Shown in pieces: positions 1 to 64,000 of a stretch of 64,000 nucleotides of DNA. The position numbers were made by a program, and so were the translations under genes. This stretch comes from an uncultured Burkholderiales bacterium (GTDB taxonomy: Bacteria > Bacteroidota > Bacteroidia > UBA8524): contig CAZOZL010000002.1 of NCBI GenBank assembly GCA_964584305.1, positions 211,336-275,335 on the forward strand. The letters are read 5' to 3'. A model generated the notes under the pieces. It was given only the letters and a program-made list of their open reading frames with translations. It did no database searches and had not been told where the DNA came from. Within the stretch, counting starts at the first letter, position 1, and every line of letters begins with the position of its first letter.

Positions 1-3000
1 AGGACGAATAATTACTTGCTGCTGTACAGAGTCTCTACAATCTTTATCAGAAGTAGCTATTAAACGGATAGTGTAAGTACCATCCGTAGCATATATTTTG
101 GTAGGGTTTATTTGGGTAGATGTATCCGTTTGCGAAGGGGCATCAAAACGCCATAAAAAGGTTTGCGTTCCGTTACTTATAGTACTGCTATTAGTAAGTG
201 ATACTAAATGCCCTGGGAAACATTGTAAAGTATCATTAGTACTAAAATCGGGATTGGGTTTGGGCCATGTATATACCGTTCTGGTAATGGTATCGCCACA
301 GCCGCCCGTAGTTAGGTTTATAATAAGGCGTACCGTAAATGTATCAACTGTTGTATATGTTTTGGTAGGGTTAGTAGCTGTTGAGGTAGTACCATCACCA
401 AAATCCCAGTTGGTACTATATGCACCCGTAGTAGTTGAGGCATCGGTAAACGTGAAGCTATTACCATTTATACATTGGGCAGTATCATTAATAGTAAAAT
501 TGGCGGTAGGCTCTTGGAATACCTCCATGGTTTTAGTAATAGAATCTTTGCAGCCAAAATTTGAAGTACCCACCAGTTTCACAGGATATACTCCTGCTGT
601 ACCATAAATTTTTGATGGGGTGTTTAAAGTAGAAGTATCCGTGGTGCTATTACTAAATTGCCATAAATAAGTAGCCGTACCACTGGCTATACTTGATGTA
701 TTGGTGAAATTGAAAATATGCCCATTAAAACATTGATCACTATCATTCACTGTATAGGCTATATCGGGTTTGGGGCGCACATATACCGTTGCTGAAGTGC
801 TGTCTGCACAGCCTTCATTAGAAGTAGTTACCAATACTACCTTATATACCCCCTCTTGTGTAAACACTTTTGTAGGGTTGGCTTGTGTGGAAGTATCCGT
901 AGCACTTCCCCCAAAGTTCCATAAATAGCCTAATGTACCCGCTGATAGTGTAGAGCTATTAGTAAAAACAAAGCTATTGCCGTTTTCGCACTGGTCGGTA
1001 TCATTTATTGTAAATGCGGGTGCGGGTTTAGGATACACGAACACGTTTGCACGCGAAGAGTCTGCACACCCTTCATCTGAAACACTTATTAGTTTTACCT
1101 GATAGTTTCCTACTGCACCATATACTTTTACGGGGTTTGTTAGTATTGATGTATCGCTTGCAGTATTGCTAAATTCCCATTTATGGGTGATTGTTCCGCT
1201 ACCAATAGTAGTAGTATTAGTAAAAATGAAATTATTACCATTAATACACTGAGTAGTGTCGTTTACAGTAAAATCAGTATTTGGATTTGGAAGTAAATAT
1301 ATCAACCTACTAAAAGTATCCACACAACCACTATCGGTAGTAGCAATTAGCTGAACAGTATAAGTACTTCCAGCAACATAAGCTATTGTAGGGTTTTTTG
1401 CTGATGAAGTATCTCCATTACCAAAATCCCATAAGTAAGTAGCTACCCCTCCACTACTAACGGTACTGGTATCTGTAAAAACAAAATTGTTATCTTGTAG
1501 GCATTGGGCGGTATCGTTTATACTAAAACCTGCTATGGGTATTGGATTTATGACGACAACCTGAGTGGCGGTATCTGTTCCGCATTCGTTACCATATATT
1601 ACTTTAACTATATAAATACCTGCCGTTGAAAAATTAATAGTAGGGCTATGCACCGTAGAATCTCCACCTGCATAACTATATCCCGTTGCCCCTGTTATTA
1701 TCCATTGATAGGTTAAGCTATCACCTAAACGCCTGTCGTACACAGGGCGGTGGCGAGGTACTGAACCCGCCGAGTCATAAAACAATATTTGCGCGCCGCA
1801 ATAGGTTTGCGTATCGGGTAGTGCTACAATGGGTACATCTTTAACTACAATGGTATCTGTTAAACTATCAATATTGCAACGGTTTTCTGTAAATAACTCA
1901 ACAAAATACTCACCTATGGTATTAAACACTAATACAGGGCTATCAGAGGTTAGCGTACCCGATTGTAAAAAGAAACCGCTATTGGGTGTTATCTCCCACC
2001 TATAAGTTATATCATCACCTGTTGAGTTATTATTAAATAGTACCGTATGGTTTAAACATCCGCTTGCCCCATTCCCATCAATAGTAAAACTGGAGGTGGG
2101 TGGGTTAAGCACCCTTATCACCCTTCGTATGGTATCATCGCCACACACACTTAAACCTGCTTGTGCTATATTCCCCACTATTAACTCTACTGTATATACG
2201 CCCGTATCGGTAAAAGTCATGTTCAACTCTTGACTGCCCCAGTTGGCAGGGTTATTATTCCAGTTGGTGGCATTACCAAAACCTCCTGTGTTCAATGTCC
2301 ACCCTGTTCCGGGTAAAACATCCCACAAACGACGAGGCGTTTGATTACACCCACTATTTGAAGATACACTACCCGTATCTGATACATCACGAATAACGAA
2401 GGGAGCGTTTAAGCACACAGTATCACTGTTATCAGGCTGAATTTCAATTCTTGCTTCGGGCTTGGTAGAGATATAAATAGGGCGAATAGTAGCACTGTTT
2501 GTTCCGCAAGGGTTGTTTACCGTTAATACAGCCTCGAAAGAATTGGGAAACCCAACGGTATTAACACCACAAGATGGTTCTGTAAGTGTTTTTATTATTG
2601 ATGGAGGCGGTAAATGTGTATACGTTGTAGCCGTAGAACCATCATTAAAACTTAAAGTATAGGTAGTACCAGTAGCATTAGCTCCCACCCCTGTTACGCT
2701 AGTATCAATAGTAAAAGTAATATCATAAGGAGTACAGCCTGATGTACTGCCAGTGTTTCCTAAACTAACCGCTGGGTTTCCTCCATTAAATACACTATAT
2801 GTATTGGTGTTTACACAGCCAAAAGAGTCGGTAGTGGTTACCGTCATAGTAAATGCACCAGTGGTAGCGTATATATGAGTTGTATTAGTAAAACCGTTAA
2901 AAAAATTTTGTAAACCGCTACCATCTCCCCAATCAATAGTATAAATACTATCATTATTATTAGTGCCTGAAACATTATCTATTTGCAATGAAAATGGAGA

Positions 3001-3879
3001 TGACACCACATTGCATTGAACAAACTTGGGTATATTATTAAAATCATCAACTTGCCCATCGGGCTTGCGCCTAACATAAATAATTTTAGTAATAGTATCA
3101 CCGCAATTACCTGGTGTTGTAGCTATAAGAATAACTGGATAGCTTACATACGCAGGTGCGCCCACCGTATCAAAAACATTAGTTGGGTTTTGTAATGCTG
3201 ATGTATTGCCATTACCAAAATTCCACTGGTAACTAAGCAAGCTACCAGTGGAACTATTGGTAAAACTAATTGTAGAACCTGAACATAAACTATCGGAGGT
3301 AAACACAAAATCAGCATTGGGAAAATTATAAATGGTTACCGTTGTTGCGGCACTTGTATCCACACACCCATTTTGTGTGGCTATCACAGTGTAGTTGCCT
3401 GTTGTATTAACGGTTAGTGAGTCGTTGGTTGCGCCACCAATACTTACCCCATTTCTTTGCCACTGGTAGGTAATCCCTGCTCCAGCATTGGCTACCAAAA
3501 TTGTAGAACCACCTGCACATACATTTTGTGCCGCCGCTGGGGTAACTGTAGCTACTGTTTGATTAACCGTAAAAGTTTGAAAAACAGTATCAGAGCAATA
3601 AGGTCCACTAAAAAAACGGTACATCCATACCCCCTCAGTAGTACCTGTGGTATACTGTTTAGTAACTGTATCACCCTTTACAAGGCTGTTATCGCTGCTA
3701 AATCTATAAATTATACTATCCGTTGTGGCACTTGTAGTGTCAGTAAAAGTAATAGTTTGGTTTATACAAAAAGACGATGCTGTAATAGTAAACCCGCTTG
3801 CACCAACACACTGCGCTTGTACATTTTTAGCAAAAACGAATACTAATAAAATGGGTACTATTTTAAAAAATTTTCTCAC
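1..3879 (-). CDS. Giant secreted PKD/Ig-like repeat protein (adhesin-like); C-terminus lies beyond the left window edge; probable GTG start with signal peptide VRKFFKIVPILLVFVFAKNVQA
   Basis: Reverse-complement translation gives an open frame across the whole region with many ~90-aa repeats carrying the PKD signature W-D/N-F-G-D/N-G (e.g. rc of 391-430 = GAYSTNWDFGDG). The N-terminus at 3879 has a classic signal peptide, and in-frame stops (TGA, TAG) lie just upstream of the GTG. It is absent from the ORF track because no stop codon falls inside the window. Confidence 0.8.
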   Translation of the reverse strand, partial: MRKFFKIVPILLVFVFAKNVQAQCVGASGFTITASSFCINQTITFTDTTSATTDSIIYRFSSDNSLVKGDTVTKQYTTGTTEGVWMYRFFSGPYCSDTVFQTFTVNQTVATVTPAAAQNVCAGGSTILVANAGAGITYQWQRNGVSIGGATNDSLTVNTTGNYTVIATQNGCVDTSAATTVTIYNFPNADFVFTSDSLCSGSTISFTNSSTGSLLSYQWNFGNGNTSALQNPTNVFDTVGAPAYVSYPVILIATTPGNCGDTITKIIYVRRKPDGQVDDFNNIPKFVQCNVVSSPFSLQIDNVSGTNNNDSIYTIDWGDGSGLQNFFNGFTNTTHIYATTGAFTMTVTTTDSFGCVNTNTYSVFNGGNPAVSLGNTGSTSGCTPYDITFTIDTSVTGVGANATGTTYTLSFNDGSTATTYTHLPPPSIIKTLTEPSCGVNTVGFPNSFEAVLTVNNPCGTNSATIRPIYISTKPEARIEIQPDNSDTVCLNAPFVIRDVSDTGSVSSNSGCNQTPRRLWDVLPGTGWTLNTGGFGNATNWNNNPANWGSQELNMTFTDTGVYTVELIVGNIAQAGLSVCGDDTIRRVIRVLNPPTSSFTIDGNGASGCLNHTVLFNNNSTGDDITYRWEITPNSGFFLQSGTLTSDSPVLVFNTIGEYFVELFTENRCNIDSLTDTIVVKDVPIVALPDTQTYCGAQILFYDSAGSVPRHRPVYDRRLGDSLTYQWIITGATGYSYAGGDSTVHSPTINFSTAGIYIVKVIYGNECGTDTATQVVVINPIPIAGFSINDTAQCLQDNNFVFTDTSTVSSGGVATYLWDFGNGDTSSAKNPTIAYVAGSTYTVQLIATTDSGCVDTFSRLIYLLPNPNTDFTVNDTTQCINGNNFIFTNTTTIGSGTITHKWEFSNTASDTSILTNPVKVYGAVGNYQVKLISVSDEGCADSSRANVFVYPKPAPAFTINDTDQCENGNSFVFTNSSTLSAGTLGYLWNFGGSATDTSTQANPTKVFTQEGVYKVVLVTTSNEGCADSTSATVYVRPKPDIAYTVNDSDQCFNGHIFNFTNTSSIASGTATYLWQFSNSTTDTSTLNTPSKIYGTAGVYPVKLVGTSNFGCKDSITKTMEVFQEPTANFTINDTAQCINGNSFTFTDASTTTGAYSTNWDFGDGTTSTATNPTKTYTTVDTFTVRLIINLTTGGCGDTITRTVYTWPKPNPDFSTNDTLQCFPGHLVSLTNSSTISNGTQTFLWRFDAPSQTDTSTQINPTKIYATDGTYTIRLIATSDKDCRDSVQQQVIIRP
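150..3400 (-). repeat. Intragenic tandem array of ~270-nt PKD-domain coding repeats (at least 10 copies)
   Basis: Motifs such as aaaatcccagtt, aaagttccataa, aaattcccattt and aaaatcccataag (reverse complement of W-D/N-F-G codons) recur about every 260-280 nt. Flanking Thr/Ser/Asn-rich codons are conserved. Confidence 0.6.
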
Positions 3880-3924
3880 TGTCCAAAATCAGAACTAAGT
3901 TAGTAAATTATTGCCAATATACAG

Positions 3925-3932
3925 CAAATTTA
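3925..3932 (-). promoter_or_regulatory. Candidate Bacteroidetes -7 promoter box TAAATTTG (TAnnTTTG consensus) about 45 nt upstream of the PKD gene start
   Basis: The reverse complement of caaattta at 3925-3932 is TAAATTTG, which matches the Bacteroidetes sigma-A -7 consensus. Confidence 0.25.
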
Positions 3933-4056
3933 AAATTTTGAGTAAAATATTTTAACTTTTTAACGGTATAGTATGAATAGTAATATAAAATTACCTGTTT
4001 ATTACTACTTCAAAGGGTATTGTTTTCTCATCTACAAACATTTTCAGTACTCTCTA

Positions 4057-4920
4057 TTAATCAGGCTTTATCGCCCAAATATGACAACGCAAATTACTTA
4101 TCTCATCAATAAATTTAGTAGCAAAATGCGGTGCTAAATTTATTTTTCTTAACCTTTCCACTTCTCCATCACTTGCTTTGGTAACTTGCATCTGCGTGAG
4201 TGTAAAGCCTGCCTTAGCAAATAATGCCCCATACTCGTTTGCCAAAAGCCTATTTTGATACTGTAAATTGTTATTGTACTTACTATTCCATTCTTCCCAA
4301 TCATATTGGTAAAAGTTAAAAGGAGAAATACTATTATCATTGTATTGATAATGGTCTTGTAAATCTATAATACAACTAATAACACCGCCTGCTTTTAACA
4401 GCCGATAACACTCTTGCAAAATGGGCAAAATATCGTTTTTGGGAATATGCTCTAAGGTATCAGTAGAATGAATATAGTTAACACTTTCAGTTTCAAAATT
4501 AGTAGCTCGGGCATCAATATTTGGGTGGTATTCTATTCCCGTTTTACTTTTTAAATCATGCCTACTTTTAATTAACCCTATACCGTAAGAACCTTTTTCT
4601 ATAACATGGTTTACCAGCTCTTTTTTAAAAAGTGGGTTTACATCTGTTACTATCTGTTTTTTAAATCCCTCGTTCCAAAAAATAATGGGTACTGCTAAAT
4701 CATACCCTGCACCAAACTCATACACAATACTATCAAAATTACATTTTTTTGTACTAAAAGCAGTAAGGTGTTTTTTTGCCGCTACTTGTTTTTGGGCAAG
4801 CACCTTATCACTCATTGGCAAACTACGGTTTACCCTTCGTTGCAAAAAATAATTTAGCCCTTGGGCAAATGGTGTTTTGCTTATTGTTTTTTGAATAAAT
4901 GCCTTAGCTACCCAATTCAT
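4057..4920 (-). CDS. Class I SAM-dependent methyltransferase
   Basis: Motif I-like VYEFGAGYDLAVP and a post-I acidic residue. Rossmann-type methyltransferase architecture, 287 aa. Confidence 0.6.
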   Translation of the reverse strand: MNWVAKAFIQKTISKTPFAQGLNYFLQRRVNRSLPMSDKVLAQKQVAAKKHLTAFSTKKCNFDSIVYEFGAGYDLAVPIIFWNEGFKKQIVTDVNPLFKKELVNHVIEKGSYGIGLIKSRHDLKSKTGIEYHPNIDARATNFETESVNYIHSTDTLEHIPKNDILPILQECYRLLKAGGVISCIIDLQDHYQYNDNSISPFNFYQYDWEEWNSKYNNNLQYQNRLLANEYGALFAKAGFTLTQMQVTKASDGEVERLRKINLAPHFATKFIDEISNLRCHIWAIKPD

Positions 4921-5123
4921 TTTTTGACTAAACTAATTATGAAAAAAAACTTAGAAACACTAAATAGTATTGGCATACGCCGCTCACCTATTGTATATAG
5001 GCTTGCATACTTAGGCTTTATCTGTAACGGAGACATACTGCTTAATGCAGTATTGTTAAGACATTTAAACATGGTTTATTAGGGTTGTTTATACTTTTTC
5101 AGGAAATTTTATTCCCTATTGGG

Positions 5124-5348
5124 TCAGGAGACATTTTTAACCACTTCGCTCAGGGTGTAGCTGCCCACACTGCTAAGTTTTTGATTTAATACTTCCGTAT
5201 CTACCACAGTATCAAACTCTAATTTACCTTGTGGTGCATCTATCTGTATATCGGCAATTTTTACTTCGGGCAAGGTTTCTAACGTATTTTTAACCGCAGT
5301 AGCGCAGCCACCGCAAGTTATTCCTGTAATATTATACTCTTTTATCAT
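5124..5348 (-). CDS. Heavy-metal-associated (HMA) domain protein, CopZ-like metallochaperone
   Basis: 74 aa with the metal-binding loop ITGITCGGC (GMTCxxC-type) and a ferredoxin-like HMA fold pattern. Confidence 0.8.
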   Translation of the reverse strand: MIKEYNITGITCGGCATAVKNTLETLPEVKIADIQIDAPQGKLEFDTVVDTEVLNQKLSSVGSYTLSEVVKNVS

Positions 5349-5557
5349 AACACAAATATCGGTATATTATCCTCTCCTATACATTACACTATTCTGATAT
5401 TAGTTTATATGTTTTTGAGATTTAGATGCGGCATAGGGTGGCAGTTGTAGTCTCTTGCTCTAAATAAAATTTATATTTTAACTTTCCGCCTTACTTTTTT
5501 AAGGATAACGAATGTACATAGAAATAAAAAAACTTTCAGGTAAAGACACTACCGACC

Positions 5558-5773
5558 TTGCAGTATTATACCCAATACCAACGAAAAGGGATTGGTAAAA
5601 AGCTAATTTCAGCTTTATGCGAATATTGCAGCAAAAATGGGTTTAATGAGGTATTTGTTCAGGCAGAAACAGCCGATACGCAAGCAGTTAATTTTTATAG
5701 AACAACACCAATAAGTGATGAGTTACAAGCAACGCATTTTACCTATTCATTTGATAGTATTGATGATAAATAA
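5558..5773 (+). pseudogene. Truncated GNAT N-acetyltransferase remnant (C-terminal motif A/B portion only)
   Basis: 71 aa containing the acetyl-CoA motif RKGIGKKL (Q/R-x-x-G-x-G/A). It lacks the N-terminal half of a GNAT fold (normally ~150 aa). Confidence 0.5.
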
Positions 5774-6019
5774 TTGAGTATAATGTGTATATCAAGACTG
5801 TTTCAAGATGAAAGCCTTAGCATTCCTGCCCGCCCATTCGTTCGGGTAAACCTGCCCGAACGGCATGGGTCAGCTCGTTTATGCCAGTAAGTATAAGTGG
5901 GCGGTTTCAACCTATCGCTATGTTAATTATATTACTTTAAAAAAAACATAATCCTTGCAACGGTCTTATACCACTAACAAAGTTAGGGTGTTTGCCTATT
6001 ATTTTTTTGGATGATGGCT

Positions 6020-7588
6020 TTACTTTTCAGCTTCTTTTTTGGCTAAATACTTATAAAAGAAAGAATTAGTAGTACCCAAATATTGTTGGCTTATACTATT
6101 ATCTATCACATAGTTGTCAGTGTACTCGGGCTTTACCTGCACCAACCATTCATTATGGCTTAGTATATTGTACTTTTGAGGTACTTGGGCAATGGTATAT
6201 TTCTTAGTTTTTAGCTGTGGCGTATAGGCAATGGTTTTATATACTTGCCACAATCGGGGTAGCAACATTAAACCAATAATACCATACACTACAATGTACT
6301 TTTTAATAGGTTCAATACGTATTTTTTGCAGAAAAAATACTATCCATAGCAACATTACAAAATAAAAAGGAATGGAAGCACGGGCAATTAAATCATTATA
6401 TGCCCCAAACTTATAAAAACTCATCAATATTAGGCACACAATAGAAATAAAGCCCAGTCTCTTGTAGCTTCCAATAAAATCCAACCTTTTATCTTTATAA
6501 AGTAAATACAAGAAAATAATGCCAAATTTTAACACTATAAATACCAAGGCATAAAGCAACCAATTACTGCCTGTAATTTGCCATACAAAACCATGCTGCA
6601 GCGCAAGATGATGTGCCAATAAGTAACTTATAGTAAAAAAAAGAAGTACACCTCCAAACACATAAAACCTGATATTTTGTTTGAAAAAAACCTGTTTTCT
6701 ATCAAGCCAAAGGTGATATACAGCAAAAGGAAGTAAACCAAGACCCACCAGTGGCGACCAAAACACCACTAATGCCACCAGTACAGCAGTGTACCTAAAC
6801 GAGAGTTTTTTAGTGATTGCATACACCACTACTGCCGATGCTAAAAAACCGGACAAAACGTGTTGTGGTGCTGATAAAAATCCTACAAAAAAAGAAGGTA
6901 TATTTTGGGTGAAATACGGAACAATCAACTCTGACCGTGTATAAGTGACAGTACCTTTTAGCAAAGCTATTAAACCATACTGCGGGTAGTAGGTAAACAA
7001 GTAGTATATATAATGCCCTGCCACCCACAGAAACTCAAAACCCGATATACCCAAAAACACTACCCACAAAATAAAATTGTTGGTTTTCAGTACCGCCCTT
7101 AACCATAGAAAAAGCAAGCCAAGTCCCATAGCTGTCCACAAAAAAGAGGTGAATACCATCGCCCCAATACCCGCAATTTTGCCCACACCTGCAGGAACCA
7201 TATACCAGCCTAAGTAGTAGGTAAGCATAGCTGGTTCTTTTGTTGCTGTATAGGTTACGGGCCAGTTGTTCCGTAATAAATCACTAAAAATAAGGTTGTG
7301 CTTAAAAAAATCATCACGTTGCCACAGCATTTCCCCAATACCCGAAAAAGCCGCTAAACCCAAGCAAAAAGCAAGCAAGTACAGTATTTGCGGTTTACTC
7401 AAAGTTAAAGTCTCGCCTATACTCGTATCGTTTTGGGTATGCTTTACCATCATATACCCTAAAAAAAGTAATGCGGCGGTAGCAGGCAGTGCAATACCTA
7501 ATTGTACCCACCCTAAAATAAAAATTAAGTGAGGAGCGAACAGGTAGGCAATAGTTAAAAGTAAAAGCCTAACAACAGTAATTTTCAT
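6020..7588 (-). CDS. Large polytopic integral membrane protein (~13 TM helices), possibly a GT-C-fold glycosyltransferase or polymerase-like; last gene of the polysaccharide operon
   Basis: 522 aa that is highly hydrophobic throughout, with a short soluble C-terminal tail. The position and orientation are contiguous with the XrtF pair and the glycosyltransferases. Confidence 0.5.
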   Translation of the reverse strand: MKITVVRLLLLTIAYLFAPHLIFILGWVQLGIALPATAALLFLGYMMVKHTQNDTSIGETLTLSKPQILYLLAFCLGLAAFSGIGEMLWQRDDFFKHNLIFSDLLRNNWPVTYTATKEPAMLTYYLGWYMVPAGVGKIAGIGAMVFTSFLWTAMGLGLLFLWLRAVLKTNNFILWVVFLGISGFEFLWVAGHYIYYLFTYYPQYGLIALLKGTVTYTRSELIVPYFTQNIPSFFVGFLSAPQHVLSGFLASAVVVYAITKKLSFRYTAVLVALVVFWSPLVGLGLLPFAVYHLWLDRKQVFFKQNIRFYVFGGVLLFFTISYLLAHHLALQHGFVWQITGSNWLLYALVFIVLKFGIIFLYLLYKDKRLDFIGSYKRLGFISIVCLILMSFYKFGAYNDLIARASIPFYFVMLLWIVFFLQKIRIEPIKKYIVVYGIIGLMLLPRLWQVYKTIAYTPQLKTKKYTIAQVPQKYNILSHNEWLVQVKPEYTDNYVIDNSISQQYLGTTNSFFYKYLAKKEAEK

Positions 7589-7638
7589 AGGTATAAAGCC
7601 TATTGTTGCCCAAACCTACACATAAAATTAGTGTTTAT

Positions 7639-8106
7639 TTAGTCTTGCTTTATTTTTTGTTGGAAATAGAATGCGGGGATGAGTAACACCATAAGAATAG
7701 GGTTCATTACCAATCGGTAAAGAGGGACTACAAGAGAATAGTCGGCATAGGTGTCTGCTTTTAGGGTAAGAAATATATAGATAGGAAATAATACTAATAA
7801 GCCAAAAATTTGCATATAAAAGCCAAATACAACATATCGCCTATTATTAAACAAGGCATATATTAATAAAATACACAGTAAGTCATTAGCTATAAATCTT
7901 ATTAAACGGCTAATGGCAAAGTTTACTTCTTTACCTTCTTGAATGCGCCCACCAAAACTTTGATTGAAGCGGTGTTGCCCATCTACAAAATCAAAATCTT
8001 GAAAGGTATAAAAAAAAGCAAGCCCTATAAGGGCCAAAAATACTAAACCAATACGTTTAAGTCCTATATCAAGTAGGTTCATCAGTTTTGGATTTAGGTG
8101 TAGCAA
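7639..8106 (-). CDS. Exosortase F system-associated small membrane protein (XrtF partner family)
   Basis: 155-aa multi-TM protein whose start overlaps the XrtF-like gene by 38 nt. The XrtF/partner pairing is an established Bacteroidetes signature. Confidence 0.5.
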   Translation of the reverse strand: MLHLNPKLMNLLDIGLKRIGLVFLALIGLAFFYTFQDFDFVDGQHRFNQSFGGRIQEGKEVNFAISRLIRFIANDLLCILLIYALFNNRRYVVFGFYMQIFGLLVLFPIYIFLTLKADTYADYSLVVPLYRLVMNPILMVLLIPAFYFQQKIKQD

Positions 8107-8641
8107 TAGGGTTTATTTTGGTTACCCAAAAATACCATAACACAAATACTATTGCGTATATAGAAAGTGTAAACAGGTATTTGTGCGTGAAATGGAAAAG
8201 GGGACTATTTGTAAGTGCCATTTGTGCTAATAGCAATAAACGAAACAAGTTGGCTATATGTATAACTACTATACCCAGTATTGAGAACCAAGCCAGCTTT
8301 TTAAGCCCGCCCCAAAAACCTACTAAAAACGAGAAAAAGAGATTTGCAATAGCAACGCCATTACACCCCTCAAACACAGAAATAGAGTATTTACCATTAA
8401 TATATATATCCATAGAAGGGTTACCCGTTCTATCGGTTGAGGTTACCGCTTCGTAAAACCATGCTAATATACCCCGTATTTGCGTGGCAACATTACGCGT
8501 AATAGGGTCTGCCACATCTTTATACCCTGCTACCCAAGAACTATATATCAAACTAAGCACCGTAAATGCTATGCTAAAGCGCAACAAAAATAAGATAGCG
8601 GGCTTAAACTCGTTATAAAAAATTTTAATTTTTTGCTTCAC
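8069..8641 (-). CDS. xrtF: Exosortase family protein, XrtF-like (EpsH/exosortase superfamily)
   Basis: 190-aa multi-TM protein with a candidate active-site Cys in EGCNG and an N-x-x-R motif (ANLFRLLLL) as in exosortases. The size and Bacteroidetes polysaccharide-locus context fit XrtF. Confidence 0.55.
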   Translation of the reverse strand: MKQKIKIFYNEFKPAILFLLRFSIAFTVLSLIYSSWVAGYKDVADPITRNVATQIRGILAWFYEAVTSTDRTGNPSMDIYINGKYSISVFEGCNGVAIANLFFSFLVGFWGGLKKLAWFSILGIVVIHIANLFRLLLLAQMALTNSPLFHFTHKYLFTLSIYAIVFVLWYFWVTKINPIATPKSKTDEPT

Positions 8642-9440
8642 TTCTTAAGTAGTTTTTATAAATTTTTTTTGCCCAAATTATCGGTAATAACCTCACTATG
8701 GTTCGCACAAATATATTAAACAAAAAATGATGCGCCCTTATAAACCCTTCTTCCCAAAGTTGTTTAATCGCCTTATAGTCGTTTTGTAATGCTTTAACTC
8801 CCAGCCTACGCACATAATTTTGGTTTTGTGCATACACTAATATTTTGGGTATATTGGCTGATGTATAGCCCTTTTCAAACATCCGTAGCCACAAGTACCA
8901 ATCTTCGGCAAAGTAAAAATTTTTATATCCGCCAGCATCCAACACCGTTGTTTTTTTATAAAATACCGTAGGATGGCTGTGCGGTGTTCTATACTTCGAA
9001 AAACGCCTAATTTTGTTAAAAACCAATGGCACTTTACGCACATAGGTCTTTCCTTTGGGCTGACGTTCCCCGTAATACGACCCTACTAAATCTATTTCGG
9101 GGTGTTGTTTTATAAAGGCTATGGTGTCTTCAAATCTATTAAGCTCGGCTTTGTCATCGGCATCCATACGTGCCACCCACTCATTAGTACAATGTTTCAA
9201 CCCTTCGTTTAAGGCATTGCCCACCCCCGTATTTATAGGTAGTGTTATCACTTTTATTTTCGCCTGCTTTCTTAACTCTGCTAATTGTATGGAAATTCCA
9301 TCTTCAACAGGTCCGTCTTGCACAACAATAATTTCATTTGCAGGCAGTGTTTGCGATAAAATACTATTTAGCGCAATGGTAAACTCATGGGTAGTATTGC
9401 CATGATATACAGGAAAAAGTACTGAAAATTGATAATTCAC
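8625..9440 (-). CDS. Family 2 glycosyltransferase
   Basis: GT-A N-terminal domain (VYHGNT...IVVQDG) and a DxD-like MDADD motif. Confidence 0.85.
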   Translation of the reverse strand: MNYQFSVLFPVYHGNTTHEFTIALNSILSQTLPANEIIVVQDGPVEDGISIQLAELRKQAKIKVITLPINTGVGNALNEGLKHCTNEWVARMDADDKAELNRFEDTIAFIKQHPEIDLVGSYYGERQPKGKTYVRKVPLVFNKIRRFSKYRTPHSHPTVFYKKTTVLDAGGYKNFYFAEDWYLWLRMFEKGYTSANIPKILVYAQNQNYVRRLGVKALQNDYKAIKQLWEEGFIRAHHFLFNIFVRTIVRLLPIIWAKKIYKNYLRSEAKN

Positions 9441-9467
9441 TTAAAAAATATCGGTAGCAGGTAAGTA

Positions 9468-10430
9468 TTAGGCTACGGGTTTAATAGCCCCTTTTAATAC
9501 TAAATATTTTGTGGTGATGTATAACACCCCCAATATTATTAAAATAGCAATAGGTTGCCACCACAACATAGTAGCATTAGTATTTATAAGCCAAATACCT
9601 ATTATAGCCTGAATAGTTGCATATATAGCACTCACCACTAAATGTGGTAACTTTATCTCGTTACTTAGGTACTGGTATAAATGGCGGCGGTGCGCGCTAA
9701 AAATATTTTCTTTTAAAAACAAACGATGAATGATGGTTAAAACACTATCCACCCCATAAACAGCCAATAGTAAAATATACTTATAATCACCTGTAAAAAT
9801 AATGAGTTGGGTAAGCAGAAATAGCACGATAAATGCCATTGATACACTGCCCACATCACCCGCAAAACATTTTGCTTTTTGCCTAAAATTAAATATCAAA
9901 AATACTACTACCCCAATAATAGAATAGATGATAAAACTTGCATCAACAAAACCATAGCTACTGTTTAACACGTACAAAGGCAATAAAACACTAAGGCTAT
10001 AAGCACCTGTAATGCCGTTTATACCATCCATAAAATTATAAGCATTTATAGTACCTATAACCAATACATACCCCACCACAACCCATACCCAATGGTAGGC
10101 AAACCACTCCGCTTGATAAAACAATAACGATACTGCCACCAAATGCACCAAAATGCGCACCTTACCTGATAGTGTTTTTATATCATCAATAAAACTAACT
10201 ATACTAATAACTACTAAGCCCATTACAAACCACGGGTAATTGCCTGTGGTTACAAAATATGCCAATATAGAAAAGGGGAATATTATTCCCCCACCACGTA
10301 ACGTTATTTTTGTATGTGAGCTTCGCTCATTGGGTTTATCAATAATATTATACTTATCAGCAATGCGAAAGTATGCCAACTCTGCCACCAACAATACCGC
10401 AAAAACTACTATATAAATGACGTATTCCAT
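9468..10430 (-). CDS. Undecaprenyl-phosphate N-acetylhexosamine-1-phosphate transferase (WecA/MraY family, initiating transferase)
   Basis: Multi-TM protein with the MraY/WecA signature NAYNFMDGINGI and a cytoplasmic DD motif. Confidence 0.85.
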   Translation of the reverse strand: MEYVIYIVVFAVLLVAELAYFRIADKYNIIDKPNERSSHTKITLRGGGIIFPFSILAYFVTTGNYPWFVMGLVVISIVSFIDDIKTLSGKVRILVHLVAVSLLFYQAEWFAYHWVWVVVGYVLVIGTINAYNFMDGINGITGAYSLSVLLPLYVLNSSYGFVDASFIIYSIIGVVVFLIFNFRQKAKCFAGDVGSVSMAFIVLFLLTQLIIFTGDYKYILLLAVYGVDSVLTIIHRLFLKENIFSAHRRHLYQYLSNEIKLPHLVVSAIYATIQAIIGIWLINTNATMLWWQPIAILIILGVLYITTKYLVLKGAIKPVA

Positions 10431-10460
10431 CGTCTTAAATTTCTTAAAACAGCTTTAAAA

Positions 10461-11501
10461 CTATTTCTTTTTAAGTTTAGTTAAGTCCCTTGTCTCGTAA
10501 ATGCGCTCTATAATATCTACTACTTTCAACCCCTCTAAAGCATTAGCGGTAATAGTATCCTTCCCGTTAAGTGTATTCACCACATTCTCAATCACATAGT
10601 GGTGGTTTGCCGCACTGCCCTTAAATGGTCCATAATCATTAGGCGGGTTAGTAGGTGCTAACTTTGGTATTTCATAGTTTTCTATATGGCAGTACTCAAT
10701 CTCGTTCATGTATTGCCCCCCCACTTTATAACTTCCTTTACTACCCACTACGGTAATGCTACTTTCCATATTGGTCTCGTAAATAGAAGTAGAAAAGTTG
10801 ATGCAGCCTATGCCCCCGTTTACAAACTCAAAATTTACCACTCCGCTATCTTCAAACTCGGTAGTGTTAGCATGGTTAAAGTCTTTAAAAATGGCTTTTA
10901 TATTTTTTATATCGCCAAATACCCAATACATAATATCTACAAAGTGGCTAAATTGGGTAAACAAAGTACCCCCGTCAAGGTTTAGTTTTCCTTTCCATCC
11001 ATCCACTTTATAGTAACGGCTATCTCTATTCCAATAGCAGTTTACTTGTACCATTAGCACATCGCCAATAGTCCCTTCACTCACTACTTTTTTCATCCAC
11101 TTACTTGGAGGGCTGTATCGGTTTTGTTTCACCACAAATACTTGTTTCGAAACATTAAGAGCTTTAAAAATTACACTCTCACACTCTGCCTTGCTTAAAC
11201 CCATTGGTTTCTCTATCACTACATGGCTGCCATTGTCTAATGCCATTAATGCCTGTGAACAATGAAAACCATTTGGCGTAGCAATATTTAATACATCTAC
11301 TTTTATATCTGACGCAAAAAACTCCTCAATGGAGTTAAAAAAGGGAACTCCAGCAGGATATAAATCATGTTCTTTTGCCTTTGGGTCTATATCTATAATT
11401 GCAGCCAATTCAGACCCTTCATACTCATTTATTATAGTAGCGTGCCTGCGCCCAATATGCCCAAACCCCGATACCGCAAATTTTATATTAGCTTTTTGCA
11501 T
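10461..11501 (-). CDS. Gfo/Idh/MocA family NAD(P)-dependent sugar oxidoreductase
   Basis: N-terminal Rossmann fold (FAVSGFGHIGRRH) and the EKP motif (VVIEKPMG) typical of the family. Confidence 0.85.
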   Translation of the reverse strand: MQKANIKFAVSGFGHIGRRHATIINEYEGSELAAIIDIDPKAKEHDLYPAGVPFFNSIEEFFASDIKVDVLNIATPNGFHCSQALMALDNGSHVVIEKPMGLSKAECESVIFKALNVSKQVFVVKQNRYSPPSKWMKKVVSEGTIGDVLMVQVNCYWNRDSRYYKVDGWKGKLNLDGGTLFTQFSHFVDIMYWVFGDIKNIKAIFKDFNHANTTEFEDSGVVNFEFVNGGIGCINFSTSIYETNMESSITVVGSKGSYKVGGQYMNEIEYCHIENYEIPKLAPTNPPNDYGPFKGSAANHHYVIENVVNTLNGKDTITANALEGLKVVDIIERIYETRDLTKLKKK

Positions 11502-12651
11502 ACGTTTTGCTAAATCTCTTTTTTAAAAAATCTTTTAATTGTGTAGGCCAATTCTTATCCATACACGGTTGCTCTATTAGCTTGAAAAAAACGGCTGACA
11601 CTGTCAACAACCCAATAAGGGCAACACCAAAATTAACCACTATACTAAGCACAAAATTACTTATTGGTATAAGACTCATGCCTTTCATAACTGCAAACAA
11701 TACAGGGTAATGTAACAAGTATATGGTATAACACATACCGCCCACTATCACAATAAACTCACGTGTAAAAATATAGTTAAAAACAAAACCTCTAAAAACA
11801 GCCATAAATAAGCCAAATACACCAATATCAAAATAGATGCGCTCATACTTAACAGTATCAGGATGGAAACTAAATAGCAATACCAAAGATATTGCCCCCA
11901 CCACATCCCACAAATAGGCTTTCTTTATTTTTTTTAATCCAAAAAGAAATACATCAACAAAGGCGAAACCCACTAAAAAGCTGTGTATATAATTGATAAT
12001 GGATTTATGCAGGTGATACTCACGCAAATCTGCTAATGTATAAGGAACTACAAAATCTAATATTAGTATAGTGGCTACTACTAATATACGCCTGCGGGTA
12101 TGGTTTTTTATAAAAAGAACTGACGATATAAGCGGTGCTAATAAATAAAACTGCACCTCCGTTTCTAAACTCCAAGTAACAGGATTTATGGGGTTGAACT
12201 CGCTAAATATAAAAAAATGAACATAGAAAATGCCTGCAACAAAATCATCTAATAAGCTAAATACACTCTCATTAAAAAACAGTACATATAGTACAAACAG
12301 TATTACTAAAGATATTATATAAGGTGGTTCTAACCTTGTGAGCCGCCTTATGAAATAGTTTTTTATATTCACCTTTCTACCTTCTGCCAAATAGTACTTG
12401 GCAAAGGGCAAACCCAGTATAAACCCACTAATAGCAAAAAAAACATCTACTCCTAAACCACCTTGCGTAAAAAGGTGATGAATAAATGAATCTAAATAGC
12501 CTTGCGGAATTATATCGGCATATACCCTTTTATAGTTGGTATTGGTATGTAGAAATATGACCGTTATTATGGCTACAAAACGTAACCCATCTATTTCAGG
12601 AATGAAATTGTTGGTAGAAGTTACTCTTCGAAACGATTTTAAACTAAGCAC
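11488..12651 (-). CDS. Acyltransferase family 3 (OafA/OatA-like) membrane O-acyltransferase
   Basis: EIDGLRFVAI...FLH motif and about 10 TM helices, 387 aa. Confidence 0.8.
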   Translation of the reverse strand: MLSLKSFRRVTSTNNFIPEIDGLRFVAIITVIFLHTNTNYKRVYADIIPQGYLDSFIHHLFTQGGLGVDVFFAISGFILGLPFAKYYLAEGRKVNIKNYFIRRLTRLEPPYIISLVILFVLYVLFFNESVFSLLDDFVAGIFYVHFFIFSEFNPINPVTWSLETEVQFYLLAPLISSVLFIKNHTRRRILVVATILILDFVVPYTLADLREYHLHKSIINYIHSFLVGFAFVDVFLFGLKKIKKAYLWDVVGAISLVLLFSFHPDTVKYERIYFDIGVFGLFMAVFRGFVFNYIFTREFIVIVGGMCYTIYLLHYPVLFAVMKGMSLIPISNFVLSIVVNFGVALIGLLTVSAVFFKLIEQPCMDKNWPTQLKDFLKKRFSKTYAKS

Positions 12652-13555
12652 TAAGCGGGGTATCTATAAAAGAGTTTGAAGTCCAGTCTATTTCTTTTCG
12701 TGCCTTATCATCAGCAAAAGTAAGCGTGGAGGTTATTTTTTTATACTGCCTTGTTTTGAGTGGAAATTTAGGAATAAAACTTCCAAATATTGCCACTGTT
12801 TGTGCTACAAAAGCAGGAATTTTAATTTTTACTTTAGTATTGATTTCATCAGCCATTTTATCCTCTATTTGAGCAAAAGTAGGATGTACACCATCCGTTA
12901 GATTATACTCGCCCGATTGTGTTTTACTAAACAACGTAGGAATAAAATTAGCCACATCACTTGCCAACACTATCGATTTTTTTGCCTCTCCCCTGCCAAT
13001 TCTAAAATAGTAGCCTTTTTTAAGGGCTTTTATCATACTGCCTAAGTTACCAGGTGGATTTGCCCCCCCCAATAAAGGTAAACGAAGGTTAAAATAATTT
13101 ATCCCTTGAGGTTTGCACCATTCAGCTATTTTTTCTTCGGCTTTTATTTTGCTTTGCCCATAAGGGTCGGCAGCGTTTAATGGATGAGCCTCCGTAATAT
13201 TTTCACCACTATCTACCCCATATACAGCAACAGAACTTATAAATATTATGGCTTGTGGAATATTATTGCTGTTTTCTAAAGCCCTTAGTAAATTCTCTGT
13301 TCCTCCCAAATTTACATCCCAAAAGGCTTGTTTTTGTTCTTCGGTTTTTGGAATACTGTGCGCCTTGCCCGCCGCATGAAGCACCGCCACATATTTCCCT
13401 TTTAGTTCAGGAATTTCTTTACTCAAATCGCAAGTAATATCATTGCCTTCGCCTGCCAAACCGATAGTTTCTATCTCGTATCCAGCATTAAGCAAACCTT
13501 GTTTAAGGTAGTTGCCTAAAAAACCTCCTGCACCTGTAACTAATACTTTTGGCAA
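12644..13555 (-). CDS. NAD-dependent epimerase/dehydratase (extended SDR)
   Basis: VLVTGAGGFLGNYL glycine-rich motif and the SSVAVYG region. Confidence 0.8.
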   Translation of the reverse strand: MPKVLVTGAGGFLGNYLKQGLLNAGYEIETIGLAGEGNDITCDLSKEIPELKGKYVAVLHAAGKAHSIPKTEEQKQAFWDVNLGGTENLLRALENSNNIPQAIIFISSVAVYGVDSGENITEAHPLNAADPYGQSKIKAEEKIAEWCKPQGINYFNLRLPLLGGANPPGNLGSMIKALKKGYYFRIGRGEAKKSIVLASDVANFIPTLFSKTQSGEYNLTDGVHPTFAQIEDKMADEINTKVKIKIPAFVAQTVAIFGSFIPKFPLKTRQYKKITSTLTFADDKARKEIDWTSNSFIDTPLSA

Positions 13556-13627
13556 TTCTTTTTTTGCTTTTATCTTGTTAGCCTTTAGCTACGGAGATTA
13601 CCCATATCAAAGACTAAATGCAGTATT

Positions 13628-14266
13628 TTACTCCATTACCCAACGCATTACCTCAAAGGCTTCTGCGTACTGTGTGCCAATTTGCACCCCTCTTGCTCGG
13701 GCAAGCGAGGTTATAAAATCAGCTTTCATATAATCTCTATGGCTTTGCGATTTGTATTCGCCTAATGCCTCCACTTTGCTATCTATATGGCGTTGCTCCA
13801 ATTTCACAAAGCATTGTGTATTAAAGGTAAGATTGTTCCAAATAAGCTCGTAGCCTAAAAGGGTAGTGGTTTTAAAAGCCCTGCGCCCTTCACTGGCAAT
13901 AGTGCTATGATCTTGGTGTATATCGCCCAAGGTGGGCATAAACACAGCATCAAAAGTCTGTGTTTTACTAATTTTTATTAGCTCTTCTAATATTTCTTGG
14001 CGCACATAGTTTAGTTTACGCACCTCATAGTCAAATATTAAAAGGTTTTCAGCAGGAATACCCAATTTTTGAGTAGCTGCTTTTACTTCTTGTTTTAAAA
14101 TATCTTTCGGATACCCATCAGGCACAGATTTTTCAGCAGTAGAAAATGCAGCATACCAAACGTTTGACCCGTTTTCTATTAGCTTGGCTATTGTACCGCC
14201 CGCCCCTAATTCTCCATCATCGGTATGCGGTGCTAAAACAAGTATATTTTTAAGATTGGTTAACAA
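13628..14266 (-). CDS. PIG-L/LmbE family N-acetylglucosaminyl de-N-acetylase
   Basis: The PHTDDGELG motif (HPDDE type) and a downstream H-x-D-H motif (DIHQDH). Confidence 0.8.
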   Translation of the reverse strand: MLTNLKNILVLAPHTDDGELGAGGTIAKLIENGSNVWYAAFSTAEKSVPDGYPKDILKQEVKAATQKLGIPAENLLIFDYEVRKLNYVRQEILEELIKISKTQTFDAVFMPTLGDIHQDHSTIASEGRRAFKTTTLLGYELIWNNLTFNTQCFVKLEQRHIDSKVEALGEYKSQSHRDYMKADFITSLARARGVQIGTQYAEAFEVMRWVME

Positions 14267-14363
14267 TTTTGCTATTGGTTGGTGGTATTTAGCCTTTAGT
14301 TCGTGTTATAATAGCTAAGGAATAAAGGTTTCCTAAATAGTTCATTAAACAATGACGAAAATA

Positions 14364-15575
14364 TTAATTAAACAGTTCTGCGTAACGGTCTGCCAAGTTT
14401 TCTATACTGTGAAATTTTTTTACGTAAACACTTCCTTTTGCTCCCATTTCTGCACGTTGTTCGGGTGTTATTGCTTTTAACTGTAATACCCCTTCTTTTA
14501 TTGTCTCAGCAGAATCAGGAGTTACTATTATACCACAGCCCGACATTTCTACGGGGTCTTTTATCAGGTTATTACTATCTAATATTGGTTTTTCAGCCAG
14601 CATATAATCAAAAAATTTATTTGCTGATACTCCATGCTCAAATAGGGGTGTGTTGTTTCGTCCTACAAAACACGCATCAAAAAACTTGAGCATATTTTGT
14701 ACTTGGTTTTTCTTGATTTTTGAGATGAAAGTAATGTTTCCAAAATCTTTGCTGGTTTCAACCAGTTGCTCTTTTAGGTACCCATCACCCACCACTACAA
14801 AGTGAATATCTTTATGGTTTTTTAGCAGCCCTGCTGCATCAACAAAATACTCTAAAGCATTTGCCAAGCCTATTGTGCCTGTATAGCCTATTACAAATTT
14901 ATCTTTTGGAATATCTTTTGTAATTTCTTGAGGCAAAGGTTCATCAACCAATTGGTTTGCACTTAACCCATTAGGAATATATCTAAACTTCTCGGGCTTG
15001 CCCGAAATGGCATCAATATATTTATTTGCATTAGGCAATAACGATACTATATAATCGGCTTTTTTATAGCCAAACTTTTCTACCCAAGCCAATAGCATTA
15101 TAAATGGATGACTTTTTTTATAACCCGCCAAATACATGGGAGTTAAAGGCCATAAATCTCTAATTTCAAATATCAATCGTTTTGCATTGAATTTTTTTCT
15201 TAACCTATGCCCTGTAAGAATAGGAAATATTGGCATTGAGGATACTACAATATAATCAGGCTTGCCCAATTCTTTTGCCGAAAGGAACAAGCACCGCCAT
15301 GCAAACACCATCATGCTCCAAAATCGTTTAATGCTTTGCCCTTTATATACAGGTACTTTTACCCAACAAAAGGTGCGCCCGTCTACATCCTCGTAATTAT
15401 ACTTATTAGGTGCATATGGAAGATTATTAAAAACATGGTTGTATGAGCCTGAAATAATTTTTACCTCATAGCCTTTTTTTATCCAGTATTCACTGAAATA
15501 GAAATGACGCTCGCCCCAACCCGATGTGGGTGTTCCTGCAAATTGATTAATTATCCAAACTACTTTGCTTGCCAC
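14364..15575 (-). CDS. GT4 glycosyltransferase, WbuB-like (L-FucNAc-type transferase family)
   Basis: N-terminal QFAGTPTSGWGERHFY, characteristic of WbuB-like GT4 enzymes. GT-B C-terminal domain. Confidence 0.8.
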   Translation of the reverse strand: MASKVVWIINQFAGTPTSGWGERHFYFSEYWIKKGYEVKIISGSYNHVFNNLPYAPNKYNYEDVDGRTFCWVKVPVYKGQSIKRFWSMMVFAWRCLFLSAKELGKPDYIVVSSMPIFPILTGHRLRKKFNAKRLIFEIRDLWPLTPMYLAGYKKSHPFIMLLAWVEKFGYKKADYIVSLLPNANKYIDAISGKPEKFRYIPNGLSANQLVDEPLPQEITKDIPKDKFVIGYTGTIGLANALEYFVDAAGLLKNHKDIHFVVVGDGYLKEQLVETSKDFGNITFISKIKKNQVQNMLKFFDACFVGRNNTPLFEHGVSANKFFDYMLAEKPILDSNNLIKDPVEMSGCGIIVTPDSAETIKEGVLQLKAITPEQRAEMGAKGSVYVKKFHSIENLADRYAELFN

Positions 15576-15579
15576 TATT

Positions 15580-16671
15580 CTATTTTTTGTTGTGATATTG
15601 TATCAGATGCTCGCACATATTGTGTGCCGCTGTTCCGCCACCATATAATTCTGCGGTTTTATGAAAAGTTTTGCCCAAATATTCGTTTGCCGCAGTAATA
15701 ATCTTATCTCCATCAGCACCTACAATGGTATTGTAGCCATTGCTTATCAACTCTACCCACTCTGTCTCATCACGTAGGGTAATGCAGTATTTATTAAAAA
15801 AGTAGGCTTCTTTTTGTAGCCCTCCACTATCTGTCATTACCAGTTTACACTCGGCAATTAGTTGTAGCATATCAAAATATCCCACGGGGTCTATAATGGT
15901 AAATTCAACGGCTATACCCTTGCTTTTTAATATTTTAGCAGTACGTGGATGTAAAGGTACTACTACTTTGGTGGTAGTGTTAATAGTGTTTAAAGCACTC
16001 ACAATACTTTTTAGCCTTGTCTCATTGTCTGTATTTTCGGCACGGTGAATAGTGCCTAAAACAAACTCGCCTTTAGTTAAACCTAAATCGCTAATAATGG
16101 TGGACACCTTATCTGATTTTTCTTTGTAAAAAATGGCTGTATCCTGCATTAAATCACCAGAAAGAACATAGGTGGTATCTATATTTTTGTAGCCTTCTTT
16201 GTTAAGATTATCTATTGCTGTTTGTGTAGGGCAATATAAAATATCGCTAATTCTGTCAGTAAGTATTCGGTTTACCTCCTCGGGCATACGCATATTAAAA
16301 CTACGCAAGCCTGCCTCAATATGTATTACTTTTATATGCAATTTTTTTGCTGCCAATGCCCCTGCAATAGTACTGTTGGTATCACCATACACCATTACAT
16401 AATCGGGCTTTTCATCTTGAAGTATTTTTTCTATTCCTTCTAGCATTTGCCCTGTCATAGCACCGTGTGAAAGCCCATGAATATTAAGGTTATAATGGGG
16501 TTGAGGTATCTCCATTTCTTCAAAAAACACGTCCGACATATTTTTATCGAAATGTTGCCCTGTATGTATTATTACCTCACAAATATCGCTTCTATATTCT
16601 TGAAATTTTCTTGACAGTGCTGCTGCTTTAACAAACTGAGGACGTGCGCCTACAATGGTTATAATTTTCAA
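15580..16671 (-). CDS. UDP-N-acetylglucosamine 2-epimerase, non-hydrolysing (WecB/FnlC/Cap5G-like)
   Basis: N-terminal VGARPQFVKAA, HTGQHFD and DSGG motifs. Confidence 0.9.
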   Translation of the reverse strand: MKIITIVGARPQFVKAAALSRKFQEYRSDICEVIIHTGQHFDKNMSDVFFEEMEIPQPHYNLNIHGLSHGAMTGQMLEGIEKILQDEKPDYVMVYGDTNSTIAGALAAKKLHIKVIHIEAGLRSFNMRMPEEVNRILTDRISDILYCPTQTAIDNLNKEGYKNIDTTYVLSGDLMQDTAIFYKEKSDKVSTIISDLGLTKGEFVLGTIHRAENTDNETRLKSIVSALNTINTTTKVVVPLHPRTAKILKSKGIAVEFTIIDPVGYFDMLQLIAECKLVMTDSGGLQKEAYFFNKYCITLRDETEWVELISNGYNTIVGADGDKIITAANEYLGKTFHKTAELYGGGTAAHNMCEHLIQYHNKK

Positions 16672-16678
16672 AATATTG

Positions 16679-17431
16679 TTACTTATTAAGTAGTTGCTCT
16701 ACTTTATTTTGATAATATGAGTGCATACGGTACCATTTTTTTCCCTCGTTAGCAGCGTGTTGTTGAGGGGTAATTTTACCTTCCTCATTCAACATTACCG
16801 TTTTACCTGCCATACGAATTACTCGGTCGAAGGCATACTCGCGAGCATCAAGCAAAGTTTTCTTTCCGCTTATATCTATTTCTTCTTCCAGCCAAATAGA
16901 TCCAGAGTCTATACCTGTATCTATTTGGTGAATAGTGCCATATACTTTTTCTTCATTGCAAATAGCCCACTCTACCACATTCATGTTTTTAAACATTGGT
17001 AGCCTGCCTGCGTGAGCATTAAGAATAACTAAGCCTGGTATTTCTATCACACGTTTTCTAAAAATACCTGCACCACAATTTATAAGATACTTTATACCCA
17101 GTTGTTTAATTTGTTTTATGATCTCATCACTATTAAGTTTAGAAACGGATATAGTATTGGGTATAGGTATATTTACTTCTTCTTGTGAGAATGATTTTTT
17201 ATTACCCGAAAACTTCTTGAATTGAGGTAACAAAAACTCTTTAAAAAAAGAGAGTTTGTATTTCCTAAGCTCTTTTTTAAGCCTATCGGTAGGTTTTACA
17301 TATATAAGATGCTTAGGCTGTAACCCAACATCTCTAAACCCCACTTGTGCCGATTTCAGAAAATTACCCCTTGGGTTGATGGTAATATAAGCTATCTTAT
17401 CTGATAGTTCTTTTAATTGCTCGTTAGTCAA
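16679..17431 (-). CDS. Formyltransferase-fold (Formyl_trans_N) protein, candidate sugar N-formyl/N-acyl transferase
   Basis: Catalytic-triad-like N-x-H (ILNAHAGRLP) followed by HQIDTGIDSGSIW (Asp of the N/H/D triad), as in FMT/PurN/ArnA-N. Confidence 0.55.
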   Translation of the reverse strand: MTNEQLKELSDKIAYITINPRGNFLKSAQVGFRDVGLQPKHLIYVKPTDRLKKELRKYKLSFFKEFLLPQFKKFSGNKKSFSQEEVNIPIPNTISVSKLNSDEIIKQIKQLGIKYLINCGAGIFRKRVIEIPGLVILNAHAGRLPMFKNMNVVEWAICNEEKVYGTIHQIDTGIDSGSIWLEEEIDISGKKTLLDAREYAFDRVIRMAGKTVMLNEEGKITPQQHAANEGKKWYRMHSYYQNKVEQLLNK

Positions 17432-18638
17432 GGTTTGTGTGTTTTTTAATTAGCATCATTAAATCGATATAGTATTTTGTAGCCCACGATGGGTATTTAA
17501 GTGGGCAATACATACCCCAAATTGGATATGACCCTGTAATACCACCACTACGGTACTCACCTACTGCATTTAAATCTTGTGTATAGGCTAAAAAATCAGC
17601 TAATTTAAGTGCCGCATTTACATAGCGTTTATCATTTGTAAGCTCATACAGGCGGAAGAAAATAATACCTAATTGTGCATTACCTGTAAGGCAAGAGTAG
17701 TTAGCTCCTTTTTTCCAATCTTTATAAAACCGCCCAGGCATTATATTAGTAATTTCAGCTTTGTGTAATAAATGGTCTGCGGCAAGTTTACCTGCTTGTA
17801 CATATTTATCTTCTTTTAGGTTTAATCCTGTTTCTATTAAACCATCAATAGTATAAGCAATGGTGTGCAATACGGGTGCATCGTTATTTAAAAGTGTATT
17901 ATCCGCCATGTCAAACCAACCATTTTCATGTTGGTTTGCTAATACAAAATCACCGTTTTTACGGCACGCTTCTGCATACTTCTCATCTTTTGTAATAAGG
18001 TATAATTCAGACATTGGTGCAGTTACATATGTATCGTACACACGTTTCATTTGCTTAAAGTTGGTAGATGTCCAGCTACCGTCTTCGTCTTGGGTACTTA
18101 CCACCCAGTCCGCAGAGCGTTTTGCTGCCTCTAAATATTTTTCGTCTTTGGTTTCGTTATAAGAGCTTATCATACCTCTTATAACTTGCCCAGTATTAAA
18201 TACTACTGATGGTTTTCCATCTCCTTCGTATTGTCCTTCCCAGCCACCATCTTCATGCTGAATTCCCAATTCCCAATCGGCCATGCGTATAGCACGTTTT
18301 TTTAAATCTTCATCATTGTAATGGTGTGCTGTTTCCCACGCTGTTGGAATAATATATCCTGTTACTTCGGGGTAGCCTGTTGTCCATCTGTAATATTCAT
18401 AACACCCTACACCGCCTGAACCTACTTTGTCTTGTGAGTTTTTAATCCATGTAAGTCCTTTTTTAATCAGACTGTCATATGTTAAGTTGTTCTTTTTTAC
18501 ATAGTCGTTCCATTTTGGTCCACTATTTACACTCCAAAAATTTCTTAACAGTACTGACGCATTTGCTGGCTTAAAAAAACTGAAGAAAAGAGGAATTAAT
18601 TTTCCTGTGTGGTTTTTAATTAATTTAAAGGTATTCAC
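17424..18638 (-). CDS. alpha/alpha-toroid repeat protein with terpene-cyclase/prenyltransferase-like QxxDGxW repeats; function unknown
   Basis: Repeats QHEDGGWEG and TQDEDGSWTS are spaced as in squalene-cyclase/prenyltransferase alpha-alpha barrels. There is a hydrophobic N-terminus. This is not a family expected in glycan loci. Confidence 0.4.
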   Translation of the reverse strand: MNTFKLIKNHTGKLIPLFFSFFKPANASVLLRNFWSVNSGPKWNDYVKKNNLTYDSLIKKGLTWIKNSQDKVGSGGVGCYEYYRWTTGYPEVTGYIIPTAWETAHHYNDEDLKKRAIRMADWELGIQHEDGGWEGQYEGDGKPSVVFNTGQVIRGMISSYNETKDEKYLEAAKRSADWVVSTQDEDGSWTSTNFKQMKRVYDTYVTAPMSELYLITKDEKYAEACRKNGDFVLANQHENGWFDMADNTLLNNDAPVLHTIAYTIDGLIETGLNLKEDKYVQAGKLAADHLLHKAEITNIMPGRFYKDWKKGANYSCLTGNAQLGIIFFRLYELTNDKRYVNAALKLADFLAYTQDLNAVGEYRSGGITGSYPIWGMYCPLKYPSWATKYYIDLMMLIKKHTNLD

Positions 18639-18663
18639 TGTTTATAGTGCTTGGTTTGTTTTA

Positions 18664-19995
18664 CTAAAGAATTTTGCTCACAACAATTTGTGGTTTGCCT
18701 GATGGGCTTGGTGGAATATTGTCTTTTTTAAGGTAGTTTATTTTTAGTTCGCCTTCACTTACGTGTGTCCTAATTTCAGCATCAATCTCTTTTAAAGAGT
18801 CTTGATCAAAGCTAGGCGAGGGAATATACTCAAAATCTATTTCGTATTGTTTTTCTTGCACAATTCTAAATTGAGCAACATCATCACGCTTACCCATAAT
18901 TGCTGTAAAGAAATGAACTATAAGCGTTTTACCACTTGCTGTTTTTACAATATCAGTATCTCGCCCTATTACTCTTTTTATTAGTGGATATGCTAATGTA
19001 TTCGCATCACTAGCTTGATGTTCTGAAAGCTCCATTAAATCGCCAATTTTATAGCGTACTAATGGCATATAATTATTTTCTAAACCAGTAATAATAGCAT
19101 GCCCCATTTCACCATTAGGAACATTGTTATTATCATCATCTAATATCTCAACATGCACGTAGTTGCTAAGTAAATAGTAATTGTCATCATGAGCTATAAA
19201 ACCAACTGTAAGCCCTTCGTTAGATCCATAGGTTTCGCATACTTTACACTTAAACTGACTTTCTATTAGATATTTATAATGACTAAACATTTTATCTCCA
19301 AAAGAGATAGCTGCCTTAAAAGTGATGTTTAAATTATACTTTTTTGCTACTTGTGCATAGGTATATATACCCGATGCATAGCCCACGAAGTATACATTGT
19401 TTTCTTTGTTATTATACTTTTTTAGTACACCTAGTACTTCTTCTTCTGTAAGATTAAAGGCTAACTGGTAGTCTACCCTAAAGAATAAATCTTTAATTTT
19501 TTTTATTAAAGACCTTTTCTTAGTCATACCTAGTTGTAGGGTAGCACTACCAATACGGTAACCTGTATCTTCCCATATAAAGGTATTTATAGCTCTTAAT
19601 TTTGATAGTGCCTCATTGGGTAAAAATACTTTGCCTTGCACACCTGATGAACCACTGCTGTATAATGTATTTATCTTCTCACCAGTAGTGTTTACAACAT
19701 GAAACTGGTCTAGGTTAGCAATTATTGTTTTCTTATCAACTATAGGAAATTGCTTTAGAATCTCATTAGGGTTGCCACTTGAAAAATCTATATCTAGCTT
19801 TTGATAATAAGGAACTTTTTGATGCGCCAGTTTTAAATTAGCTAACAGTTTTGTTTTCTGTAACTCTTCAAGCTCGATTTTACTTTTTGAACCTTCTTTA
19901 CGAAAATTATTTAGTTGTTTTATATAAGAAGTTTTTGTTAGTGCATCTCCTATGGGAAGAATAACTTTCTCAAGAATGAAATTCCTTAACATCAA
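18664..19995 (-). CDS. CapK-like adenylate-forming enzyme (phenylacetate-CoA ligase / F390 synthetase family)
   Basis: AMP-binding P-loop YSSGSSGVQGK and a C-terminal subdomain. This family is known from capsule loci (Cap5K/Cap8K). Confidence 0.75.
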   Translation of the reverse strand: MMLRNFILEKVILPIGDALTKTSYIKQLNNFRKEGSKSKIELEELQKTKLLANLKLAHQKVPYYQKLDIDFSSGNPNEILKQFPIVDKKTIIANLDQFHVVNTTGEKINTLYSSGSSGVQGKVFLPNEALSKLRAINTFIWEDTGYRIGSATLQLGMTKKRSLIKKIKDLFFRVDYQLAFNLTEEEVLGVLKKYNNKENNVYFVGYASGIYTYAQVAKKYNLNITFKAAISFGDKMFSHYKYLIESQFKCKVCETYGSNEGLTVGFIAHDDNYYLLSNYVHVEILDDDNNNVPNGEMGHAIITGLENNYMPLVRYKIGDLMELSEHQASDANTLAYPLIKRVIGRDTDIVKTASGKTLIVHFFTAIMGKRDDVAQFRIVQEKQYEIDFEYIPSPSFDQDSLKEIDAEIRTHVSEGELKINYLKKDNIPPSPSGKPQIVVSKIL

Positions 19996-20024
19996 TCGGC
20001 TTCTCTACTTATTATTATTAGTTC

Positions 20025-21071
20025 TTACTTTTTTGCAGCTTTAGCTACAACTCTTTCTACAGCATTAAACCATAAATGTTTAACACTCTTTTCCCAGTCT
20101 AGTTTCTCTACTTTTTCTCTCCCTGCCTTAGATAATTTTTCCACTAAATCGGAGTTTTCAACTAACTCACTAATTCTATCAGCCATCATTTGTGGGTTTT
20201 GCTTTTCTGTAAGTAACCCATTCTCACCATCTTGAATTAAATAAGGTATCCCACCAACGTTGGTGCTTACAATTGGTAAACCCAATGCCATAGCTTCGAT
20301 AACACTAAATGGCGTATTATCGAAGTTGGTAGTATTAATAAATACATTAAAGTCTTCTGATGCTTTGCCCCATACATCTTGCGATACAGAACCTGGCATT
20401 TTTGCCTTATCCTCTAAGCCATACTTCTTAATGGTGTCTTCTGTTTTATGCCAGCTATCATCAAGGTGAGGACCATACATAGTAAGTTCAGCATCTGGGT
20501 ATTTTTTTAGTAATAGGTTTAGCATCTCTACTGCCATTGCAGGGTTGTAGATTTCTTTAAATGCTCTTACAAAAAGAACCTTCGGTGTAATTTCACTACG
20601 TTGCTTAAAGGTATATTTCTCAATATTAACTGGGTTAGGGATAAGCTCTACCGTAAAGCCAGCATTGGAAAACTCTGTAAGCAAATAGTCTGAAGGAGCC
20701 ACATTTAATGAAGCATTATTGAAGATTATTTTACAAAATTTTTTATAGTTCTTTAATCTCCAAGGCAAGTTGCCTCCCTGTAGGTTAGTGATATAAGGTA
20801 AGCCCATTACCCTACAAAGTTGGGTAACTACAAGAGCGTAATAAAAGTTTTGAGAACTAAACACATCCACAATTAAAAAATCGGCTTTGCGACCATACTT
20901 TATTGTATGCCAACCCATATCTAATAATCGTAGCAGTTTATTGTCCTTGGTAGATGTTAGAGTCATGTCGTAACGCTCTACCAATCTACCACCAACATGG
21001 TCTACAATAGATAAATAGTTACGTCTTTGTAATCTATTACCTACGTGTATGCCTCTTATCTTACGCTCCAT
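20025..21071 (-). CDS. GT4 glycosyltransferase
   Basis: GT-B fold with the EX7E-type motif (GGIPYLIQDGENG). Confidence 0.85.
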   Translation of the reverse strand: MERKIRGIHVGNRLQRRNYLSIVDHVGGRLVERYDMTLTSTKDNKLLRLLDMGWHTIKYGRKADFLIVDVFSSQNFYYALVVTQLCRVMGLPYITNLQGGNLPWRLKNYKKFCKIIFNNASLNVAPSDYLLTEFSNAGFTVELIPNPVNIEKYTFKQRSEITPKVLFVRAFKEIYNPAMAVEMLNLLLKKYPDAELTMYGPHLDDSWHKTEDTIKKYGLEDKAKMPGSVSQDVWGKASEDFNVFINTTNFDNTPFSVIEAMALGLPIVSTNVGGIPYLIQDGENGLLTEKQNPQMMADRISELVENSDLVEKLSKAGREKVEKLDWEKSVKHLWFNAVERVVAKAAKK

Positions 21072-21097
21072 TATAATTTTAGTCTGTTAGTTGTAAA

Positions 21098-22039
21098 CTA
21101 CTTTTTTAGGTATGTGTGTTTGTATATTTTTTGCAAACCCTCTTTTAGTAAAGTGGTTGGCTTCATACTTGTATGAGATTCTAATTTCTCAGAAGTACCC
21201 ACACGTCTTTCAACTTCATAATCATAGCGATTTTTTGGTGCTTCGATAAATGTTACTTCAGACTGTGAGTTTGTTACTGCTTTTATTTCGTATGCTAAAT
21301 CTAAAATGCTCCACTCGTTCTCATTAGAAATATTAAAAATTTCAAATCCCTTAACCTTTCCCATTAGCCTAATACAAGCTTCTACAGTATCTTCTATAAA
21401 GGTAAAATCACGCGTTTGCCCACCATTACCAAATACGGTAATGGGTTTATTGTTCAATGCTTGCTCAAAAAAACGAGGAATTACCATACGATTATCTTGC
21501 TTATAACCATAAACATTAAAGAAACGTAGGGCTACTGAGTTGATACCCTTTTCTTCATAAAGAGCAGAAAGGTAAATTTCGTTATAACGTTTTGCCATTG
21601 CATAACTGGTTTTAGGATCAACTAGCATTTCTTCATCTACTGATTTTTCCATAGCAGAATGCCCGTAAATACCACTAGTTGAAGCGTATAAAATTTTCTT
21701 AACCCCATTTATTTGTGCTGCTTTACTAATATTTCTCAGCCCAATAGTTTCAACTTCCATAGTTTCAACAGGATTATCGGCTACAATATCTACCCCAAGT
21801 ATTGCTGCAAAATGATATATTATTTCACATCCCTTTGAAGCTTTTAAAACGGTATCATAATCTCTCACATCGCCTTGAATAAACTCTATTCCGCGCAAAA
21901 CATCAGAATCCAACTTGTTGCCTCTCAACAAATTATCTAGAACGGTAACACTGTATCCTTTCTCAATTAATCTTTTAACTAGGTTACTGCCAATAAAACC
22001 TGCACCACCAGTAACTAATATTTTATTTATTTTTTCCAT
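21098..22039 (-). CDS. NAD-dependent nucleotide-sugar epimerase/dehydratase (extended SDR)
   Basis: ILVTGGAGFIGSNL motif and YxxxK (YAMAK). Confidence 0.85.
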   Translation of the reverse strand: MEKINKILVTGGAGFIGSNLVKRLIEKGYSVTVLDNLLRGNKLDSDVLRGIEFIQGDVRDYDTVLKASKGCEIIYHFAAILGVDIVADNPVETMEVETIGLRNISKAAQINGVKKILYASTSGIYGHSAMEKSVDEEMLVDPKTSYAMAKRYNEIYLSALYEEKGINSVALRFFNVYGYKQDNRMVIPRFFEQALNNKPITVFGNGGQTRDFTFIEDTVEACIRLMGKVKGFEIFNISNENEWSILDLAYEIKAVTNSQSEVTFIEAPKNRYDYEVERRVGTSEKLESHTSMKPTTLLKEGLQKIYKHTYLKK

Positions 22040-22057
22040 TATAATTAATTTTTTATT

Positions 22058-22960
22058 TTATTTAAATTGACTTTGTATTATTTTTAACAATATTCTAAAA
22101 GGTGTATCGTGTTCATAAATTCCTATACGTGGAATTAGCATAGGATTGGTAGATTTTTTAATACTACCTGTTTGCAAAGTTACTCCATGGGTATAGTATT
22201 TACTAGCCGTAGTATATGTATTGCCTATATGTTTCGCACTACCATATGGGTAGCATATAAGGTATTGCTCTTCGCCTGTAACATTTTGTAGATATCTTTT
22301 TGATTCTTCAAACTCATACGCCAACTCTTCTTCAGTTTGCATATATAGTTTAGGGTGTGTAACTGTATGAGATTGAAATGAAAACAAATCATTCTCTGCA
22401 TACATTTTTATGACCTGCTCATCTATCACCTTATCAGCTTCAGCAGCTATATAGCCATTTAATTGGCTAATTTTTTCTACTTTACCCTCAATCACTTCTG
22501 TTTGGTCTTCATCCCAAACTAGTTCATTAATAAGGTTGCTTTTAAAAGTTAACTTCTCTGCCTTTTCTTTAAATATAACCTCTTTTCCGGTTTCGTCTTT
22601 ATACTTAAGCTTTTCGGTTGCTAATATCTTAACAATCTTTAGCGGCCATAAGGGTGTATTATCAATACTATATTTAGTAGGCACGAAAAACGTACATGGC
22701 AAGTTGTGTTTCTCTAATATTTGAGTAGCATTTACAAAATCTTCATAATAGCAATCGTCCATTGTTAATGCTATAGCAAATGTTGGTTTTGCATTAATGC
22801 TATCATCAGCCAAAGCCTTAAAAGATTTTACAGGGGCTAGTTTTTTAAAGAATATAACCTGTGCATCAAATTTTTGTTTGGTAATGCGGTGGTAGCAAAG
22901 TACCACTGGTTTGTTAGTGATTTTTAAAAAAAAAAATATTATGTGCGTTATTAAGTCCAT
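22058..22960 (-). CDS. Polysaccharide deacetylase (NodB homology domain, CE4)
   Basis: TMDDCY (TFDDG-type) motif and HTVTHP (H-x-x-x-H) motif. Confidence 0.75.
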   Translation of the reverse strand: MDLITHIIFFFLKITNKPVVLCYHRITKQKFDAQVIFFKKLAPVKSFKALADDSINAKPTFAIALTMDDCYYEDFVNATQILEKHNLPCTFFVPTKYSIDNTPLWPLKIVKILATEKLKYKDETGKEVIFKEKAEKLTFKSNLINELVWDEDQTEVIEGKVEKISQLNGYIAAEADKVIDEQVIKMYAENDLFSFQSHTVTHPKLYMQTEEELAYEFEESKRYLQNVTGEEQYLICYPYGSAKHIGNTYTTASKYYTHGVTLQTGSIKKSTNPMLIPRIGIYEHDTPFRILLKIIQSQFK

Positions 22961-22975
22961 TAAATAACTTAAAAA

Positions 22976-23728
22976 TTATTTGTTTATGTATAATTTCTCG
23001 TACTGCTCTTTTGTCCAATAAGATTTATATCTATTTTTAACTTCACCCCCATCATCTTCAAGTTTTTCAACTCCTTCAGTTATTAATTTTCCCAATATTT
23101 CACACTCATTTTTAACTATCCAATACATATAACCTGAATGATGATTTATCAAATCATCTTTCTCAATTCTTTTTCTTACGATGGGTTTACCAGTATCAAT
23201 ACCGTAATCAATATAATGTAGTGTAGTGCCTAACCACTCATACTTTTTATAATATAGAGCCCAAAATGTAGGACTAACTCCTCTTATTCCTGGTAAAATT
23301 CCTGGGTGAAAGTTTAAAATTGGAATACCAATATCAATAATTTTATCTGGAATAATACCCACTCCTGTTTGAAAAATATAATCAGGGGTTTCTTTTTTTA
23401 TGAAATTAATTAAAGAGCTTGTAAAACCTGGGAAGTGTTTATCAACTCCTTTAGTAATAGGTATATCAAGTTTTTTTATTGCTTCATCTTCTATTTCTAA
23501 AGATTGGCTAACATAATCACCTAATTGACTAATGTTCTTCCTTCTTTTTATAAACCAAGTAATACCGTTTTTCTTAACGAGCTTCAGGTTTCTTATTATT
23601 CTCTGAAAGGTTAGCATATTACCTGAAATATCTATAATTATAACTTCTGCACCTGCATCAAACATTTTTTGCATTTGCGTTTTGTATCTTAATCCTGCAG
23701 CAGTATTTGTTAAAGCTATTATCTTCAT
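22976..23728 (-). CDS. Formyltransferase-fold protein (second copy), candidate sugar N-formyl/N-acyl transferase
   Basis: LNFHPGILPGIRG (N-x-H...LP...RG) and YIDYGIDTGKPI (Asp motif). Confidence 0.6.
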   Translation of the reverse strand: MKIIALTNTAAGLRYKTQMQKMFDAGAEVIIIDISGNMLTFQRIIRNLKLVKKNGITWFIKRRKNISQLGDYVSQSLEIEDEAIKKLDIPITKGVDKHFPGFTSSLINFIKKETPDYIFQTGVGIIPDKIIDIGIPILNFHPGILPGIRGVSPTFWALYYKKYEWLGTTLHYIDYGIDTGKPIVRKRIEKDDLINHHSGYMYWIVKNECEILGKLITEGVEKLEDDGGEVKNRYKSYWTKEQYEKLYINK

Positions 23729-23730
23729 TG

Positions 23731-24954
23731 TTATCTATATCTGTTTTGCAACAGATTATAAATATAATCTGTTGATTTCTCCAAAGTATTCTCTCGCAAT
23801 AATGCTTGGGAGTTTTTTACTAAAGTTTTTTGGAGTTCACTATTACCATCTAATTCTCTAATTTTTACCAATAAGTCTTCTAAGCTATTTTGCTCAAATA
23901 TTAATGCCTCTTGATTAGTGAAAAATTGTCTTATACCTAAATAACTAACACAAATGGTTGGTATACCAGCAGCAAAACCTTCCCAAAGAGTACGTGGATA
24001 CCCTTCATTTGTGCAGGTATTGAATATGTAAATATCAGATTGATTAAAAACCTCTACCTTTTTGTTATTATGTATCTCGCCTCTAAAGTTTATATAATCT
24101 TTTACATCTAACTCATCAATAACACTGTTTATCAAACTCATGTAAGAAGGGACTGCTGTTCCTCCATATACGTCTAGTATAGCTTCACGCCCACCTTTTC
24201 TAAGTTTGCTAACTGCTTTTATTAGCAATTCAACATTCTTTTCAGGGTCTAACCTGCTATAAAATATTAAGCGCAAAGGTCCCTCGTGTTGTTCCCTATC
24301 TCTATAAACAATCTCGCTATCTCTAATTAAACCTTTTGATATAAGATTAAACCTGTTGTCTTTAATTTTATAAGACGACTCCATTGCGGGATTATTACCC
24401 AAAACAATATAACTATACTTGTTTACCAATGCACGTGTTAAGTAGTTGGTAGTATATATACGCAATACGTTTTTAAAGAACTCTCTAATAGCTCCATTTA
24501 AACCCGCAGGGCGATAAATTTCTTTTGGTGATTTGGTTAGTATACCTACCAATAAGCTCGCAATTTTACAATTGGGGTGTACTGCTTTTGCCACAGGGTT
24601 TTGTTGTGGCGTAGGCCCTTGTATTATAATATAATCAAGGTTTTTAGTGCCGTTATAAATGGCTTTTTTATCTAAGCCAATTCCAAAACCTTTAATACGA
24701 TGAGGTGCTTGCTTTCCTATATCTACTATTGAAGATTTTGCAGTTAGTATATGGTAAGATTTGGGTACATTATCACTACTTATAGTACCTCCATTATTTA
24801 AAAAACAAGTAAACTCTTCGCACAACTCTCCAAAACGTTCAGCCCAAATAGCTATATCAAAAGCAACATATTGTTGCCCCTTTTCGTCAGTTAAAAAATG
24901 TCCGTGATTAAAGTAGCCTATTTTCATTTTTTTAGTTACCTGATAGCCATTCAT
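23731..24954 (-). CDS. GT4 glycosyltransferase
   Basis: C-terminal NEGYPRTLWEGFAAGIP (EX7E motif). Confidence 0.75.
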   Translation of the reverse strand: MNGYQVTKKMKIGYFNHGHFLTDEKGQQYVAFDIAIWAERFGELCEEFTCFLNNGGTISSDNVPKSYHILTAKSSIVDIGKQAPHRIKGFGIGLDKKAIYNGTKNLDYIIIQGPTPQQNPVAKAVHPNCKIASLLVGILTKSPKEIYRPAGLNGAIREFFKNVLRIYTTNYLTRALVNKYSYIVLGNNPAMESSYKIKDNRFNLISKGLIRDSEIVYRDREQHEGPLRLIFYSRLDPEKNVELLIKAVSKLRKGGREAILDVYGGTAVPSYMSLINSVIDELDVKDYINFRGEIHNNKKVEVFNQSDIYIFNTCTNEGYPRTLWEGFAAGIPTICVSYLGIRQFFTNQEALIFEQNSLEDLLVKIRELDGNSELQKTLVKNSQALLRENTLEKSTDYIYNLLQNRYR

Positions 24955-26644
24955 AGTTATCGTTGTTCCTCAAAACTCTTGTTGCTATTTTTTCAAACCC
25001 CGCTTCACTAATCCTTTTTTGTAATGCAACATTCCAGTCGTTAGTATAAATCAGCACATCACTGTTTTGCCTTACTGAAATTATATTTAATAAATATGAG
25101 TAGTATCCTTTACCTCGTTGGCTTTTTGCTGTAAAGCAGTCTATTATCACTTGTGGATTTCTCAGTTCTGTTTTTTTAGGTATCTCCTCATCCTTAGGAG
25201 ATGTCATCCAAGCAATACAGGCTATTGTTTTATCTTTATTATACAAACAATAAGGTTTTTTTTTGTTCTCTGCAATTGTTGTTAGGTAGTATTGTCTTTT
25301 AGCAGTTGTTAGCACAATCTCTTTTTCAAAAAAGTCCATAATATCATATACGGCACCTGTACCATAAGTAACATCGTTACAGGGTTTTACTACTATTTTA
25401 TTAGGTATAAATTTATAAAAATGCTGTGTATCGGATTTTGTTATTACCTTTATTTTTTTAGAAATAAATTTCTTATCTGTTCTTAACTCGTTAAGTATAT
25501 ATCTCAATTTACTCTTACAGGTACTAACTTTTAACTTTATTTTTGAGATAGTAACTCGAACTTTATTGTTTAAAAAGTTTATTAGGCGTGGGCTTTTTTG
25601 ATAATGGTAATCTATTACCCCTTTTATGTATGTTTTAGAGTATATCGATTTTGCTCCATATAACCTCACTAAGTGAGGGTCTTTATTTGCGTACTCATAC
25701 TTATAGGATTCCATGCCTACACCAAAATCAAGAACTAATAGATTATTATCTGCCATCCATTTTGATAGCTCAAATATCAACAGCTTATTAATTCTGTATT
25801 TCAAATAAATTCCGTTAACAGAATATGCTATTTGATGGTATATTACTGAGTCCTTTGTTTTGAGACAGATAGCCATTGATGTTGGTTTATCATCCACATC
25901 TAAAGAAAAAAGAATACACGACTTTTCTTTAAGCCATCTTTTAACTTTTTCATTTAATTGCTCTCTTTGTGCCTTGCTATTATAGATTGATGGTGTTGAA
26001 GTTGGATTCCATCTAATCTCATGATACATGAAGAAGTAATCCATCCAATTATTAAGTCTCTCCTCATCAAAGCCTTCGACAACACTCGCTTTGTAAGCGT
26101 GTTCACGCCTAAACTTGTTTGAATAATTTCTTGTATTACTCTTATTAAAGATACCTCTAAACTCTTTCTCTTCGGCAGTACTACGCAATATTTTTACAAA
26201 GAGATTTTTCCATGATTTTACAAATACTGTTTTAAAATTTAACTCATTTACTGCCTTTATTACAAGAAATAAATATGTATTTGCAGTACACAATTTTTTA
26301 AACTCAATATTTTGAGGATTAATCTGTGTTAGTGCCTCTTTAATGGCTTGATACTTTTGGGTAATTGAGACCGAATACAAAAAAGGAAATTGTATTGAAT
26401 CTGACATTGCCTCTCCAGCTATGTGTAATGTAGTACCTATAAAAGTAAATGGTATGGCTCCTATTAGTAAGTTTTCATTATAAATATAAACTATGCTTAG
26501 TGCTCTTATATTCTCATAGCTTAGTTTTAGAATATCAGCGGAAATAAATGGATTTCTTGTGTTTGATTTATCCCAAATTTTGGAATAGTTAGCCCAATCT
26601 TCTTCACTAAGCTGATTTATAATCTTGATATTAATATCACTCAC
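24932..26644 (-). CDS. Didomain acyltransferase: N-terminal FemAB/CelD-like (Acetyltransf_6/BioF2-like) domain plus C-terminal classical GNAT
   Basis: About 340 aa with FemAB-like GNAT-duplication architecture. The C-terminal 150 aa carries the motif A RGKGYYSYLL. Confidence 0.55.
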   Translation of the reverse strand: MSDINIKIINQLSEEDWANYSKIWDKSNTRNPFISADILKLSYENIRALSIVYIYNENLLIGAIPFTFIGTTLHIAGEAMSDSIQFPFLYSVSITQKYQAIKEALTQINPQNIEFKKLCTANTYLFLVIKAVNELNFKTVFVKSWKNLFVKILRSTAEEKEFRGIFNKSNTRNYSNKFRREHAYKASVVEGFDEERLNNWMDYFFMYHEIRWNPTSTPSIYNSKAQREQLNEKVKRWLKEKSCILFSLDVDDKPTSMAICLKTKDSVIYHQIAYSVNGIYLKYRINKLLIFELSKWMADNNLLVLDFGVGMESYKYEYANKDPHLVRLYGAKSIYSKTYIKGVIDYHYQKSPRLINFLNNKVRVTISKIKLKVSTCKSKLRYILNELRTDKKFISKKIKVITKSDTQHFYKFIPNKIVVKPCNDVTYGTGAVYDIMDFFEKEIVLTTAKRQYYLTTIAENKKKPYCLYNKDKTIACIAWMTSPKDEEIPKKTELRNPQVIIDCFTAKSQRGKGYYSYLLNIISVRQNSDVLIYTNDWNVALQKRISEAGFEKIATRVLRNNDNYEWLSGN

Positions 26645-27052
26645 GTTTACTATTCTTTGTTCAATTTACTTTTGAAAATTGCTGCACCACCAATTGCAAT
26701 AAAATACCACGTAAACGAGTCTAACTTTGCCGAAATAGTATATATATTAGCATCAGCGACAAGTCTCAAAGTTTAGGGTGCTGAATATTATCTAACTTTG
26801 AGTATTTTCGGAATAGTGTTACAAAAATAATAAGGAGAATTAATATAAAAGAAACAATCTTCCTTCTCCTAAAAAAGAGATACAGGAATTATGTGTACTA
26901 AACTTTTCTTTCTCCCTAAACAAAATTTCCCCTAAAATTAACTTTATGTTTACTCCAAGTTAAAGCCTAAGCTTGTGAGTGGTTCATTCTCAAAAAAAAA
27001 TTAACCCCTTTTGAACCATTGCTTTTCGTAGTAAAATTGAACCCTCATTTAC
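26645..27052 (-). promoter_or_regulatory. 408-bp intergenic region inside the locus; probable internal promoter/regulatory region for the downstream sub-operon (26644 to 6020). It contains an imperfect direct repeat tctaactttg...cgaaatag twice
   Basis: This is the only long non-coding gap in an otherwise overlapping or abutting gene string. tctaactttgccgaaatag (~26721) and tctaactttgagtattttcggaatag (~26801) lie ~80 bp apart. Confidence 0.3.
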
Positions 27053-28267
27053 CTACTTTACTGGATAAAAATATATCTGTTTTCTAAGTGTGTAGGTAGC
27101 TGCAATGGCTATTAAAAACCATGCAAATACATTTACAATAGCAGAAATAACATACATATGTATGCACATGCCTACAAAGCCCCATAAGGCAGCCTTTTTA
27201 AAGTTATTTATCTTGTTATAATTTTTTACAAAAAAGAAAATAGTTGACGCCAGTAATAAAATCAATGGCACAAACAACATTAATCCTCCTTCTGCCAATA
27301 TAGATATATAAGAATTATGTGCACTTTTTTGACTAAGATCTTTGTACTTAAGCACTTCACCTCCCTCAAAATCTAAATCAATATCTACATCGTATGCCAC
27401 AAAGTTATTAAGCCCAATACCTGTGATGGGATCCTCCATAAAAATTTGAAGACCTTTGTTTACCATTGCCACACGCGTTAGATAAGATTGATCTTTAGTG
27501 GTCAAATCTTCAGTTTCGTATAATATTGAGTGTATCCTACCGTTAGTACTTTTTATCATAGATTCTACAAAAACCGTATTAAAAGCTATTGTCATAAACA
27601 TTACAGCTACTAAAGAGACTGCTATACTTCTAGCTCTAACTTCAAGGAAAAAGAAAAGCATAAACGCTTCAAGACTAACCAATAATAGCCCTGCTCTTCT
27701 ACCTTGTAACAGCATTGCCATTAGTATAATCAACAACAATGTTATCGCCTGAAACCTTTTTTTATTACTTAAATAGTAATAGATAGCAATAGGACTAAAA
27801 CATATCATTAGAAATGCAAAACCATTCCCGTAAAGGGGTCGTAAAAATGGTATAAAAGCTAGGTAATCTTGGATAAAGTAATATACTACCGAGGATATAA
27901 TGCCATATGTTATTCCTTTATATATAACATACATATTTACCCTAATTAGGTAAGATGAAAATATAACTAGTATAGTACACCAATATATATAGTTGGGCAA
28001 TACTGTTAGTGCTCTTTTCAGTGAACCATCGAACTTTTTAACATCAAGCACTGAAACTATGGCTCCAATAACTATTAAAGCTGCATAAGTAGTTACTTTA
28101 GAGAACTTTAACTTTATATTTTTAGAGAAGAGATTATAAAACAACAATATCATTAAGAAAAACGATACGTTTTGCCCAAGTAGGAGAAAAGCAGGGAATA
28201 CCATAAAATAAGAAAGCCAAAAAAGCACTTTATTATTGCTAGTATCTATTACTTGTTCTTGAATCAT
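27053..28267 (-). CDS. wzy: O-antigen polymerase/ligase family membrane protein (Wzy-like)
   Basis: Multi-TM protein with a periplasmic loop carrying the GRRAGLL and SAHNSYISILAEGG (Wzy_C-type) motifs. Confidence 0.65.
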   Translation of the reverse strand: MIQEQVIDTSNNKVLFWLSYFMVFPAFLLLGQNVSFFLMILLFYNLFSKNIKLKFSKVTTYAALIVIGAIVSVLDVKKFDGSLKRALTVLPNYIYWCTILVIFSSYLIRVNMYVIYKGITYGIISSVVYYFIQDYLAFIPFLRPLYGNGFAFLMICFSPIAIYYYLSNKKRFQAITLLLIILMAMLLQGRRAGLLLVSLEAFMLFFFLEVRARSIAVSLVAVMFMTIAFNTVFVESMIKSTNGRIHSILYETEDLTTKDQSYLTRVAMVNKGLQIFMEDPITGIGLNNFVAYDVDIDLDFEGGEVLKYKDLSQKSAHNSYISILAEGGLMLFVPLILLLASTIFFFVKNYNKINNFKKAALWGFVGMCIHMYVISAIVNVFAWFLIAIAATYTLRKQIYFYPVK

Positions 28268-28290
28268 TTATGCTTTACTTTTTCTAAAAT

Positions 28291-29328
28291 TTACTCAGAA
28301 AAATTTTTCTTAAATGGCTTCAGAAGATAGTAGCTTAGTTTACCTAACATATTTAAGAGTACTAATATATATGTTGTTTTACTACTAAACATCTTATTAG
28401 GATAACTTGCAAAACCTAAGCACAAAATTCTAAATGCATACATAGGAGCACCTATTTTTAGTTTACGGAATGCTTGTTTATGGATTACATTTTTTATGTA
28501 TGCTCCTTGCAATACATCATCACTAATGGAGGCACTTCTTAGCATTTCGGTGCTTCTTTCAAAAGTACTGCGATACTCATCTATATAGTACTTTAATGCC
28601 CCACTTTTATTTTGTTGTGCCTGTTGATTATTTTGATGCCAGCGGTATCCAAAAAAAGGAAAATCGATAAAATAACAGTACTCCGTTTCTGCTAATACCT
28701 TCCAATGAAACCATTTATCAGGATTGTACAAGCGCGAGCCGCTATAACCACCTACTTTTTCATAAATCTCTTTGCTATATATTGTTGCCGCAAAATATAA
28801 CGGTCCCATAAAGGTTTTCATACTTCTTTTCAGTAGATCGCCAGATTTTATCTTATATACTTTGTGTCCAATTTGTTCGGTTAGTTTAGTATCAATATCG
28901 CTTTCAAACCAAAGTTTTCTTGGAGGAGAAATATACCCTAAATAATTTCCATCAGCGTCTATTTTTTGACAAGTCGTACCTGCCATAGTAAAATTATCCC
29001 CTTCAATATCTTTTAATTTCTTAAAAACCTCTAACGCGCCAGCATTCATCACATCGTCCGATGAAAGAAGTATCATATACTCTCCAGTTGCATTTTGAGA
29101 CACGGCATCTAAATTTCCGGCAAAACCTAAATTAGTGATATTTTGATGTGCCTTAACTCTTGAGTCTTTGTTAACGTATTCTTGAATTACTTCCCAAGAG
29201 TTATCTGTGCTTTTATTATCAGATATCAATACCTCAAAATTATCGTACTCCTGCTTTAATACCCCATTAATCGTGTCGCCAATGTAGTTGCCGTAATTAA
29301 AGTTTGGTATACATACAGATATTTTCAT
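28291..29328 (-). CDS. Family 2 glycosyltransferase
   Basis: ISVCIPNFNYGNYI...ISDNKSTD...SSDD GT-A motifs. Confidence 0.85.
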   Translation of the reverse strand: MKISVCIPNFNYGNYIGDTINGVLKQEYDNFEVLISDNKSTDNSWEVIQEYVNKDSRVKAHQNITNLGFAGNLDAVSQNATGEYMILLSSDDVMNAGALEVFKKLKDIEGDNFTMAGTTCQKIDADGNYLGYISPPRKLWFESDIDTKLTEQIGHKVYKIKSGDLLKRSMKTFMGPLYFAATIYSKEIYEKVGGYSGSRLYNPDKWFHWKVLAETEYCYFIDFPFFGYRWHQNNQQAQQNKSGALKYYIDEYRSTFERSTEMLRSASISDDVLQGAYIKNVIHKQAFRKLKIGAPMYAFRILCLGFASYPNKMFSSKTTYILVLLNMLGKLSYYLLKPFKKNFSE

Positions 29329-30050
29329 TATTTTTGGTTGAGGTATTCTTCAAAGGCAAGTTTTGCTTCGGGCGTACCCATATCCCAAATTTCTTGAGCC
29401 ATTGAAAGTGTTATATGTTTGTTTTTTTGTATGTATCTATTGTAAAGTGGCATTATATAATACTCACCTTTAACGGTTTTTTTACTGGCTATTAAGTTTT
29501 GTGCTTCTTGCTGGAAGTACTTTGTATCGCTAAAATAGTAAAGCCCTGTACTGGCATTGTCTGATATGCGTTGTTTTTCTGCTACTTCTATAACATTTCC
29601 CACTTCATTTGTTTTGGCAAAACTCCAACGGTTTCCAAGCAATTTGGCTACTGATATTATGCCTTCACAGTTTTGGGGGCTTTCTTTAATCTCATTCCCT
29701 ATATCGCTTTTTATATAAGTATCTGATGCAGCAATAAGCAGCCCCTCCCCTTCAACAAAAAATTTTTTGGCTTCTAATACTGTACATAACTGCCCTTCTG
29801 TAACATCGTCTAGTAAAACTAATTCAAAATTGACCGTGATATTGGTTTCTATTATCTGCCTTAAATTGTATTTTTCTTGGTGTTCTTTCAGAGCTACAAA
29901 TACCAATTTAGTACGAGGTATGTTTGCTACTGACTGATAGGCATGGAAAAGCATTGGCTTCCCTGCCACCTCTATTAGTGGTTTAGGAGTTGTAAACCCT
30001 ACATTGGCAAACCTGCTCCCCCTACCTGCTAGTGGTATTACAATTATCAC
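29328..30050 (-). CDS. Sugar-/alcohol-phosphate nucleotidyltransferase (GlmU/RmlA/LicC/IspD-like fold)
   Basis: N-terminal IIVIPLAGRGSRF (G-x-G-x-R pyrophosphorylase motif), 240 aa. Confidence 0.75.
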   Translation of the reverse strand: MIIVIPLAGRGSRFANVGFTTPKPLIEVAGKPMLFHAYQSVANIPRTKLVFVALKEHQEKYNLRQIIETNITVNFELVLLDDVTEGQLCTVLEAKKFFVEGEGLLIAASDTYIKSDIGNEIKESPQNCEGIISVAKLLGNRWSFAKTNEVGNVIEVAEKQRISDNASTGLYYFSDTKYFQQEAQNLIASKKTVKGEYYIMPLYNRYIQKNKHITLSMAQEIWDMGTPEAKLAFEEYLNQK

Positions 30051-30409
30051 TTATCTTTAGCTAATTCTTGAAGTTTTTTTTCGCTTAAACTATCCCAACT
30101 TTCAAACCTAAGCGCCCTATCGTCTATATATATATCTCCATTGGGTTTCCCAAAGTATATCTCATCGTACTCAATATTGTACTTGTCCAACCATTCTAAT
30201 GTAATTTTTCCAACGTTTTTTACTACCTTTCCTAAGTTTGCCTGACAAGTAGCCATATTTCGAGCTGTTTGTATAATTACATAATGCCCTTGTTTTCTAA
30301 GCCCTGAAATAAACTCCGAAGCTCCTTCTTTGGGCAATACATCAGTGTAAGATTGATTTTTTTGTTTTAGGTAACAAATGGTACCGTCTAAATCTATAAT
30401 TAATCGCAT
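30047..30409 (-). CDS. Small HAD-superfamily phosphatase
   Basis: Motif I IIDLDGTI, motif II TAR, motif III/IV GKP...IYIDDR. 120 aa. Confidence 0.8.
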   Translation of the reverse strand: MRLIIDLDGTICYLKQKNQSYTDVLPKEGASEFISGLRKQGHYVIIQTARNMATCQANLGKVVKNVGKITLEWLDKYNIEYDEIYFGKPNGDIYIDDRALRFESWDSLSEKKLQELAKDK

Positions 30410-32025
30410 AGTTCGTTTAAAATAAAGAGCCCCTGTAAATACATCATTTTCTGTCTTTCAAAGTAATCAGCGTGATAAGGCAACATTGAAAGAAATAACA
30501 GCCCCTCTATCAGTTTTATTTCTTCTAAATTATAATTACTGTCTTGTATAAGTCTATCTAAATGTTTTCTTAATTCTGTCGTATTAGGGTTATTAAATAT
30601 TGAGAATTCAAACTTGTTCTCCACACTCTCCACATAAAATAAATCGCCTACTATATAGTCATAACTGCCAGATATACTATGCCTCATTTTGGCTATATCA
30701 TATCTAGAATCACCATATATCCCTTTTTGACCAAAGCTACCTCTTGGGTCTATCAATTTTACTATCTGATTTTTCACATCATATAATATGTTGGAAAGAC
30801 AATAATCACCATGTATAATAGTAAAGTTAGTAACCGAAGAGAGAGATTTTAGTTTATCATCCAGTTTCTGAAGCAGGAATTTATAATTATGAAATTTTTT
30901 GCCATTCGCTTCAATCACGTCGTAGTCCCAAACAGATTTCCAATATTCACTTTGTTCCTGTAATGCCAACACTCTGCTTTGGGTTTTAGTAATATACATA
31001 TTTTCAATACTTGAACTATCACTTGGCACTGAGTATTTTAAGAAAAGTTTGTGCACATCAAATAAATAACTCAGTATTGATTTCCAAACAGATAGGCTCA
31101 AGTCTCCATAAACGTATAATTCTGACAGTGGCGGATAGCCGTAAAATTCTTGGGTTATAGAAACTTTACCCTCTTTAAATTCTTTTCTAAGAATGCGAGG
31201 CGTAAGAACTTGTAGTTCTTCAGGAAGAAGTATGTACCAGTTTAACTCATCATATAACTTATCATTATTCTTACTAATTTTAGTTATAGTATTGTATAAA
31301 GGGTGAATAACTAACTGATTAAAGTGTCTAGGTCTTAGTAAAGATTTTTTTGAAACAATAAAAGTCTCCATATGTCCAAAATCAAACCAGTCTACAGCTT
31401 CAATTGTTTTGATTGACCTTTTTGTGCTATAGTTCAATAAAACACTACTAAGTTCTTTTTTTTGTAGTTTTTTAGCTACACTAACACTATTTCTCAGCAA
31501 GGCAGAATCTAAGAAACTATAATACCCTGCCAGCGCATTAAAGGTATCGCCTGGCAGTTTTTGTTTATCGGTTAATGCTGTTATTTTATTTTCACTATTT
31601 GTTTCTGCCACACACCAATTTTCGCTATCCACTACGTTTGATATATAAACAAAATCTTGGTCAATATTGTATTTGTCAAATATAAGGGTGTCCCCTAGTA
31701 TAATACGTGTTCCGTAGTTTGTTTCTATATGTTGCAATCCTGCTTCAAGTGAATCTATAATTGATTTTGGGTCTACTACTTTTACTATAGTAATATTTAG
31801 CCTTTTATAATAGTGTTTCTCTAATACTTCGCTAAGTTTGTTATTCTCCGCCCTAATTACTACGATTACATTTTCAATTTCTTTACTAATAAGGTCGTCT
31901 AAAATCCAACTAATAACGGGTTTTCCGTTTATAGGTATTGTTGCATTAGATTGATGGCTCCCTATTGGTAAGCGAGTATAATCTATTTTTCCTGCTGCTA
32001 AAAGTATTGTATTTTTAATACTCAT
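30400..32025 (-). CDS. Fused nucleotidyltransferase (N-term) / APH-ChoK-family phosphotransferase (C-term); LicC-LicA-like or MurU-AmgK-like bifunctional enzyme
   Basis: N-terminal ILLAAGKIDYTRLP nucleotidyltransferase motif. The C-terminal kinase catalytic loop IIHGDYCLSNILYD (HGD-x-x-x-x-N) and a downstream Asp motif are typical of choline/aminoglycoside-kinase-like enzymes. Confidence 0.65.
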   Translation of the reverse strand: MSIKNTILLAAGKIDYTRLPIGSHQSNATIPINGKPVISWILDDLISKEIENVIVVIRAENNKLSEVLEKHYYKRLNITIVKVVDPKSIIDSLEAGLQHIETNYGTRIILGDTLIFDKYNIDQDFVYISNVVDSENWCVAETNSENKITALTDKQKLPGDTFNALAGYYSFLDSALLRNSVSVAKKLQKKELSSVLLNYSTKRSIKTIEAVDWFDFGHMETFIVSKKSLLRPRHFNQLVIHPLYNTITKISKNNDKLYDELNWYILLPEELQVLTPRILRKEFKEGKVSITQEFYGYPPLSELYVYGDLSLSVWKSILSYLFDVHKLFLKYSVPSDSSSIENMYITKTQSRVLALQEQSEYWKSVWDYDVIEANGKKFHNYKFLLQKLDDKLKSLSSVTNFTIIHGDYCLSNILYDVKNQIVKLIDPRGSFGQKGIYGDSRYDIAKMRHSISGSYDYIVGDLFYVESVENKFEFSIFNNPNTTELRKHLDRLIQDSNYNLEEIKLIEGLLFLSMLPYHADYFERQKMMYLQGLFILNELCD

Positions 32026-33233
32026 ATTGTACTAAGAAGTTCTTGATAAATAGCCTCGATTTTTCGCATATTAGTAGCAGGGTTAAACTTTTCTTTTGCA
32101 TACGCTCTTCCCTTTTTGCCCATAGTTTTTCTCAACTCAGGATTATTTATTAATGTCTCTACTGCACCTACCAACTCGTCTATTTTTACAGGACTGTTAA
32201 TAATTGTACCTCCTTCGCCATTAACAACAATTGAAGATTTCCCACTATGCCCTTGTGCCACAACTACAGGAACCCCAAGAGCCTGAGCTTCTATAGGTTG
32301 ACGACCCATTACCGCATTATTATTAGCAACTATCAAAATATCTAAAGCCGCCATTAGTTGCAATGCGTCAGAACGAAAGCCTGTAATAATAACTCTATCT
32401 TTAAGGTTATTCTCTTCGAGGTAATCTTCGATGTATTTCTTTGGGCTTTTATGTACAACGTGTCCATCGTTTAAAAGGGTATTTCCATCCTCTAATATCT
32501 TACCCACTATTATAAATTTTTGTGGTTTATTAGAGTATTTCTTTGTGAGCTTATTTGCTAAATCAAGAAAATGCCAAGCTCCTTTTTTTGCATTTACCAC
32601 GCCTACCAGTCCAATTAAAATTTCATCAGCTTTAATACCCAAATCTTCTCTAGTAGAATCGCGTTTCGAAACCGCATTTTCTACCTGATTAGGATGCACT
32701 GTATTGTTTATTATATGCAAATTTTTATGGCTTTCTAATCCGTCAACCTCATCCTCAGAAATAGCAATAACAGCAGCGCTGTTTTTTAAAACAAAACCTG
32801 AGTTTAATGCCTTATTAATTGGTGACGCAGTTATAGCATAAGAACTTCTAGAATGTTGGACTACTGGTTTACCTAATTTCTTAAGGCTTATACCTGCATT
32901 AACGGCAGCTTTATCATTAATATGAATGATATCAGGATTGATTTCTTGTGATTTTTTATAAAAACCTAGATCAGAAAAAATTGCCTTGTATTGTTTAAAG
33001 CTTGCTCTATTATACCAATTTGGTCCTGGAAAAGTCCACAATCTAGGGTAAGTATATATGTGCACTTCTATGCCCAATTCTTCATACAATTGCCTTGCAG
33101 GCCCTTCTTCAGCTAAAAGCACAATGGGCTGATATATATTTCTATCTATAGCTGTAAGAAAATACTTTAAACTTATAGCAGACCCCGTTATCAAACCATC
33201 TTGATGAATATATAGAACTTTAATTTTTGCCAT
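32022..33233 (-). CDS. GT4-like glycosyltransferase (GT-B)
   Basis: Two-domain Rossmann GT-B architecture and a C-terminal nucleotide-binding region (VVVAQGHSGKSSIVVNGEGG). Confidence 0.7.
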   Translation of the reverse strand: MAKIKVLYIHQDGLITGSAISLKYFLTAIDRNIYQPIVLLAEEGPARQLYEELGIEVHIYTYPRLWTFPGPNWYNRASFKQYKAIFSDLGFYKKSQEINPDIIHINDKAAVNAGISLKKLGKPVVQHSRSSYAITASPINKALNSGFVLKNSAAVIAISEDEVDGLESHKNLHIINNTVHPNQVENAVSKRDSTREDLGIKADEILIGLVGVVNAKKGAWHFLDLANKLTKKYSNKPQKFIIVGKILEDGNTLLNDGHVVHKSPKKYIEDYLEENNLKDRVIITGFRSDALQLMAALDILIVANNNAVMGRQPIEAQALGVPVVVAQGHSGKSSIVVNGEGGTIINSPVKIDELVGAVETLINNPELRKTMGKKGRAYAKEKFNPATNMRKIEAIYQELLSTI

Positions 33234-34667
33234 TTAAGCTGAAATTTGTTGGGGTAATATCTCTGTATGAAATTTTTGAATATTTGAAAAATTAGCGAAA
33301 TACTGATTTACTATTTCTTTTGCTTCTAGGCTTATACTAAAATCATTCTCTAACAAATTATCTAGCGTTTTATATACTTTTTCTTTGGTTTTGCAATGGT
33401 AGGTTGCCCCTTGTTGGATAAATTTTGTTTCGTGATCAAACTCGCCTTTTAAATCGATGGTTATTACAGGTTTTTCCATATACATTGCTTCTAAAGCTGT
33501 TGTTGATGCCCCCGTTAATACAACATCTGCTATTTTAATCCAATCGAAAATGGTATCTCTTCCTTGAAAACGGTCGAACTTATATACTTCACTAAGCTCT
33601 TCTGTATCATCATTCCCAATAATATTGTCGTAGTACTCAATGTTATCTTTTCCGTGAAGTTTAAAAACAAAATAATACTCTTGCTTTTTATCAACTATCA
33701 AATTCTCAAGTACTTCTAATATAGCTTTATGGTGTTCTATGCTAACTGTATGACCTGGACCTGATAGTAGTACTAAAGCAATTTTCCTGTTTTTTGGTAA
33801 CGATTGAACTACTTTTTCTTGGAAAAAAGTAGTAGGCTTAGCTTTTAGCTGTTCTCTAAGGTATGGAGCTCCTAATGTTATAACTTTATCATTGTTAATG
33901 CCTTCTTTTTTTATTAATACATTACGCGCATAATCACCAAAAACAAGGTAGTTAGAACATATGTGTAAATTCTCTATAAACTCGTCGGACAAAAGCCCAT
34001 GCATTAAATAATAAGTCTTAATGTTTTTCTTATTACATATGTCAATAATCACTCTACCAGTAAAAAGTAAATCATTGAATATATACACAAATTTTATTTT
34101 GTTTACATCAGTAATTTTATAAATAAAGCGTTTTATAATTGAGTAGTTACTATAATTATCATTAAGCAATTGTGTTATATCATCTCTATTCTCAATTCCA
34201 ATTCGAAATTTAGAAATAACATTTTGTATTTGTACGGCTTTAAATTTTGATGCCCTAATTATAATTTTTGGAATAAACACAATATCGTCTGTTTTAAACC
34301 CCTCTGAAATTGATTTTATATATTTTTTTTTATTTGTTACAAATAATGGTTTAAATTTAATTATATCTTCCTTTAAAGGTATGGCGTGTTTTAAATGACT
34401 TGGCTCGTTTATGACAACTATGCAGCCAAATGATTTAGATTTTAGTACCTTATTAAGTCTTCTTTTTGCTAAGTAGAGTTCTTTAATTGAGAAAAGAACT
34501 CTTTTTATAAGACTAATCTCACTTTTAGCATAGGCTTCACGTCCTTTAACTAATAGGTAAATTTTTAAAAAAGAGTAGTTGATAAATTTCTTTAATTCAC
34601 TAACCTCTTTTTGTTGGTTTACTGAACGATAAAAATTTAAGAATTTCTCGTCTAAGCTATCCTGCAC
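33234..34667 (-). CDS. GT-B-fold transferase resembling the CDP-glycerol glycerophosphotransferase (TagB/TagF, Glyphos_transf) family; KpsC/KpsS-like alternative
   Basis: The C-terminal motif ADVVLTGASTTALEAMYMEKPVITI parallels the TagF LITDYSS...E...KP motif. Conserved His residues (LMHGLL, KLHGKD). Confidence 0.45.
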   Translation of the reverse strand: MQDSLDEKFLNFYRSVNQQKEVSELKKFINYSFLKIYLLVKGREAYAKSEISLIKRVLFSIKELYLAKRRLNKVLKSKSFGCIVVINEPSHLKHAIPLKEDIIKFKPLFVTNKKKYIKSISEGFKTDDIVFIPKIIIRASKFKAVQIQNVISKFRIGIENRDDITQLLNDNYSNYSIIKRFIYKITDVNKIKFVYIFNDLLFTGRVIIDICNKKNIKTYYLMHGLLSDEFIENLHICSNYLVFGDYARNVLIKKEGINNDKVITLGAPYLREQLKAKPTTFFQEKVVQSLPKNRKIALVLLSGPGHTVSIEHHKAILEVLENLIVDKKQEYYFVFKLHGKDNIEYYDNIIGNDDTEELSEVYKFDRFQGRDTIFDWIKIADVVLTGASTTALEAMYMEKPVITIDLKGEFDHETKFIQQGATYHCKTKEKVYKTLDNLLENDFSISLEAKEIVNQYFANFSNIQKFHTEILPQQISA

Positions 34668-34678
34668 TTAATTATCTA

Positions 34679-35326
34679 CTAAAATTCTATAAAAGTTTTT
34701 AAAATGCTAAGCCCATTTTCGCCACTCTTTTCTGGGTGAAATTGTGTGCCAAAAATATTATTTTTCTGAAAAGCAGAGGTGAATTTTATGTCCCCAAAAT
34801 TAGTATATGACAATACATCATTTTTATTGGCAATATTAGCAAAATAAGAGTGAACGAAGTACATGTACTGTGCCTCTTGATTGTTCTGAAAAATACTTTT
34901 TTCCCAAGTTTTACCAACTGGCATATTTATTTGTGCCCATGCTACATGTGGTATTTTATTCTTACTTCCATTACTATTAATGGAGTGGAGTTTTATTATT
35001 TCACCATCTACAAGGTTTAACCCCTCGGTTTCTTCTATTTCAAAACCCTTGGTTAGCATCATTTGCATACCTAAACATATTCCTATAATAGGTATTTGCT
35101 TTTTTGATAAAACATTTTTTATCTCATCAAAAAAACCACGCTTTTTTAACTCTGAAATTCCCAGCGGGAAAGCTCCTACGCCTGGTAATACGATTCTATC
35201 GGCAGTAGCAAGTTTCTTAGGGTCATCTGTAATCTCTGTCTCAACTCCAATATGCTCAAAGGCACGTGTTATACTTAGCAAATTACTAAGCCCATAATCT
35301 ACAATTACAACTTTTTTAGTCATCAA
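34679..35326 (-). CDS. HisH-like class I glutamine amidotransferase (WbuY/PseA-partner type, not histidine biosynthesis)
   Basis: Catalytic Cys in IIGICLGMQ and His-Glu in the FHPEKS region. It is adjacent to the HisF-like and amidotransferase genes in a glycan locus. Confidence 0.85.
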   Translation of the reverse strand: MMTKKVVIVDYGLSNLLSITRAFEHIGVETEITDDPKKLATADRIVLPGVGAFPLGISELKKRGFFDEIKNVLSKKQIPIIGICLGMQMMLTKGFEIEETEGLNLVDGEIIKLHSINSNGSKNKIPHVAWAQINMPVGKTWEKSIFQNNQEAQYMYFVHSYFANIANKNDVLSYTNFGDIKFTSAFQKNNIFGTQFHPEKSGENGLSILKTFIEF

Positions 35327-36068
35327 AACGTACGTTTAAATCATGTTCACGCGCTAGTTGTTTTACTTCGCGTATGGTTGTTTTCTTAAAGTGTAGTTGT
35401 TTAGCAATTGCAACTGCATCAGCATATTGGCAAGCATCAACAAAGTCCATAGGTTTGCCAAAACCGCCGCTTGCTATTATGGGAACATCTACAATTTGAG
35501 AGACTCCTTTAATCAAATCTATATCCATACCTTTTGAAGTGCCATCCATATCCACAGAGGTTAAGAATATTTCTCCTGCACCTCTATCAACCCCTTGTTT
35601 CACCCATTCCATAACATCAATATCGGTAGCTTCTCTTCCAGTATCAATATAGCACACCCATTTACCAGGGGCTGTTTTTTTGGCTTGAACACTAAGTACC
35701 ATACATTGATTACCAAAGTTTTTAGCAACCTCGGTAATCAATTCAGGATTTTTTATTGCGCCAGTATTTATAGCAACCTTATCCGCTCCACTTCGCAACA
35801 TTTCTTGTGCTTGTTGCACCGAACGTATTCCTCCACCTACTGTTATAGGTACGAATACATTACGGGTAGTTTCAGAGACTAACTCTTTCATAGAGTTACG
35901 GTTGTATAAACTGGAGATTGAGTCTATATATATAATTTCATCAATTCCACTCTTATAATAATCTATAAAGAAGGGTTTGGGGTCTCCCAAGAAACGCCAG
36001 CCTTCTAGGTGAATACCTTTAATAAGACGGTTTAATTTTATATCAAGTCTTGCAATGACTCTTTTCAT
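35316..36068 (-). CDS. HisF-like cyclase subunit (WbuZ type)
   Basis: TIM-barrel HisF motifs (RLDIK, VGGGIRS, DKVAINT, SGG). Confidence 0.85.
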   Translation of the reverse strand: MKRVIARLDIKLNRLIKGIHLEGWRFLGDPKPFFIDYYKSGIDEIIYIDSISSLYNRNSMKELVSETTRNVFVPITVGGGIRSVQQAQEMLRSGADKVAINTGAIKNPELITEVAKNFGNQCMVLSVQAKKTAPGKWVCYIDTGREATDIDVMEWVKQGVDRGAGEIFLTSVDMDGTSKGMDIDLIKGVSQIVDVPIIASGGFGKPMDFVDACQYADAVAIAKQLHFKKTTIREVKQLAREHDLNVRFDD

Positions 36069-36069
36069 A

Positions 36070-37275
36070 TTATACAGTAGGGAATTTCAGTTTCCACTCT
36101 CCATTTACTTTCTCCCAAAGATGAGGGGAACGTGATACGTCTATTACTTCCCAATATTTCTCTTCAGTAATACCCATATATTCTATTACATCTTGGAAGT
36201 ATTTTTTAGGAAATTCGCCATCGTATTTTTTCATTAAATCAACAGCCTCTTCACGGGTAATAAAGCCGTCACGAATATCACGGTTAGCATCATTCATTGC
36301 TCTACCTTGACCGAATTTAGCATACATAGTATAGTAGTGTTGTCCGTCTATTTTATCATCTAAACTAGCAAACTTGGTATATGTGCCTTCACTACGTCCA
36401 TCAGGGTTAGATTCGAAGCCAGTGTTTTCTTTAACATAGTAATAGTTCTCTTGTGGAGACCAGTTTACATAATAGCTAAAGAAGTGAACTTCCATATTAA
36501 TTTTACGTACTTCTTCTTCTAATAATGGCTTATATAAAAACAAATCATTATCAGTAATGTCATAATTTTTCTTTAAATCATTTATATGAACTCCACCAAA
36601 GTATATATCTTCATCGTAGGATTTTGTACTAAAATGGCTTATGTCCATTAGTGGAGAAAGATTTTCGCTAAAGTGATTGTGTGCCTCGGCTTGGTTTTCT
36701 CCATACATAATTAAAGGCACATCGTATTGTATTGCTGCACGTGGTGCAACATTCTTTTGCCCTATAATAAAAGGTTGGAATGGATTTACTAAGTTTTCGA
36801 AGGCTAAACGAGTGAGCAAGCGATGTACTTTACCATTTGGCGTAACTTTAATATTATCCAAACCAGCGTCAATCATATGATTAAAGTTTTTCCACCCAAT
36901 ATCTGTGTACATATGTGGTGCCCATGTAACAGTTAAAGGGTTCATGTTATACTTGTTTTTAAGCAAGTGTGCTACATAAATACTATCCTTACCACCTGAG
37001 GCTGGAACTACAACATCATAACGACCATCATTTCTACGGTGGCGGTCACAAAGTTCAGTCAATTCTTTTTCTCTATCATCCCAATTTATTTGGGTATTTT
37101 TATACTCAAACCACTTACAGGTATCGCATATACCATCCTCCCCAAAACCGACAGTATCAATAATAGTATCTACCTTTTTAAACTCACGTTGAGTACTTGG
37201 TCTTTGATTTGAGATTACACATTTTTTGCAAAAAATTACATTTTCGGGTAATCCGTGAAGTGTTGTTTGTGTCAT
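36070..37275 (-). CDS. N-acetyl sugar amidotransferase (WbuX/PseA/WbpG family, PP-loop ATP pyrophosphatase)
   Basis: PP-loop SGGKDS and N-terminal Cys cluster (CKKC...CDTC). It is co-located with the HisH/HisF homologues, as in E. coli O145 wbuXYZ and C. jejuni pseA-hisH-hisF. Confidence 0.8.
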   Translation of the reverse strand: MTQTTLHGLPENVIFCKKCVISNQRPSTQREFKKVDTIIDTVGFGEDGICDTCKWFEYKNTQINWDDREKELTELCDRHRRNDGRYDVVVPASGGKDSIYVAHLLKNKYNMNPLTVTWAPHMYTDIGWKNFNHMIDAGLDNIKVTPNGKVHRLLTRLAFENLVNPFQPFIIGQKNVAPRAAIQYDVPLIMYGENQAEAHNHFSENLSPLMDISHFSTKSYDEDIYFGGVHINDLKKNYDITDNDLFLYKPLLEEEVRKINMEVHFFSYYVNWSPQENYYYVKENTGFESNPDGRSEGTYTKFASLDDKIDGQHYYTMYAKFGQGRAMNDANRDIRDGFITREEAVDLMKKYDGEFPKKYFQDVIEYMGITEEKYWEVIDVSRSPHLWEKVNGEWKLKFPTV

Positions 37276-37279
37276 TTAT

Positions 37280-38185
37280 TTACTTTTTAATTAAAATACT
37301 TCTTGAGTTAATTGAAAGAATATCGGCAATTCTAGAATCCTTTAAAATAGGAACTCTATGAACATACCTAAATAAAAATTTAAATATATGCTTACCAGGA
37401 ACAGATACATTAAACCATTGTATTTTGTATCCGGTTTTAATTGCAATTTGTTTAAATTTTTTAATTGTTATACCATTTAAATCTTTATATGCTCTTATGT
37501 CTTTAACCTTTGTAGGTTTATCTACCAAACCAGGATAAATTTTATAAAGATTTTTATTCTCTTCTGCCAGCTTAATCATTACATTACAAATAGTTTTCTC
37601 ACTAAATAAAACATTTGCCCATGGTATTTTTAAACCATGTTTAAGATGTAAGCCATATTTGCTGTAGATTGATGGAAATGCTGGAACAAATAACATTCCA
37701 CCCGGTCTCAATATTTTATGTACTTGCTCCATAACTTTTGCAGGTTCCATAAAATGCTCAAATACATTGTCTGCAATTACGATGTCAAAGCTTTCTGGTT
37801 CAAAAGTCATCTCATAGGCATTCATCTCCAAATACTCCACAGGTAATCCTTTTTCAACTCCTATCTTGTCTTCTACCATCTTTTTGAACTTATTGGCTAC
37901 AGACAGGTTTTTTGTATTCAGGTCAATTGCTTTTACACTCTTAGCCATGTTTATGGCCATAAACATGGATATACCTCCGTGTCCACAGCCTATTTCTAAT
38001 ACCTCTTTATCTAAAAAATCTATATCCAAACCATGTTTAACTTTTCTAAAGTATTGATTATGTAAAGCATAATTCATTAGGTATTCATCCGACTCAAAAT
38101 CTTGTCCTGTATATTTATACTCTTTCTTATATGGGCTTGACCACATTTTAGAAAGCTTATATAAAATTATTTCGTTAAGCTTCAT
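37280..38185 (-). CDS. Class I SAM-dependent methyltransferase
   Basis: Motif I LEIGCGHGG and the acidic post-I residue (IDLN). Confidence 0.8.
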   Translation of the reverse strand: MKLNEIILYKLSKMWSSPYKKEYKYTGQDFESDEYLMNYALHNQYFRKVKHGLDIDFLDKEVLEIGCGHGGISMFMAINMAKSVKAIDLNTKNLSVANKFKKMVEDKIGVEKGLPVEYLEMNAYEMTFEPESFDIVIADNVFEHFMEPAKVMEQVHKILRPGGMLFVPAFPSIYSKYGLHLKHGLKIPWANVLFSEKTICNVMIKLAEENKNLYKIYPGLVDKPTKVKDIRAYKDLNGITIKKFKQIAIKTGYKIQWFNVSVPGKHIFKFLFRYVHRVPILKDSRIADILSINSRSILIKK

Positions 38186-38198
38186 ATTAGTCCTAAAA

Positions 38199-39638
38199 TT
38201 ATCTTTTTAGTATGGTTTTGTAGTTCTTATGCAGCTTAAACCTAAATACAAAAAAGGTTAATATACATACTACTATTAGACTCCTTAAAAATATAGCATC
38301 TTTTTGAAGCATAAGGGATAGTGCTACTGTAATTGCAGCAACCAATATTGCTAAACCTATATTTTTAGCTTTAAAATATCTTAAAAATTCTTTACCCGAG
38401 TAAAAGTAGGCAGCAACAGCCCATGCTATAAAACCAAGACTGTTAGCCCATGTTATTGCATATATTCCTAAAGTATCTATAAACGTAATTGTAATAATTA
38501 AATTTACGATTACCCCTATTCCTGTAATTAGTGATATGAACTTAGTTTTCTTATTATAAAATATCTCAACCGTAAACAGCATATAAAACACTTGTCCAAT
38601 AAAGCCAATTGCTAGTATTGGCACCAAATCTGCCGATTGATGAAACCGTTCTGGTGTCATAATCGGAATAAGAGCAGGGAGTAAAATAAATACTGAAGAG
38701 AAAAGTACACTTGCTCCCAAAACAACCATTTGATAAATGTTTTTTATACTGCTCTCTTTCTCTTCTTTTCTTAATGAAAAATATACAGGGGAAAAAGCTC
38801 TGTTAAACATATTATAAAATATATCTAACGGTTGAATAAATCTTAGTGCCAAAGAAAAGATACCTAAAGCAGCAGTTGATTCCTTATAATTTAATATACC
38901 CTTTGAAAGTAAAGGTGCTGCTGCAGCAAAAGCGTGGTGTGGCAACAAACCTAAACCATATTTTAAAGATTCTTTAAGCATGCTAGGGTCAAAAGAACCA
39001 TTTACATACTTACGCAAATAGTATTGTGCTTGAAGAAAGAATAATAACGTAGTAATAAGTTGAGACATGAATAATCCCAGAACACCCATTTCAAAAACTA
39101 CAACAAAAAGAACTGCTAATAATATACCTAAAAACACATTAGATACATTTATAATAGCCATGTAGCTTGACTGTTCCTTACTCTGTATCAAACGTTTTTG
39201 TAAGTCACTATTTGCACTAAATGAAGAATTAATTAATACTATGAGTATAAAGGGAATAAACAGTACTCCTGGTAATATACTTTGTGAATAAAAGTAAAAA
39301 ATTACTCCGACTACAATAGCTAATACACTACTCGATACTAACAGTAACCTGTGAACTGTGGTAATATAATCTTTTAGCTTACCCTCATCATCCTTATAGT
39401 CGAAATAGAATCTATTTACTGAACCTGGAACGCCTAAACGCATAAAAATCACTAAGAAAACACTAAAAGAAGCACATAATTCTAGAACTCCATAATCTTC
39501 TGGCGATAAGTAGATGGTATATAAAGGTATCAGAAAGAAACCTATTATTTTGGCTATAACATTGGCTGCACCATAATTTAGTGTTCCCATTGCTAGCCTA
39601 TAAAAGGTGGATTTATGACTGATATCTTTTATTGCCAC
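38199..39638 (-). CDS. wzx: Wzx-type oligosaccharide flippase (MOP/PST family)
   Basis: 479 aa with about 12-14 TM helices and polysaccharide-biosynthesis-protein topology. Confidence 0.85.
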   Translation of the reverse strand: MAIKDISHKSTFYRLAMGTLNYGAANVIAKIIGFFLIPLYTIYLSPEDYGVLELCASFSVFLVIFMRLGVPGSVNRFYFDYKDDEGKLKDYITTVHRLLLVSSSVLAIVVGVIFYFYSQSILPGVLFIPFILIVLINSSFSANSDLQKRLIQSKEQSSYMAIINVSNVFLGILLAVLFVVVFEMGVLGLFMSQLITTLLFFLQAQYYLRKYVNGSFDPSMLKESLKYGLGLLPHHAFAAAAPLLSKGILNYKESTAALGIFSLALRFIQPLDIFYNMFNRAFSPVYFSLRKEEKESSIKNIYQMVVLGASVLFSSVFILLPALIPIMTPERFHQSADLVPILAIGFIGQVFYMLFTVEIFYNKKTKFISLITGIGVIVNLIITITFIDTLGIYAITWANSLGFIAWAVAAYFYSGKEFLRYFKAKNIGLAILVAAITVALSLMLQKDAIFLRSLIVVCILTFFVFRFKLHKNYKTILKR

Positions 39639-39645
39639 TTAGTTT

Positions 39646-40365
39646 TTAAGTTAATAAGGTTTTTTCATACAATATCTCTGCTAACTCAAAATCTATTATT
39701 TCATTTATATCCACTGATGTCTCGGGGGGCATTATATACCCTAAACTATCAGGACTAATAGCTGATTTTCTTTTTAATATACTTTCTTTTCTTGTAGCAT
39801 ATACGGCACAATTGCGCACATAAATATCGGGTAGCTCATGTGCAGCAAAACGACCGTCCTCTTCTTCCATTAGCGGCACTAATTCGTTTCCCTCCATTTT
39901 TTTCAACTTTATAGGATGTACCATATGGTCTACCTTTACTACGCTAACTGCTGACTCTTTATGAGGGTTGCTAAGTAATAACTCTATCGTATTATCAATA
40001 TCCGATGGGGTGCGTAGTGGTGAACTGGGTTGTAGTATAACTATAATATCATACTTGTATCCTTTTTGTTCTTCTAAAATATCTAATGTGTGTGTAACAT
40101 AGTCTATTGCAGGAGACTCATCATCTGATAATTCGACAGGACGTTTAAGGTTTATTATTTGAGGGTATTTTTCACCTATCGCCAATACTTCATCACTATC
40201 TGAACTCAAAACAATATCAGTTAACAACTTAGTCTCTAAACTCTGCTGAATAGCTATATCTACCAATGTTGTCTTTGCAAACGGACGAAAATTTTTGTGC
40301 TTCACCCTTTTTGAGCCCTCTCTTGCAGGAATAATAGCTACTATTTTAGGCATCTTGGTATTCAC
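39646..40365 (-). CDS. CMP-nonulosonic acid synthetase (acylneuraminate cytidylyltransferase family: NeuA/LegF/PseF)
   Basis: N-terminal IVAIIPAREGSKRVKHKN signature. Short form, without an esterase domain. Confidence 0.85.
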   Translation of the reverse strand: MNTKMPKIVAIIPAREGSKRVKHKNFRPFAKTTLVDIAIQQSLETKLLTDIVLSSDSDEVLAIGEKYPQIINLKRPVELSDDESPAIDYVTHTLDILEEQKGYKYDIIVILQPSSPLRTPSDIDNTIELLLSNPHKESAVSVVKVDHMVHPIKLKKMEGNELVPLMEEEDGRFAAHELPDIYVRNCAVYATRKESILKRKSAISPDSLGYIMPPETSVDINEIIDFELAEILYEKTLLT

Positions 40366-41308
40366 TTTGGAAGGCTTCTTTTAATTTCTCTAACAAAAAC
40401 AATTCTGTTTTTGTGAATGATTCGTAAGTGTTGCCGCCTATATGTGGGGTGATAATTAAATTATCGTTTTGTTTGGCATAGGCTATAAGCCTATTGTTTG
40501 CCGTGTTATATTCATCTTCAATAACATCTAATGCTGCCCCTGAAATAGTCTTATTTTTTAGTGCTATGGCTAATGCCTCACTATCAATTACTCCACCACG
40601 TGCTGTATTAATTAAGATAGCAGTAGGTTTCATCTTTTTTATTAAATCTGCATTAACCAAATGGTGTGTACTTTCTTTATACGCCACATGAATAGTTAGT
40701 ATATCAACGGTAGAAAAAAGTTTTTCAATTGTATCTACTTTTTTGCAAATAGAAGTATCAAACGTTTTTATATCATAGCCGTAAACATCAGCACCAAATG
40801 TTTTAAAGTAGCCAGCAGTTATAGTTCCTAATCTGCCTACACCTAATATGCCTACTTTTTTACCGTAAATTTCACTGCCTTTAAATAGGTCTCTATTCCA
40901 AACTCCTGCATTTACTGATGCAATAGCTTGTGGTACTTTACGCAACAATGAGAGTGTTAAGCCTAAAGTATGTTCAGCAGTTGCACGAACTGATTTTAAA
41001 AAATCAGTTTCTCCACGCAGTGAAAGCACTTGAATACCTCTTTTTTTACAGGCTTCTAAATCAATATGGTCTAAGCCTGTTACGGGACAAAGAATAAAAC
41101 GGGTTTTGGTTTCAATAGGGAAGTCTTTCTCCTCTATTCTATACTTTAAACGAAACCAAAATACATCGTATTTAGCCAATGCTTGTGTAAGTTTATCTTT
41201 CTCAATCTCTTCTAATGTAACATTACCTATAGCTTGTAGGCCTTTTACGGCTTCGGAGCTAAAGTTTAGTGTTTCTGCTACTAAAATATTTGGAGATGTG
41301 TTTCCCAA
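40346..41308 (-). CDS. D-isomer-specific 2-hydroxyacid dehydrogenase family (glycerate / phosphoglycerate dehydrogenase-like)
   Basis: NAD motif GILGVGRLG and the catalytic R/E/H region (NTARGG...ITPHIGG). Confidence 0.85.
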   Translation of the reverse strand: MGNTSPNILVAETLNFSSEAVKGLQAIGNVTLEEIEKDKLTQALAKYDVFWFRLKYRIEEKDFPIETKTRFILCPVTGLDHIDLEACKKRGIQVLSLRGETDFLKSVRATAEHTLGLTLSLLRKVPQAIASVNAGVWNRDLFKGSEIYGKKVGILGVGRLGTITAGYFKTFGADVYGYDIKTFDTSICKKVDTIEKLFSTVDILTIHVAYKESTHHLVNADLIKKMKPTAILINTARGGVIDSEALAIALKNKTISGAALDVIEDEYNTANNRLIAYAKQNDNLIITPHIGGNTYESFTKTELFLLEKLKEAFQSEYQDA

Positions 41309-41309
41309 C

Positions 41310-42467
41310 TTAATACATTAATATTTTTTCAATAGAAAGTGGTGCAGTGGCTAACAAGTCGGCAATTTTTTTACCCGCCGTGCCATCACCATAAATCTTA
41401 TCACTTTGGTAGTGCCCATTTTCTATTTGCTTTGATATAGCTTGCTTAATGGCCTCTTTATTATATCCAACATCAACAACATTTTTGCCTCGCTCTCTGC
41501 CTGCTTGCCTACCGCCTATATTTATAACGGGTATGCCTAAATAAGCACTTTCCCTAATACCAACACTAGAGTTCCCTACTAAGCACTTTGCATTTTTTAA
41601 TAGTTTTAAGAAATCTTCTGATTCCATATTTTTAAAGAAATGGAAGTTTGAAGTATCTCTTAATTCTCTAAACTCACGTATTCCTTTTGATGTTCCGTCT
41701 GATCCTGCATCCACATTAGGCCAAAACCACAAAGCAGGAATATTTAATTCTTGCACAGCAAAAAGCGTCTCTTCAATATGGTTGCGCGAAAGTTCATATT
41801 CAGTAGTTAAAGGATGTTGCATTACTACAATATATCCTTCACTCATATCAACTGTTTTTCCTGCCCCAACATATCTCTCGAAAGGGTCGAAATCAAGAAT
41901 AGGGTTTTGAAGTATCTTATCTGCTAAATCTATTGAAGGGCAACCTGTTAGAAATATTTTCTTGGGGTTTTCGCCCATTTTTATCAATCGCTCTTCTGCT
42001 TTTGGGGATGCCACAAAGTGTAAATCGGCAAGTTTGGTAATTGCATGGCGTACTTTCTCATCAATATTACCTGTTACTTCACCGCCTTGTACATGGGCAA
42101 GTGGAATATTCATGTATGATGCTGATATAGCCGTTGCCATAGTTTCAAAACGGTCTGCCACTGTTACTACAATATCTGGCGAAAGGTTATCAAAAACGGT
42201 TGAGAGTTCTAATATCCCAATACCTGTGGTTTTTGCTGCTGCGGTAAGGTTTTCGCCTTCAAGTACATTAAATACTTTGGCAGTAATTTCAAACCCATCT
42301 TCTTTTATAAAATTAATTGCTGAACCATAGCGGTCTAATAATGCTGATGCCGCTACTACTAATTGTAATTCTAAATCAGGATGATTTTGTATTTCCTTTA
42401 ATGCCGTTTTTATGCGACTATAACTGGGTCGGGCGGTTACAACTACACAAACTTTACGTTTCGCCAT
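41310..42467 (-). CDS. Hydrolysing UDP-N-acetylhexosamine 2-epimerase (NeuC/LegG-like)
   Basis: The VVVTARPSY...HVQGGE motif is typical of NeuC-type hydrolysing 2-epimerases. Confidence 0.8.
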   Translation of the reverse strand: MAKRKVCVVVTARPSYSRIKTALKEIQNHPDLELQLVVAASALLDRYGSAINFIKEDGFEITAKVFNVLEGENLTAAAKTTGIGILELSTVFDNLSPDIVVTVADRFETMATAISASYMNIPLAHVQGGEVTGNIDEKVRHAITKLADLHFVASPKAEERLIKMGENPKKIFLTGCPSIDLADKILQNPILDFDPFERYVGAGKTVDMSEGYIVVMQHPLTTEYELSRNHIEETLFAVQELNIPALWFWPNVDAGSDGTSKGIREFRELRDTSNFHFFKNMESEDFLKLLKNAKCLVGNSSVGIRESAYLGIPVINIGGRQAGRERGKNVVDVGYNKEAIKQAISKQIENGHYQSDKIYGDGTAGKKIADLLATAPLSIEKILMY

Positions 42468-43468
42468 TACTTAATATCGTTATCGGTTAAAAAGTCCCAC
42501 TTGTTTAAATCACGGAGCAAAACTTTGCCCAACACTTCCTTATATAAAGTGGTGCTTATGCCTTCTGTTGCAGGTTTCTTACTCTCCAAATCACTAAAGG
42601 TTAGGATATGCCCTTGAGGAAGGTTCTTATTTACTGCCAGCGATTTACCAAACATGGTTTTTAGCTGTGCATATTTCTCGTTATCGTTTTTGTTTACTGG
42701 GTTTTGCAGTGATGTATCAATATAGTTCACGCCTTCTCTTAGTTGTTTCAGTTGCTGTATTGTAAGTGATGAGGTAGCATCAGGACCAAACATTTTTTTA
42801 TCAAACACTGCATGAAACTCTATTAACTCGGCTCCTAAAGCTACTGCTGCCAAACTTGGATAGATTGTACCCGAATGGTCTGAAAGTCCTACTTTTAATC
42901 CATAACGCTGTTTCATTTCAGAAACAACATTTAACCCTGAGTTTTGCGCTTCGGTGGGGTATTGTGTAGTACATTGAAAAAGTACTATTTCATTTCCAAA
43001 ATCTTTTATAAAATCAACAGTGGCGTCTAATTCTTTATAATTACTCATACCAGAGGATAGTAAAATAGGTTTCCCTGTTTTGACTATTTTCTCTAACATC
43101 AAAAAATTAGTTACTTCTCCTGATCCTATTTTATACCGTTTTACCTTTAGTTTTTCTAATAAATCAACTGCTGCTAATGAAAATGGGGAAGCCATAAACT
43201 CTACTCCTTTTTCTTCGCAATGTTGTTTTATACCTGCCCATTGTTCGGCGGTAAATTCCATACGTTGCCAATAATTGTATCGGGTGGCATCTTCATAAGA
43301 AAAATTCACTCGAAACGGCTCTTTGGCACTACTTTCAGCTTCGGCTATATGTATTTGCCACTTTATAGTGTTTACATTGGCTTCTGCTAAAGCATCAATA
43401 TATGAGTGTGCTAAACCAAGGCTTCCATCGTGAGCTTGCCCTATTTCAGCTATTAATTCTACGTTCAA
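42467..43468 (-). CDS. Nonulosonic acid synthase (NeuB/LegI/PseI family) with a C-terminal SAF domain
   Basis: N-terminal IAEIGQAHDGSLGLA, a TIM-barrel NeuB domain, and a C-terminal antifreeze-like domain. Confidence 0.9.
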   Translation of the reverse strand: MNVELIAEIGQAHDGSLGLAHSYIDALAEANVNTIKWQIHIAEAESSAKEPFRVNFSYEDATRYNYWQRMEFTAEQWAGIKQHCEEKGVEFMASPFSLAAVDLLEKLKVKRYKIGSGEVTNFLMLEKIVKTGKPILLSSGMSNYKELDATVDFIKDFGNEIVLFQCTTQYPTEAQNSGLNVVSEMKQRYGLKVGLSDHSGTIYPSLAAVALGAELIEFHAVFDKKMFGPDATSSLTIQQLKQLREGVNYIDTSLQNPVNKNDNEKYAQLKTMFGKSLAVNKNLPQGHILTFSDLESKKPATEGISTTLYKEVLGKVLLRDLNKWDFLTDNDIK

Positions 43469-44526
43469 GAATTGGGTAGTTTATATCCGTAATAATCAAC
43501 AAACCAATCTACAAAATGCTTCACACCATCTTTTATATTAGTACCTGGCTTAAAGCCTATATACTCAAAAAGACTTTCTACGTTTGCGTAGGTTTTGGGA
43601 ACATCGCCCATTTGTAGTGGTTTCTTAATAATTTCTGCTTTTGTACCTATTACCTCCTCAATAGCTTCTACAAAACCCATAAGTAATACAGGGTTGTTGT
43701 TTCCAATATTAAAAATTTGATAGGGTGCAGAGCTTAGATGAGTGGGCAAATCATCGTTTGCCAACTCGGGTTTAGGATTAGGTGCTTTATCAATTAAACG
43801 CGATATACTCTCGGTTATATCATCTACAAAGGTGAAATCACGCATCATATCTCCGTGGTTAAATACTTGTATGGGTTTACCATCTAATATATTTTTGGTG
43901 AAGATATATAGTGCCATATCAGGACGACCCCAAGGACCATACACTGTGAAAAAACGCAAGCCTGTTGTTGGCAACCCGTATAAATGTGAATACACGTGCG
44001 CCATAAGCTCATTGCTTTTTTTAGATGCTGCGTATAAAGACATAGGGTGGTCAACATTTTGCTCAACCGAAAATGGGTTGCGTTTGTTTAGCCCGTACAC
44101 CGATGAGCTTGATGCATATATAAGGTGTTTTACCTTATTGTGCCTACAAGCCTCTAATATATTTAAATAGCCTTGTATATTACTATCTAAATATGCTTGA
44201 GGATGGGTTAGTGAATAACGAACGCCTGCCTGTGCAGCAAGATTAATCACTACGTCAAATTTTTCAGTTTCAAATAGCTTATAAAGATTTTCTTTATCAC
44301 CCATATTTAACTGGATAAAGAAACTATTTTTATCTCCTTCTATTAGGGTATTATACTCTATATTTTCTACAATAAATCCTTGATTACGAAGTCTATCTTG
44401 TTTGATTTTAACATCGTAATAATCGTTTATAGAGTCTAATCCATAGACAGCATTTTTGCCATTATTTAACTTTTTAGCTAAATGATGCCCTATAAAACCT
44501 GCTGTTCCTGTAATTAAAATTTTCAA
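43465..44526 (-). CDS. NAD-dependent nucleotide-sugar epimerase (UDP-glucuronate/UDP-GlcNAcA 4-epimerase-like, CapI/WbpP type)
   Basis: ILITGTAGFIGHHL and YAASK motifs, 353 aa. Confidence 0.8.
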   Translation of the reverse strand: MKILITGTAGFIGHHLAKKLNNGKNAVYGLDSINDYYDVKIKQDRLRNQGFIVENIEYNTLIEGDKNSFFIQLNMGDKENLYKLFETEKFDVVINLAAQAGVRYSLTHPQAYLDSNIQGYLNILEACRHNKVKHLIYASSSSVYGLNKRNPFSVEQNVDHPMSLYAASKKSNELMAHVYSHLYGLPTTGLRFFTVYGPWGRPDMALYIFTKNILDGKPIQVFNHGDMMRDFTFVDDITESISRLIDKAPNPKPELANDDLPTHLSSAPYQIFNIGNNNPVLLMGFVEAIEEVIGTKAEIIKKPLQMGDVPKTYANVESLFEYIGFKPGTNIKDGVKHFVDWFVDYYGYKLPNS

Positions 44527-44544
44527 AATGCTAACCGCTTTTTG

Positions 44545-45837
44545 TTAAAGTCTTCCGTCAACTTGATTTCTATCTAAAAAACCTTTCACATCGTATATCA
44601 CACTTGTATCACCAGTCAAGTCGTTCAAATCTAATGATGCAAACTCATTGTGAGATACTGCTAATATGACGGTGTCAAATTTTTTGTTTACCCCATCCAA
44701 TGTTTTAATCGTATCATATCCATACTCGCGTTTCACCTCTACAGGCTCTGCCCAAGGGTCGTATATAGTTACATTGGTATGATACTCGTTTAATTCTGAA
44801 ATAATATCTACTACTTTGGTGTTACGAACATCAGGGCAGTTTTCTTTAAAAGTAAAGCCTAATAACAATACATCAGCGTCTTTTACTTTAATGTCTTTCT
44901 TCAACATTAATTTAACGACCTCATTGGCCACATGAGCACCCATACCATCATTTAACCGGCGACCTGCTAATATAATTTCAGGGTGATACCCTGTTGTTTG
45001 TGCTTTTTGTGCTAAGTAATAAGGGTCAACGCCTATACAGTGTCCGCCAACTAAACCTGGTTTAAATTTTAAGAAATTCCATTTAGTTCCTGCGGCTTCT
45101 AATACATCGTTAGTATCTATACCCAAACGGTTAAATATTTTTGATAGTTCATTTACAAAAGCAATGTTAATATCACGTTGTGAATTTTCTATCACTTTTG
45201 CGGCTTCTGCTACTTTTAATGTTGGTGCAAGGTGCGTACCTGCTACAATTACCGATTTATATAAATCATCAACTACTTTACCAATTTCAGGCGTTGAGCC
45301 TGCAGTAACTTTTAATATTTTAGTTACCGTGTGTTCTTTATCACCTGGGTTAATACGTTCAGGCGAGTATCCGCAATAAAAGTCTTCATTAAACTTCATT
45401 CCTGATACACGTTCTAACACAGGCACACACTCTTCTTCTGTAGCACCTGGATATACTGTTGATTCATAGATTACTATATCGCCTTTGTTTAATACTTTAG
45501 CTACTGTTTCACTTGCCTTGTATAAAGGGGTTAAATCAGGATGGTTATAGCTATCTACAGGTGTGGGCACAGTAATTATATATATATTACTGTCAGCTAT
45601 ATCTTGTACATCATAACTAAACCTAATATTAGAACCTGGCTCACAGTCTTCACCATTTATTACTGATTTTAAATAGTCATTAGTAACTTCTAATGTAGCA
45701 TCATGCCCACTGCTTAACTCGCTAATTCTATTTTGATTTATATCAAACCCAACGGTTTGATATTTTTTACCAAACTCAACGGCTAATGGTAAACCCACAT
45801 AGCCAAGTCCAATTATTGAGATTTTATGCTTATTCAT
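44545..45837 (-). CDS. UDP-N-acetyl-D-glucosamine / mannosamine 6-dehydrogenase (WbpA/WecC/TviB family)
   Basis: [14 protein letters not shown] Rossmann motif and catalytic Cys in GGHCIGVDP. Confidence 0.9.
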
Positions 45838-45840
45838 AAA

Positions 45841-46404
45841 TTACTTATTCCAGATTAGTAAATGATTTTTAGGTAATATTTGACTTTTCAATTTAGAAAA
45901 TTGCTCCGATGTATAAACTAAGTACCTCACTTTTTTATTGATAATTGCTTCCGCTTTTTCAATCAACTTCATTAAGTACTCTTTGCTAATATTGCCAATA
46001 ATTAATAGGTCTATTATTGGGCTATCTATTCCCTTGCCTAACTCTCCTACCAAATACACTCGCTCCAGTTCTCCTAAGTTTGATAATACTTGCCCTACTA
46101 TCCTGTCTAAGCCAGTGTATTTAAACACTATGCTATTAATATCAGGAAATAATGGATGAGATGTATTTGCTCTAAAAATTTTTTTGTTTCCTTGCGCTTG
46201 GCTTTTAAGTAATCCCGCATCTTCAAGTTTATTAAGTTCTAACCTAATGGCATTAGAACTCTCTCCAAACTCAGACTCTAAACCACGCAAATGGGCTTCG
46301 TTATCTTTGTTCAAGAAAAATTTTAATAAGAGTTTTACTCTTGTCTTTGAAGAGATTAGTGTGTCTAACACTTTAGTATTATTTACTATAAAAACAGGGA
46401 GCAC
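45841..46404 (-). CDS. Winged-helix (ArsR-like) DNA-binding protein with a C-terminal domain of uncertain fold; candidate locus regulator
   Basis: The N-terminal region (residues ~14-70) has an HTH pattern (KTRVKLLLKFFLNKDNEAHLRGLESEFGESSNAIRLELNKLEDAGLL). It sits between the wzc terminator and the nucleotide-sugar genes. Confidence 0.45.
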   Translation of the reverse strand: MLPVFIVNNTKVLDTLISSKTRVKLLLKFFLNKDNEAHLRGLESEFGESSNAIRLELNKLEDAGLLKSQAQGNKKIFRANTSHPLFPDINSIVFKYTGLDRIVGQVLSNLGELERVYLVGELGKGIDSPIIDLLIIGNISKEYLMKLIEKAEAIINKKVRYLVYTSEQFSKLKSQILPKNHLLIWNK

Positions 46405-46410
46405 TTACAC

Positions 46411-46447
46411 AGCTTCGCCACATCAGTCCCAAAAAAGAACCAATATT
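46411..46447 (-). terminator. Rho-independent terminator downstream of wzc
   Basis: Perfect 7-bp inverted repeat ttgagta-gaaaaag-tactcaa (46427-46447), followed on the minus strand by a T-tract (ttcttttttgg). Confidence 0.45.
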
Positions 46448-46558
46448 GAGTAGAAAAAGTACTCAAAGTTAACACTTTTTTTAATATTTTAAACCTTATT
46501 TTACAGATTACTGGCTTCAATCAGCAACTGCTTGAAACCAACAAGTAAGTATTTAGTC

Positions 46559-49048
46559 TTACTTAAGTCCCAAGATACGTTTCCAAAGCGACCGCTTAGC
46601 AGGTGCTTCTTCTTCGTAGTAACCATAACCACCATAACTCCCGTAACCGTAACCATAGCCGTAACCATAACCGTAGCCATAACCATAACCATATTGATTA
46701 CCTGCTTTAACATCATTCATTATGATATTAATATTTTTTACCTGCTGTTGTTTATACAAATCGTCAACAAACAATACCATATCCTTAACAGTGTAGTTTT
46801 GGCGTACTACATATAGATTTATATCAGAATATTTCATCAACTCAGAGGCGTCTGATACTACACCAAATGGCGGTGTATCCATAACCACATAGTCAAACTC
46901 TTCTTGTAGTTCTTTTAATAATGAAATAAAACTATCACTCAATAACAACTCTGACGGGTTTGGAGGTGTTGGTCCTGCGGCTATAAAATATAAGTTTTCA
47001 AACTTCGTTTTTTGAATGATCTGCTCTTTCGTTGACCTACCTATTGAGTAGGTAGAAATTCCATGTTCATTAGTCAATTCAAAATCATTATAAATTTTAG
47101 GTTTTCTCAAATCTAACCCTATCAAAAGGGTTTTCTTCTTTCCAAAAGCTAAAATACTTGCCGTATTTATTGAACAAAATGTTTTCCCCTCACCACTTAT
47201 ACTTGAGGTTATTAGAATGGTAAGGTTGTTCTGTTTTTCACCCGACAAAAATTGCAAACTACTCCTAATAGCTCTAAACTGCTCACTAACTGATGACTTA
47301 GGGTTATTATACACCACCAAATTAGTTTCTTTATCGCTATGCCCTATGCCCCCAATAACGGGTATATTGGTTATTTTTTTTATGTCTTCAGTACTACGAA
47401 TTTTATTGTTAAAAAACTCAATAATTGAAATAATTAAAATAGGTAGTATTGCTCCTAACAAGCCTCCCGTTAAAAAGTTAACTCCACTTTGTGGGCTAAT
47501 TTTTTCTTTAACACTTGCCCTATCAATAATTTTGTTATCTGGCTTTGTTGATGCTTTTAAAATTCCTAACTCAGCCCTTCGTTGTAAAAGAAAATTATAA
47601 ATGCCCTCATTCACCATAAATTTCCTCTGAATTACAAAAAACTCTCGTTCTTTACTTGGCAGCAAGTTTATTTCAGATTGTAATTTACCTAACCGTGTCT
47701 CTACCTCGTCTTCAGCAATTTTAACACTTTGCTGCATATTCTTAACCACCTCTAATAAACCCGCACTGTACTGATTAATTGCCTCTAACTGTTTTTTATA
47801 AATTGGATTTATATCTGTACCAGTTTGCTTGGTTTTCTTAAACTCAATTTGCAAATCAACTAATTTCTGGATACGCTCTCGAAGATCATCGCTCTCTATT
47901 CCTATAAGAGAAGGTGCAATAAGGTCTGATGTGTAATCTTTTTTATTTATATATTCAGAAAGGTAATTAAGGTAACTGGTTTGTAATTTTATTTGTGCTC
48001 TCTCTTCAAGAATACTATTTAAGCGAGTAAGTAATAAACCACCTTGTGCAGAAAGATCAATAGCATTCTTATTTACTCTAAACTTTTCTAAATGATCTTC
48101 GACTAGTTGTAAAGAATCGCTAATGGTTGAAAGCTGACTTTCAATAAAATGAATAGCACTTTGGGCAATTTTATTTTTCTCTTCCAAGCCCACTTCCATA
48201 AAAATATCTTGTAGCTTATTTATATAAGCTTTCATTTTTTCACGGCTATTTCCTTGCAACTTTATACTTACACCTGCTGACCCTTTTGAAAGAGCATCAA
48301 GTTGTAAGTTTTTTCTAAAAGCGTTTACAACATCTTTATTTTTGTTTAATACAATTTTTACTTTAGCACCCTTTGAAAAACTTTTAGTGCTAATGATTTT
48401 AAATTTATAGCAACTTGATTGTATCCACTCTCCATATTTCTTTTCTCCTGCTGGGTATTCACAATCTTTTACTTTAACTGGCTCTTGGGTATTCAGCATA
48501 GAGTTAATGCCTACTTGTGGCATAGAAACTATATATTTATTATCATCAACACTTTCTACTATTATAACTCCGCCAAGTGGTTGAGGGGACACAGTATCAA
48601 AAACAATTTTCACAGGTGATTCTACACCAAAAACTTCATTTGATACAGCTCTTCCAACGGTATAATAACTGGTATTAAACTCTGAGTCTTTTATAACCCT
48701 TGCATGCAACTCATACGATTTAAGGACTAATAAAGAGTTCTCAAATATTAATCTTGAATCTGAAAAGAATATTGATTGTATGCTTGAACCTAACCCTTGT
48801 TTGTTTTGCTCCTCTTGCAAAAGCATTGTGCCTTCTACCGAATACACGGGTTTGGTGTATCTGTTTACTAAAAACGAGCCAAAAAGACCTACCAAAACAC
48901 TAAGTATAATAAAAGGAAGGATATTTAGTACATTAGTGAACAAAAACTTCTTTATATCAAAGCCCTCTTGGGTTTCTTGCTCAATAGCACCATTTGGGAT
49001 TATGTAATCAGTATTTCCAGTATTGTCCGAAGAAGATATTTTCATCAA
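46559..49048 (-). CDS. wzc: Wzc-type polysaccharide co-polymerase / BY-tyrosine kinase (PCP-2a)
   Basis: N-terminal Wzz-like domain with a TM helix, a long coiled-coil periplasmic region and a second TM helix. C-terminal P-loop ATPase with Walker A SISGEGKT and Walker B VVMDTPP, followed by a Tyr-rich tail. Confidence 0.9.
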   Translation of the reverse strand: MMKISSSDNTGNTDYIIPNGAIEQETQEGFDIKKFLFTNVLNILPFIILSVLVGLFGSFLVNRYTKPVYSVEGTMLLQEEQNKQGLGSSIQSIFFSDSRLIFENSLLVLKSYELHARVIKDSEFNTSYYTVGRAVSNEVFGVESPVKIVFDTVSPQPLGGVIIVESVDDNKYIVSMPQVGINSMLNTQEPVKVKDCEYPAGEKKYGEWIQSSCYKFKIISTKSFSKGAKVKIVLNKNKDVVNAFRKNLQLDALSKGSAGVSIKLQGNSREKMKAYINKLQDIFMEVGLEEKNKIAQSAIHFIESQLSTISDSLQLVEDHLEKFRVNKNAIDLSAQGGLLLTRLNSILEERAQIKLQTSYLNYLSEYINKKDYTSDLIAPSLIGIESDDLRERIQKLVDLQIEFKKTKQTGTDINPIYKKQLEAINQYSAGLLEVVKNMQQSVKIAEDEVETRLGKLQSEINLLPSKEREFFVIQRKFMVNEGIYNFLLQRRAELGILKASTKPDNKIIDRASVKEKISPQSGVNFLTGGLLGAILPILIISIIEFFNNKIRSTEDIKKITNIPVIGGIGHSDKETNLVVYNNPKSSVSEQFRAIRSSLQFLSGEKQNNLTILITSSISGEGKTFCSINTASILAFGKKKTLLIGLDLRKPKIYNDFELTNEHGISTYSIGRSTKEQIIQKTKFENLYFIAAGPTPPNPSELLLSDSFISLLKELQEEFDYVVMDTPPFGVVSDASELMKYSDINLYVVRQNYTVKDMVLFVDDLYKQQQVKNINIIMNDVKAGNQYGYGYGYGYGYGYGYGYGSYGGYGYYEEEAPAKRSLWKRILGLK
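46612..46696 (-). repeat. In-frame hexanucleotide microsatellite (ccRtaR)n encoding the Wzc C-terminal (GY)n tyrosine cluster GYGYGYGYGYGYGYGYGSYGGYGYY
   Basis: The plus strand reads ccataaccgtaaccatagccgtaaccataaccgtagccataacc..., i.e. about 12 tandem GGn-TAY codon pairs. Confidence 0.9.
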
Positions 49049-49058
49049 TTTTTTACTA

Positions 49059-49859
49059 TTATCGGTTAATGAATGTTACTACTACTAATGTTGCTGAAAG
49101 GATAGAAAGAATTGTAGTTAAGGTTTGTAACCCATTAACTCCCACTCCGTAAGCTCTCCGCTTCAAGGGTTCAACATATAAAACATCATTAGGCTGTAAA
49201 TAAAAGTATGGAGAGTTAATCACATTTTTATCTAAAATATCTATGTAGTGTATTTTAGCCCCATCAGGATACTGCCTTAATAGTACAATTTTATCTCTTC
49301 GTGCTATTTCTTTTAAGTCGCCCCCAGTAGCAAGTGCCTCAAAAATATTCACTTGGTTCTGCATAACTACGTACTTACCTGGTCGGTTAAATTCTCCTAA
49401 AAGTGAGAATCTGACGCCCCCAATTCTTACCACAACATACACACCTGATTGAAGTTTTTTTATCTCTTCCCCAATCTTTTTTTCTGCCTGAAAAACTGTT
49501 AACCCATCAACTTTAATAAGCCCTATAACAGGGAAATTTATATAACCAGAATCATTAATAGTGTATCCGCTTGTATAAAACAAATCACCTCCTTGTGCCG
49601 CACTTACGTTACCCATATTTTGAGCGGCTTGGTTATCAAATGTAAAAAAACTTGTAAACTCTTTATTAGCACCAATCACATCAATATTTATAATATCGTT
49701 AGTTTGTAATCTATACAGCTTCCTATCAAGTTTAAAACTATCTGAATATGAAACATTATCATCCTTTTCTTGTAGATAGACCACTTTCTTGTTTGATATA
49801 CAAGATCCTAAAAAAAGGGTTACAAGTAAAAAAATTGTAAATTTAAACTGTTGCTTCAT
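49059..49859 (-). CDS. wza: Wza-like polysaccharide export outer-membrane lipoprotein (short Bacteroidetes form)
   Basis: Lipobox LFLGSC, a Poly_export (PES) motif region and an SLBB-like domain. It lies immediately upstream of wzc. Confidence 0.85.
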   Translation of the reverse strand: MKQQFKFTIFLLVTLFLGSCISNKKVVYLQEKDDNVSYSDSFKLDRKLYRLQTNDIINIDVIGANKEFTSFFTFDNQAAQNMGNVSAAQGGDLFYTSGYTINDSGYINFPVIGLIKVDGLTVFQAEKKIGEEIKKLQSGVYVVVRIGGVRFSLLGEFNRPGKYVVMQNQVNIFEALATGGDLKEIARRDKIVLLRQYPDGAKIHYIDILDKNVINSPYFYLQPNDVLYVEPLKRRAYGVGVNGLQTLTTILSILSATLVVVTFINR

Positions 49860-50025
49860 ATATGCTAATACGTTTAATTTCTAACCGCTATAACCTGTTT
49901 CACTACTTGTAAAACAGATGGATTATGGTGGTATAATCTATTTAATTTTGGAAAGTTATTTAAAACTGCTTTTAAAATTTTGCAAATATATGTGTTTTGA
50001 AGTAATGAAACGTGCAAAGTCAGCA

Positions 50026-51021
50026 TTAACTAATCATAGTTATTTGTTGCTCAATAATTTTTGCTATTTGCACTGCATTTGTAGCCGCCCCTTTTCGCAA
50101 GTTATCAGCTACAACCCACATATTTAGACCGTTATCCAGCGACATATCCCTACGCAACCGCCCCACAAAAACCTCATTTTTATTTGCCGCCGTTATAGGC
50201 ATAGGGTATTTTAATTGGGTTATATCATCCACAACCTCAATACCATTAGTATTGTTTAATATTCTTTTTACTTCGTTTATATCAAACGGTTTTTCAAACT
50301 CAATATTAACTGACTCCGAGTGTCCTCCTATTACAGGCACTCGTACTGCGGTAGCCGTAATTTTAATACTATTATCATTCAATATTTTTTGAGTTTCGTT
50401 TACCAACTTCATTTCTTCTTTGGTATATCCATTTTCTAAAAAAACATCGCATTGAGGGATACAATTCATATCGATGGTGTAAGGGTAAGCCATTTCCCCT
50501 TCAATTCCTTTTCTTTCGTTTTGCAATTGAGTTACCGCTTTTTGCCCTGTACCTGTTATAGATTGATAGGTGGATATTACCAAACGTTTTATAGTGTACT
50601 GTATATGCAATGGTGCTAATGCCATTACCATTTGTATGGTGGAGCAATTGGGGTTGGCTATTATTTTATCATCAAGGGTAAGAGTAGCACCGTTAATTTC
50701 AGGCACTATTAGTTTTATGTTTTTATCCATGCGCCAAGCACTACTATTATCTATTACTACAGTGCCTACTGCTGCAAACTTTGGAGCTTCTTGTTTTGAA
50801 ATATCACCCCCCGCCGAAAATAAAGCAATATGAGGCTGTTTCGCTATTGCATCTGCCATGCTAAGTATAGTATAGTCTTTCCCCCTAAAATGAAGTTTTT
50901 TACCCACAGATTTCTCGGAGGCAACGGGGTAAAACTCTGAAATAGGAAAATTCTCCTCTTCAAGAACTTTCATTATCATGCTGCCTACTAAACCAGTGGC
51001 TCCTACTAAGGCTACTTTCAT
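50026..51021 (-). CDS. asd: Aspartate-semialdehyde dehydrogenase
   Basis: VALVGATGLVG NAD(P) motif, catalytic Cys in NPNCSTIQ, and His in GGHSES. Confidence 0.9.
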   Translation of the reverse strand: MKVALVGATGLVGSMIMKVLEEENFPISEFYPVASEKSVGKKLHFRGKDYTILSMADAIAKQPHIALFSAGGDISKQEAPKFAAVGTVVIDNSSAWRMDKNIKLIVPEINGATLTLDDKIIANPNCSTIQMVMALAPLHIQYTIKRLVISTYQSITGTGQKAVTQLQNERKGIEGEMAYPYTIDMNCIPQCDVFLENGYTKEEMKLVNETQKILNDNSIKITATAVRVPVIGGHSESVNIEFEKPFDINEVKRILNNTNGIEVVDDITQLKYPMPITAANKNEVFVGRLRRDMSLDNGLNMWVVADNLRKGAATNAVQIAKIIEQQITMIS

Positions 51022-51043
51022 TACTAAATTTTATATGCCGCTA

Positions 51044-52558
51044 TTATTGTTTTATAAAAGCTGTGGAACTAATAGTACTATTGCTATGGTGTAAACGAAG
51101 ATAATACAACCCATTAGTTAAATTCTCTATATTAAAATATAAACTCCCATCTGTTAATTTTATATAGGTTTTTAATACTACCCTCCCCATTGCATCATAA
51201 ATTTCTATCTTATCTACATTGGTTTCAGTATCCAGTATAATATTTAAGTGTTTTGATGCAGGATTTGGATATACCTGTATAGCGATTTCTTTGGTTTCAC
51301 TAAGCCCTGTAAAAAAGCCTCGTGCTATGCGTAAATCATTTGTATCGTTACACATAAACTTATAGCCTATAATATCCGCCTCAACCGTCCACTTTAGTTC
51401 TTGACTAATCCAGTTTTTTCCAAAAATTTTATCCAAAGAATCTCTTAAATCTCCATAGCGAATGATATAGGTAGTATCGTTTGTGTTTTTACTTAATTTA
51501 AAAATAGGGTTTTCAAAATCTAAAGTAGCTGCTTCTGAAAACAGTATCGCATACTTTGCCACATTAGGGAGACCTGTATTTGTTTTGTTCCATGAGAAGA
51601 TAATAGAATCAGTAGTGTTTTTCTCTAATTTAAAAACAGCATTATCAATAGGGGTTTTAAGAAAGAAGGGGGTGTTTTCAAAACGCATTAACCCTCGTAA
51701 AAGACTTATACGATTAGCATCAGTAACAAAAAACTGCTCTCCGTTGCCAAACACTTCAATTGTCCATTTATAGGTTTTGGGGGTGTTTATAGGTATTCCT
51801 TCATCATACATCATTTGTGCTAATACATCTTGTCTCAAATCAAACAAGGTATCAGATGAAATAGGAATATCAAAAAAGTACAATGGCTTGCTAAAATCCC
51901 CACTCAAATTATCAAACAAAATTCTGTATTCTGGAGCATCACAACCTGCTGGGCAGGTAGCCTTAGTCCATTGGAATTTTAAATTGACAGAGGGGTTGTC
52001 TTCCACAAAAAAACTTGAGTTATCTAATGGGAAGCTAAGAGTTACGGGCACATATTCAGTATCAAACTGCCCTCTCACAAAGGTTATTGTTTTGGTTTGT
52101 GTTTGTCTATTTTCATAAGTAGGTCCAAATCCAACGGCGTTACTCATTATTATCCACTCAAGTGTAATACTATCGCCCTGCTTAAATCGCTTTTTATACT
52201 TCTTATTCAGTACAAAATCCAACTCATCAGCCAAGTATTCTAATGATATCTCCATTATAGTATCATTAAAAAAGGTAGCACAGCAAAGTTCACTCACAAT
52301 AGACCATGGATTACCAAACCCGCCTCCAATAGTGTCTAATTGAAATGAATAAAGAAGGGTTGAATTAGGCACATTCAAATCGGCACTTGTCCACTTAAAA
52401 TTTAATTTAGTGGTTTTATCTCCTTTAAGTTCTACCCTATAATTATCTGCAACGGCAGTGCTGCTAAACGCTTTACTAATTTGAGCATCAGCGTTATAAC
52501 ATACCGAAGCAAACATAAAAAAGCTTACTAAAATTTTACCTACCTTCATTATTATCAA
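51044..52558 (-). CDS. Secreted protein of unknown function with a T9SS C-terminal sorting domain (type A CTD)
   Basis: Signal peptide. The C-terminal ~80 aa (IQVYPNPASKHLNI...YDAMGRVV...NGLYYLRL) matches the Por_Secre_tail pattern. Confidence 0.8.
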   Translation of the reverse strand: MIIMKVGKILVSFFMFASVCYNADAQISKAFSSTAVADNYRVELKGDKTTKLNFKWTSADLNVPNSTLLYSFQLDTIGGGFGNPWSIVSELCCATFFNDTIMEISLEYLADELDFVLNKKYKKRFKQGDSITLEWIIMSNAVGFGPTYENRQTQTKTITFVRGQFDTEYVPVTLSFPLDNSSFFVEDNPSVNLKFQWTKATCPAGCDAPEYRILFDNLSGDFSKPLYFFDIPISSDTLFDLRQDVLAQMMYDEGIPINTPKTYKWTIEVFGNGEQFFVTDANRISLLRGLMRFENTPFFLKTPIDNAVFKLEKNTTDSIIFSWNKTNTGLPNVAKYAILFSEAATLDFENPIFKLSKNTNDTTYIIRYGDLRDSLDKIFGKNWISQELKWTVEADIIGYKFMCNDTNDLRIARGFFTGLSETKEIAIQVYPNPASKHLNIILDTETNVDKIEIYDAMGRVVLKTYIKLTDGSLYFNIENLTNGLYYLRLHHSNSTISSTAFIKQ

Positions 52559-52673
52559 AGCCTTTAGTTATACTTGAAGCTCCAAAGATACCAATTGTTT
52601 AATATTTTTGTTGGGTCAATTTTTTTTACCCGCTTTTTTTCTATCTTTGCCGTCCTTTAAAAATTACACTTAC

Positions 52674-52838
52674 ATGGCACAAAAAAGAACATACCAGCCT
52701 TCGGTAAGAAAAAGACGTAACAAACACGGCTTTAGAGAGAGAATGGCGACTAAAAACGGTCGGAAAGTGCTGGCAAGACGCAGAGCCAAAGGCAGAAAAA
52801 AACTTACCGTATCAAGCGAAGGAAAACATAAGGCTTAA
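52674..52838 (+). CDS. rpmH: 50S ribosomal protein L34
   Basis: [46 protein letters not shown] is highly conserved L34. An internal ATG at 52674 is preferred over the ORF-track start at 52608. Confidence 0.9.
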
Positions 52839-52870
52839 CTTTTGTTAGGTCTTTTTTTATTTGAATAATT

Positions 52871-53269
52871 TTGGTAAATCAAAGGTTTACTAAAAATGAA
52901 CGTTTGACGGCAAAAAAAATAATTGACCGCCTTTTTAAAGAACCTACGGGTTCTTTTTTTGCTTATCCTATCCATTTCACTTATACACTAAGCAGTGTGT
53001 CCACCAATGCACCTGCACAAGTCTTAATTACTGTACCCAAAAGAAATTTTAAAAAAGCCCACGATAGAAATCGTATTAAAAGACAATTGCGCGAGATTTA
53101 TCGAAAAAATAAACCCATATTATATGATTGTTTAACTTCGGAGCAACAAAAGGCGTGCTTTTTGATAGGGTATGTAGCAAAACAACATATACGAACAGAT
53201 GCTTTGGAGCAAAAGATTGTTGGCTTGTTTAAACAATTTGCTAATGCAATGGCTAAAGATAATACTTAG
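52871..53269 (+). CDS. rnpA: Ribonuclease P protein component
   Basis: Basic ~130-aa protein with an RNR-type motif ([12 protein letters not shown]). Canonical rpmH-rnpA-yidD order. Confidence 0.85.
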
Positions 53270-53477
53270 TACGCCCCTTATTTTACTGGTAAAAATTTAC
53301 CAGTGGTTTATCTCGCCTTTGCTGCCGCCAACGTGCCGCTATACTCCTACGTGTTCTGTATATGCAGTGCAAGCATTAAAAAAATACGGCCCACTAAAAG
53401 GGGGATATTTGGCAATAAAACGAATATGGAGTTGCAACGGTTACTGGGGCGGTAGCGGATACGACCCTTTAAAATAA
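53244..53477 (+). CDS. yidD: Membrane protein insertion efficiency factor YidD
   Basis: Signature [23 protein letters not shown]...GYDP. Start placed at the internal Met (MQWLK), overlapping the rnpA end. Confidence 0.85.
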
Positions 53478-53542
53478 TTTGCCTCTTGCACTCGTTTTAA
53501 GAGTAGAATAACATAGAATTTTGTAAATAATTTAACCACCCT

Positions 53543-55210
53543 ATGGAACGCATACAATCTTTTTTAAAAAATAAACGCAAAGTAGTTATCACTACATTGG
53601 TAGTATTTGGTTTAGGTTTTACAGCCTTTAAAAGTGTTGATGAATACTTTGCAATATCAAAAAACATAGATATTTACACTACGCTTTATAAACAGGTAAA
53701 CACCTACTATGTAGATGAGATAGAGCCTGCCAAACTAATGCGAAAGGGTATTGATGCTATGCTAAACTCGTTAGACCCGTACACCAACTTTATTAGCGAG
53801 AGCGAGATTGAAGACTATCGTTTCCAAATAACGGGGCAGTATGGTGGCATAGGTGCTGCTATTGTAAAAAGAGACCATTATATAGCTATTAGAGAACCTT
53901 ATGAGGGCTTTGCGGCGCAAAAGAATGATTTACGTGCTGGCGATTTACTGATTGAAGCGGATGGAAAAAGTTTAAAATATTTAAGCATTAGCAAGGTGAG
54001 CAAGTTTTTGAAAGGGCAACCAAAAACCGAAGTTACACTAATAATTGAACGTGATGGAAAACGCATCACCAAAATATTTAAGCGTGAGGAAATTAAAATT
54101 AAAAATGTACCCTACTACGGTATGGTAAATGAAACCACAGGCTATATTGTACTTACAGAATTTAGAAGGAATGCGGGCAAAGATGTGGCAAATGCTTTGA
54201 AGGAGTTGAAGAAAAATGCCAGCATGAAATCGGTGATTTTAGATTTGCGAGGCAACCCTGGTGGCTTGCTGCACGAGTCTGTGAACATAGTAAACATATT
54301 TACCAAGCGCAACCAATTAGTAGTAAGCACTAAGGGTAAAGTAACCGAACTAAACCGTGATTATAAAACCATAAACCAACCTATTGATACTGAAATCCCA
54401 TTAGTAGTACTCACTAATAAAGGGTCGGCATCAGCATCAGAAATTGTATCGGGTACTATACAAGATTTGGATAGAGGTGTTGTAATAGGGCAACGTACTT
54501 TTGGTAAAGGCTTAGTACAATCTACCCGAATGCTTACCTATGGCACACAGCTAAAAATTACTACTCAAAAATACTATACCCCCAGTGGCAGGTGCATCCA
54601 AGCATTAGATTATAGCCACCGTAATGCCGATGGTTCTGTACCCAATATTCCTGATTCGCTACGTAAAAGTTTTAACACCAAAAACGGACGAAAAGTATTA
54701 GACGGCGCAGGTATAGACCCCGATATTAAAGTAAAGGGAACTAAAAACAGCAAAATAACTAAAAGCCTTATTCGTAAACTTTTAATTTTTGATTTTGCAA
54801 ATAAGTACAGAAACAGCCACAATAGTATTGCGACTGCCAAAACATTTAGCTTAACAGAAAAAGATTGGAACGCCTTTGTAGTCTTTTTACAAGATAAAGA
54901 TTACGGCTACCAAACTGATACTGAAAAAGCCCTTGCGAAGCTAAAAGAAAAAGCTACTAAAGAAGCGTATTTTGCAGGAATTAGTGAAGCATACACCCAG
55001 TTAGAAAAAGAATTGAAGCACGATAAAAAAGCTGATTTAGAAAAAAACAAAGCCGAAATAATAAAAGCATTAGAAAAAGAAATTGCCAGTAGGTACTATT
55101 ACCAACGGGCTAGATTTGAAGTTGCCTTTGATGATGATAAAGATATTATTGAAGCCATTGCTATACTTAACAATACTGAAAAATACAAAGCCCTTTTAGC
55201 AGGACAATAA
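53543..55210 (+). CDS. Carboxyl-terminal processing protease (S41 family, Ctp/Prc-like) with a PDZ domain
   Basis: The PDZ region (GDLLIEADG), the catalytic Ser in GSASASEI and the Lys in the TFGKGLVQ region. Confidence 0.85.
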   Translation: MERIQSFLKNKRKVVITTLVVFGLGFTAFKSVDEYFAISKNIDIYTTLYKQVNTYYVDEIEPAKLMRKGIDAMLNSLDPYTNFISESEIEDYRFQITGQYGGIGAAIVKRDHYIAIREPYEGFAAQKNDLRAGDLLIEADGKSLKYLSISKVSKFLKGQPKTEVTLIIERDGKRITKIFKREEIKIKNVPYYGMVNETTGYIVLTEFRRNAGKDVANALKELKKNASMKSVILDLRGNPGGLLHESVNIVNIFTKRNQLVVSTKGKVTELNRDYKTINQPIDTEIPLVVLTNKGSASASEIVSGTIQDLDRGVVIGQRTFGKGLVQSTRMLTYGTQLKITTQKYYTPSGRCIQALDYSHRNADGSVPNIPDSLRKSFNTKNGRKVLDGAGIDPDIKVKGTKNSKITKSLIRKLLIFDFANKYRNSHNSIATAKTFSLTEKDWNAFVVFLQDKDYGYQTDTEKALAKLKEKATKEAYFAGISEAYTQLEKELKHDKKADLEKNKAEIIKALEKEIASRYYYQRARFEVAFDDDKDIIEAIAILNNTEKYKALLAGQ

Positions 55211-55470
55211 GCCAAAAAAAACCGTACCTCTCCCCCACCACAACCCCAACTAATAAAGGAAAAACCTTTATAACCCTCAGCTTATAGTCCAGTTTTTTGT
55301 TATAAGTCCAAACAGCCGCACAGCCCTTTTATAACTTTAATGAAAGGTACACGAAGCACACACAAATCTATGCTAAAGGCTAAAAGCCAATAGTCAAAAA
55401 ATGAGCAATAGCCCCTTACAACGGTCTTTAATAGATAAAAGCCTATTTTTGTGCTTTTTATTATAAGATA

Positions 55471-56295
55471 TTGGATTTTAGTATTATTGATATAATTTTA
55501 CTGCTGTTAGCAGGTGCTTTGGGCGGTTTTATGTCTGGGTTGTTGGGCATTGGTGGAGGTATTATTTTTATTCCGATCCTTGATTTTGCTTTTAAGCGTT
55601 ACGGCATCCATACGGATGATTTGGTGCTATTTATTCTTGCCAACTCATTATTTATAATCATGTTTACAGGTTTGCTTAATAGTTATAAGCAATACCGTAT
55701 TAAAAATTTCCACCTCAAGCATATAGTTTCAACGGCCATACCTGCTGTAATATCAGGGTTAATTATGACCTATTTTATTAAAAATGGGACTTGGTATAGC
55801 AAAGAAAAATTTAACATCGTATTTTTAGCATTACTCACACCGCTTATTTTTAGGATGTTATATACTCGCAAAAAAATACCCGCTGAAGGTGCAGAAGAAG
55901 GTAAACTCTCAAAATTTAGCATCGCTGGTTTTTTTACAGGTATAGTTACTGCACTTTCAGGTTTGGGAGGCGGTGTAATTATGGTACCCACTTTCACCGA
56001 TATTTTAAAGGTTGATATTAAAAAAGCGACCTCAGTTTCTGCTGGCGTTGTTGCCCTAATAGCCCTTTCGCTTTCGGTAGGCAACTTGTTTTCTACCCCT
56101 CTAAACGCTGTTCCTATCCCCCATTTTGGCTATATAGCCTTCACAGTAGTGTTGCCTATAATAGTGGGTACTGTTTTTTCGGTAGGTTTTGGGGTTACAG
56201 TTGCACAAAAAACATCATCGCCAGTAATAAAAACCATTTTTGCCCTGTTCTCATTATTAGTAATAGCCAAAGTAGTTTACGAAACATTTTTTTAA
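55471..56295 (+). CDS. TauE/SafE (DUF81) family sulfite/anion exporter-like membrane protein
   Basis: Two internally duplicated 4-TM halves with GxxxG-rich helices (GALGGFMSGLLGIGGG; SGLGGGVIMVP). Confidence 0.8.
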   Translation: MDFSIIDIILLLLAGALGGFMSGLLGIGGGIIFIPILDFAFKRYGIHTDDLVLFILANSLFIIMFTGLLNSYKQYRIKNFHLKHIVSTAIPAVISGLIMTYFIKNGTWYSKEKFNIVFLALLTPLIFRMLYTRKKIPAEGAEEGKLSKFSIAGFFTGIVTALSGLGGGVIMVPTFTDILKVDIKKATSVSAGVVALIALSLSVGNLFSTPLNAVPIPHFGYIAFTVVLPIIVGTVFSVGFGVTVAQKTSSPVIKTIFALFSLLVIAKVVYETFF

Positions 56296-56298
56296 ACA

Positions 56299-56982
56299 GT
56301 GGCTTATATTATCAGCATAGAAACAGCAACGCCAGTAGGTTCAGTAGCCTTGCATAATAATGGCACACTATTAGCCCTTCGCAAAAACCACGACCAACGC
56401 AAACATGGTGAAAACATTACCCTGTTTGTAAATGAAGTGGTAAAAGAGGCAGGTATATCGCTGCAAAACATTGATGCTATTGCGGTAAGCAAAGGTCCTG
56501 GCTCATACACAGGTTTACGCATTGGTGTTAGTGCCGCCAAAGGGCTATGCTATGGGCTTAGTATTCCCCTTGTAGCTATAAACACATTGGAAGGGCTGGT
56601 GCACCATCCTTTATTAGACAGTTATAGAGAGAATGACATTCTTTTTTGCCCCATGATAGATGCACGAAGAATGGAAGTATATTGTGCACTATACACTAAT
56701 ACAGGCACGTTAGTACAAGATACACAAGCATTGGTAATTGATGACAATGCTTTTCACGCTCCACTTAATAAAAAACAAATACTATTTTTTGGTAGCGGGG
56801 CTGAGAAATGCAAAACCATACTAAACCATCCAAATACCCTATTTGTTGATGCAATTGAGGCATCAGCAGAAGTAGTGGGAAAATTGGTTTTTAAAAAATT
56901 TGAACAGCAACAATTTGAAAATATGGCATACTTTGAGCCATTTTATCTGAAAGAGTTTGTTGCCTTAGTCTCAAAAAAGTAA
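56299..56982 (+). CDS. tsaB: tRNA threonylcarbamoyladenosine biosynthesis protein TsaB (YeaZ)
   Basis: ILSIETATPVGSVAL..., AVSKGPGSYTGLRIG motif. Confidence 0.85.
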   Translation: MAYIISIETATPVGSVALHNNGTLLALRKNHDQRKHGENITLFVNEVVKEAGISLQNIDAIAVSKGPGSYTGLRIGVSAAKGLCYGLSIPLVAINTLEGLVHHPLLDSYRENDILFCPMIDARRMEVYCALYTNTGTLVQDTQALVIDDNAFHAPLNKKQILFFGSGAEKCKTILNHPNTLFVDAIEASAEVVGKLVFKKFEQQQFENMAYFEPFYLKEFVALVSKK

Positions 56983-57066
56983 AATTGTCGGTATTTTATG
57001 CTGGTGCATTTTTTGATAATATATATCATAGATTCAATAGCTTAACTTATTTAAATTTGTATCATT

Positions 57067-58467
57067 ATGTATATAGAACAACTTTATACCAACTGTTTAG
57101 CGCAAGCTACTTATTATATAGAATCAGAAGGTGAGGCCGTAATAATTGACCCCCTAAGAGATACCAACGACTATATAGCCATGGCAAAAGAACGTGGCGC
57201 AACCATTAAATATATTTTAGAGACACATTTCCATGCCGATTTTGTTTCGGGGCATATTGATTTGGCAAAACAAACGGGTGCAACCATAGTTTTTGGACCT
57301 ACCGCTAAAACAGGTTTCCCTATTCACGAAGCAAAAGATGGTGAAATACTTAAAGTAGGCAAAATTACCATAGAAGTACTGCACACACCTGGGCATACGC
57401 CTGAATCATCTTGCTTTTTACTGTATGATGAAAAAGGCTTACCCCACTGCATTTTCACAGGCGACACCTTGTTTGTAGGTGATGTAGGTCGCCCTGATTT
57501 GTTGGACGGTACAATGAGTAAAGAAGAATTGGCAGGCATGATGTACGACTCGCTAAACAACAAAATAAAACCCCTTCCTGATGATTTAACCGTTTACCCA
57601 GCGCATGGTCCTGGCTCTGCCTGCGGTAAGAACATAGGACAGGAAACCTATACTACCATTGGGCAGCAAAAGAAACTGAACTACGCCATGCAGGATATGG
57701 ACAAAGCTACTTTTATAAAAGTACTTACTGATGCTTTGCCACCTGCCCCCAACTACTTTTTTAAAGATGCTACTATGAACAAAGTAGGATATACTTCTTT
57801 TGAAGATGTAGTAGCAAAAGGCTTAACCCCGCTAACACTAAAAGATTTTGAAAAAGAAGCCAATGAAACTTTAATAATAGATTGCCGCAAGAGCATTGAT
57901 TTTGAAGCAGGTTTTATACCCAATGCGATAAGTGTGAGTTTAGACGGACAATTTGCCATTTGGGCAGCCTCTGTTGCCGATATAGCAAAACCTGTGATAT
58001 TAGTATGTGAAAACGGCACTGAAGAAGAAGCCGTAACCCGCCTTGCCCGAACTGGTTTTGAGCATATTAAAGGCTACCTTAAAGGTGGTTTTGCAACATG
58101 GAAAAAAGGCAAACACCCTATTGATATTTTAATTTCTATTGAACCTGATGAGTTGGAAGTGGATTATAAGCACGGTAAAATACAAGTATTGGATGTGCGA
58201 AAAGCCAGCGAGTTTAAAGAATCGCATATAAAAAATGCTAAATGGCTTACTTTGCAGGACTTAGAAAACCAAATAAACACTTTGGATAAAATTACCGACT
58301 ACTATGTGTACTGTGCTGGCGGCTACCGCTCGGTAGTGGCTTCATCAATATTAAAAAAACATGGTTTCACGAGGATTCGTAATGTTTACGGTGGTTTTAA
58401 TAAAATAAAAGAAACAGAAATACCGTTAGTAAATAACGTAGCCTCCAAAAAAACTATAAAGGTTTAA
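57067..58467 (+). CDS. MBL-fold metallo-hydrolase fused to two rhodanese domains (persulfide dioxygenase-rhodanese fusion type)
   Basis: The H-x-H-x-D-H motif (THFHADFVSGH), then rhodanese active-site Cys loops (CRKSIDF; CAGGYRS). Confidence 0.85.
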   Translation: MYIEQLYTNCLAQATYYIESEGEAVIIDPLRDTNDYIAMAKERGATIKYILETHFHADFVSGHIDLAKQTGATIVFGPTAKTGFPIHEAKDGEILKVGKITIEVLHTPGHTPESSCFLLYDEKGLPHCIFTGDTLFVGDVGRPDLLDGTMSKEELAGMMYDSLNNKIKPLPDDLTVYPAHGPGSACGKNIGQETYTTIGQQKKLNYAMQDMDKATFIKVLTDALPPAPNYFFKDATMNKVGYTSFEDVVAKGLTPLTLKDFEKEANETLIIDCRKSIDFEAGFIPNAISVSLDGQFAIWAASVADIAKPVILVCENGTEEEAVTRLARTGFEHIKGYLKGGFATWKKGKHPIDILISIEPDELEVDYKHGKIQVLDVRKASEFKESHIKNAKWLTLQDLENQINTLDKITDYYVYCAGGYRSVVASSILKKHGFTRIRNVYGGFNKIKETEIPLVNNVASKKTIKV

Positions 58468-58483
58468 ACCCTTCATTTATTTA

Positions 58484-59200
58484 GTGCAAACCAGTTTAGT
58501 AAATAATATCCGCTATTTTTTCATACAATTGTTTTGCCTGCTCGTCTTTTGTTTAATAGCCCAACAACCCAAAGCACAAATAAAACACTGGGATACCATA
58601 AAGCACTATGTAAGCACTGCAAAACCTACCTTTGCGCTTGAACTTGATGGCAGACAAAGTTTTTTTAGAGAGATACCCGTTACCATTGATGGGATAAGAA
58701 TAGGGGCTGATTTTGGTAACCGTGTTCGTTTTTTTATTGGTGGCTACTGGAATAGCAATACAGTATCACGCACACTTACCATTAATAGATACACCCCTGC
58801 TGAAAGAAAAATTAAGCAAGATTTGTCTATGTTTTATATTAGTGCAACGGTCGAGTATGTTTTTTATACCACCAAACACTGGGAGCTGGCTGTACCTGTA
58901 CAATTGGGTTTTGGTAGTGGTAAACGTACCCGCTACGATGCCACCACCAACAATAAAATAGAGCAGATACGTGCTGGTTTTGTACCGCTTGAATTTGGTT
59001 TTAAAGCCATGTATAAAATAACCGACTGGCTTAATATTAGCGTGGGATTGGGATATAGGTATGCCTTGTTTTCAAGCACCGTTAGCGATGATTTTAGTGC
59101 CGCATATTATACCTACGGTATAGGTATTTCTCCTATAAAAATATTAAAAAAAGTAGGGCTTTTAGAAGAAAAAGACGGAAAATTGAGGCTTAAACAATAA
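58484..59200 (+). CDS. Hypothetical secreted protein, possible small outer-membrane beta-barrel
   Basis: Signal peptide, alternating hydrophobic beta-strand pattern and an aromatic-rich C-terminal half. Confidence 0.4.
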   Translation: MQTSLVNNIRYFFIQLFCLLVFCLIAQQPKAQIKHWDTIKHYVSTAKPTFALELDGRQSFFREIPVTIDGIRIGADFGNRVRFFIGGYWNSNTVSRTLTINRYTPAERKIKQDLSMFYISATVEYVFYTTKHWELAVPVQLGFGSGKRTRYDATTNNKIEQIRAGFVPLEFGFKAMYKITDWLNISVGLGYRYALFSSTVSDDFSAAYYTYGIGISPIKILKKVGLLEEKDGKLRLKQ

Positions 59201-59204
59201 TACC

Positions 59205-60011
59205 TTGCCACAAACAATTATATACCACAATTCTACAATAGCCTACCAAATTTTTGGAACGGGTAAGGAATTGCTGATTGCCTTTCATGGTTATGGAAAG
59301 GATGCACAATCACTAAAAGTGCTGGAAAAGCAGTGTAGCAAAAAATTTACTATACTTAGTATTGATTTATTTTTTCATGGGTTTAGTGAGTGGAAAGAAC
59401 CAAAAGAACCCACACAAAAAGACTGGAAAGCCATCATTATCCAACTATTAGCCGTTTTTAATAATCCTGCTAAATTTTCTGTTTTTGGGTATAGCATTGG
59501 TGGGCAAGCAGCTACCTGCACCGCATGGTTGTTTAAAGAACAGATTAACACACTTTGGCTAATGGCTGCAACAGGTGTAGGCAACGATGGGTGGTATCAC
59601 TTAGCCGTAAATACCAACTTGGGAAACTCGCTTTTTAAAAAATTTATAGCTGCCCCCAACTTTATTTTATCTCCGCTAAAGTGGTTCACCGTTTTACGCA
59701 TATTTTCCCCTGCATATAAAGCCTTTATAGAGCGTAAAATTGACACGGAAGAAAAACGCGCCTTGCTTTATAAACGCTGGATGGTTTTAAAAAATTTTGG
59801 TGTTTATTCCAGCAAGCTCAAAAATAGCTTGAACAAAAATAATAGTACTGTGCTTTTAGTATATGGCAAAAAAGATACCGTAGTTACACCGCAGGCAGGT
59901 AAACTATTTGCAAAAGGAATACGCAATATTACCTTACTGCTGCCCAATGAAGGACACCACATACTTACTGATGAAGTATTAAAAGAAGCCTTCTTAAAAT
60001 TTAAGCTGTAA
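59205..60011 (+). CDS. alpha/beta hydrolase fold protein
   Basis: HGYG oxyanion region and the nucleophile elbow GYSIGG. A C-terminal His (GHH) is present. Confidence 0.8.
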   Translation: MPQTIIYHNSTIAYQIFGTGKELLIAFHGYGKDAQSLKVLEKQCSKKFTILSIDLFFHGFSEWKEPKEPTQKDWKAIIIQLLAVFNNPAKFSVFGYSIGGQAATCTAWLFKEQINTLWLMAATGVGNDGWYHLAVNTNLGNSLFKKFIAAPNFILSPLKWFTVLRIFSPAYKAFIERKIDTEEKRALLYKRWMVLKNFGVYSSKLKNSLNKNNSTVLLVYGKKDTVVTPQAGKLFAKGIRNITLLLPNEGHHILTDEVLKEAFLKFKL

Positions 60012-62498
60012 TTGTAATTTCACCCCAAATGGGCGTGCATTTGGATTATCAAGGTGGGTAATTCTGTGAATAAAATCAACCCTAATTATTTTAAAGATGT
60101 TTTCAACACCGTATCCTAATTCAACATAGGGTTCACGGTTTATTTCTCCAAATCCAGATACGGGTCTGCCTTGTGCATCATTTTTGGGTAATAGTGCTAA
60201 ATTTTCTTTGGTTACAGAACCCCAAACCCCTTTACCAGTAGCAAACAGCCTTAATTTCCATTTTTTAATTAGTGGCATTCTGTTGGTAAAAAAACCATCA
60301 AAATGATGCTCGTAGTTTAAGGCTACATATTGGTCGGTAACAAACTCAAAAAAGTTCATCAAGTTGTAGGCATTTCTACTACTCACAAAAGCCTCGTTAC
60401 CCCTTTGTACAAACAAAAGCGGATAGGGCAATGGGTTAAAAACTTTCCCTGCTGTTAGTATATAGTTTCCTTGCCCAAGCGTACCAAATACAATATACTG
60501 GCGCAGTTTTATATCTACCTTATCATAATTAAAACCACCATCAAAAACATCTTTTATCCCACGGGTATAGGCTATATCAAGTTGTGGGGCAAAGCTATTG
60601 CCAATACTTACCCTATTATTTCCATTAATAATAAAAAGCTCTTTCATGGCTATGCGTAGTTTTGCTGTAACCGAAGTATTGATAAAACTGTTTGAGACAA
60701 CAGGGTTGTTAGGGTCTTCTGTATTGGTAATGTAGGCAAAGTTAAAATCACGAATGGGAGTAAATGAGTAAGATTTATTTCTCACTGTCAACCTGCCTGT
60801 AAATCCTTTCCTAAACTCTCGGCTTGCCCATGCTTTATAGTCAATGGTTCTATTTAGTTGATCTGCCTGAAAAAGGGCTATTTGATTAAACAAGTTACTG
60901 GTAGAGTAATCTTGGTCGGTTACTCCTATTTGCTCTACATCATCTTTGTACGATATACTAAAGGTAGTCCAGTGTTTTCTTGATAATATCCTATCAATTT
61001 GCCCGCTATACTTAAACCTTCCATCACGCGTTCCATAGGCTAAATAGCCTCTCACCGTCCATTTTTTACTAAAATACTCATTGGTTCTAAAACCAAACCT
61101 AAAGCGGTTACCCTCAAGATTGTTAAATCCATATAATAAAGAGTAAGGACCTAAATCTACCTTGCCTACCTCTTTGTATCCGCTAACAATAATATCAACG
61201 TATTCAATCCATGTTTTAACGGCGGGTAAATTGCGTAAGGTATCCACCATTTGATATACGCGTTTTTCAGACTCGCTTATTTTTTCGTGACGATTTTCGT
61301 CCCAAAATTCTTTATCAAATTGTGTAGCGTCTTCAGCTACCTCTAAAGGTGTATCATAAAATTTTTTGGGCTTGGGTTGGTTTACTACAAAATCTCTGTT
61401 TGAAGTATAAAATAGTGCCACCATACCGGGTGAATTTTCACTAATTTCTTGAATACTAAGTAATACCCTAGTTTTTGAGGGCAACCAAGGACCTGCGCTG
61501 GTTTGTTCTAACTCTTGCTGAATTTTAAATTTATCAATAAAGTTAAGATTAGCTTGGCTACCAATTTTTAAAATCACCCGTTTTATGGCATAGGTAGAGT
61601 CTTGTATCCAAATTTTACCTTTAAATGCCAAATCGCCCGCTCTTTTAGGATTTACCTGTATCTCGTAGCACGGTTTTCCATCTATTTCTATGGTATCACG
61701 CAGTGTAAAAATATAAAAGTTTAATGATGCGCTGGCTATAGGCGATACAAAGTTCTTATCTAAAATATTTATCCAATTTGCATAAAAATTATACTGCTGA
61801 AAACTTGACCCTATAATTTGTGATATTACACTACCATCAGTAACACCTACGCCAACAATTTTTGTTGCCTTTATATATTCTCTAACACGGCGAGGTTTTT
61901 TTAGCACATAATAATCTGAAAGGGTTTCAGAAATAAATACGGGCAATACGGGTCGTCCATTTTCTGCAAGATGTGCCAGTGTATCAAACAGTGGTAGTAT
62001 TGGCTGCATTAGCTTTCTTTTCCTAATTTTTTCAGAAAGGTTATCTATTGCTAATTGTACTTTTGTAAAACTTTCGTATTGGTATGCTTCTAAAGATTTA
62101 TACTCGTTTATTTTTCTTCTTTTTTGTGCCCACTTAATAATTGTATTGGCGGGGTTTTCGCCCGGTCGCACTATTACCTCTTCAACTTCGGCAACGGCTT
62201 CAACCAACTGAAAATTTATAGTTTGTGTAATCCCTTTTTTTACTGGTTTTATTTGGGTTACAAACCCTAAAAAAGAGACTCTAATACTATCTGCTTTTTG
62301 GGTGGTTTTTAGGGTAAAATAGCCATCAAAATCTGTTGTTATACCTATGGAAGTACCCAAAAATAAAACACTTACATAAGGTATTGCCTCGCTTGTATTA
62401 GCATCAATCACACGCCCTTTTACCACTGTTTGCTGTGCCATAGCCTGCACCGCTCCAAACAATACAACAAATACTATGTAAATGTATTTTACCACCAA
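59994..62498 (-). CDS. Outer-membrane protein with an N-terminal CarboxypepD_reg domain and a large beta-barrel (DUF5686-like)
   Basis: Signal peptide, VVKGRVIDANTSEAIPYVSV (carboxypeptidase-regulatory-like domain), about 830 aa, and a C-terminal aromatic residue (…LQLQLKF). Confidence 0.7.
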   Translation of the reverse strand: MVVKYIYIVFVVLFGAVQAMAQQTVVKGRVIDANTSEAIPYVSVLFLGTSIGITTDFDGYFTLKTTQKADSIRVSFLGFVTQIKPVKKGITQTINFQLVEAVAEVEEVIVRPGENPANTIIKWAQKRRKINEYKSLEAYQYESFTKVQLAIDNLSEKIRKRKLMQPILPLFDTLAHLAENGRPVLPVFISETLSDYYVLKKPRRVREYIKATKIVGVGVTDGSVISQIIGSSFQQYNFYANWINILDKNFVSPIASASLNFYIFTLRDTIEIDGKPCYEIQVNPKRAGDLAFKGKIWIQDSTYAIKRVILKIGSQANLNFIDKFKIQQELEQTSAGPWLPSKTRVLLSIQEISENSPGMVALFYTSNRDFVVNQPKPKKFYDTPLEVAEDATQFDKEFWDENRHEKISESEKRVYQMVDTLRNLPAVKTWIEYVDIIVSGYKEVGKVDLGPYSLLYGFNNLEGNRFRFGFRTNEYFSKKWTVRGYLAYGTRDGRFKYSGQIDRILSRKHWTTFSISYKDDVEQIGVTDQDYSTSNLFNQIALFQADQLNRTIDYKAWASREFRKGFTGRLTVRNKSYSFTPIRDFNFAYITNTEDPNNPVVSNSFINTSVTAKLRIAMKELFIINGNNRVSIGNSFAPQLDIAYTRGIKDVFDGGFNYDKVDIKLRQYIVFGTLGQGNYILTAGKVFNPLPYPLLFVQRGNEAFVSSRNAYNLMNFFEFVTDQYVALNYEHHFDGFFTNRMPLIKKWKLRLFATGKGVWGSVTKENLALLPKNDAQGRPVSGFGEINREPYVELGYGVENIFKIIRVDFIHRITHLDNPNARPFGVKLQLQLKF

Positions 62499-62505
62499 AT
62501 ATGAA

Positions 62506-63186
62506 CTATTTTATTAGAGTAATAGTAAATTTTAAGTCTTTTACGGGGCGGTCTCCACGCCCTGTTTGCACTGCTGCAATTTTATCAATTACGTCCATAC
62601 CTTCAACAACTTCACCAAATACAGTGTATTGCATATCCAAAAATGGGGTGCCGCCTATTGTTTTGTATATTTCTATTTGCTCTAGCGTGTATTTCACGCC
62701 TGTTTGCATTGATAGTCTTTGTAGTTCATCCTCGGTTTGTGTTTTTCCATCTACAATATAAAACTGGCAGCCACTACTTTCTTTTTTAGGGTTCACCGCA
62801 TCGCCTTGCCTAGCGGCGGCTAAAGCTCCTTTTTTATGAATCAAGGCACTATCAAACTCGGCTGGTGTGGTATAGCCTATATCGCCTGCTCCTAACATTT
62901 TGCCTGCTGGCGCACCTTTAGAGTCTGGGTCGCCCCCTTGTATCATAAAATCGCCTATAATTCTATGAAACAGTAAATCTTTATAAAAATCATCTTTTAT
63001 TAGTTTTATAAAGTTATCACGGTGTAGTGGCGTTTCATTATATAGTTTCAATACTATTTTGCCGTATTCTGTTTCTATTTGTACTTTTTGTTCTTTCACT
63101 TTTTTCTTAAATAATTTAATACCACAACCCAACGAGAGTAATACTATAAGGGCAAAAAGAGTTTTTTTATTATTAATTGCTTTCAT
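62506..63186 (-). CDS. Cyclophilin-type peptidyl-prolyl cis-trans isomerase, lipoprotein
   Basis: Lipobox LSLGCG and cyclophilin motifs (HRIIGDFMIQGGDP; FYI; MDV). Confidence 0.9.
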   Translation of the reverse strand: MKAINNKKTLFALIVLLSLGCGIKLFKKKVKEQKVQIETEYGKIVLKLYNETPLHRDNFIKLIKDDFYKDLLFHRIIGDFMIQGGDPDSKGAPAGKMLGAGDIGYTTPAEFDSALIHKKGALAAARQGDAVNPKKESSGCQFYIVDGKTQTEDELQRLSMQTGVKYTLEQIEIYKTIGGTPFLDMQYTVFGEVVEGMDVIDKIAAVQTGRGDRPVKDLKFTITLIK

Positions 63187-63263
63187 GTTATTTAAAAATA
63201 TCTCTTCACTTAAAGACTTGGTTTGCTTGCTAATGGTTTCGGGTGATAATGCAAATGTTATTC

Positions 63264-64000
63264 CTATTCTTGTTCGGCTTCTATTAAAGTAATGTTAAAT
63301 TTAACATCGCTCACAGGTCTATTGCTATTACTTATTTGTACAGCAGCAATTTTATCTATCACCTCCAACCCTTCTATTACTTCACCAAATACGGTATAGT
63401 CCATATCAAGCTGTGGCGTTCCCCCAACAGTAGCATAGGTTTCCAATTGCTTTTGTGTGTAGGTAAACCCTTTACTTGCTGAAAATGCTTTTAGCTGTTG
63501 GGCGTGTGCGGGTTGCCCTTGTACAATATAAAACTGGCTACCACTACTTTCTTTTGCTGGATTTGAAGGTCCACCAAGCCTAGCCGCTGCTAATGCCCCT
63601 TTTTTGTGTACTAATTTCAAATTAAACTCGGCAGGTATGGTATAGCCAGGACCACCCGAACCTAAATTAACACTTGGAGCTGCCCCTTTTGAAGCAGGGT
63701 CTCCGCCTTGTATCATAAAGCTTTGTATTACTCTATGAAACAGTAAGTCTTTATAAAAACCCTCTTTTATTAGTTTTATAAAGTTATCACGATGCTTTGG
63801 TGTTTCATCATATAGTTTCAATACCATATCACCGTACTCGGTAGTTATTTTTACTTTTTGGTTCAATATTTCTTCTACTTCTTGGGGCGTTTCCGTCGGT
63901 TCTGCCTCAACAGTTGCTATTTGCTCTGTTTTGTTAGTATCCGTAGCTTCATCGTTATGCTTGGTAGTTTTGTTTTTACAAGCAGTAACAAGGAGAACGC
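63264..64000 (-). CDS. Second cyclophilin-type PPIase lipoprotein (tandem paralogue); N-terminus extends past the window edge
   Basis: Cyclophilin motifs (HRVIQSFMIQGGDP). The frame stays open upstream of the ORF-track TTG start to position 64000 and encodes ...LLVTACKNKTTKHNDEATD..., i.e. a lipoprotein signal plus linker. Confidence 0.85.
   Translation of the reverse strand, partial: VLLVTACKNKTTKHNDEATDTNKTEQIATVEAEPTETPQEVEEILNQKVKITTEYGDMVLKLYDETPKHRDNFIKLIKEGFYKDLLFHRVIQSFMIQGGDPASKGAAPSVNLGSGGPGYTIPAEFNLKLVHKKGALAAARLGGPSNPAKESSGSQFYIVQGQPAHAQQLKAFSASKGFTYTQKQLETYATVGGTPQLDMDYTVFGEVIEGLEVIDKIAAVQISNSNRPVSDVKFNITLIEAEQE

What the first reader, a model, noticed from the sequence alone, without database searches (positions are those of the whole stretch)
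34679..43468. Nonulosonic-acid module with an acetamidino (PseA/WbuX-HisH-HisF) and methyltransferase extension
Contiguous genes encode NeuB-like synthase, NeuC-like hydrolysing 2-epimerase, CMP-NulO synthetase, Wzx, a SAM methyltransferase, a PP-loop N-acetyl-sugar amidotransferase, and HisF/HisH paralogues. The amidotransferase-HisH-HisF trio is the known machinery for converting N-acetyl to N-acetimidoyl groups (E. coli O145 wbuXYZ; C. jejuni pseA-hisH-hisF). An adjacent methyltransferase recalls C. jejuni ptmG/ptmH, which make Leg5Am7Ac and its N-methylacetimidoyl derivative. The inference is a sialic-acid-like sugar carrying an acetimidoyl, possibly N-methylated, group. No 4,6-dehydratase or aminotransferase (PseB/C, LegB/C) is present in the window, so the NulO backbone could be Neu5Ac-type or rely on genes elsewhere.
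Basis: partly seen in the sequence, partly recalled or inferred. Interest (0 to 1): 0.6.

Follow-up and report, generated by a model that had tools for sequence, protein, structure and literature searches.

The report
Sialic-acid-like sugar operon with amidine-forming enzymes
A capsule operon of an uncultured Bacteroidota bacterium makes a sialic-acid-like nine-carbon sugar and very probably turns its N-acetyl group into a positively charged acetamidino group, a known kind of modification seen here on an unusual, apparently neuraminic-type pathway.

Summary
Window 34679-43468 (minus strand) holds tightly packed genes for NeuB, NeuC, CMP-NulO synthetase, Wzx, a SAM methyltransferase, a WbuX-type PP-loop amidotransferase, and HisF and HisH paralogues.

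Comparative genomics supports the main inference, an acetimidoylated nonulosonic acid (NulO):
- The amidotransferase is 51% identical to the Legionella pneumophila enzyme (PDB 8WEX).
- In 80 genomes carrying this subfamily, NeuB/NeuC/NeuA lie within 10 kb in most.
- In Bacteroidota relatives the trio sits directly between NeuC and NeuA.
- A 91%-identical copy sits in a true pseudaminic acid cluster.

Two parts of the interpretation change:
- **Methyltransferase.** It belongs to a conserved cassette that also occurs without any amidotransferase, so the N-methyl-acetimidoyl idea is not supported.
- **Backbone.** It looks neuraminic-type rather than Leg or Pse. NeuC groups with human GNE, and NeuB forms its own clade next to the one holding Neisseria NeuB. 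No aminotransferase is found in the window, and one is rarely found in related loci.

The predicted product is therefore a Neu5Am-like sugar with further unknown tailoring. This is a new variant of a known kind and is moderately interesting.

The parts
42467..43468 (-). NeuB-family nonulosonic acid synthase (333 aa); member of a distinct clade
   Evidence: PF03102 220.8 bits plus SAF. NeuB_NnaB 281 bits (cutoff 399.65) and PseI 211 bits (cutoff 340), so both equivalog cutoffs are missed. Best solved relative is N. meningitidis NeuB at 156 bits. In an NJ tree it forms its own clade, sister to the clade holding NmNeuB. About 65%-identical homologues occur in many phyla.
41310..42467 (-). NeuC, hydrolysing UDP-GlcNAc 2-epimerase (385 aa)
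   Evidence: TIGR03568 400 bits, cutoff 235.9. Best PDB hit is the human GNE epimerase domain 4ZHT at 252 bits, against A. baumannii LegG 5XVS at 197 bits. In an NJ tree it groups with GNE, away from LegG and L. pneumophila NeuC.
40346..41308 (-). D-isomer 2-hydroxyacid dehydrogenase, SerA-like short form (320 aa); role in the pathway unknown
   Evidence: PF02826 171.9 bits. PGDH TIGR01327 203 bits, below cutoff. Best PDB hit 1WWK. The GxGxxG motif and the Arg/Glu/His catalytic residues are visible in the sequence. Present in 11 of 21 close WbuX loci and 17 of 29 NeuB-clade metagenome loci.
39646..40365 (-). CMP-nonulosonic acid synthetase (NeuA-like, about 235-239 aa)
   Evidence: PF02348 74.3 bits. 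PseF 123 bits, below the 205.7 cutoff. The best solved relatives are CMP-Neu5Ac synthetases 6IFD and 1EYR.
38199..39638 (-). Wzx-type flippase
   Evidence: PF01943 64 bits. It keeps the same position in related cassettes.
37280..38185 (-). Class I SAM methyltransferase with a C-terminal extension (301 aa); acceptor unknown
   Evidence: Methyltransf_11 70 bits. Homologues sit after Wzx in NeuB-NeuC-HADH-NeuA cassettes that lack WbuX. No homologue at the blastp threshold in any of the 80 WbuX loci; phmmer gives only marginal class I matches. The AlphaFold model (pLDDT 93.9) has only generic class I methyltransferase neighbours.
36070..37275 (-). N-acetyl sugar amidotransferase (WbuX/NASAT family, PP-loop ATP pyrophosphatase, 401 aa)
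   Evidence: TIGR03573 356 bits, cutoff 203. 437 bits and 51% identity to L. pneumophila NASAT 8WEX. The PP-loop SGGKDS and the four cysteines C16/C19/C50/C53 are conserved with 8WEX.
35316..36068 (-). HisF paralogue (WbuZ-like); proposed ammonia-channel partner
   Evidence: PF00977 196 bits. hisF 262 bits (cutoff 294.55) and WbuZ 249.7 bits (cutoff 299.7), so both cutoffs are missed. Gate residues R5/E46/K99/E167 are kept in 69 of 69 paralogues. Cyclase residue D130 is Q here; across the 69 it is E in 30, Q in 26 and D in 11.
34679..35326 (-). HisH paralogue (class I glutaminase)
   Evidence: TIGR01855 203 bits, cutoff 105.4. The GICLGMQ cysteine motif and the HPE motif are present.
33234..34667 (-).
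   Evidence: Weak hits to NF046086 (BFO_1060 family, 49.5 bits, cutoff 200) and to TIGR04396. BFO_1060/Tanf_01245 are the T. forsythia Leg/Pse-derivative transferases (PMC5420450). Homologues follow the NulO genes in L004, L007, L008, L017, L021, L023, L087-L092 and L173. The AlphaFold model (pLDDT 92.8) is a generic GT-B.
43465..45837 (-). TviB-like UDP-GlcNAc 6-dehydrogenase (44545-45837) and TviC-like SDR (43465-44526), directly upstream; probably supply a HexNAc uronic acid for the same polymer
   Evidence: TviB model 572.6 bits, cutoff 592. The SDR hits TviC at 112 bits and GalE at 130 bits. A homologous dehydrogenase lies near NeuB in 8 of 29 metagenome loci.

Best explanation
This is the sugar-nucleotide core of a Wzx/Wzy-type capsule or exopolysaccharide locus in an uncultured Bacteroidota bacterium.

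**Proposed pathway**
1. NeuC hydrolyses and 2-epimerises UDP-GlcNAc to ManNAc.
2. The NeuB homologue condenses ManNAc with PEP to give a neuraminic-type nonulosonic acid.
3. NeuA activates that acid as the CMP-sugar.
4. The amidotransferase trio then converts the 5-N-acetyl group into an acetimidoyl (acetamidino) group.
5. The GT-B protein at 33234-34667 probably transfers the modified sugar to the repeat unit. Wzx then flips the unit, Wzy polymerises it, and Wza/Wzc export it.

**How the trio is proposed to work.** HisH hydrolyses glutamine. The HisF paralogue channels the ammonia. The PP-loop enzyme uses ATP to activate the amide carbonyl. This mechanism is inferred from the family, and its timing at the CMP-sugar stage is inferred from the Campylobacter precedent.

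**What is not placed.** The 2-hydroxyacid dehydrogenase and the methyltransferase are conserved tailoring enzymes of this cassette type. Their substrates are not known, and they are not tied to the amidotransferase.

**Shown versus inferred.** Shown here are the gene identities, motif conservation, conserved synteny and co-occurrence. Inferred are the substrate of each enzyme, the order of steps and the identity of the sugar.
For: **Family assignments.** Scores exceed the curated cutoffs for NeuC, WbuX and HisH.

**Amidotransferase.** It is 51% identical (437 bits) to L. pneumophila NASAT 8WEX. The PP-loop and the tetracysteine motif are kept.

**Association with NulO genes.** Counts below are over the 79 loci from other genomes (L008-L086).
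- NeuC lies within 10 kb in 62 loci, NeuB in 58 and NeuA in 48.
- The 21 closest loci (WbuX 72-79% identity) carry the window-type NeuB (52-64%) and NeuC (60-72%). Only 3 of these 21 have a LegB-like SDR or a DegT gene.
- The recurring orders are NeuB-NeuC-WbuX-HisF-HisH-NeuA-HADH and NeuB-NeuC-NeuA-WbuX-HisF-HisH.
- The same adjacency appears in 4 independent metagenome loci.

**Other NulO contexts for the same subfamily.**
- The 91%-identical WbuX of L007 follows PseG, PseI (499 bits) and FkbH.
- The more distant WbuX loci carry LegB, DegT, PtmE-like and PglD-like genes.
- The WbuX tree tracks NulO pathway type.

**HisF and HisH paralogues.** The HisF paralogue keeps the ammonia-gate residues but has D130Q. 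HisH keeps its Cys and His-Pro-Glu motifs.

**Neu-type backbone.**
- NeuC groups with GNE.
- NeuB is sister to the clade that holds NmNeuB.
- NeuA's best solved relatives are CMP-Neu5Ac synthetases.
- There is no DegT in the window. DegT occurs in only 2 of 29 NeuB-clade metagenome loci.

**Conservation in relatives.** Close relatives from other samples keep the identical NeuB-to-GT477 gene order.

**Literature.**
- A mono-amino NulO with a 5-acetimidoyl group exists in F. nucleatum 25586 (PMC13014188).
- A putative CMP-Neu5Am was detected in C. jejuni (bioRxiv 10.64898/2026.04.20.719630).
Against: - No chemistry is available, and nothing here shows the product.
- NeuB misses the curated NeuB_NnaB cutoff (281 vs 399.65 bits). 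It belongs to a clade with no characterised member that I could identify, so its substrate could differ from ManNAc.
- The conserved 2-hydroxyacid dehydrogenase has no place in a plain Neu5Ac pathway. The sugar is therefore probably not simply Neu5Am.
- Only 64 kb of a 678-kb contig could be read, so Leg/Pse-type early genes elsewhere in the genome cannot be excluded.
- The trees are neighbour-joining trees without support values.
- E. coli WbuX, P. aeruginosa WbpG and C. jejuni PseA/PtmG could not be compared directly.
- The 91%-identical WbuX in a Pse cluster shows that the enzyme's sequence alone does not say which NulO it modifies.
Confidence: 0.7

Rival explanations
1. The NulO is a 5,7-diamino sugar (legionaminic or pseudaminic type). 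Its early steps (4,6-dehydratase, aminotransferase, N-acetyltransferase) are encoded elsewhere in the genome, and the trio makes a classical Leg5Am7Ac- or Pse5Ac7Am-like sugar.
For: - All well-established Am-NulOs except fusaminic acid are diamino sugars.
- The closest WbuX (91%, L007) sits in a Pse cluster.
- The L. pneumophila homologue belongs to a Leg locus.
- JGI names two 66-67%-identical NeuB homologues 'N,N'-diacetyllegionaminate synthase'.
- Only 64 kb of the genome was visible.
Against: - NeuB is only about 30% identical to the Leg-type and Pse-type synthases in the loci, and it falls outside both clades.
- NeuC groups with GNE, not with LegG or L. pneumophila NeuC.
- Loci of this NeuB clade almost never carry DegT or LegB (3 of 21 and 2 of 29). 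Leg-type WbuX loci usually do: 25 and 27 of 58.
- There is no DegT in the window.
Confidence: 0.15
2. The trio modifies another N-acetyl sugar of the repeat unit, as WbpG or E. coli O145 WbuX do. An example would be the HexNAc uronic acid made by the TviB/TviC-like pair upstream. On this reading its position next to the NulO genes is incidental.
For: - A TviB-like dehydrogenase and an SDR lie directly upstream of NeuB.
- WbuX of E. coli O145 is credited with FucNAm although that O-antigen locus also makes Neu5Ac (PMC10607449).
- The SugarBase preprint reports possible acetimidoyl UDP-HexNAc.
Against: - In the closest loci the trio is embedded between NeuC and NeuA, and the uronic-acid genes are mostly absent there.
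- The subfamily co-occurs with NulO genes across phyla.
- The window has no FnlABC or WbpABDE-type set.
Confidence: 0.08
3. The HisF and HisH genes are ordinary histidine-biosynthesis genes that happen to lie in the locus.
For: HisH passes the TIGR01855 cutoff. HisF scores 262 bits on the hisF model.
Against: - HisF misses the hisF cutoff (294.55 bits).
- HisF has Gln in place of the cyclase residue D130.
- The pair always travels with WbuX.
- No other his genes lie nearby.
Confidence: 0.01

Closest known systems
Legionella pneumophila serogroup 1 LPS locus (Leg5Am7Ac homopolymer; NASAT 8WEX, hisF/hisH paralogues, neuA/B/C, ORF8 N-methyltransferase)
   Same: The amidotransferase is of the same subfamily (51% identity). 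The same trio lies next to neuA-neuB-neuC (L079). A methyltransferase is present in the locus (PMC13306086).
   Different: The Legionella locus carries PglD-like and DegT genes beside neuC, and its NeuB and NeuC are only 30-32% identical to the window's, placing them in other clades. The window methyltransferase is linked to the cassette rather than to the amidotransferase. Direct comparison with ORF8 was not possible.
Campylobacter jejuni PseA / PtmG (amidotransferases) and PtmH (methyltransferase) of the flagellin glycosylation locus
   Same: Conversion of an N-acetyl group on a CMP-nonulosonic acid to acetimidoyl. A methyltransferase lies nearby.
   Different: The Campylobacter substrates are Pse and Leg. 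The window methyltransferase family occurs without any amidotransferase.
Tannerella forsythia Pse5Am7Gra / Leg-derivative O-glycan system (Tanf_01245 / BFO_1060 transferases)
   Same: Same phylum. The terminal NulO carries an Am group. The GT-B transferase after the trio weakly matches the BFO_1060 family. The related locus L007 has PseG/PseI/FkbH plus the trio, which fits a Pse5Am7Gra-like product.
   Different: The window has no Pse genes and no FkbH. The match to the transferase family is far below cutoff (49.5 vs 200 bits). T. forsythia is reported to lack pseA/ptmG homologues (PMC5378307).
Fusaminic acid (5-acetimidoylamino-3,5,9-trideoxy-non-2-ulosonic acid) of Fusobacterium nucleatum ATCC 25586
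   Same: It is the documented mono-amino NulO with a 5-acetimidoyl group, so an Am group on a NulO without a 7-amino group has a precedent.
   Different: Fusaminic acid is 9-deoxy with a tentative L-glycero-L-gluco configuration, which implies a Pse-like route from a 6-deoxy-HexNAc. The window has a NeuC/GNE-type epimerase and no obvious 6-deoxy route. The gene cluster for Fus was not available for comparison.
E. coli O145 wbuXYZ and P. aeruginosa O5 wbpG-hisH-hisF
   Same: The same three-protein acetamidino machinery (TIGR03573 family).
   Different: Those systems act on L-FucNAc and on ManNAc3NAcA (PMC10607449). The window lacks those sugar pathways.

Membership tests
N-acetyl sugar amidotransferase (WbuX/NASAT, TIGR03573) | Score above the curated family cutoff | tested here: met
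   356.3 bits against a cutoff of 203.2.
N-acetyl sugar amidotransferase (WbuX/NASAT, TIGR03573) | PP-loop SGGxDS motif and tetracysteine (CxxC...CxxC) zinc site | tested here: met
   SGGKDS at residues 93-98 and C16/C19/C50/C53 are invariant in the alignment with 8WEX. The motifs are as described in PMC10607449.
N-acetyl sugar amidotransferase (WbuX/NASAT, TIGR03573) | Adjacent HisH and HisF paralogues | tested here: met
   HisF 35316-36068 and HisH 34679-35326 lie directly downstream, with gaps of 1 and -11 nt.
N-acetyl sugar amidotransferase (WbuX/NASAT, TIGR03573) | ATP- and glutamine-dependent conversion of a sugar N-acetyl group to acetamidino | not testable with these tools
   Needs an enzyme assay or product chemistry.
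N-acetylneuraminate synthase equivalog (TIGR03569 NeuB_NnaB) | Score above the equivalog cutoff | tested here: not met
   281.2 bits against 399.65. The Pfam NeuB domain is clearly present at 220.8 bits. File it as a NeuB-family synthase of a separate clade.
Pseudaminic acid pathway (PseB/C/H/G/I/F) | PseI and PseF above cutoff; PseB, PseC and PseG present | tested here: not met
   PseI 210.9 bits (cutoff 340.25). PseF 123.4 bits (cutoff 205.7). No DegT or PseG in the window.
Legionaminic acid pathway (LegB/C/H/G/I/F, PtmE) | 4,6-dehydratase, aminotransferase, N-acetyltransferase and LegG-type epimerase next to the synthase | tested here: not met
   No DegT, PglD-like or CBS-NTP-transferase match in the window. 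NeuC groups with GNE and not with LegG. The rest of the genome is not visible.
Hydrolysing UDP-GlcNAc 2-epimerase (TIGR03568 NeuC_NnaA) | Score above the equivalog cutoff | tested here: met
   400.2 bits against 235.9.
Imidazole glycerol phosphate synthase, cyclase subunit HisF (histidine biosynthesis) | hisF equivalog cutoff, and catalytic Asp11 and Asp130 (residue roles taken from my knowledge of T. maritima HisF) | tested here: not met
   262 bits against 294.55. D11 is kept and D130 is replaced by Gln. Gate residues R5/E46/K99/E167 are kept.
Amidine N-methyltransferase (C. jejuni PtmH / L. pneumophila ORF8 type) | Co-occurrence with, and dependence on, the amidotransferase | tested here: not met
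   Homologues of the window methyltransferase occur in cassettes without WbuX in 3 of 3 independent contexts. None reaches the blastp threshold in the 80 WbuX loci; phmmer gives only marginal class I matches. Sequence comparison with PtmH or ORF8 themselves was not possible.
BFO_1060-family NulO-derivative transferase (NF046086) | Score above the model cutoff | tested here: not met
   49.5 bits against 200 (one search does not apply). Only the fold (GT-B) and the conserved position support a transferase role.

The most novel reading that the evidence does not exclude
The cassette makes a sialic acid that has not been described in any glycoconjugate. It would be a neuraminic-type (mono-amino, ManNAc-derived) nonulosonic acid carrying a 5-acetimidoyl group (Neu5Am-like), further altered by a dedicated 2-hydroxyacid dehydrogenase and a methyltransferase.

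Cassettes that pair Neu-type genes with the amidotransferase trio are widespread in environmental Bacteroidota, Alphaproteobacteria, cyanobacteria, Fibrobacteria and Methanosarcinales. In sister loci the same slot holds a deacetylase and a formyltransferase, so the 5-N-acyl group is swapped in a modular way.
Probability: 0.35. Interest if true: 0.7.

Novelty: new variant of a known kind. Interest (0 to 1): 0.5.

Why it matters
Acetamidino groups cancel the negative charge of a sialic-acid-like sugar. They change surface charge, phage and antibody recognition, and lectin binding. So far they are firmly known on the diamino sugars (Leg, Pse) and on fusaminic acid.

If the cassette type found here really puts the group on a neuraminic-type backbone, it would add a new natural sialic acid. 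It would also show that environmental bacteria and archaea swap the 5-N-acyl group (acetyl, formyl, acetimidoyl) by exchanging small gene modules.

The analysis also flags a conserved dehydrogenase with no known role in nonulosonic acid synthesis. The gene set is compact and could be expressed heterologously to test all of this.

Tried and rejected
- **Exact-sequence look-up of NeuB** found nothing. The amidotransferase look-up identified the source as a JGI metagenome contig.
- **blastn of hisH-hisF-wbuX against all complete E. coli genomes**, meant to reach O145 wbuXYZ, gave no match. E. coli WbuX could therefore not be compared.
- **T. forsythia parallel for the dehydrogenase** (supplying a glyceroyl group). 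The paper gives no genes for Am or Gra, and L007 uses FkbH instead. The idea is left open.
- **Literature searches** linking a 2-hydroxyacid dehydrogenase to NulO clusters found nothing useful.
- **Promoter and terminator scan** was uninformative. Promoter-like sites were below the shuffle expectation, and the terminator-like sites lie inside genes.
- **AlphaFold models plus Foldseek** for the GT-B protein and the methyltransferase gave only generic neighbours: 2-epimerases, TagF/TarL and a polysialyltransferase for the first, and assorted O-, N- and C-methyltransferases for the second. Neither acceptor could be assigned.
- **Uronic-acid-derived substrate idea.** I considered that the upstream TviB/TviC-like pair feeds a uronic-acid-derived substrate to NeuC and NeuB, which would give the dehydrogenase an alpha-hydroxy-acid substrate. 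The dehydrogenase pair is enriched near this NeuB clade (8 of 29 loci) but absent from most trio cassettes. I rate this as speculation only.
- **Pfam scans of set-specific neighbour genes** gave no clue to the dehydrogenase's role.

Full report
**Observation**

Window 34679-43468 lies inside one long minus-strand polysaccharide locus, roughly 6020-49859. The locus begins with Wza (49059-49859) and a Wzc-like protein (46559-49048). It sits next to a SusE/Por-tail protein, which marks the organism as Bacteroidota.

- NeuB-family synthase 42467-43468
- NeuC 41310-42467
- CMP-NulO synthetase 39646-40365
- Wzx 38199-39638
- a class I SAM methyltransferase 37280-38185
- a WbuX-type amidotransferase 36070-37275
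- a HisF paralogue 35316-36068
- a HisH paralogue 34679-35326

Gene spacing from 46404 to 27053 is -20 to +23 nt, so these genes are almost certainly co-transcribed.

The sequence comes from a JGI metagenome contig of 678 kb. Close relatives from other samples keep the identical order from NeuB to the GT-B gene after HisH.

**Is the amidotransferase trio tied to the nonulosonic acid?**

*Sequence.* The window enzyme scores 437 bits and is 51% identical to the L. pneumophila N-acetyl sugar amidotransferase 8WEX. The PP-loop and the four zinc-site cysteines are conserved.

*Co-occurrence.* I scanned one genome per species with an alignment of the two proteins and kept the 80 best loci with 10-kb flanks. 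I then called ORFs and clustered them.
- Over the 79 loci from other genomes (L008-L086), NeuC lies within 10 kb in 62, NeuB in 58 and NeuA in 48.
- The 21 closest loci (WbuX 72-79% identical, Bacteroidota MAGs) carry the same NeuB clade (52-64% identity) and NeuC (60-72%) as the window.
- In these loci the trio is usually inserted into the NulO operon. The orders are NeuB-NeuC-WbuX-HisF-HisH-NeuA-HADH or NeuB-NeuC-NeuA-WbuX-HisF-HisH.
- The more distant loci (47-68% identity), which include L. pneumophila, carry a LegB-like dehydratase (27 of 58), DegT (25), a CBS-NTP-transferase (25) and a PglD-like acetyltransferase (14). This is the legionaminic acid route.

*A Pse context.* The closest genome hit, L007 (WbuX 91%, HisF 82%, HisH 66%), has the trio directly after PseG, PseI (499 bits), a Pse-associated methylase, a formyltransferase, a deacetylase and FkbH. 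That is a pseudaminic acid cluster of the T. forsythia Pse5Am7Gra kind.

*Tree and rival.* A WbuX tree tracks the NulO pathway type of the neighbourhood. This subfamily therefore serves nonulosonic acids of several backbones. The rival in which it modifies the upstream HexNAc uronic acid is unlikely, because the TviB/TviC-like genes are missing from most trio cassettes.

**The HisF and HisH paralogues**

HisH has the GICLGMQ cysteine and the HPE motif. The HisF paralogue misses both the hisF and the WbuZ cutoffs.

When aligned to HisF structures, it keeps R5, E46, K99 and E167. These four are invariant in 69 of 69 paralogues from the loci. It has Gln at D130; across the 69 the position is E in 30, Q in 26 and D in 11.

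From my own knowledge of T. maritima HisF, those four residues gate the ammonia channel, and D11 and D130 are the cyclase catalytic residues. The pattern fits a glutaminase-plus-channel pair that delivers ammonia to the PP-loop enzyme. It does not fit histidine synthesis.

**Which sugar?**

*NeuB.* It scores 281 bits on NeuB_NnaB (cutoff 399.65) and 211 bits on PseI (cutoff 340). It has thousands of homologues, many about 65% identical and spread across phyla: Flexithrix, Nibribacter, Adhaeribacter, Arcobacter sp. LA11 and Saprospiraceae. In a neighbour-joining tree with the solved N. meningitidis NeuB and C. jejuni PseI and all synthases from the loci, the window protein and its relatives form their own clade. 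That clade is sister to the one holding N. meningitidis NeuB. L. pneumophila NeuB and PseI fall elsewhere.

*NeuC.* Its best solved relative is the human GNE epimerase domain (252 bits), against A. baumannii LegG (197 bits). In a tree the window clade groups with GNE, apart from the LegG and L. pneumophila NeuC clades.

*NeuA.* Its best solved relatives are CMP-Neu5Ac synthetases.

*Missing early genes.* No DegT-type aminotransferase exists anywhere in the window.

*Metagenome survey.* A metagenome scan with an alignment of the NeuB clade gave 80 more loci. Of the 29 loci with at least 5 kb downstream of NeuB, the counts were as follows:

| Gene | Loci (of 29) |
|---|---|
| NeuC | 27 |
| NeuA | 26 |
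| HADH | 17 |
| Polysaccharide deacetylase | 6 |
| Amidotransferase trio | 4 |
| DegT | 2 |
| LegB-like SDR | 1 |

This clade's pathway therefore seems to need only NeuC, NeuB and NeuA, as a neuraminic-type route from UDP-GlcNAc would.

*A second group.* Compact NeuB-NeuC-(NeuA)-HisF-HisH-WbuX cassettes without LegB or DegT occur in other lineages. Their synthases cluster with N. meningitidis NeuB. They are found in Sphingomonas sp. Leaf21 and in Hyphomicrobiales, Sedimenticola, Fibrobacteria and Methanosarcinales MAGs.

*Literature.*
- A 5-acetimidoyl group on a mono-amino NulO has one documented precedent, fusaminic acid of F. nucleatum 25586.
- A 2026 preprint reports peaks consistent with CMP-Neu5Am in C. 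jejuni.
- I found no report of such a sugar in a polysaccharide.

**The methyltransferase**

No homologue at the blastp threshold appears in any of the 80 WbuX loci, and phmmer gives only marginal class I matches.

Its own homologues (45-56% identity, full length) were looked up in three independent contexts: a Bacteroidia MAG, JGI metagenomes and a Pirellulales MAG. All three show the same cassette without any amidotransferase. The gene order there is:

NeuB-NeuC-HADH-(deacetylase-formyltransferase)-NeuA-(two GFO oxidoreductases)-Wzx-MT-...-GT-B-AsnB-GT4-NTP-transferase/APH-phosphatase-NTP-transferase

The methyltransferase is thus part of a conserved cassette. Its acceptor remains unknown. 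The high-confidence model has only generic class I neighbours.

These cassettes also show that the position occupied by the trio in the window is a variable slot. In sister loci a deacetylase plus a formyltransferase-like enzyme occupy the pathway instead. This is independent support for the idea that the 5-N-acyl group of this sugar is what gets remodelled.

**The dehydrogenase**

It is a short SerA-like member of the family, with the nucleotide-binding motif and the Arg/Glu/His catalytic residues intact. It is translationally coupled to NeuC and NeuA and is present in more than half of the loci of this NeuB clade, with or without the trio.

I could not find any described role for such an enzyme in nonulosonic acid synthesis. 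Two candidates are supply of a D-2-hydroxyacid substituent and action on an alpha-hydroxy/keto acid function of the sugar. Neither could be tested. This is the main unexplained element, and it is the reason the product is probably not plain Neu5Am.

**Extent and mosaic structure**

The 477-aa GT-B protein after HisH (33234-34667) travels with the NulO genes in many loci. It weakly matches the family of the T. forsythia Pse/Leg-derivative transferases. The model confirms only a GT-B fold. I include it as the candidate NulO transferase.

The window locus is a mosaic:
- Wza to NeuA are 78-89% identical to a relative (L004) that lacks the trio and the methyltransferase.
- WbuX to the second NTP-transferase are 66-91% identical to L007, apart from the GT-B protein and the adjacent GT4 (43% and 57%). 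In L007 the trio serves a Pse pathway.

**Verdict**

The finding is real and its core inference is supported by conserved synteny across many genomes. The methyltransferase part is not supported. The backbone is most likely neuraminic-type, made by a distinct NeuB clade with an unexplained dehydrogenase. Acetamidino-NulO systems are known, so this is a new variant of a known kind. The more novel reading, a dedicated and widespread route to a Neu5Am-like sugar, is plausible but unproven without chemistry.

Noticed in passing
window 29328-32025: A three-gene block holds a 541-aa NTP-transferase (relatives carry an APH kinase-like C-terminal part), a 120-aa EcbF/BcbF-type capsule phosphatase and a 240-aa NTP-transferase. 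The block is conserved downstream of NulO cassettes in L007 and in a Pirellulales MAG (L091/L092). It probably activates an unknown phospho-substituent or sugar.
   Followed up: partly
window 33234-46404, compared with L004 and L007: The locus is a mosaic. The upstream half (Wza to NeuA) is 78-89% identical to L004, which has no trio. The part from WbuX onward is mostly 66-91% identical to L007, where the trio follows a pseudaminic acid cluster. GC content dips to 26.8% at 34001-35000.
   Followed up: partly
window 22058-23728 and 13628-17431: Two further deacetylase and formyltransferase-like sets lie downstream in the same locus. One is a CE4 deacetylase plus a formyltransferase. The other is a PIG-L deacetylase plus a formyltransferase-like protein. 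They suggest N-formylated or otherwise re-acylated amino sugars elsewhere in the polymer.
   Followed up: no
window 17424-18638: A 404-aa protein with weak matches to glucuronyl C5-epimerase, GH88 and other (alpha/alpha)6 families sits inside the polysaccharide locus. It could be a uronic acid C5-epimerase or a lyase-like enzyme.
   Followed up: no
window 45841-46404: A 187-aa protein with only weak helix-turn-helix matches sits at the head of the sugar genes. It is conserved (38-59% identity) in the same position in at least nine related loci (for example L017, L025, L093, L096, L116, L164). It may be a locus regulator.
   Followed up: no
L034, L041, L044, L048, L052, L056, L058, L059: Compact NeuB-NeuC-(NeuA)-HisF-HisH-WbuX cassettes without dehydratase or aminotransferase genes occur in Sphingomonas sp. 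Leaf21 and in Hyphomicrobiales, Sedimenticola, Fibrobacteria and Methanosarcinales MAGs. Their synthases cluster with N. meningitidis NeuB. L041 also carries a separate Leg-type set.
   Followed up: partly
L013, L016, L022, L028: These Bacteroidota loci hold a second, divergent PP-loop amidotransferase paralogue (about 375-388 aa) with a second HisF (and, in three of them, a second HisH). In three it lies next to FdtA-like and hexapeptide acetyltransferase genes. One locus thus carries two acetamidino systems, presumably for two different sugars.
   Followed up: no
L133 2982-8570: In this metagenome cassette two other methyltransferases are interleaved with the NulO and trio genes, one of them between WbuX and HisH. 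They are better candidates for amidine N-methylation than the window's methyltransferase.
   Followed up: no
window 24932-26644: A 570-aa protein with an Acetyltransf_6 (FemAB-like GNAT) domain follows a 408-nt gap after Wzy. It may add an amino acid or acyl substituent to the polymer.
   Followed up: no

What the first reader, a model, noticed from the sequence alone, without database searches (positions are those of the whole stretch)
46600..46700. Wzc tyrosine-kinase tail encoded by a hexanucleotide microsatellite, a possible contingency locus for capsule regulation
BY-kinase Wzc proteins normally end in an irregular Tyr cluster that is autophosphorylated to control polymerisation and export. 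Here the cluster is an almost perfect (GY)n tract, GYGYGYGYGYGYGYGYGSYGGYGYY, encoded by about 12 tandem ccRtaR hexamers. Six-nucleotide repeats can expand or contract in frame by slipped-strand mispairing, which would change the number of phosphorylatable tyrosines without destroying the protein. This could act as a tunable rheostat on chain length or capsule amount.
Basis: seen in the sequence. Interest (0 to 1): 0.65.

Follow-up and report, generated by a model that had tools for sequence, protein, structure and literature searches.

The report
Tyr-Gly repeat tail of Wzc kinase
The repeat is the normal tyrosine-rich tail of a capsule-export kinase in this group of Bacteroidota; it gains and loses Tyr-Gly units slowly over evolution, and this copy shows no sign of being a fast genetic switch.

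Summary
A BY-kinase (Wzc-type) gene at 46559..49048 (-) ends in (YG)9-S-YG-G-YG-YY, with 13 Tyr, at window 46616..46693.

- The regular (YG)n tail is not peculiar to this gene. 47 of 50 related genome loci have 5-17 consecutive YG units.
- All of these are followed by the same acidic patch and basic amphipathic end.
- In-frame unit gain and loss does occur in the family. Close relatives with at least 7 units differ by one unit in 6 of 12 pairs.
- One such pair shows a slippage signature. 5 of 10 protein clusters at 90% identity or more are polymorphic by one unit.
- These changes appear only at 7% or more synonymous divergence, far slower than contingency loci.
- This copy is heavily scrambled by synonymous changes. 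Only 1 of 8 neighbouring units are identical and the longest perfect period-6 run is 17 nt.
- Its internal DNA self-similarity is in the lowest 5% of the family.
- All four assemblies of this organism encode the identical protein.

Best reading: an ordinary clade-typical Y-cluster, kept periodic by protein-level selection, whose copy number drifts slowly. A rheostat role for unit number is plausible but untested.

The parts
46559..49048 (-). Wzc-type BY-kinase gene. 829 aa from the TTG; gene callers use the ATG at 49045, giving 828 aa.
   Evidence: ORF list. TIGR01007 scores 145.6 bits against a cut-off of 108; AAA_31 and GNVR also match. E. coli K30 Wzc 7nhr matches at E=2e-42. The 828-aa product is on record in a JGI assembly.
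48875..48949 (-). Predicted first transmembrane segment (about aa 34-58)
   Evidence: Kyte-Doolittle 19-residue mean of 1.86
47414..47488 (-). Predicted second transmembrane segment (about aa 521-545), just before the cytoplasmic kinase domain
   Evidence: Kyte-Doolittle mean of 1.74. It aligns with TM2 of 7nhr.
47264..47284 (-). Oligomerisation motif ExxRxxR (EQFRAIR, aa 589-595)
   Evidence: Regex match. E, R and R are invariant in 34 relatives. It aligns with E. coli 'EAIRGLR'.
47180..47206 (-). Walker A P-loop (SSISGEGKT, aa 615-623)
   Evidence: Read from the sequence. The G-E-G-K-T columns are invariant. It aligns with the Wzc P-loop.
47105..47128 (-). Walker A' (LLIGLDLR, aa 641-648)
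46868..46888 (-). Walker B (VVMDTPP, aa 721-727)
46616..46693 (-). Y-cluster: (YG)9-S-YG-G-YG-YY, 13 Tyr, aa 786-811. This is the finding.
   Evidence: It aligns on the Y-cluster of 7nhr. AF2 gives pLDDT below 50, i.e. disordered.
46607..46615 (-). Acidic patch EEE directly after the last Tyr
   Evidence: Present in 106 of 128 relatives.
46562..46606 (-). Basic amphipathic extreme C-terminus APAKRSLWKRILGLK
   Evidence: Net positive in 97% of relatives. The hydrophobic moment is 0.62 against 0.45 in shuffles. AF2 models a short helix at aa 822-826 with low confidence.
49059..49859 (-). Wza-like outer-membrane polysaccharide export protein, immediately upstream in the same direction
   Evidence: Pfam Poly_export at 55.5 bits against a cut-off of 28

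Best explanation
The tract is the C-terminal tyrosine cluster of a single-chain (P-type) BY-kinase. The kinase belongs to a Wza/Wzc, Wzx/Wzy-type polysaccharide locus of a Bacteroidota bacterium.

Inferred mechanism, by homology with E. coli Wzc:
- The accumulated charge breaks the ring.
- A phosphatase resets it, and this cycle paces polymerisation and export.

The strict Tyr-Gly periodicity is a protein-level trait of this clade. It gives equivalent, flexible, interchangeable acceptor sites. It is not a peculiarity of this gene.

Over evolutionary time the number of units drifts by in-frame gain and loss of 6-nt or larger blocks through replication slippage. Unit number appears to stay inside a tolerated range.

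In this genome the units have been scrambled by synonymous substitutions. The tract is therefore a poor slippage substrate and behaves as ordinary coding sequence, not as a hypermutable contingency locus.
For: Shown:
- Identity as a BY-kinase.
  - TIGR01007 scores above its cut-off.
  - E=2e-42 to E. coli K30 Wzc, with the YG tract aligned on its Y-cluster.
  - Walker A/A'/B and ExxRxxR are present and invariant in relatives.
  - Wza lies next door.
  - The surrounding locus is over 40 kb and carries a flippase, glycosyltransferases and NeuB.
- The tail is predicted disordered (pLDDT below 50) on a confident kinase core.
- (YG)n is clade-wide. 47 of 50 genome loci have 5-17 units. The 80 metagenome loci have 2-14.
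- Unit number changes among relatives.
  - 6 of 12 close pairs with at least 7 units differ by one unit. 0 of 21 pairs with 4 or fewer units differ.
  - L078 has TATGGC TATGGC where L083 (97.4% identical flanks) has a single TATGGC.
  - 5 of 10 protein clusters at 90% identity or more are polymorphic by one unit.
- Family tracts carry more in-frame DNA self-similarity than codon-shuffled controls: 1085 against 917 +/- 28.
- The change is slow. The first length differences appear at 0.07-0.08 synonymous codon divergence. Members with identical flanks share the same count.
- This copy looks stable.
  - 1 of 8 neighbouring units are identical and the longest perfect run is 17 nt.
  - The longest self-match is 11 nt against a null of 14.8 +/- 3.2, z=-1.2, the 5th percentile of 79 loci.
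  - All four contigs that carry the locus encode the identical 828-aa protein.

From the literature:
- The number and positions of Y-cluster tyrosines vary across BY-kinases.
- Ring disassembly depends on the overall phosphorylation level, about 4 pTyr per monomer (PMC9800525).
Against: - Autophosphorylation of this tail is inferred from homology only.
- No cognate phosphatase was found in the 64-kb window.
- The four assemblies come from one JGI sample series and give consensus sequence only. Minority length variants within a population would not be seen.
- Purifying selection on length could hide a high raw slippage rate.
- A few relatives do carry long perfect runs that should be slippage-prone. 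L023 has 11 x TATGGT, L054 has 8 x TACGGC, and L022 has 7+7.
Confidence: 0.8

Rival explanations
1. This is the first reader's idea: an in-frame contingency locus. The hexamer tract slips at high frequency within populations. That would produce subpopulations with different numbers of phosphorylatable tyrosines, and so different capsule chain length or amount.
For: - The unit is 6 nt, so slippage keeps the reading frame.
- One-unit polymorphism exists in relatives and within protein clusters at 90% identity or more.
- The L078/L083 difference has a slippage signature.
- Some relatives have long perfect runs.
- Spontaneous Wzc variants do alter chain length in Klebsiella (PMC10597399).
- Ring disassembly depends on the overall phosphorylation level, so Tyr number could matter (PMC9800525).
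Against: - This copy has almost no perfect repetition: 17 nt at most, and the lowest 5% of the family for self-similarity.
- The protein is identical in all four assemblies.
- In relatives, length changes track sequence divergence rather than occurring between identical backgrounds.
- Unit number is conserved (12/12, 7/7) in pairs whose tract codons have turned over. That points to stabilising rather than diversifying selection.
- No paper describing such a mechanism was found.
Confidence: 0.1
2. The Tyr-Gly tract acts mainly as a low-complexity self-association or spacer element, for example phospho-reversible clustering of Wzc rings. It could also act as a tether whose far end is held by the basic amphipathic C-terminus. 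In this reading it is more than a list of acceptor tyrosines.
For: - The tract is predicted disordered.
- In 106 of 128 relatives it is followed by an acidic patch. In 97% it is followed by a basic amphipathic end. E. coli K30 Wzc lacks this.
- 13 Tyr is far more than the roughly 4 pTyr threshold reported for E. coli Wzc (PMC9800525).
Against: - There is no direct evidence for it.
- The tract occupies exactly the Y-cluster position.
- More distant Bacteroidota homologues have short irregular Y-clusters in the same place. That argues for continuity of function.
- This reading adds to acceptor function rather than excluding it.
Confidence: 0.07
3. The repeat is an assembly or sequencing artefact.
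For: Low-complexity sequence in a metagenome assembly can be mis-assembled. Some database homologues show frameshifted tails.
Against: - The same sequence appears in four long contigs.
- The reading frame stays open through a conserved acidic and basic tail.
- Homologous tracts occur in over 120 independent loci.
Confidence: 0.01

Closest known systems
E. coli Wzc (K30 / K-12) C-terminal Y-cluster
   Same: - Same architecture: two TM segments, a periplasmic domain, a Walker A/A'/B kinase with ExxRxxR, and a flexible Tyr-rich tail.
- The YG tract aligns on the K30 Y-cluster ...YYRYGHNHYGYSY.
- It sits next to Wza.
- The presumed cycle is the same: trans-autophosphorylation, ring disassembly and resetting by a phosphatase (PMC9800525).
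   Different: - Here there are 13 Tyr in a strictly alternating Tyr-Gly array, against 6-7 irregularly spaced Tyr.
- There is an extra 18-residue acidic and basic amphipathic extension after the cluster.
- No phosphatase gene lies nearby.
- It scores far below the equivalog cut-off: 183 against 1068 bits.
Streptococcus pneumoniae CpsD '(YGX)4 repeat domain' (Morona et al. 2003, cited in PMC4574921)
   Same: A BY-kinase tail organised as a short Tyr-Gly-containing peptide repeat that is the autophosphorylation site and regulates capsule.
   Different: - The period is 3 (YGX) with 3-4 units, against period 2 with 9 or more units.
- CpsD is a separate cytoplasmic protein (F-type) with CpsC as its membrane partner.
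Porphyromonas gingivalis Ptk1 (a Bacteroidota BY-kinase)
   Same: Same phylum. It is a single-chain kinase with Walker A/A'/B and an RK cluster, and its Y-cluster is autophosphorylated (PMC8863745).
   Different: Ptk1 is reported to have 6 Tyr in a 16-aa region. That is not a long pure dipeptide repeat.
Simple-sequence-repeat contingency loci (e.g. Haemophilus tetranucleotide and Campylobacter poly-G tracts)
   Same: Tandem short units whose number can change by slipped-strand mispairing. They often affect surface structures (PMC8437040 and PMC12721329 listed; the rest is general knowledge).
   Different: - Those tracts are long and perfect, change within a culture, and usually switch a gene on or off by frameshift.
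- This tract is interrupted at nearly every unit and would change in frame only.
- It shows no variation among the available assemblies.
Ser-Asp dipeptide repeat (R region) of Staphylococcus aureus Clf/Sdr proteins (from memory, not checked here)
   Same: A dipeptide repeat encoded by degenerate 6/18-nt units. Its length differs between strains without destroying the protein.
   Different: That is an extracellular stalk or spacer, not a kinase substrate. It has many more units.

Membership tests
BY-kinase (Wzc/Etk/Ptk, single-chain P-type) | Walker A, A' and B motifs of the P-loop kinase domain | tested here: met
   SSISGEGKT (615-623), LLIGLDLR (641-648) and VVMDTPP (721-727). They are invariant in 34 relatives and align to 7nhr. 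TIGR01007 scores 145.6 bits against a cut-off of 108.
BY-kinase (Wzc/Etk/Ptk, single-chain P-type) | C-terminal tyrosine cluster | tested here: met
   13 Tyr in aa 786-811, aligned on the K30 Wzc Y-cluster
BY-kinase (Wzc/Etk/Ptk, single-chain P-type) | Oligomerisation motif ExxRxxR on helix alpha2 | tested here: met
   EQFRAIR at 589-595. E, R and R are invariant.
BY-kinase (Wzc/Etk/Ptk, single-chain P-type) | N-terminal transmembrane activator domain: two TM helices flanking a periplasmic Wzz/GNVR domain | tested here: met
   Two hydrophobic segments at about 34-58 and 521-545. GNVR scores 27.4 bits, just under its cut-off of 27.7. Residues 449-797 align to full-length Wzc 7nhr. No dedicated TM predictor was run.
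BY-kinase (Wzc/Etk/Ptk, single-chain P-type) | Genomic association with Wza and a Wzx/Wzy-type polysaccharide locus | tested here: met
   A Poly_export protein lies directly upstream. A flippase, glycosyltransferases, NeuB and nucleotide-sugar enzymes lie downstream.
BY-kinase (Wzc/Etk/Ptk, single-chain P-type) | Cognate phosphotyrosine phosphatase (LMW-PTP or PHP type) | tested here: not met
   No CX5R or HxH..P..DDG motif occurs in any ORF of 100 aa or more. No phosphatase family appeared among the 36 ORFs scanned against Pfam. It may be encoded elsewhere. It is not part of the kinase's own definition.
BY-kinase (Wzc/Etk/Ptk, single-chain P-type) | Tyrosine autophosphorylation activity | not testable with these tools
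   Needs biochemistry or phosphoproteomics.
E. coli Wzc equivalog (NF008568) | Score above the curated equivalog cut-off | tested here: not met
   183.4 bits against a cut-off of 1068. It is a homologue, not an orthologue-level match.
SSR contingency locus | Long tract of identical units, a good slippage substrate | tested here: not met
   The longest perfect period-6 stretch is 17 nt and 1 of 8 neighbouring units are identical. The longest in-frame self-match is 11 nt, below the codon-shuffle mean of 14.8.
SSR contingency locus | Repeat number differs between near-identical strains or within a population | tested here: inconclusive
   For this organism, 4 of 4 contigs encode the identical protein, but they come from one sample series and are consensus only. 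For the family, one-unit differences are seen at 87-97% flank identity and within clusters at 90% identity or more. No read-level data were available.
SSR contingency locus | Change in repeat number changes expression or function | not testable with these tools
   Needs engineered (YG)n variants.
CpsD-type (YGX)n repeat domain | Tripeptide YGX repeat at the C-terminus of a separate cytoplasmic kinase | tested here: not met
   The period is 2, not 3, and the kinase is fused to its membrane domain.

The most novel reading that the evidence does not exclude
In this Flavobacteriales-like clade the Y-cluster may be a true coding microsatellite. Its unit number would be tuned by slippage, so that lineages or subpopulations set polysaccharide chain length or amount by changing the number of acceptor tyrosines. 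Copies with long perfect runs (for example 11 x TATGGT in L023) would be in a mutable state. Scrambled copies like this one would be in a locked state.
Probability: 0.12. Interest if true: 0.6.

Novelty: new member of a known kind. Interest (0 to 1): 0.27.

Why it matters
This corrects the idea that the tail is exceptional. A long pure (YG)n Y-cluster, followed by an acidic patch and a basic amphipathic end, is the standard tail of Wzc in a large group of environmental Bacteroidota. That form does not seem to be described in the papers I could search.

The family data show that the number of acceptor tyrosines is evolutionarily labile, from 5 to 17 units, through in-frame slippage. That makes the clade a natural allelic series for testing how Y-cluster size sets the timing of the Wzc phosphorylation cycle and polymer length.

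For this particular gene nothing unusual is indicated.

Tried and rejected
- Metagenome scan for same-species variants.
- Exact look-ups of the window protein and nine long-tract relatives in the protein-cluster collection, with and without the stop codon. None is on record, so within-cluster variation could not be tested for long tracts.
- Exact look-up of the small gene just downstream of the tail, to find other contigs spanning it. It is not on record under any start I tried.
- Look-ups of Wza and the 430-aa dehydrogenase. These gave the same four long contigs plus one truncated contig, and no tail variant.
- The two further protein searches returned mostly short fragments with 2-5 YG units. 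They were useful for breadth but not for long tracts.
- 'Selection for codon scrambling' was considered as an anti-slippage device.
  - Neighbouring identical units are under-represented: 92 against 112 +/- 8.
  - However, lag-2 identity and overall self-similarity are over-represented.
  - Tyr codon usage in tracts equals that outside them.
  - The pattern fits turnover by block duplication at least as well. I do not claim anti-slippage selection.
- The antisense ORF at 46532..46816 (+) was rejected as a gene. It is the reverse-complement reading (VT/IT repeats) of the YG tract.
- Literature searches for YGYGYG tails, Bacteroidetes Y-clusters and SSR-driven Wzc variation found nothing specific.
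- Morona 2003 could not be opened.
Full report
**What is there**

The window carries an 829-codon ORF on the minus strand, 46559..49048. Its C-terminus reads ...NDVKAGNQ-(YG)9-S-YG-G-YG-YY-EEEAPAKRSLWKRILGLK*.
- The Tyr-Gly tract is aa 786-811, window 46616..46693, with 13 tyrosines.
- Tandem Repeats Finder reports period 6, 8.3 copies and 79% matches. Periods 12 and 18 fit better, at 86% and 88%.
- A (TAYGGN)4 pattern occurs only here. None was found in 100 shuffles.

**What the gene is**

The protein passes the NCBIfam model for polysaccharide-biosynthesis tyrosine autokinases: TIGR01007, 145.6 bits against a cut-off of 108. It is far below the E. coli Wzc equivalog cut-off.
- It matches full-length E. 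coli K30 Wzc (7nhr) at E=2e-42 over residues 449-797. The YG tract lies on that protein's Y-cluster.
- Walker A, A' and B and the ExxRxxR oligomerisation motif are present. They are invariant in 34 relatives.
- Two hydrophobic segments bracket a roughly 460-residue outer domain.
- A Wza-like Poly_export gene lies directly upstream.
- Downstream lie over 40 kb of nucleotide-sugar enzymes, a NeuB-type synthase, a cytidylyltransferase, a flippase and glycosyltransferases.
- AlphaFold2 on the cytoplasmic part gives a confident kinase core (pLDDT above 90). The tail is disordered at residues 784-819, with pLDDT below 50.
- No phosphotyrosine phosphatase was found in the window.

**Is a regular (YG)n tail unusual?**

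No, not in this lineage. A scan of one genome per species returned 52 related loci. Most are Flavobacteriales-type MAGs (Schleiferiaceae, Cryomorphaceae, Owenweeksia, 'Bacteroidia bacterium'). The best match is 80% identical.
- Of 50 loci with a readable C-terminus, 47 have 5-17 consecutive YG units.
- Eighty metagenome loci at 48-57% identity have 2-14 units.
- More distant Bacteroidota fragments have 2-5 units mixed with other residues.
- After the last Tyr, 106 of 128 tails have an acidic patch. 97% then end in a net-basic, amphipathic segment.

The window's tail is therefore the clade's standard design. The literature already notes that the number and positions of Y-cluster tyrosines vary across BY-kinases. 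It also notes that ring disassembly depends on the overall phosphorylation level, about 4 pTyr per monomer in E. coli (PMC9800525). Pneumococcal CpsD is known for a '(YGX)4 repeat domain' (reference in PMC4574921).

**Does unit number change in frame?**

Yes, in the family.
- Among close locus pairs with at least 7 units (87-100% nucleotide identity in the kinase domain), 6 of 12 differ by exactly one unit. None of 21 pairs with 4 or fewer units differs.
- L078 and L083 have 97.4% identical flanks. They differ only in that L078 has TATGGC TATGGC where L083 has one TATGGC. This is the footprint of slippage between identical neighbours.
- In ten protein clusters at 90% identity or more, five contain members with one YG unit more or fewer.
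- Across 56 de-duplicated tracts with at least 7 units:
  - The summed longest in-frame self-match exceeds codon-shuffled controls: 1085 against 917 +/- 28.
  - Identity at lag 2 is in excess: 134 against 100 +/- 8.
  - Identity between direct neighbours is in deficit: 92 against 112 +/- 8, P about 0.008.
- 16% of 79 tracts individually exceed their own shuffles at P<0.05.
- In two pairs that keep the same unit number, tract codons differ at 33-36% of positions. Synonymous codons in the flanks differ at 10-15%. This suggests turnover with conserved length. The samples are small.

**Is it a contingency locus here?**

The evidence says no.
- In this copy only one of eight neighbouring unit pairs is identical. 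The longest perfect period-6 stretch is 17 nt.
- Its longest in-frame self-match is 11 nt. That is below the mean of its own codon shuffles (14.8 +/- 3.2) and at the 5th percentile of the family. There is no trace of recent duplication.
- The exact 828-aa protein is encoded on four long contigs. Look-ups through two neighbouring genes find the same four long contigs and no variant tail.
- In relatives, the first length differences appear at about 7-8% synonymous codon divergence. Cluster members with identical flanking sequence share the same count.
- That is roughly one fixed unit change per tract per 0.1-0.2 synonymous substitutions per site. It is orders of magnitude slower than classical contingency loci, whose repeat numbers differ between colonies of one strain (general knowledge).

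Caveats:
- The four contigs come from one sample series and are consensus sequences.
- Selection on length could mask a higher raw mutation rate.
- A few relatives have long perfect runs that should be unstable: 11 x TATGGT in L023, 8 x TACGGC in L054, and 7+7 in L022.

**Most likely mechanism**

Shown:
- The homology and the motifs.
- The position of the tract on the Y-cluster.
- The predicted disorder of the tail.
- Conservation across the clade.
- Slow in-frame unit turnover.

Inferred:
- The tail is trans-autophosphorylated in a kinase ring, and accumulated charge drives ring disassembly.
- A phosphatase encoded elsewhere resets the cycle.
- The Tyr-Gly alternation supplies many equivalent, flexible acceptor sites.
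- Unit number may shift the timing of the cycle, but with 13 Tyr against a threshold of about 4 the effect of one unit is probably small.

Spontaneous Wzc point variants do alter chain length in Klebsiella (PMC10597399). Mutational tuning through Wzc is therefore plausible in principle.

**Verdict**

This is a real and correctly located feature, and it is ordinary for its clade. The contingency-locus reading is not supported for this copy. It remains a low-probability possibility for relatives with perfect runs.

Noticed in passing
window 46562-46615 (-), aa 812-829; also the tails of L001-L132: After the Y-cluster the clade keeps an acidic patch and then a basic amphipathic end. Examples are SLWKRILGLK, FFKRLFKG and PFWKRLFRR. 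From memory, this resembles the C-terminal membrane-targeting helix of MinD (KGFLKRLFGG). E. coli K30 Wzc ends right after its Y-cluster. The segment may anchor or dock the far end of the tail.
   Followed up: partly
window 47141/47142 (inside wzc, codon about 636); L135:6718 and L136:2274: Two short contigs from sister JGI samples are 100% identical to the window up to the same nucleotide. Each then runs into a different unrelated sequence before ending. One continuation is the reverse complement of a subtilisin-like gene. This is either an assembly chimera at a strain-variable junction or a real rearrangement breakpoint inside wzc.
   Followed up: partly
YG tracts of 56 de-duplicated loci (L001-L132): Synonymous codons tend to alternate. 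Identical neighbouring hexamers are under-represented and identity at lag 2 is over-represented. This could reflect 12-nt block duplication or loss of tracts with identical neighbours. It is unexplained.
   Followed up: partly
YG tracts versus kinase domains of loci with at least 7 units: Gly codons in the tracts are 80% GGT/GGC, against 52% in the adjacent kinase domain. GGA and GGG are avoided. The Tyr TAT:TAC ratio is the same inside and outside the tracts.
   Followed up: partly
P0129, P0136, P0178, P0188 (database homologues): Some metagenome gene products read the YG tract out of frame (AMAMATAMVMV..., GMAMGMGMG...). This means a frameshift in or just before the tract. These are either sequencing errors or real inactivating slips.
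   Followed up: no
window about 4057-46404 (-): A polysaccharide locus over 40 kb long lies downstream of wza-wzc. It carries NeuB-type synthase, UDP-GlcNAc 2-epimerases, cytidylyltransferase, HisF/HisH-like pair, two formyltransferase-like genes, a PIG-L deacetylase, a flippase and several glycosyltransferases. This suggests a nonulosonic-acid-containing, heavily modified polymer.
   Followed up: partly
window 45841-46404 (-): A small gene sits directly downstream of wzc, 176 aa as called in JGI. It has only weak ArsR-type HTH matches. It may be a locus regulator.
   Followed up: no
window 46532-46816 (+): A 94-aa antisense ORF (VTITTITPVTVTIAVTITV...) is just the reverse-complement reading of the YG tract. 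It is not a gene.
   Followed up: yes
whole window: No LMW-PTP or PHP-type phosphotyrosine phosphatase was found by motif search of ORFs of 100 aa or more. None appeared in the 36 ORFs scanned against Pfam. The Wzc partner phosphatase must be encoded elsewhere or be of another type.
   Followed up: partly
L037 (genome locus): The public record has a run of N exactly across most of its YG tract, so its unit number cannot be read.
   Followed up: no
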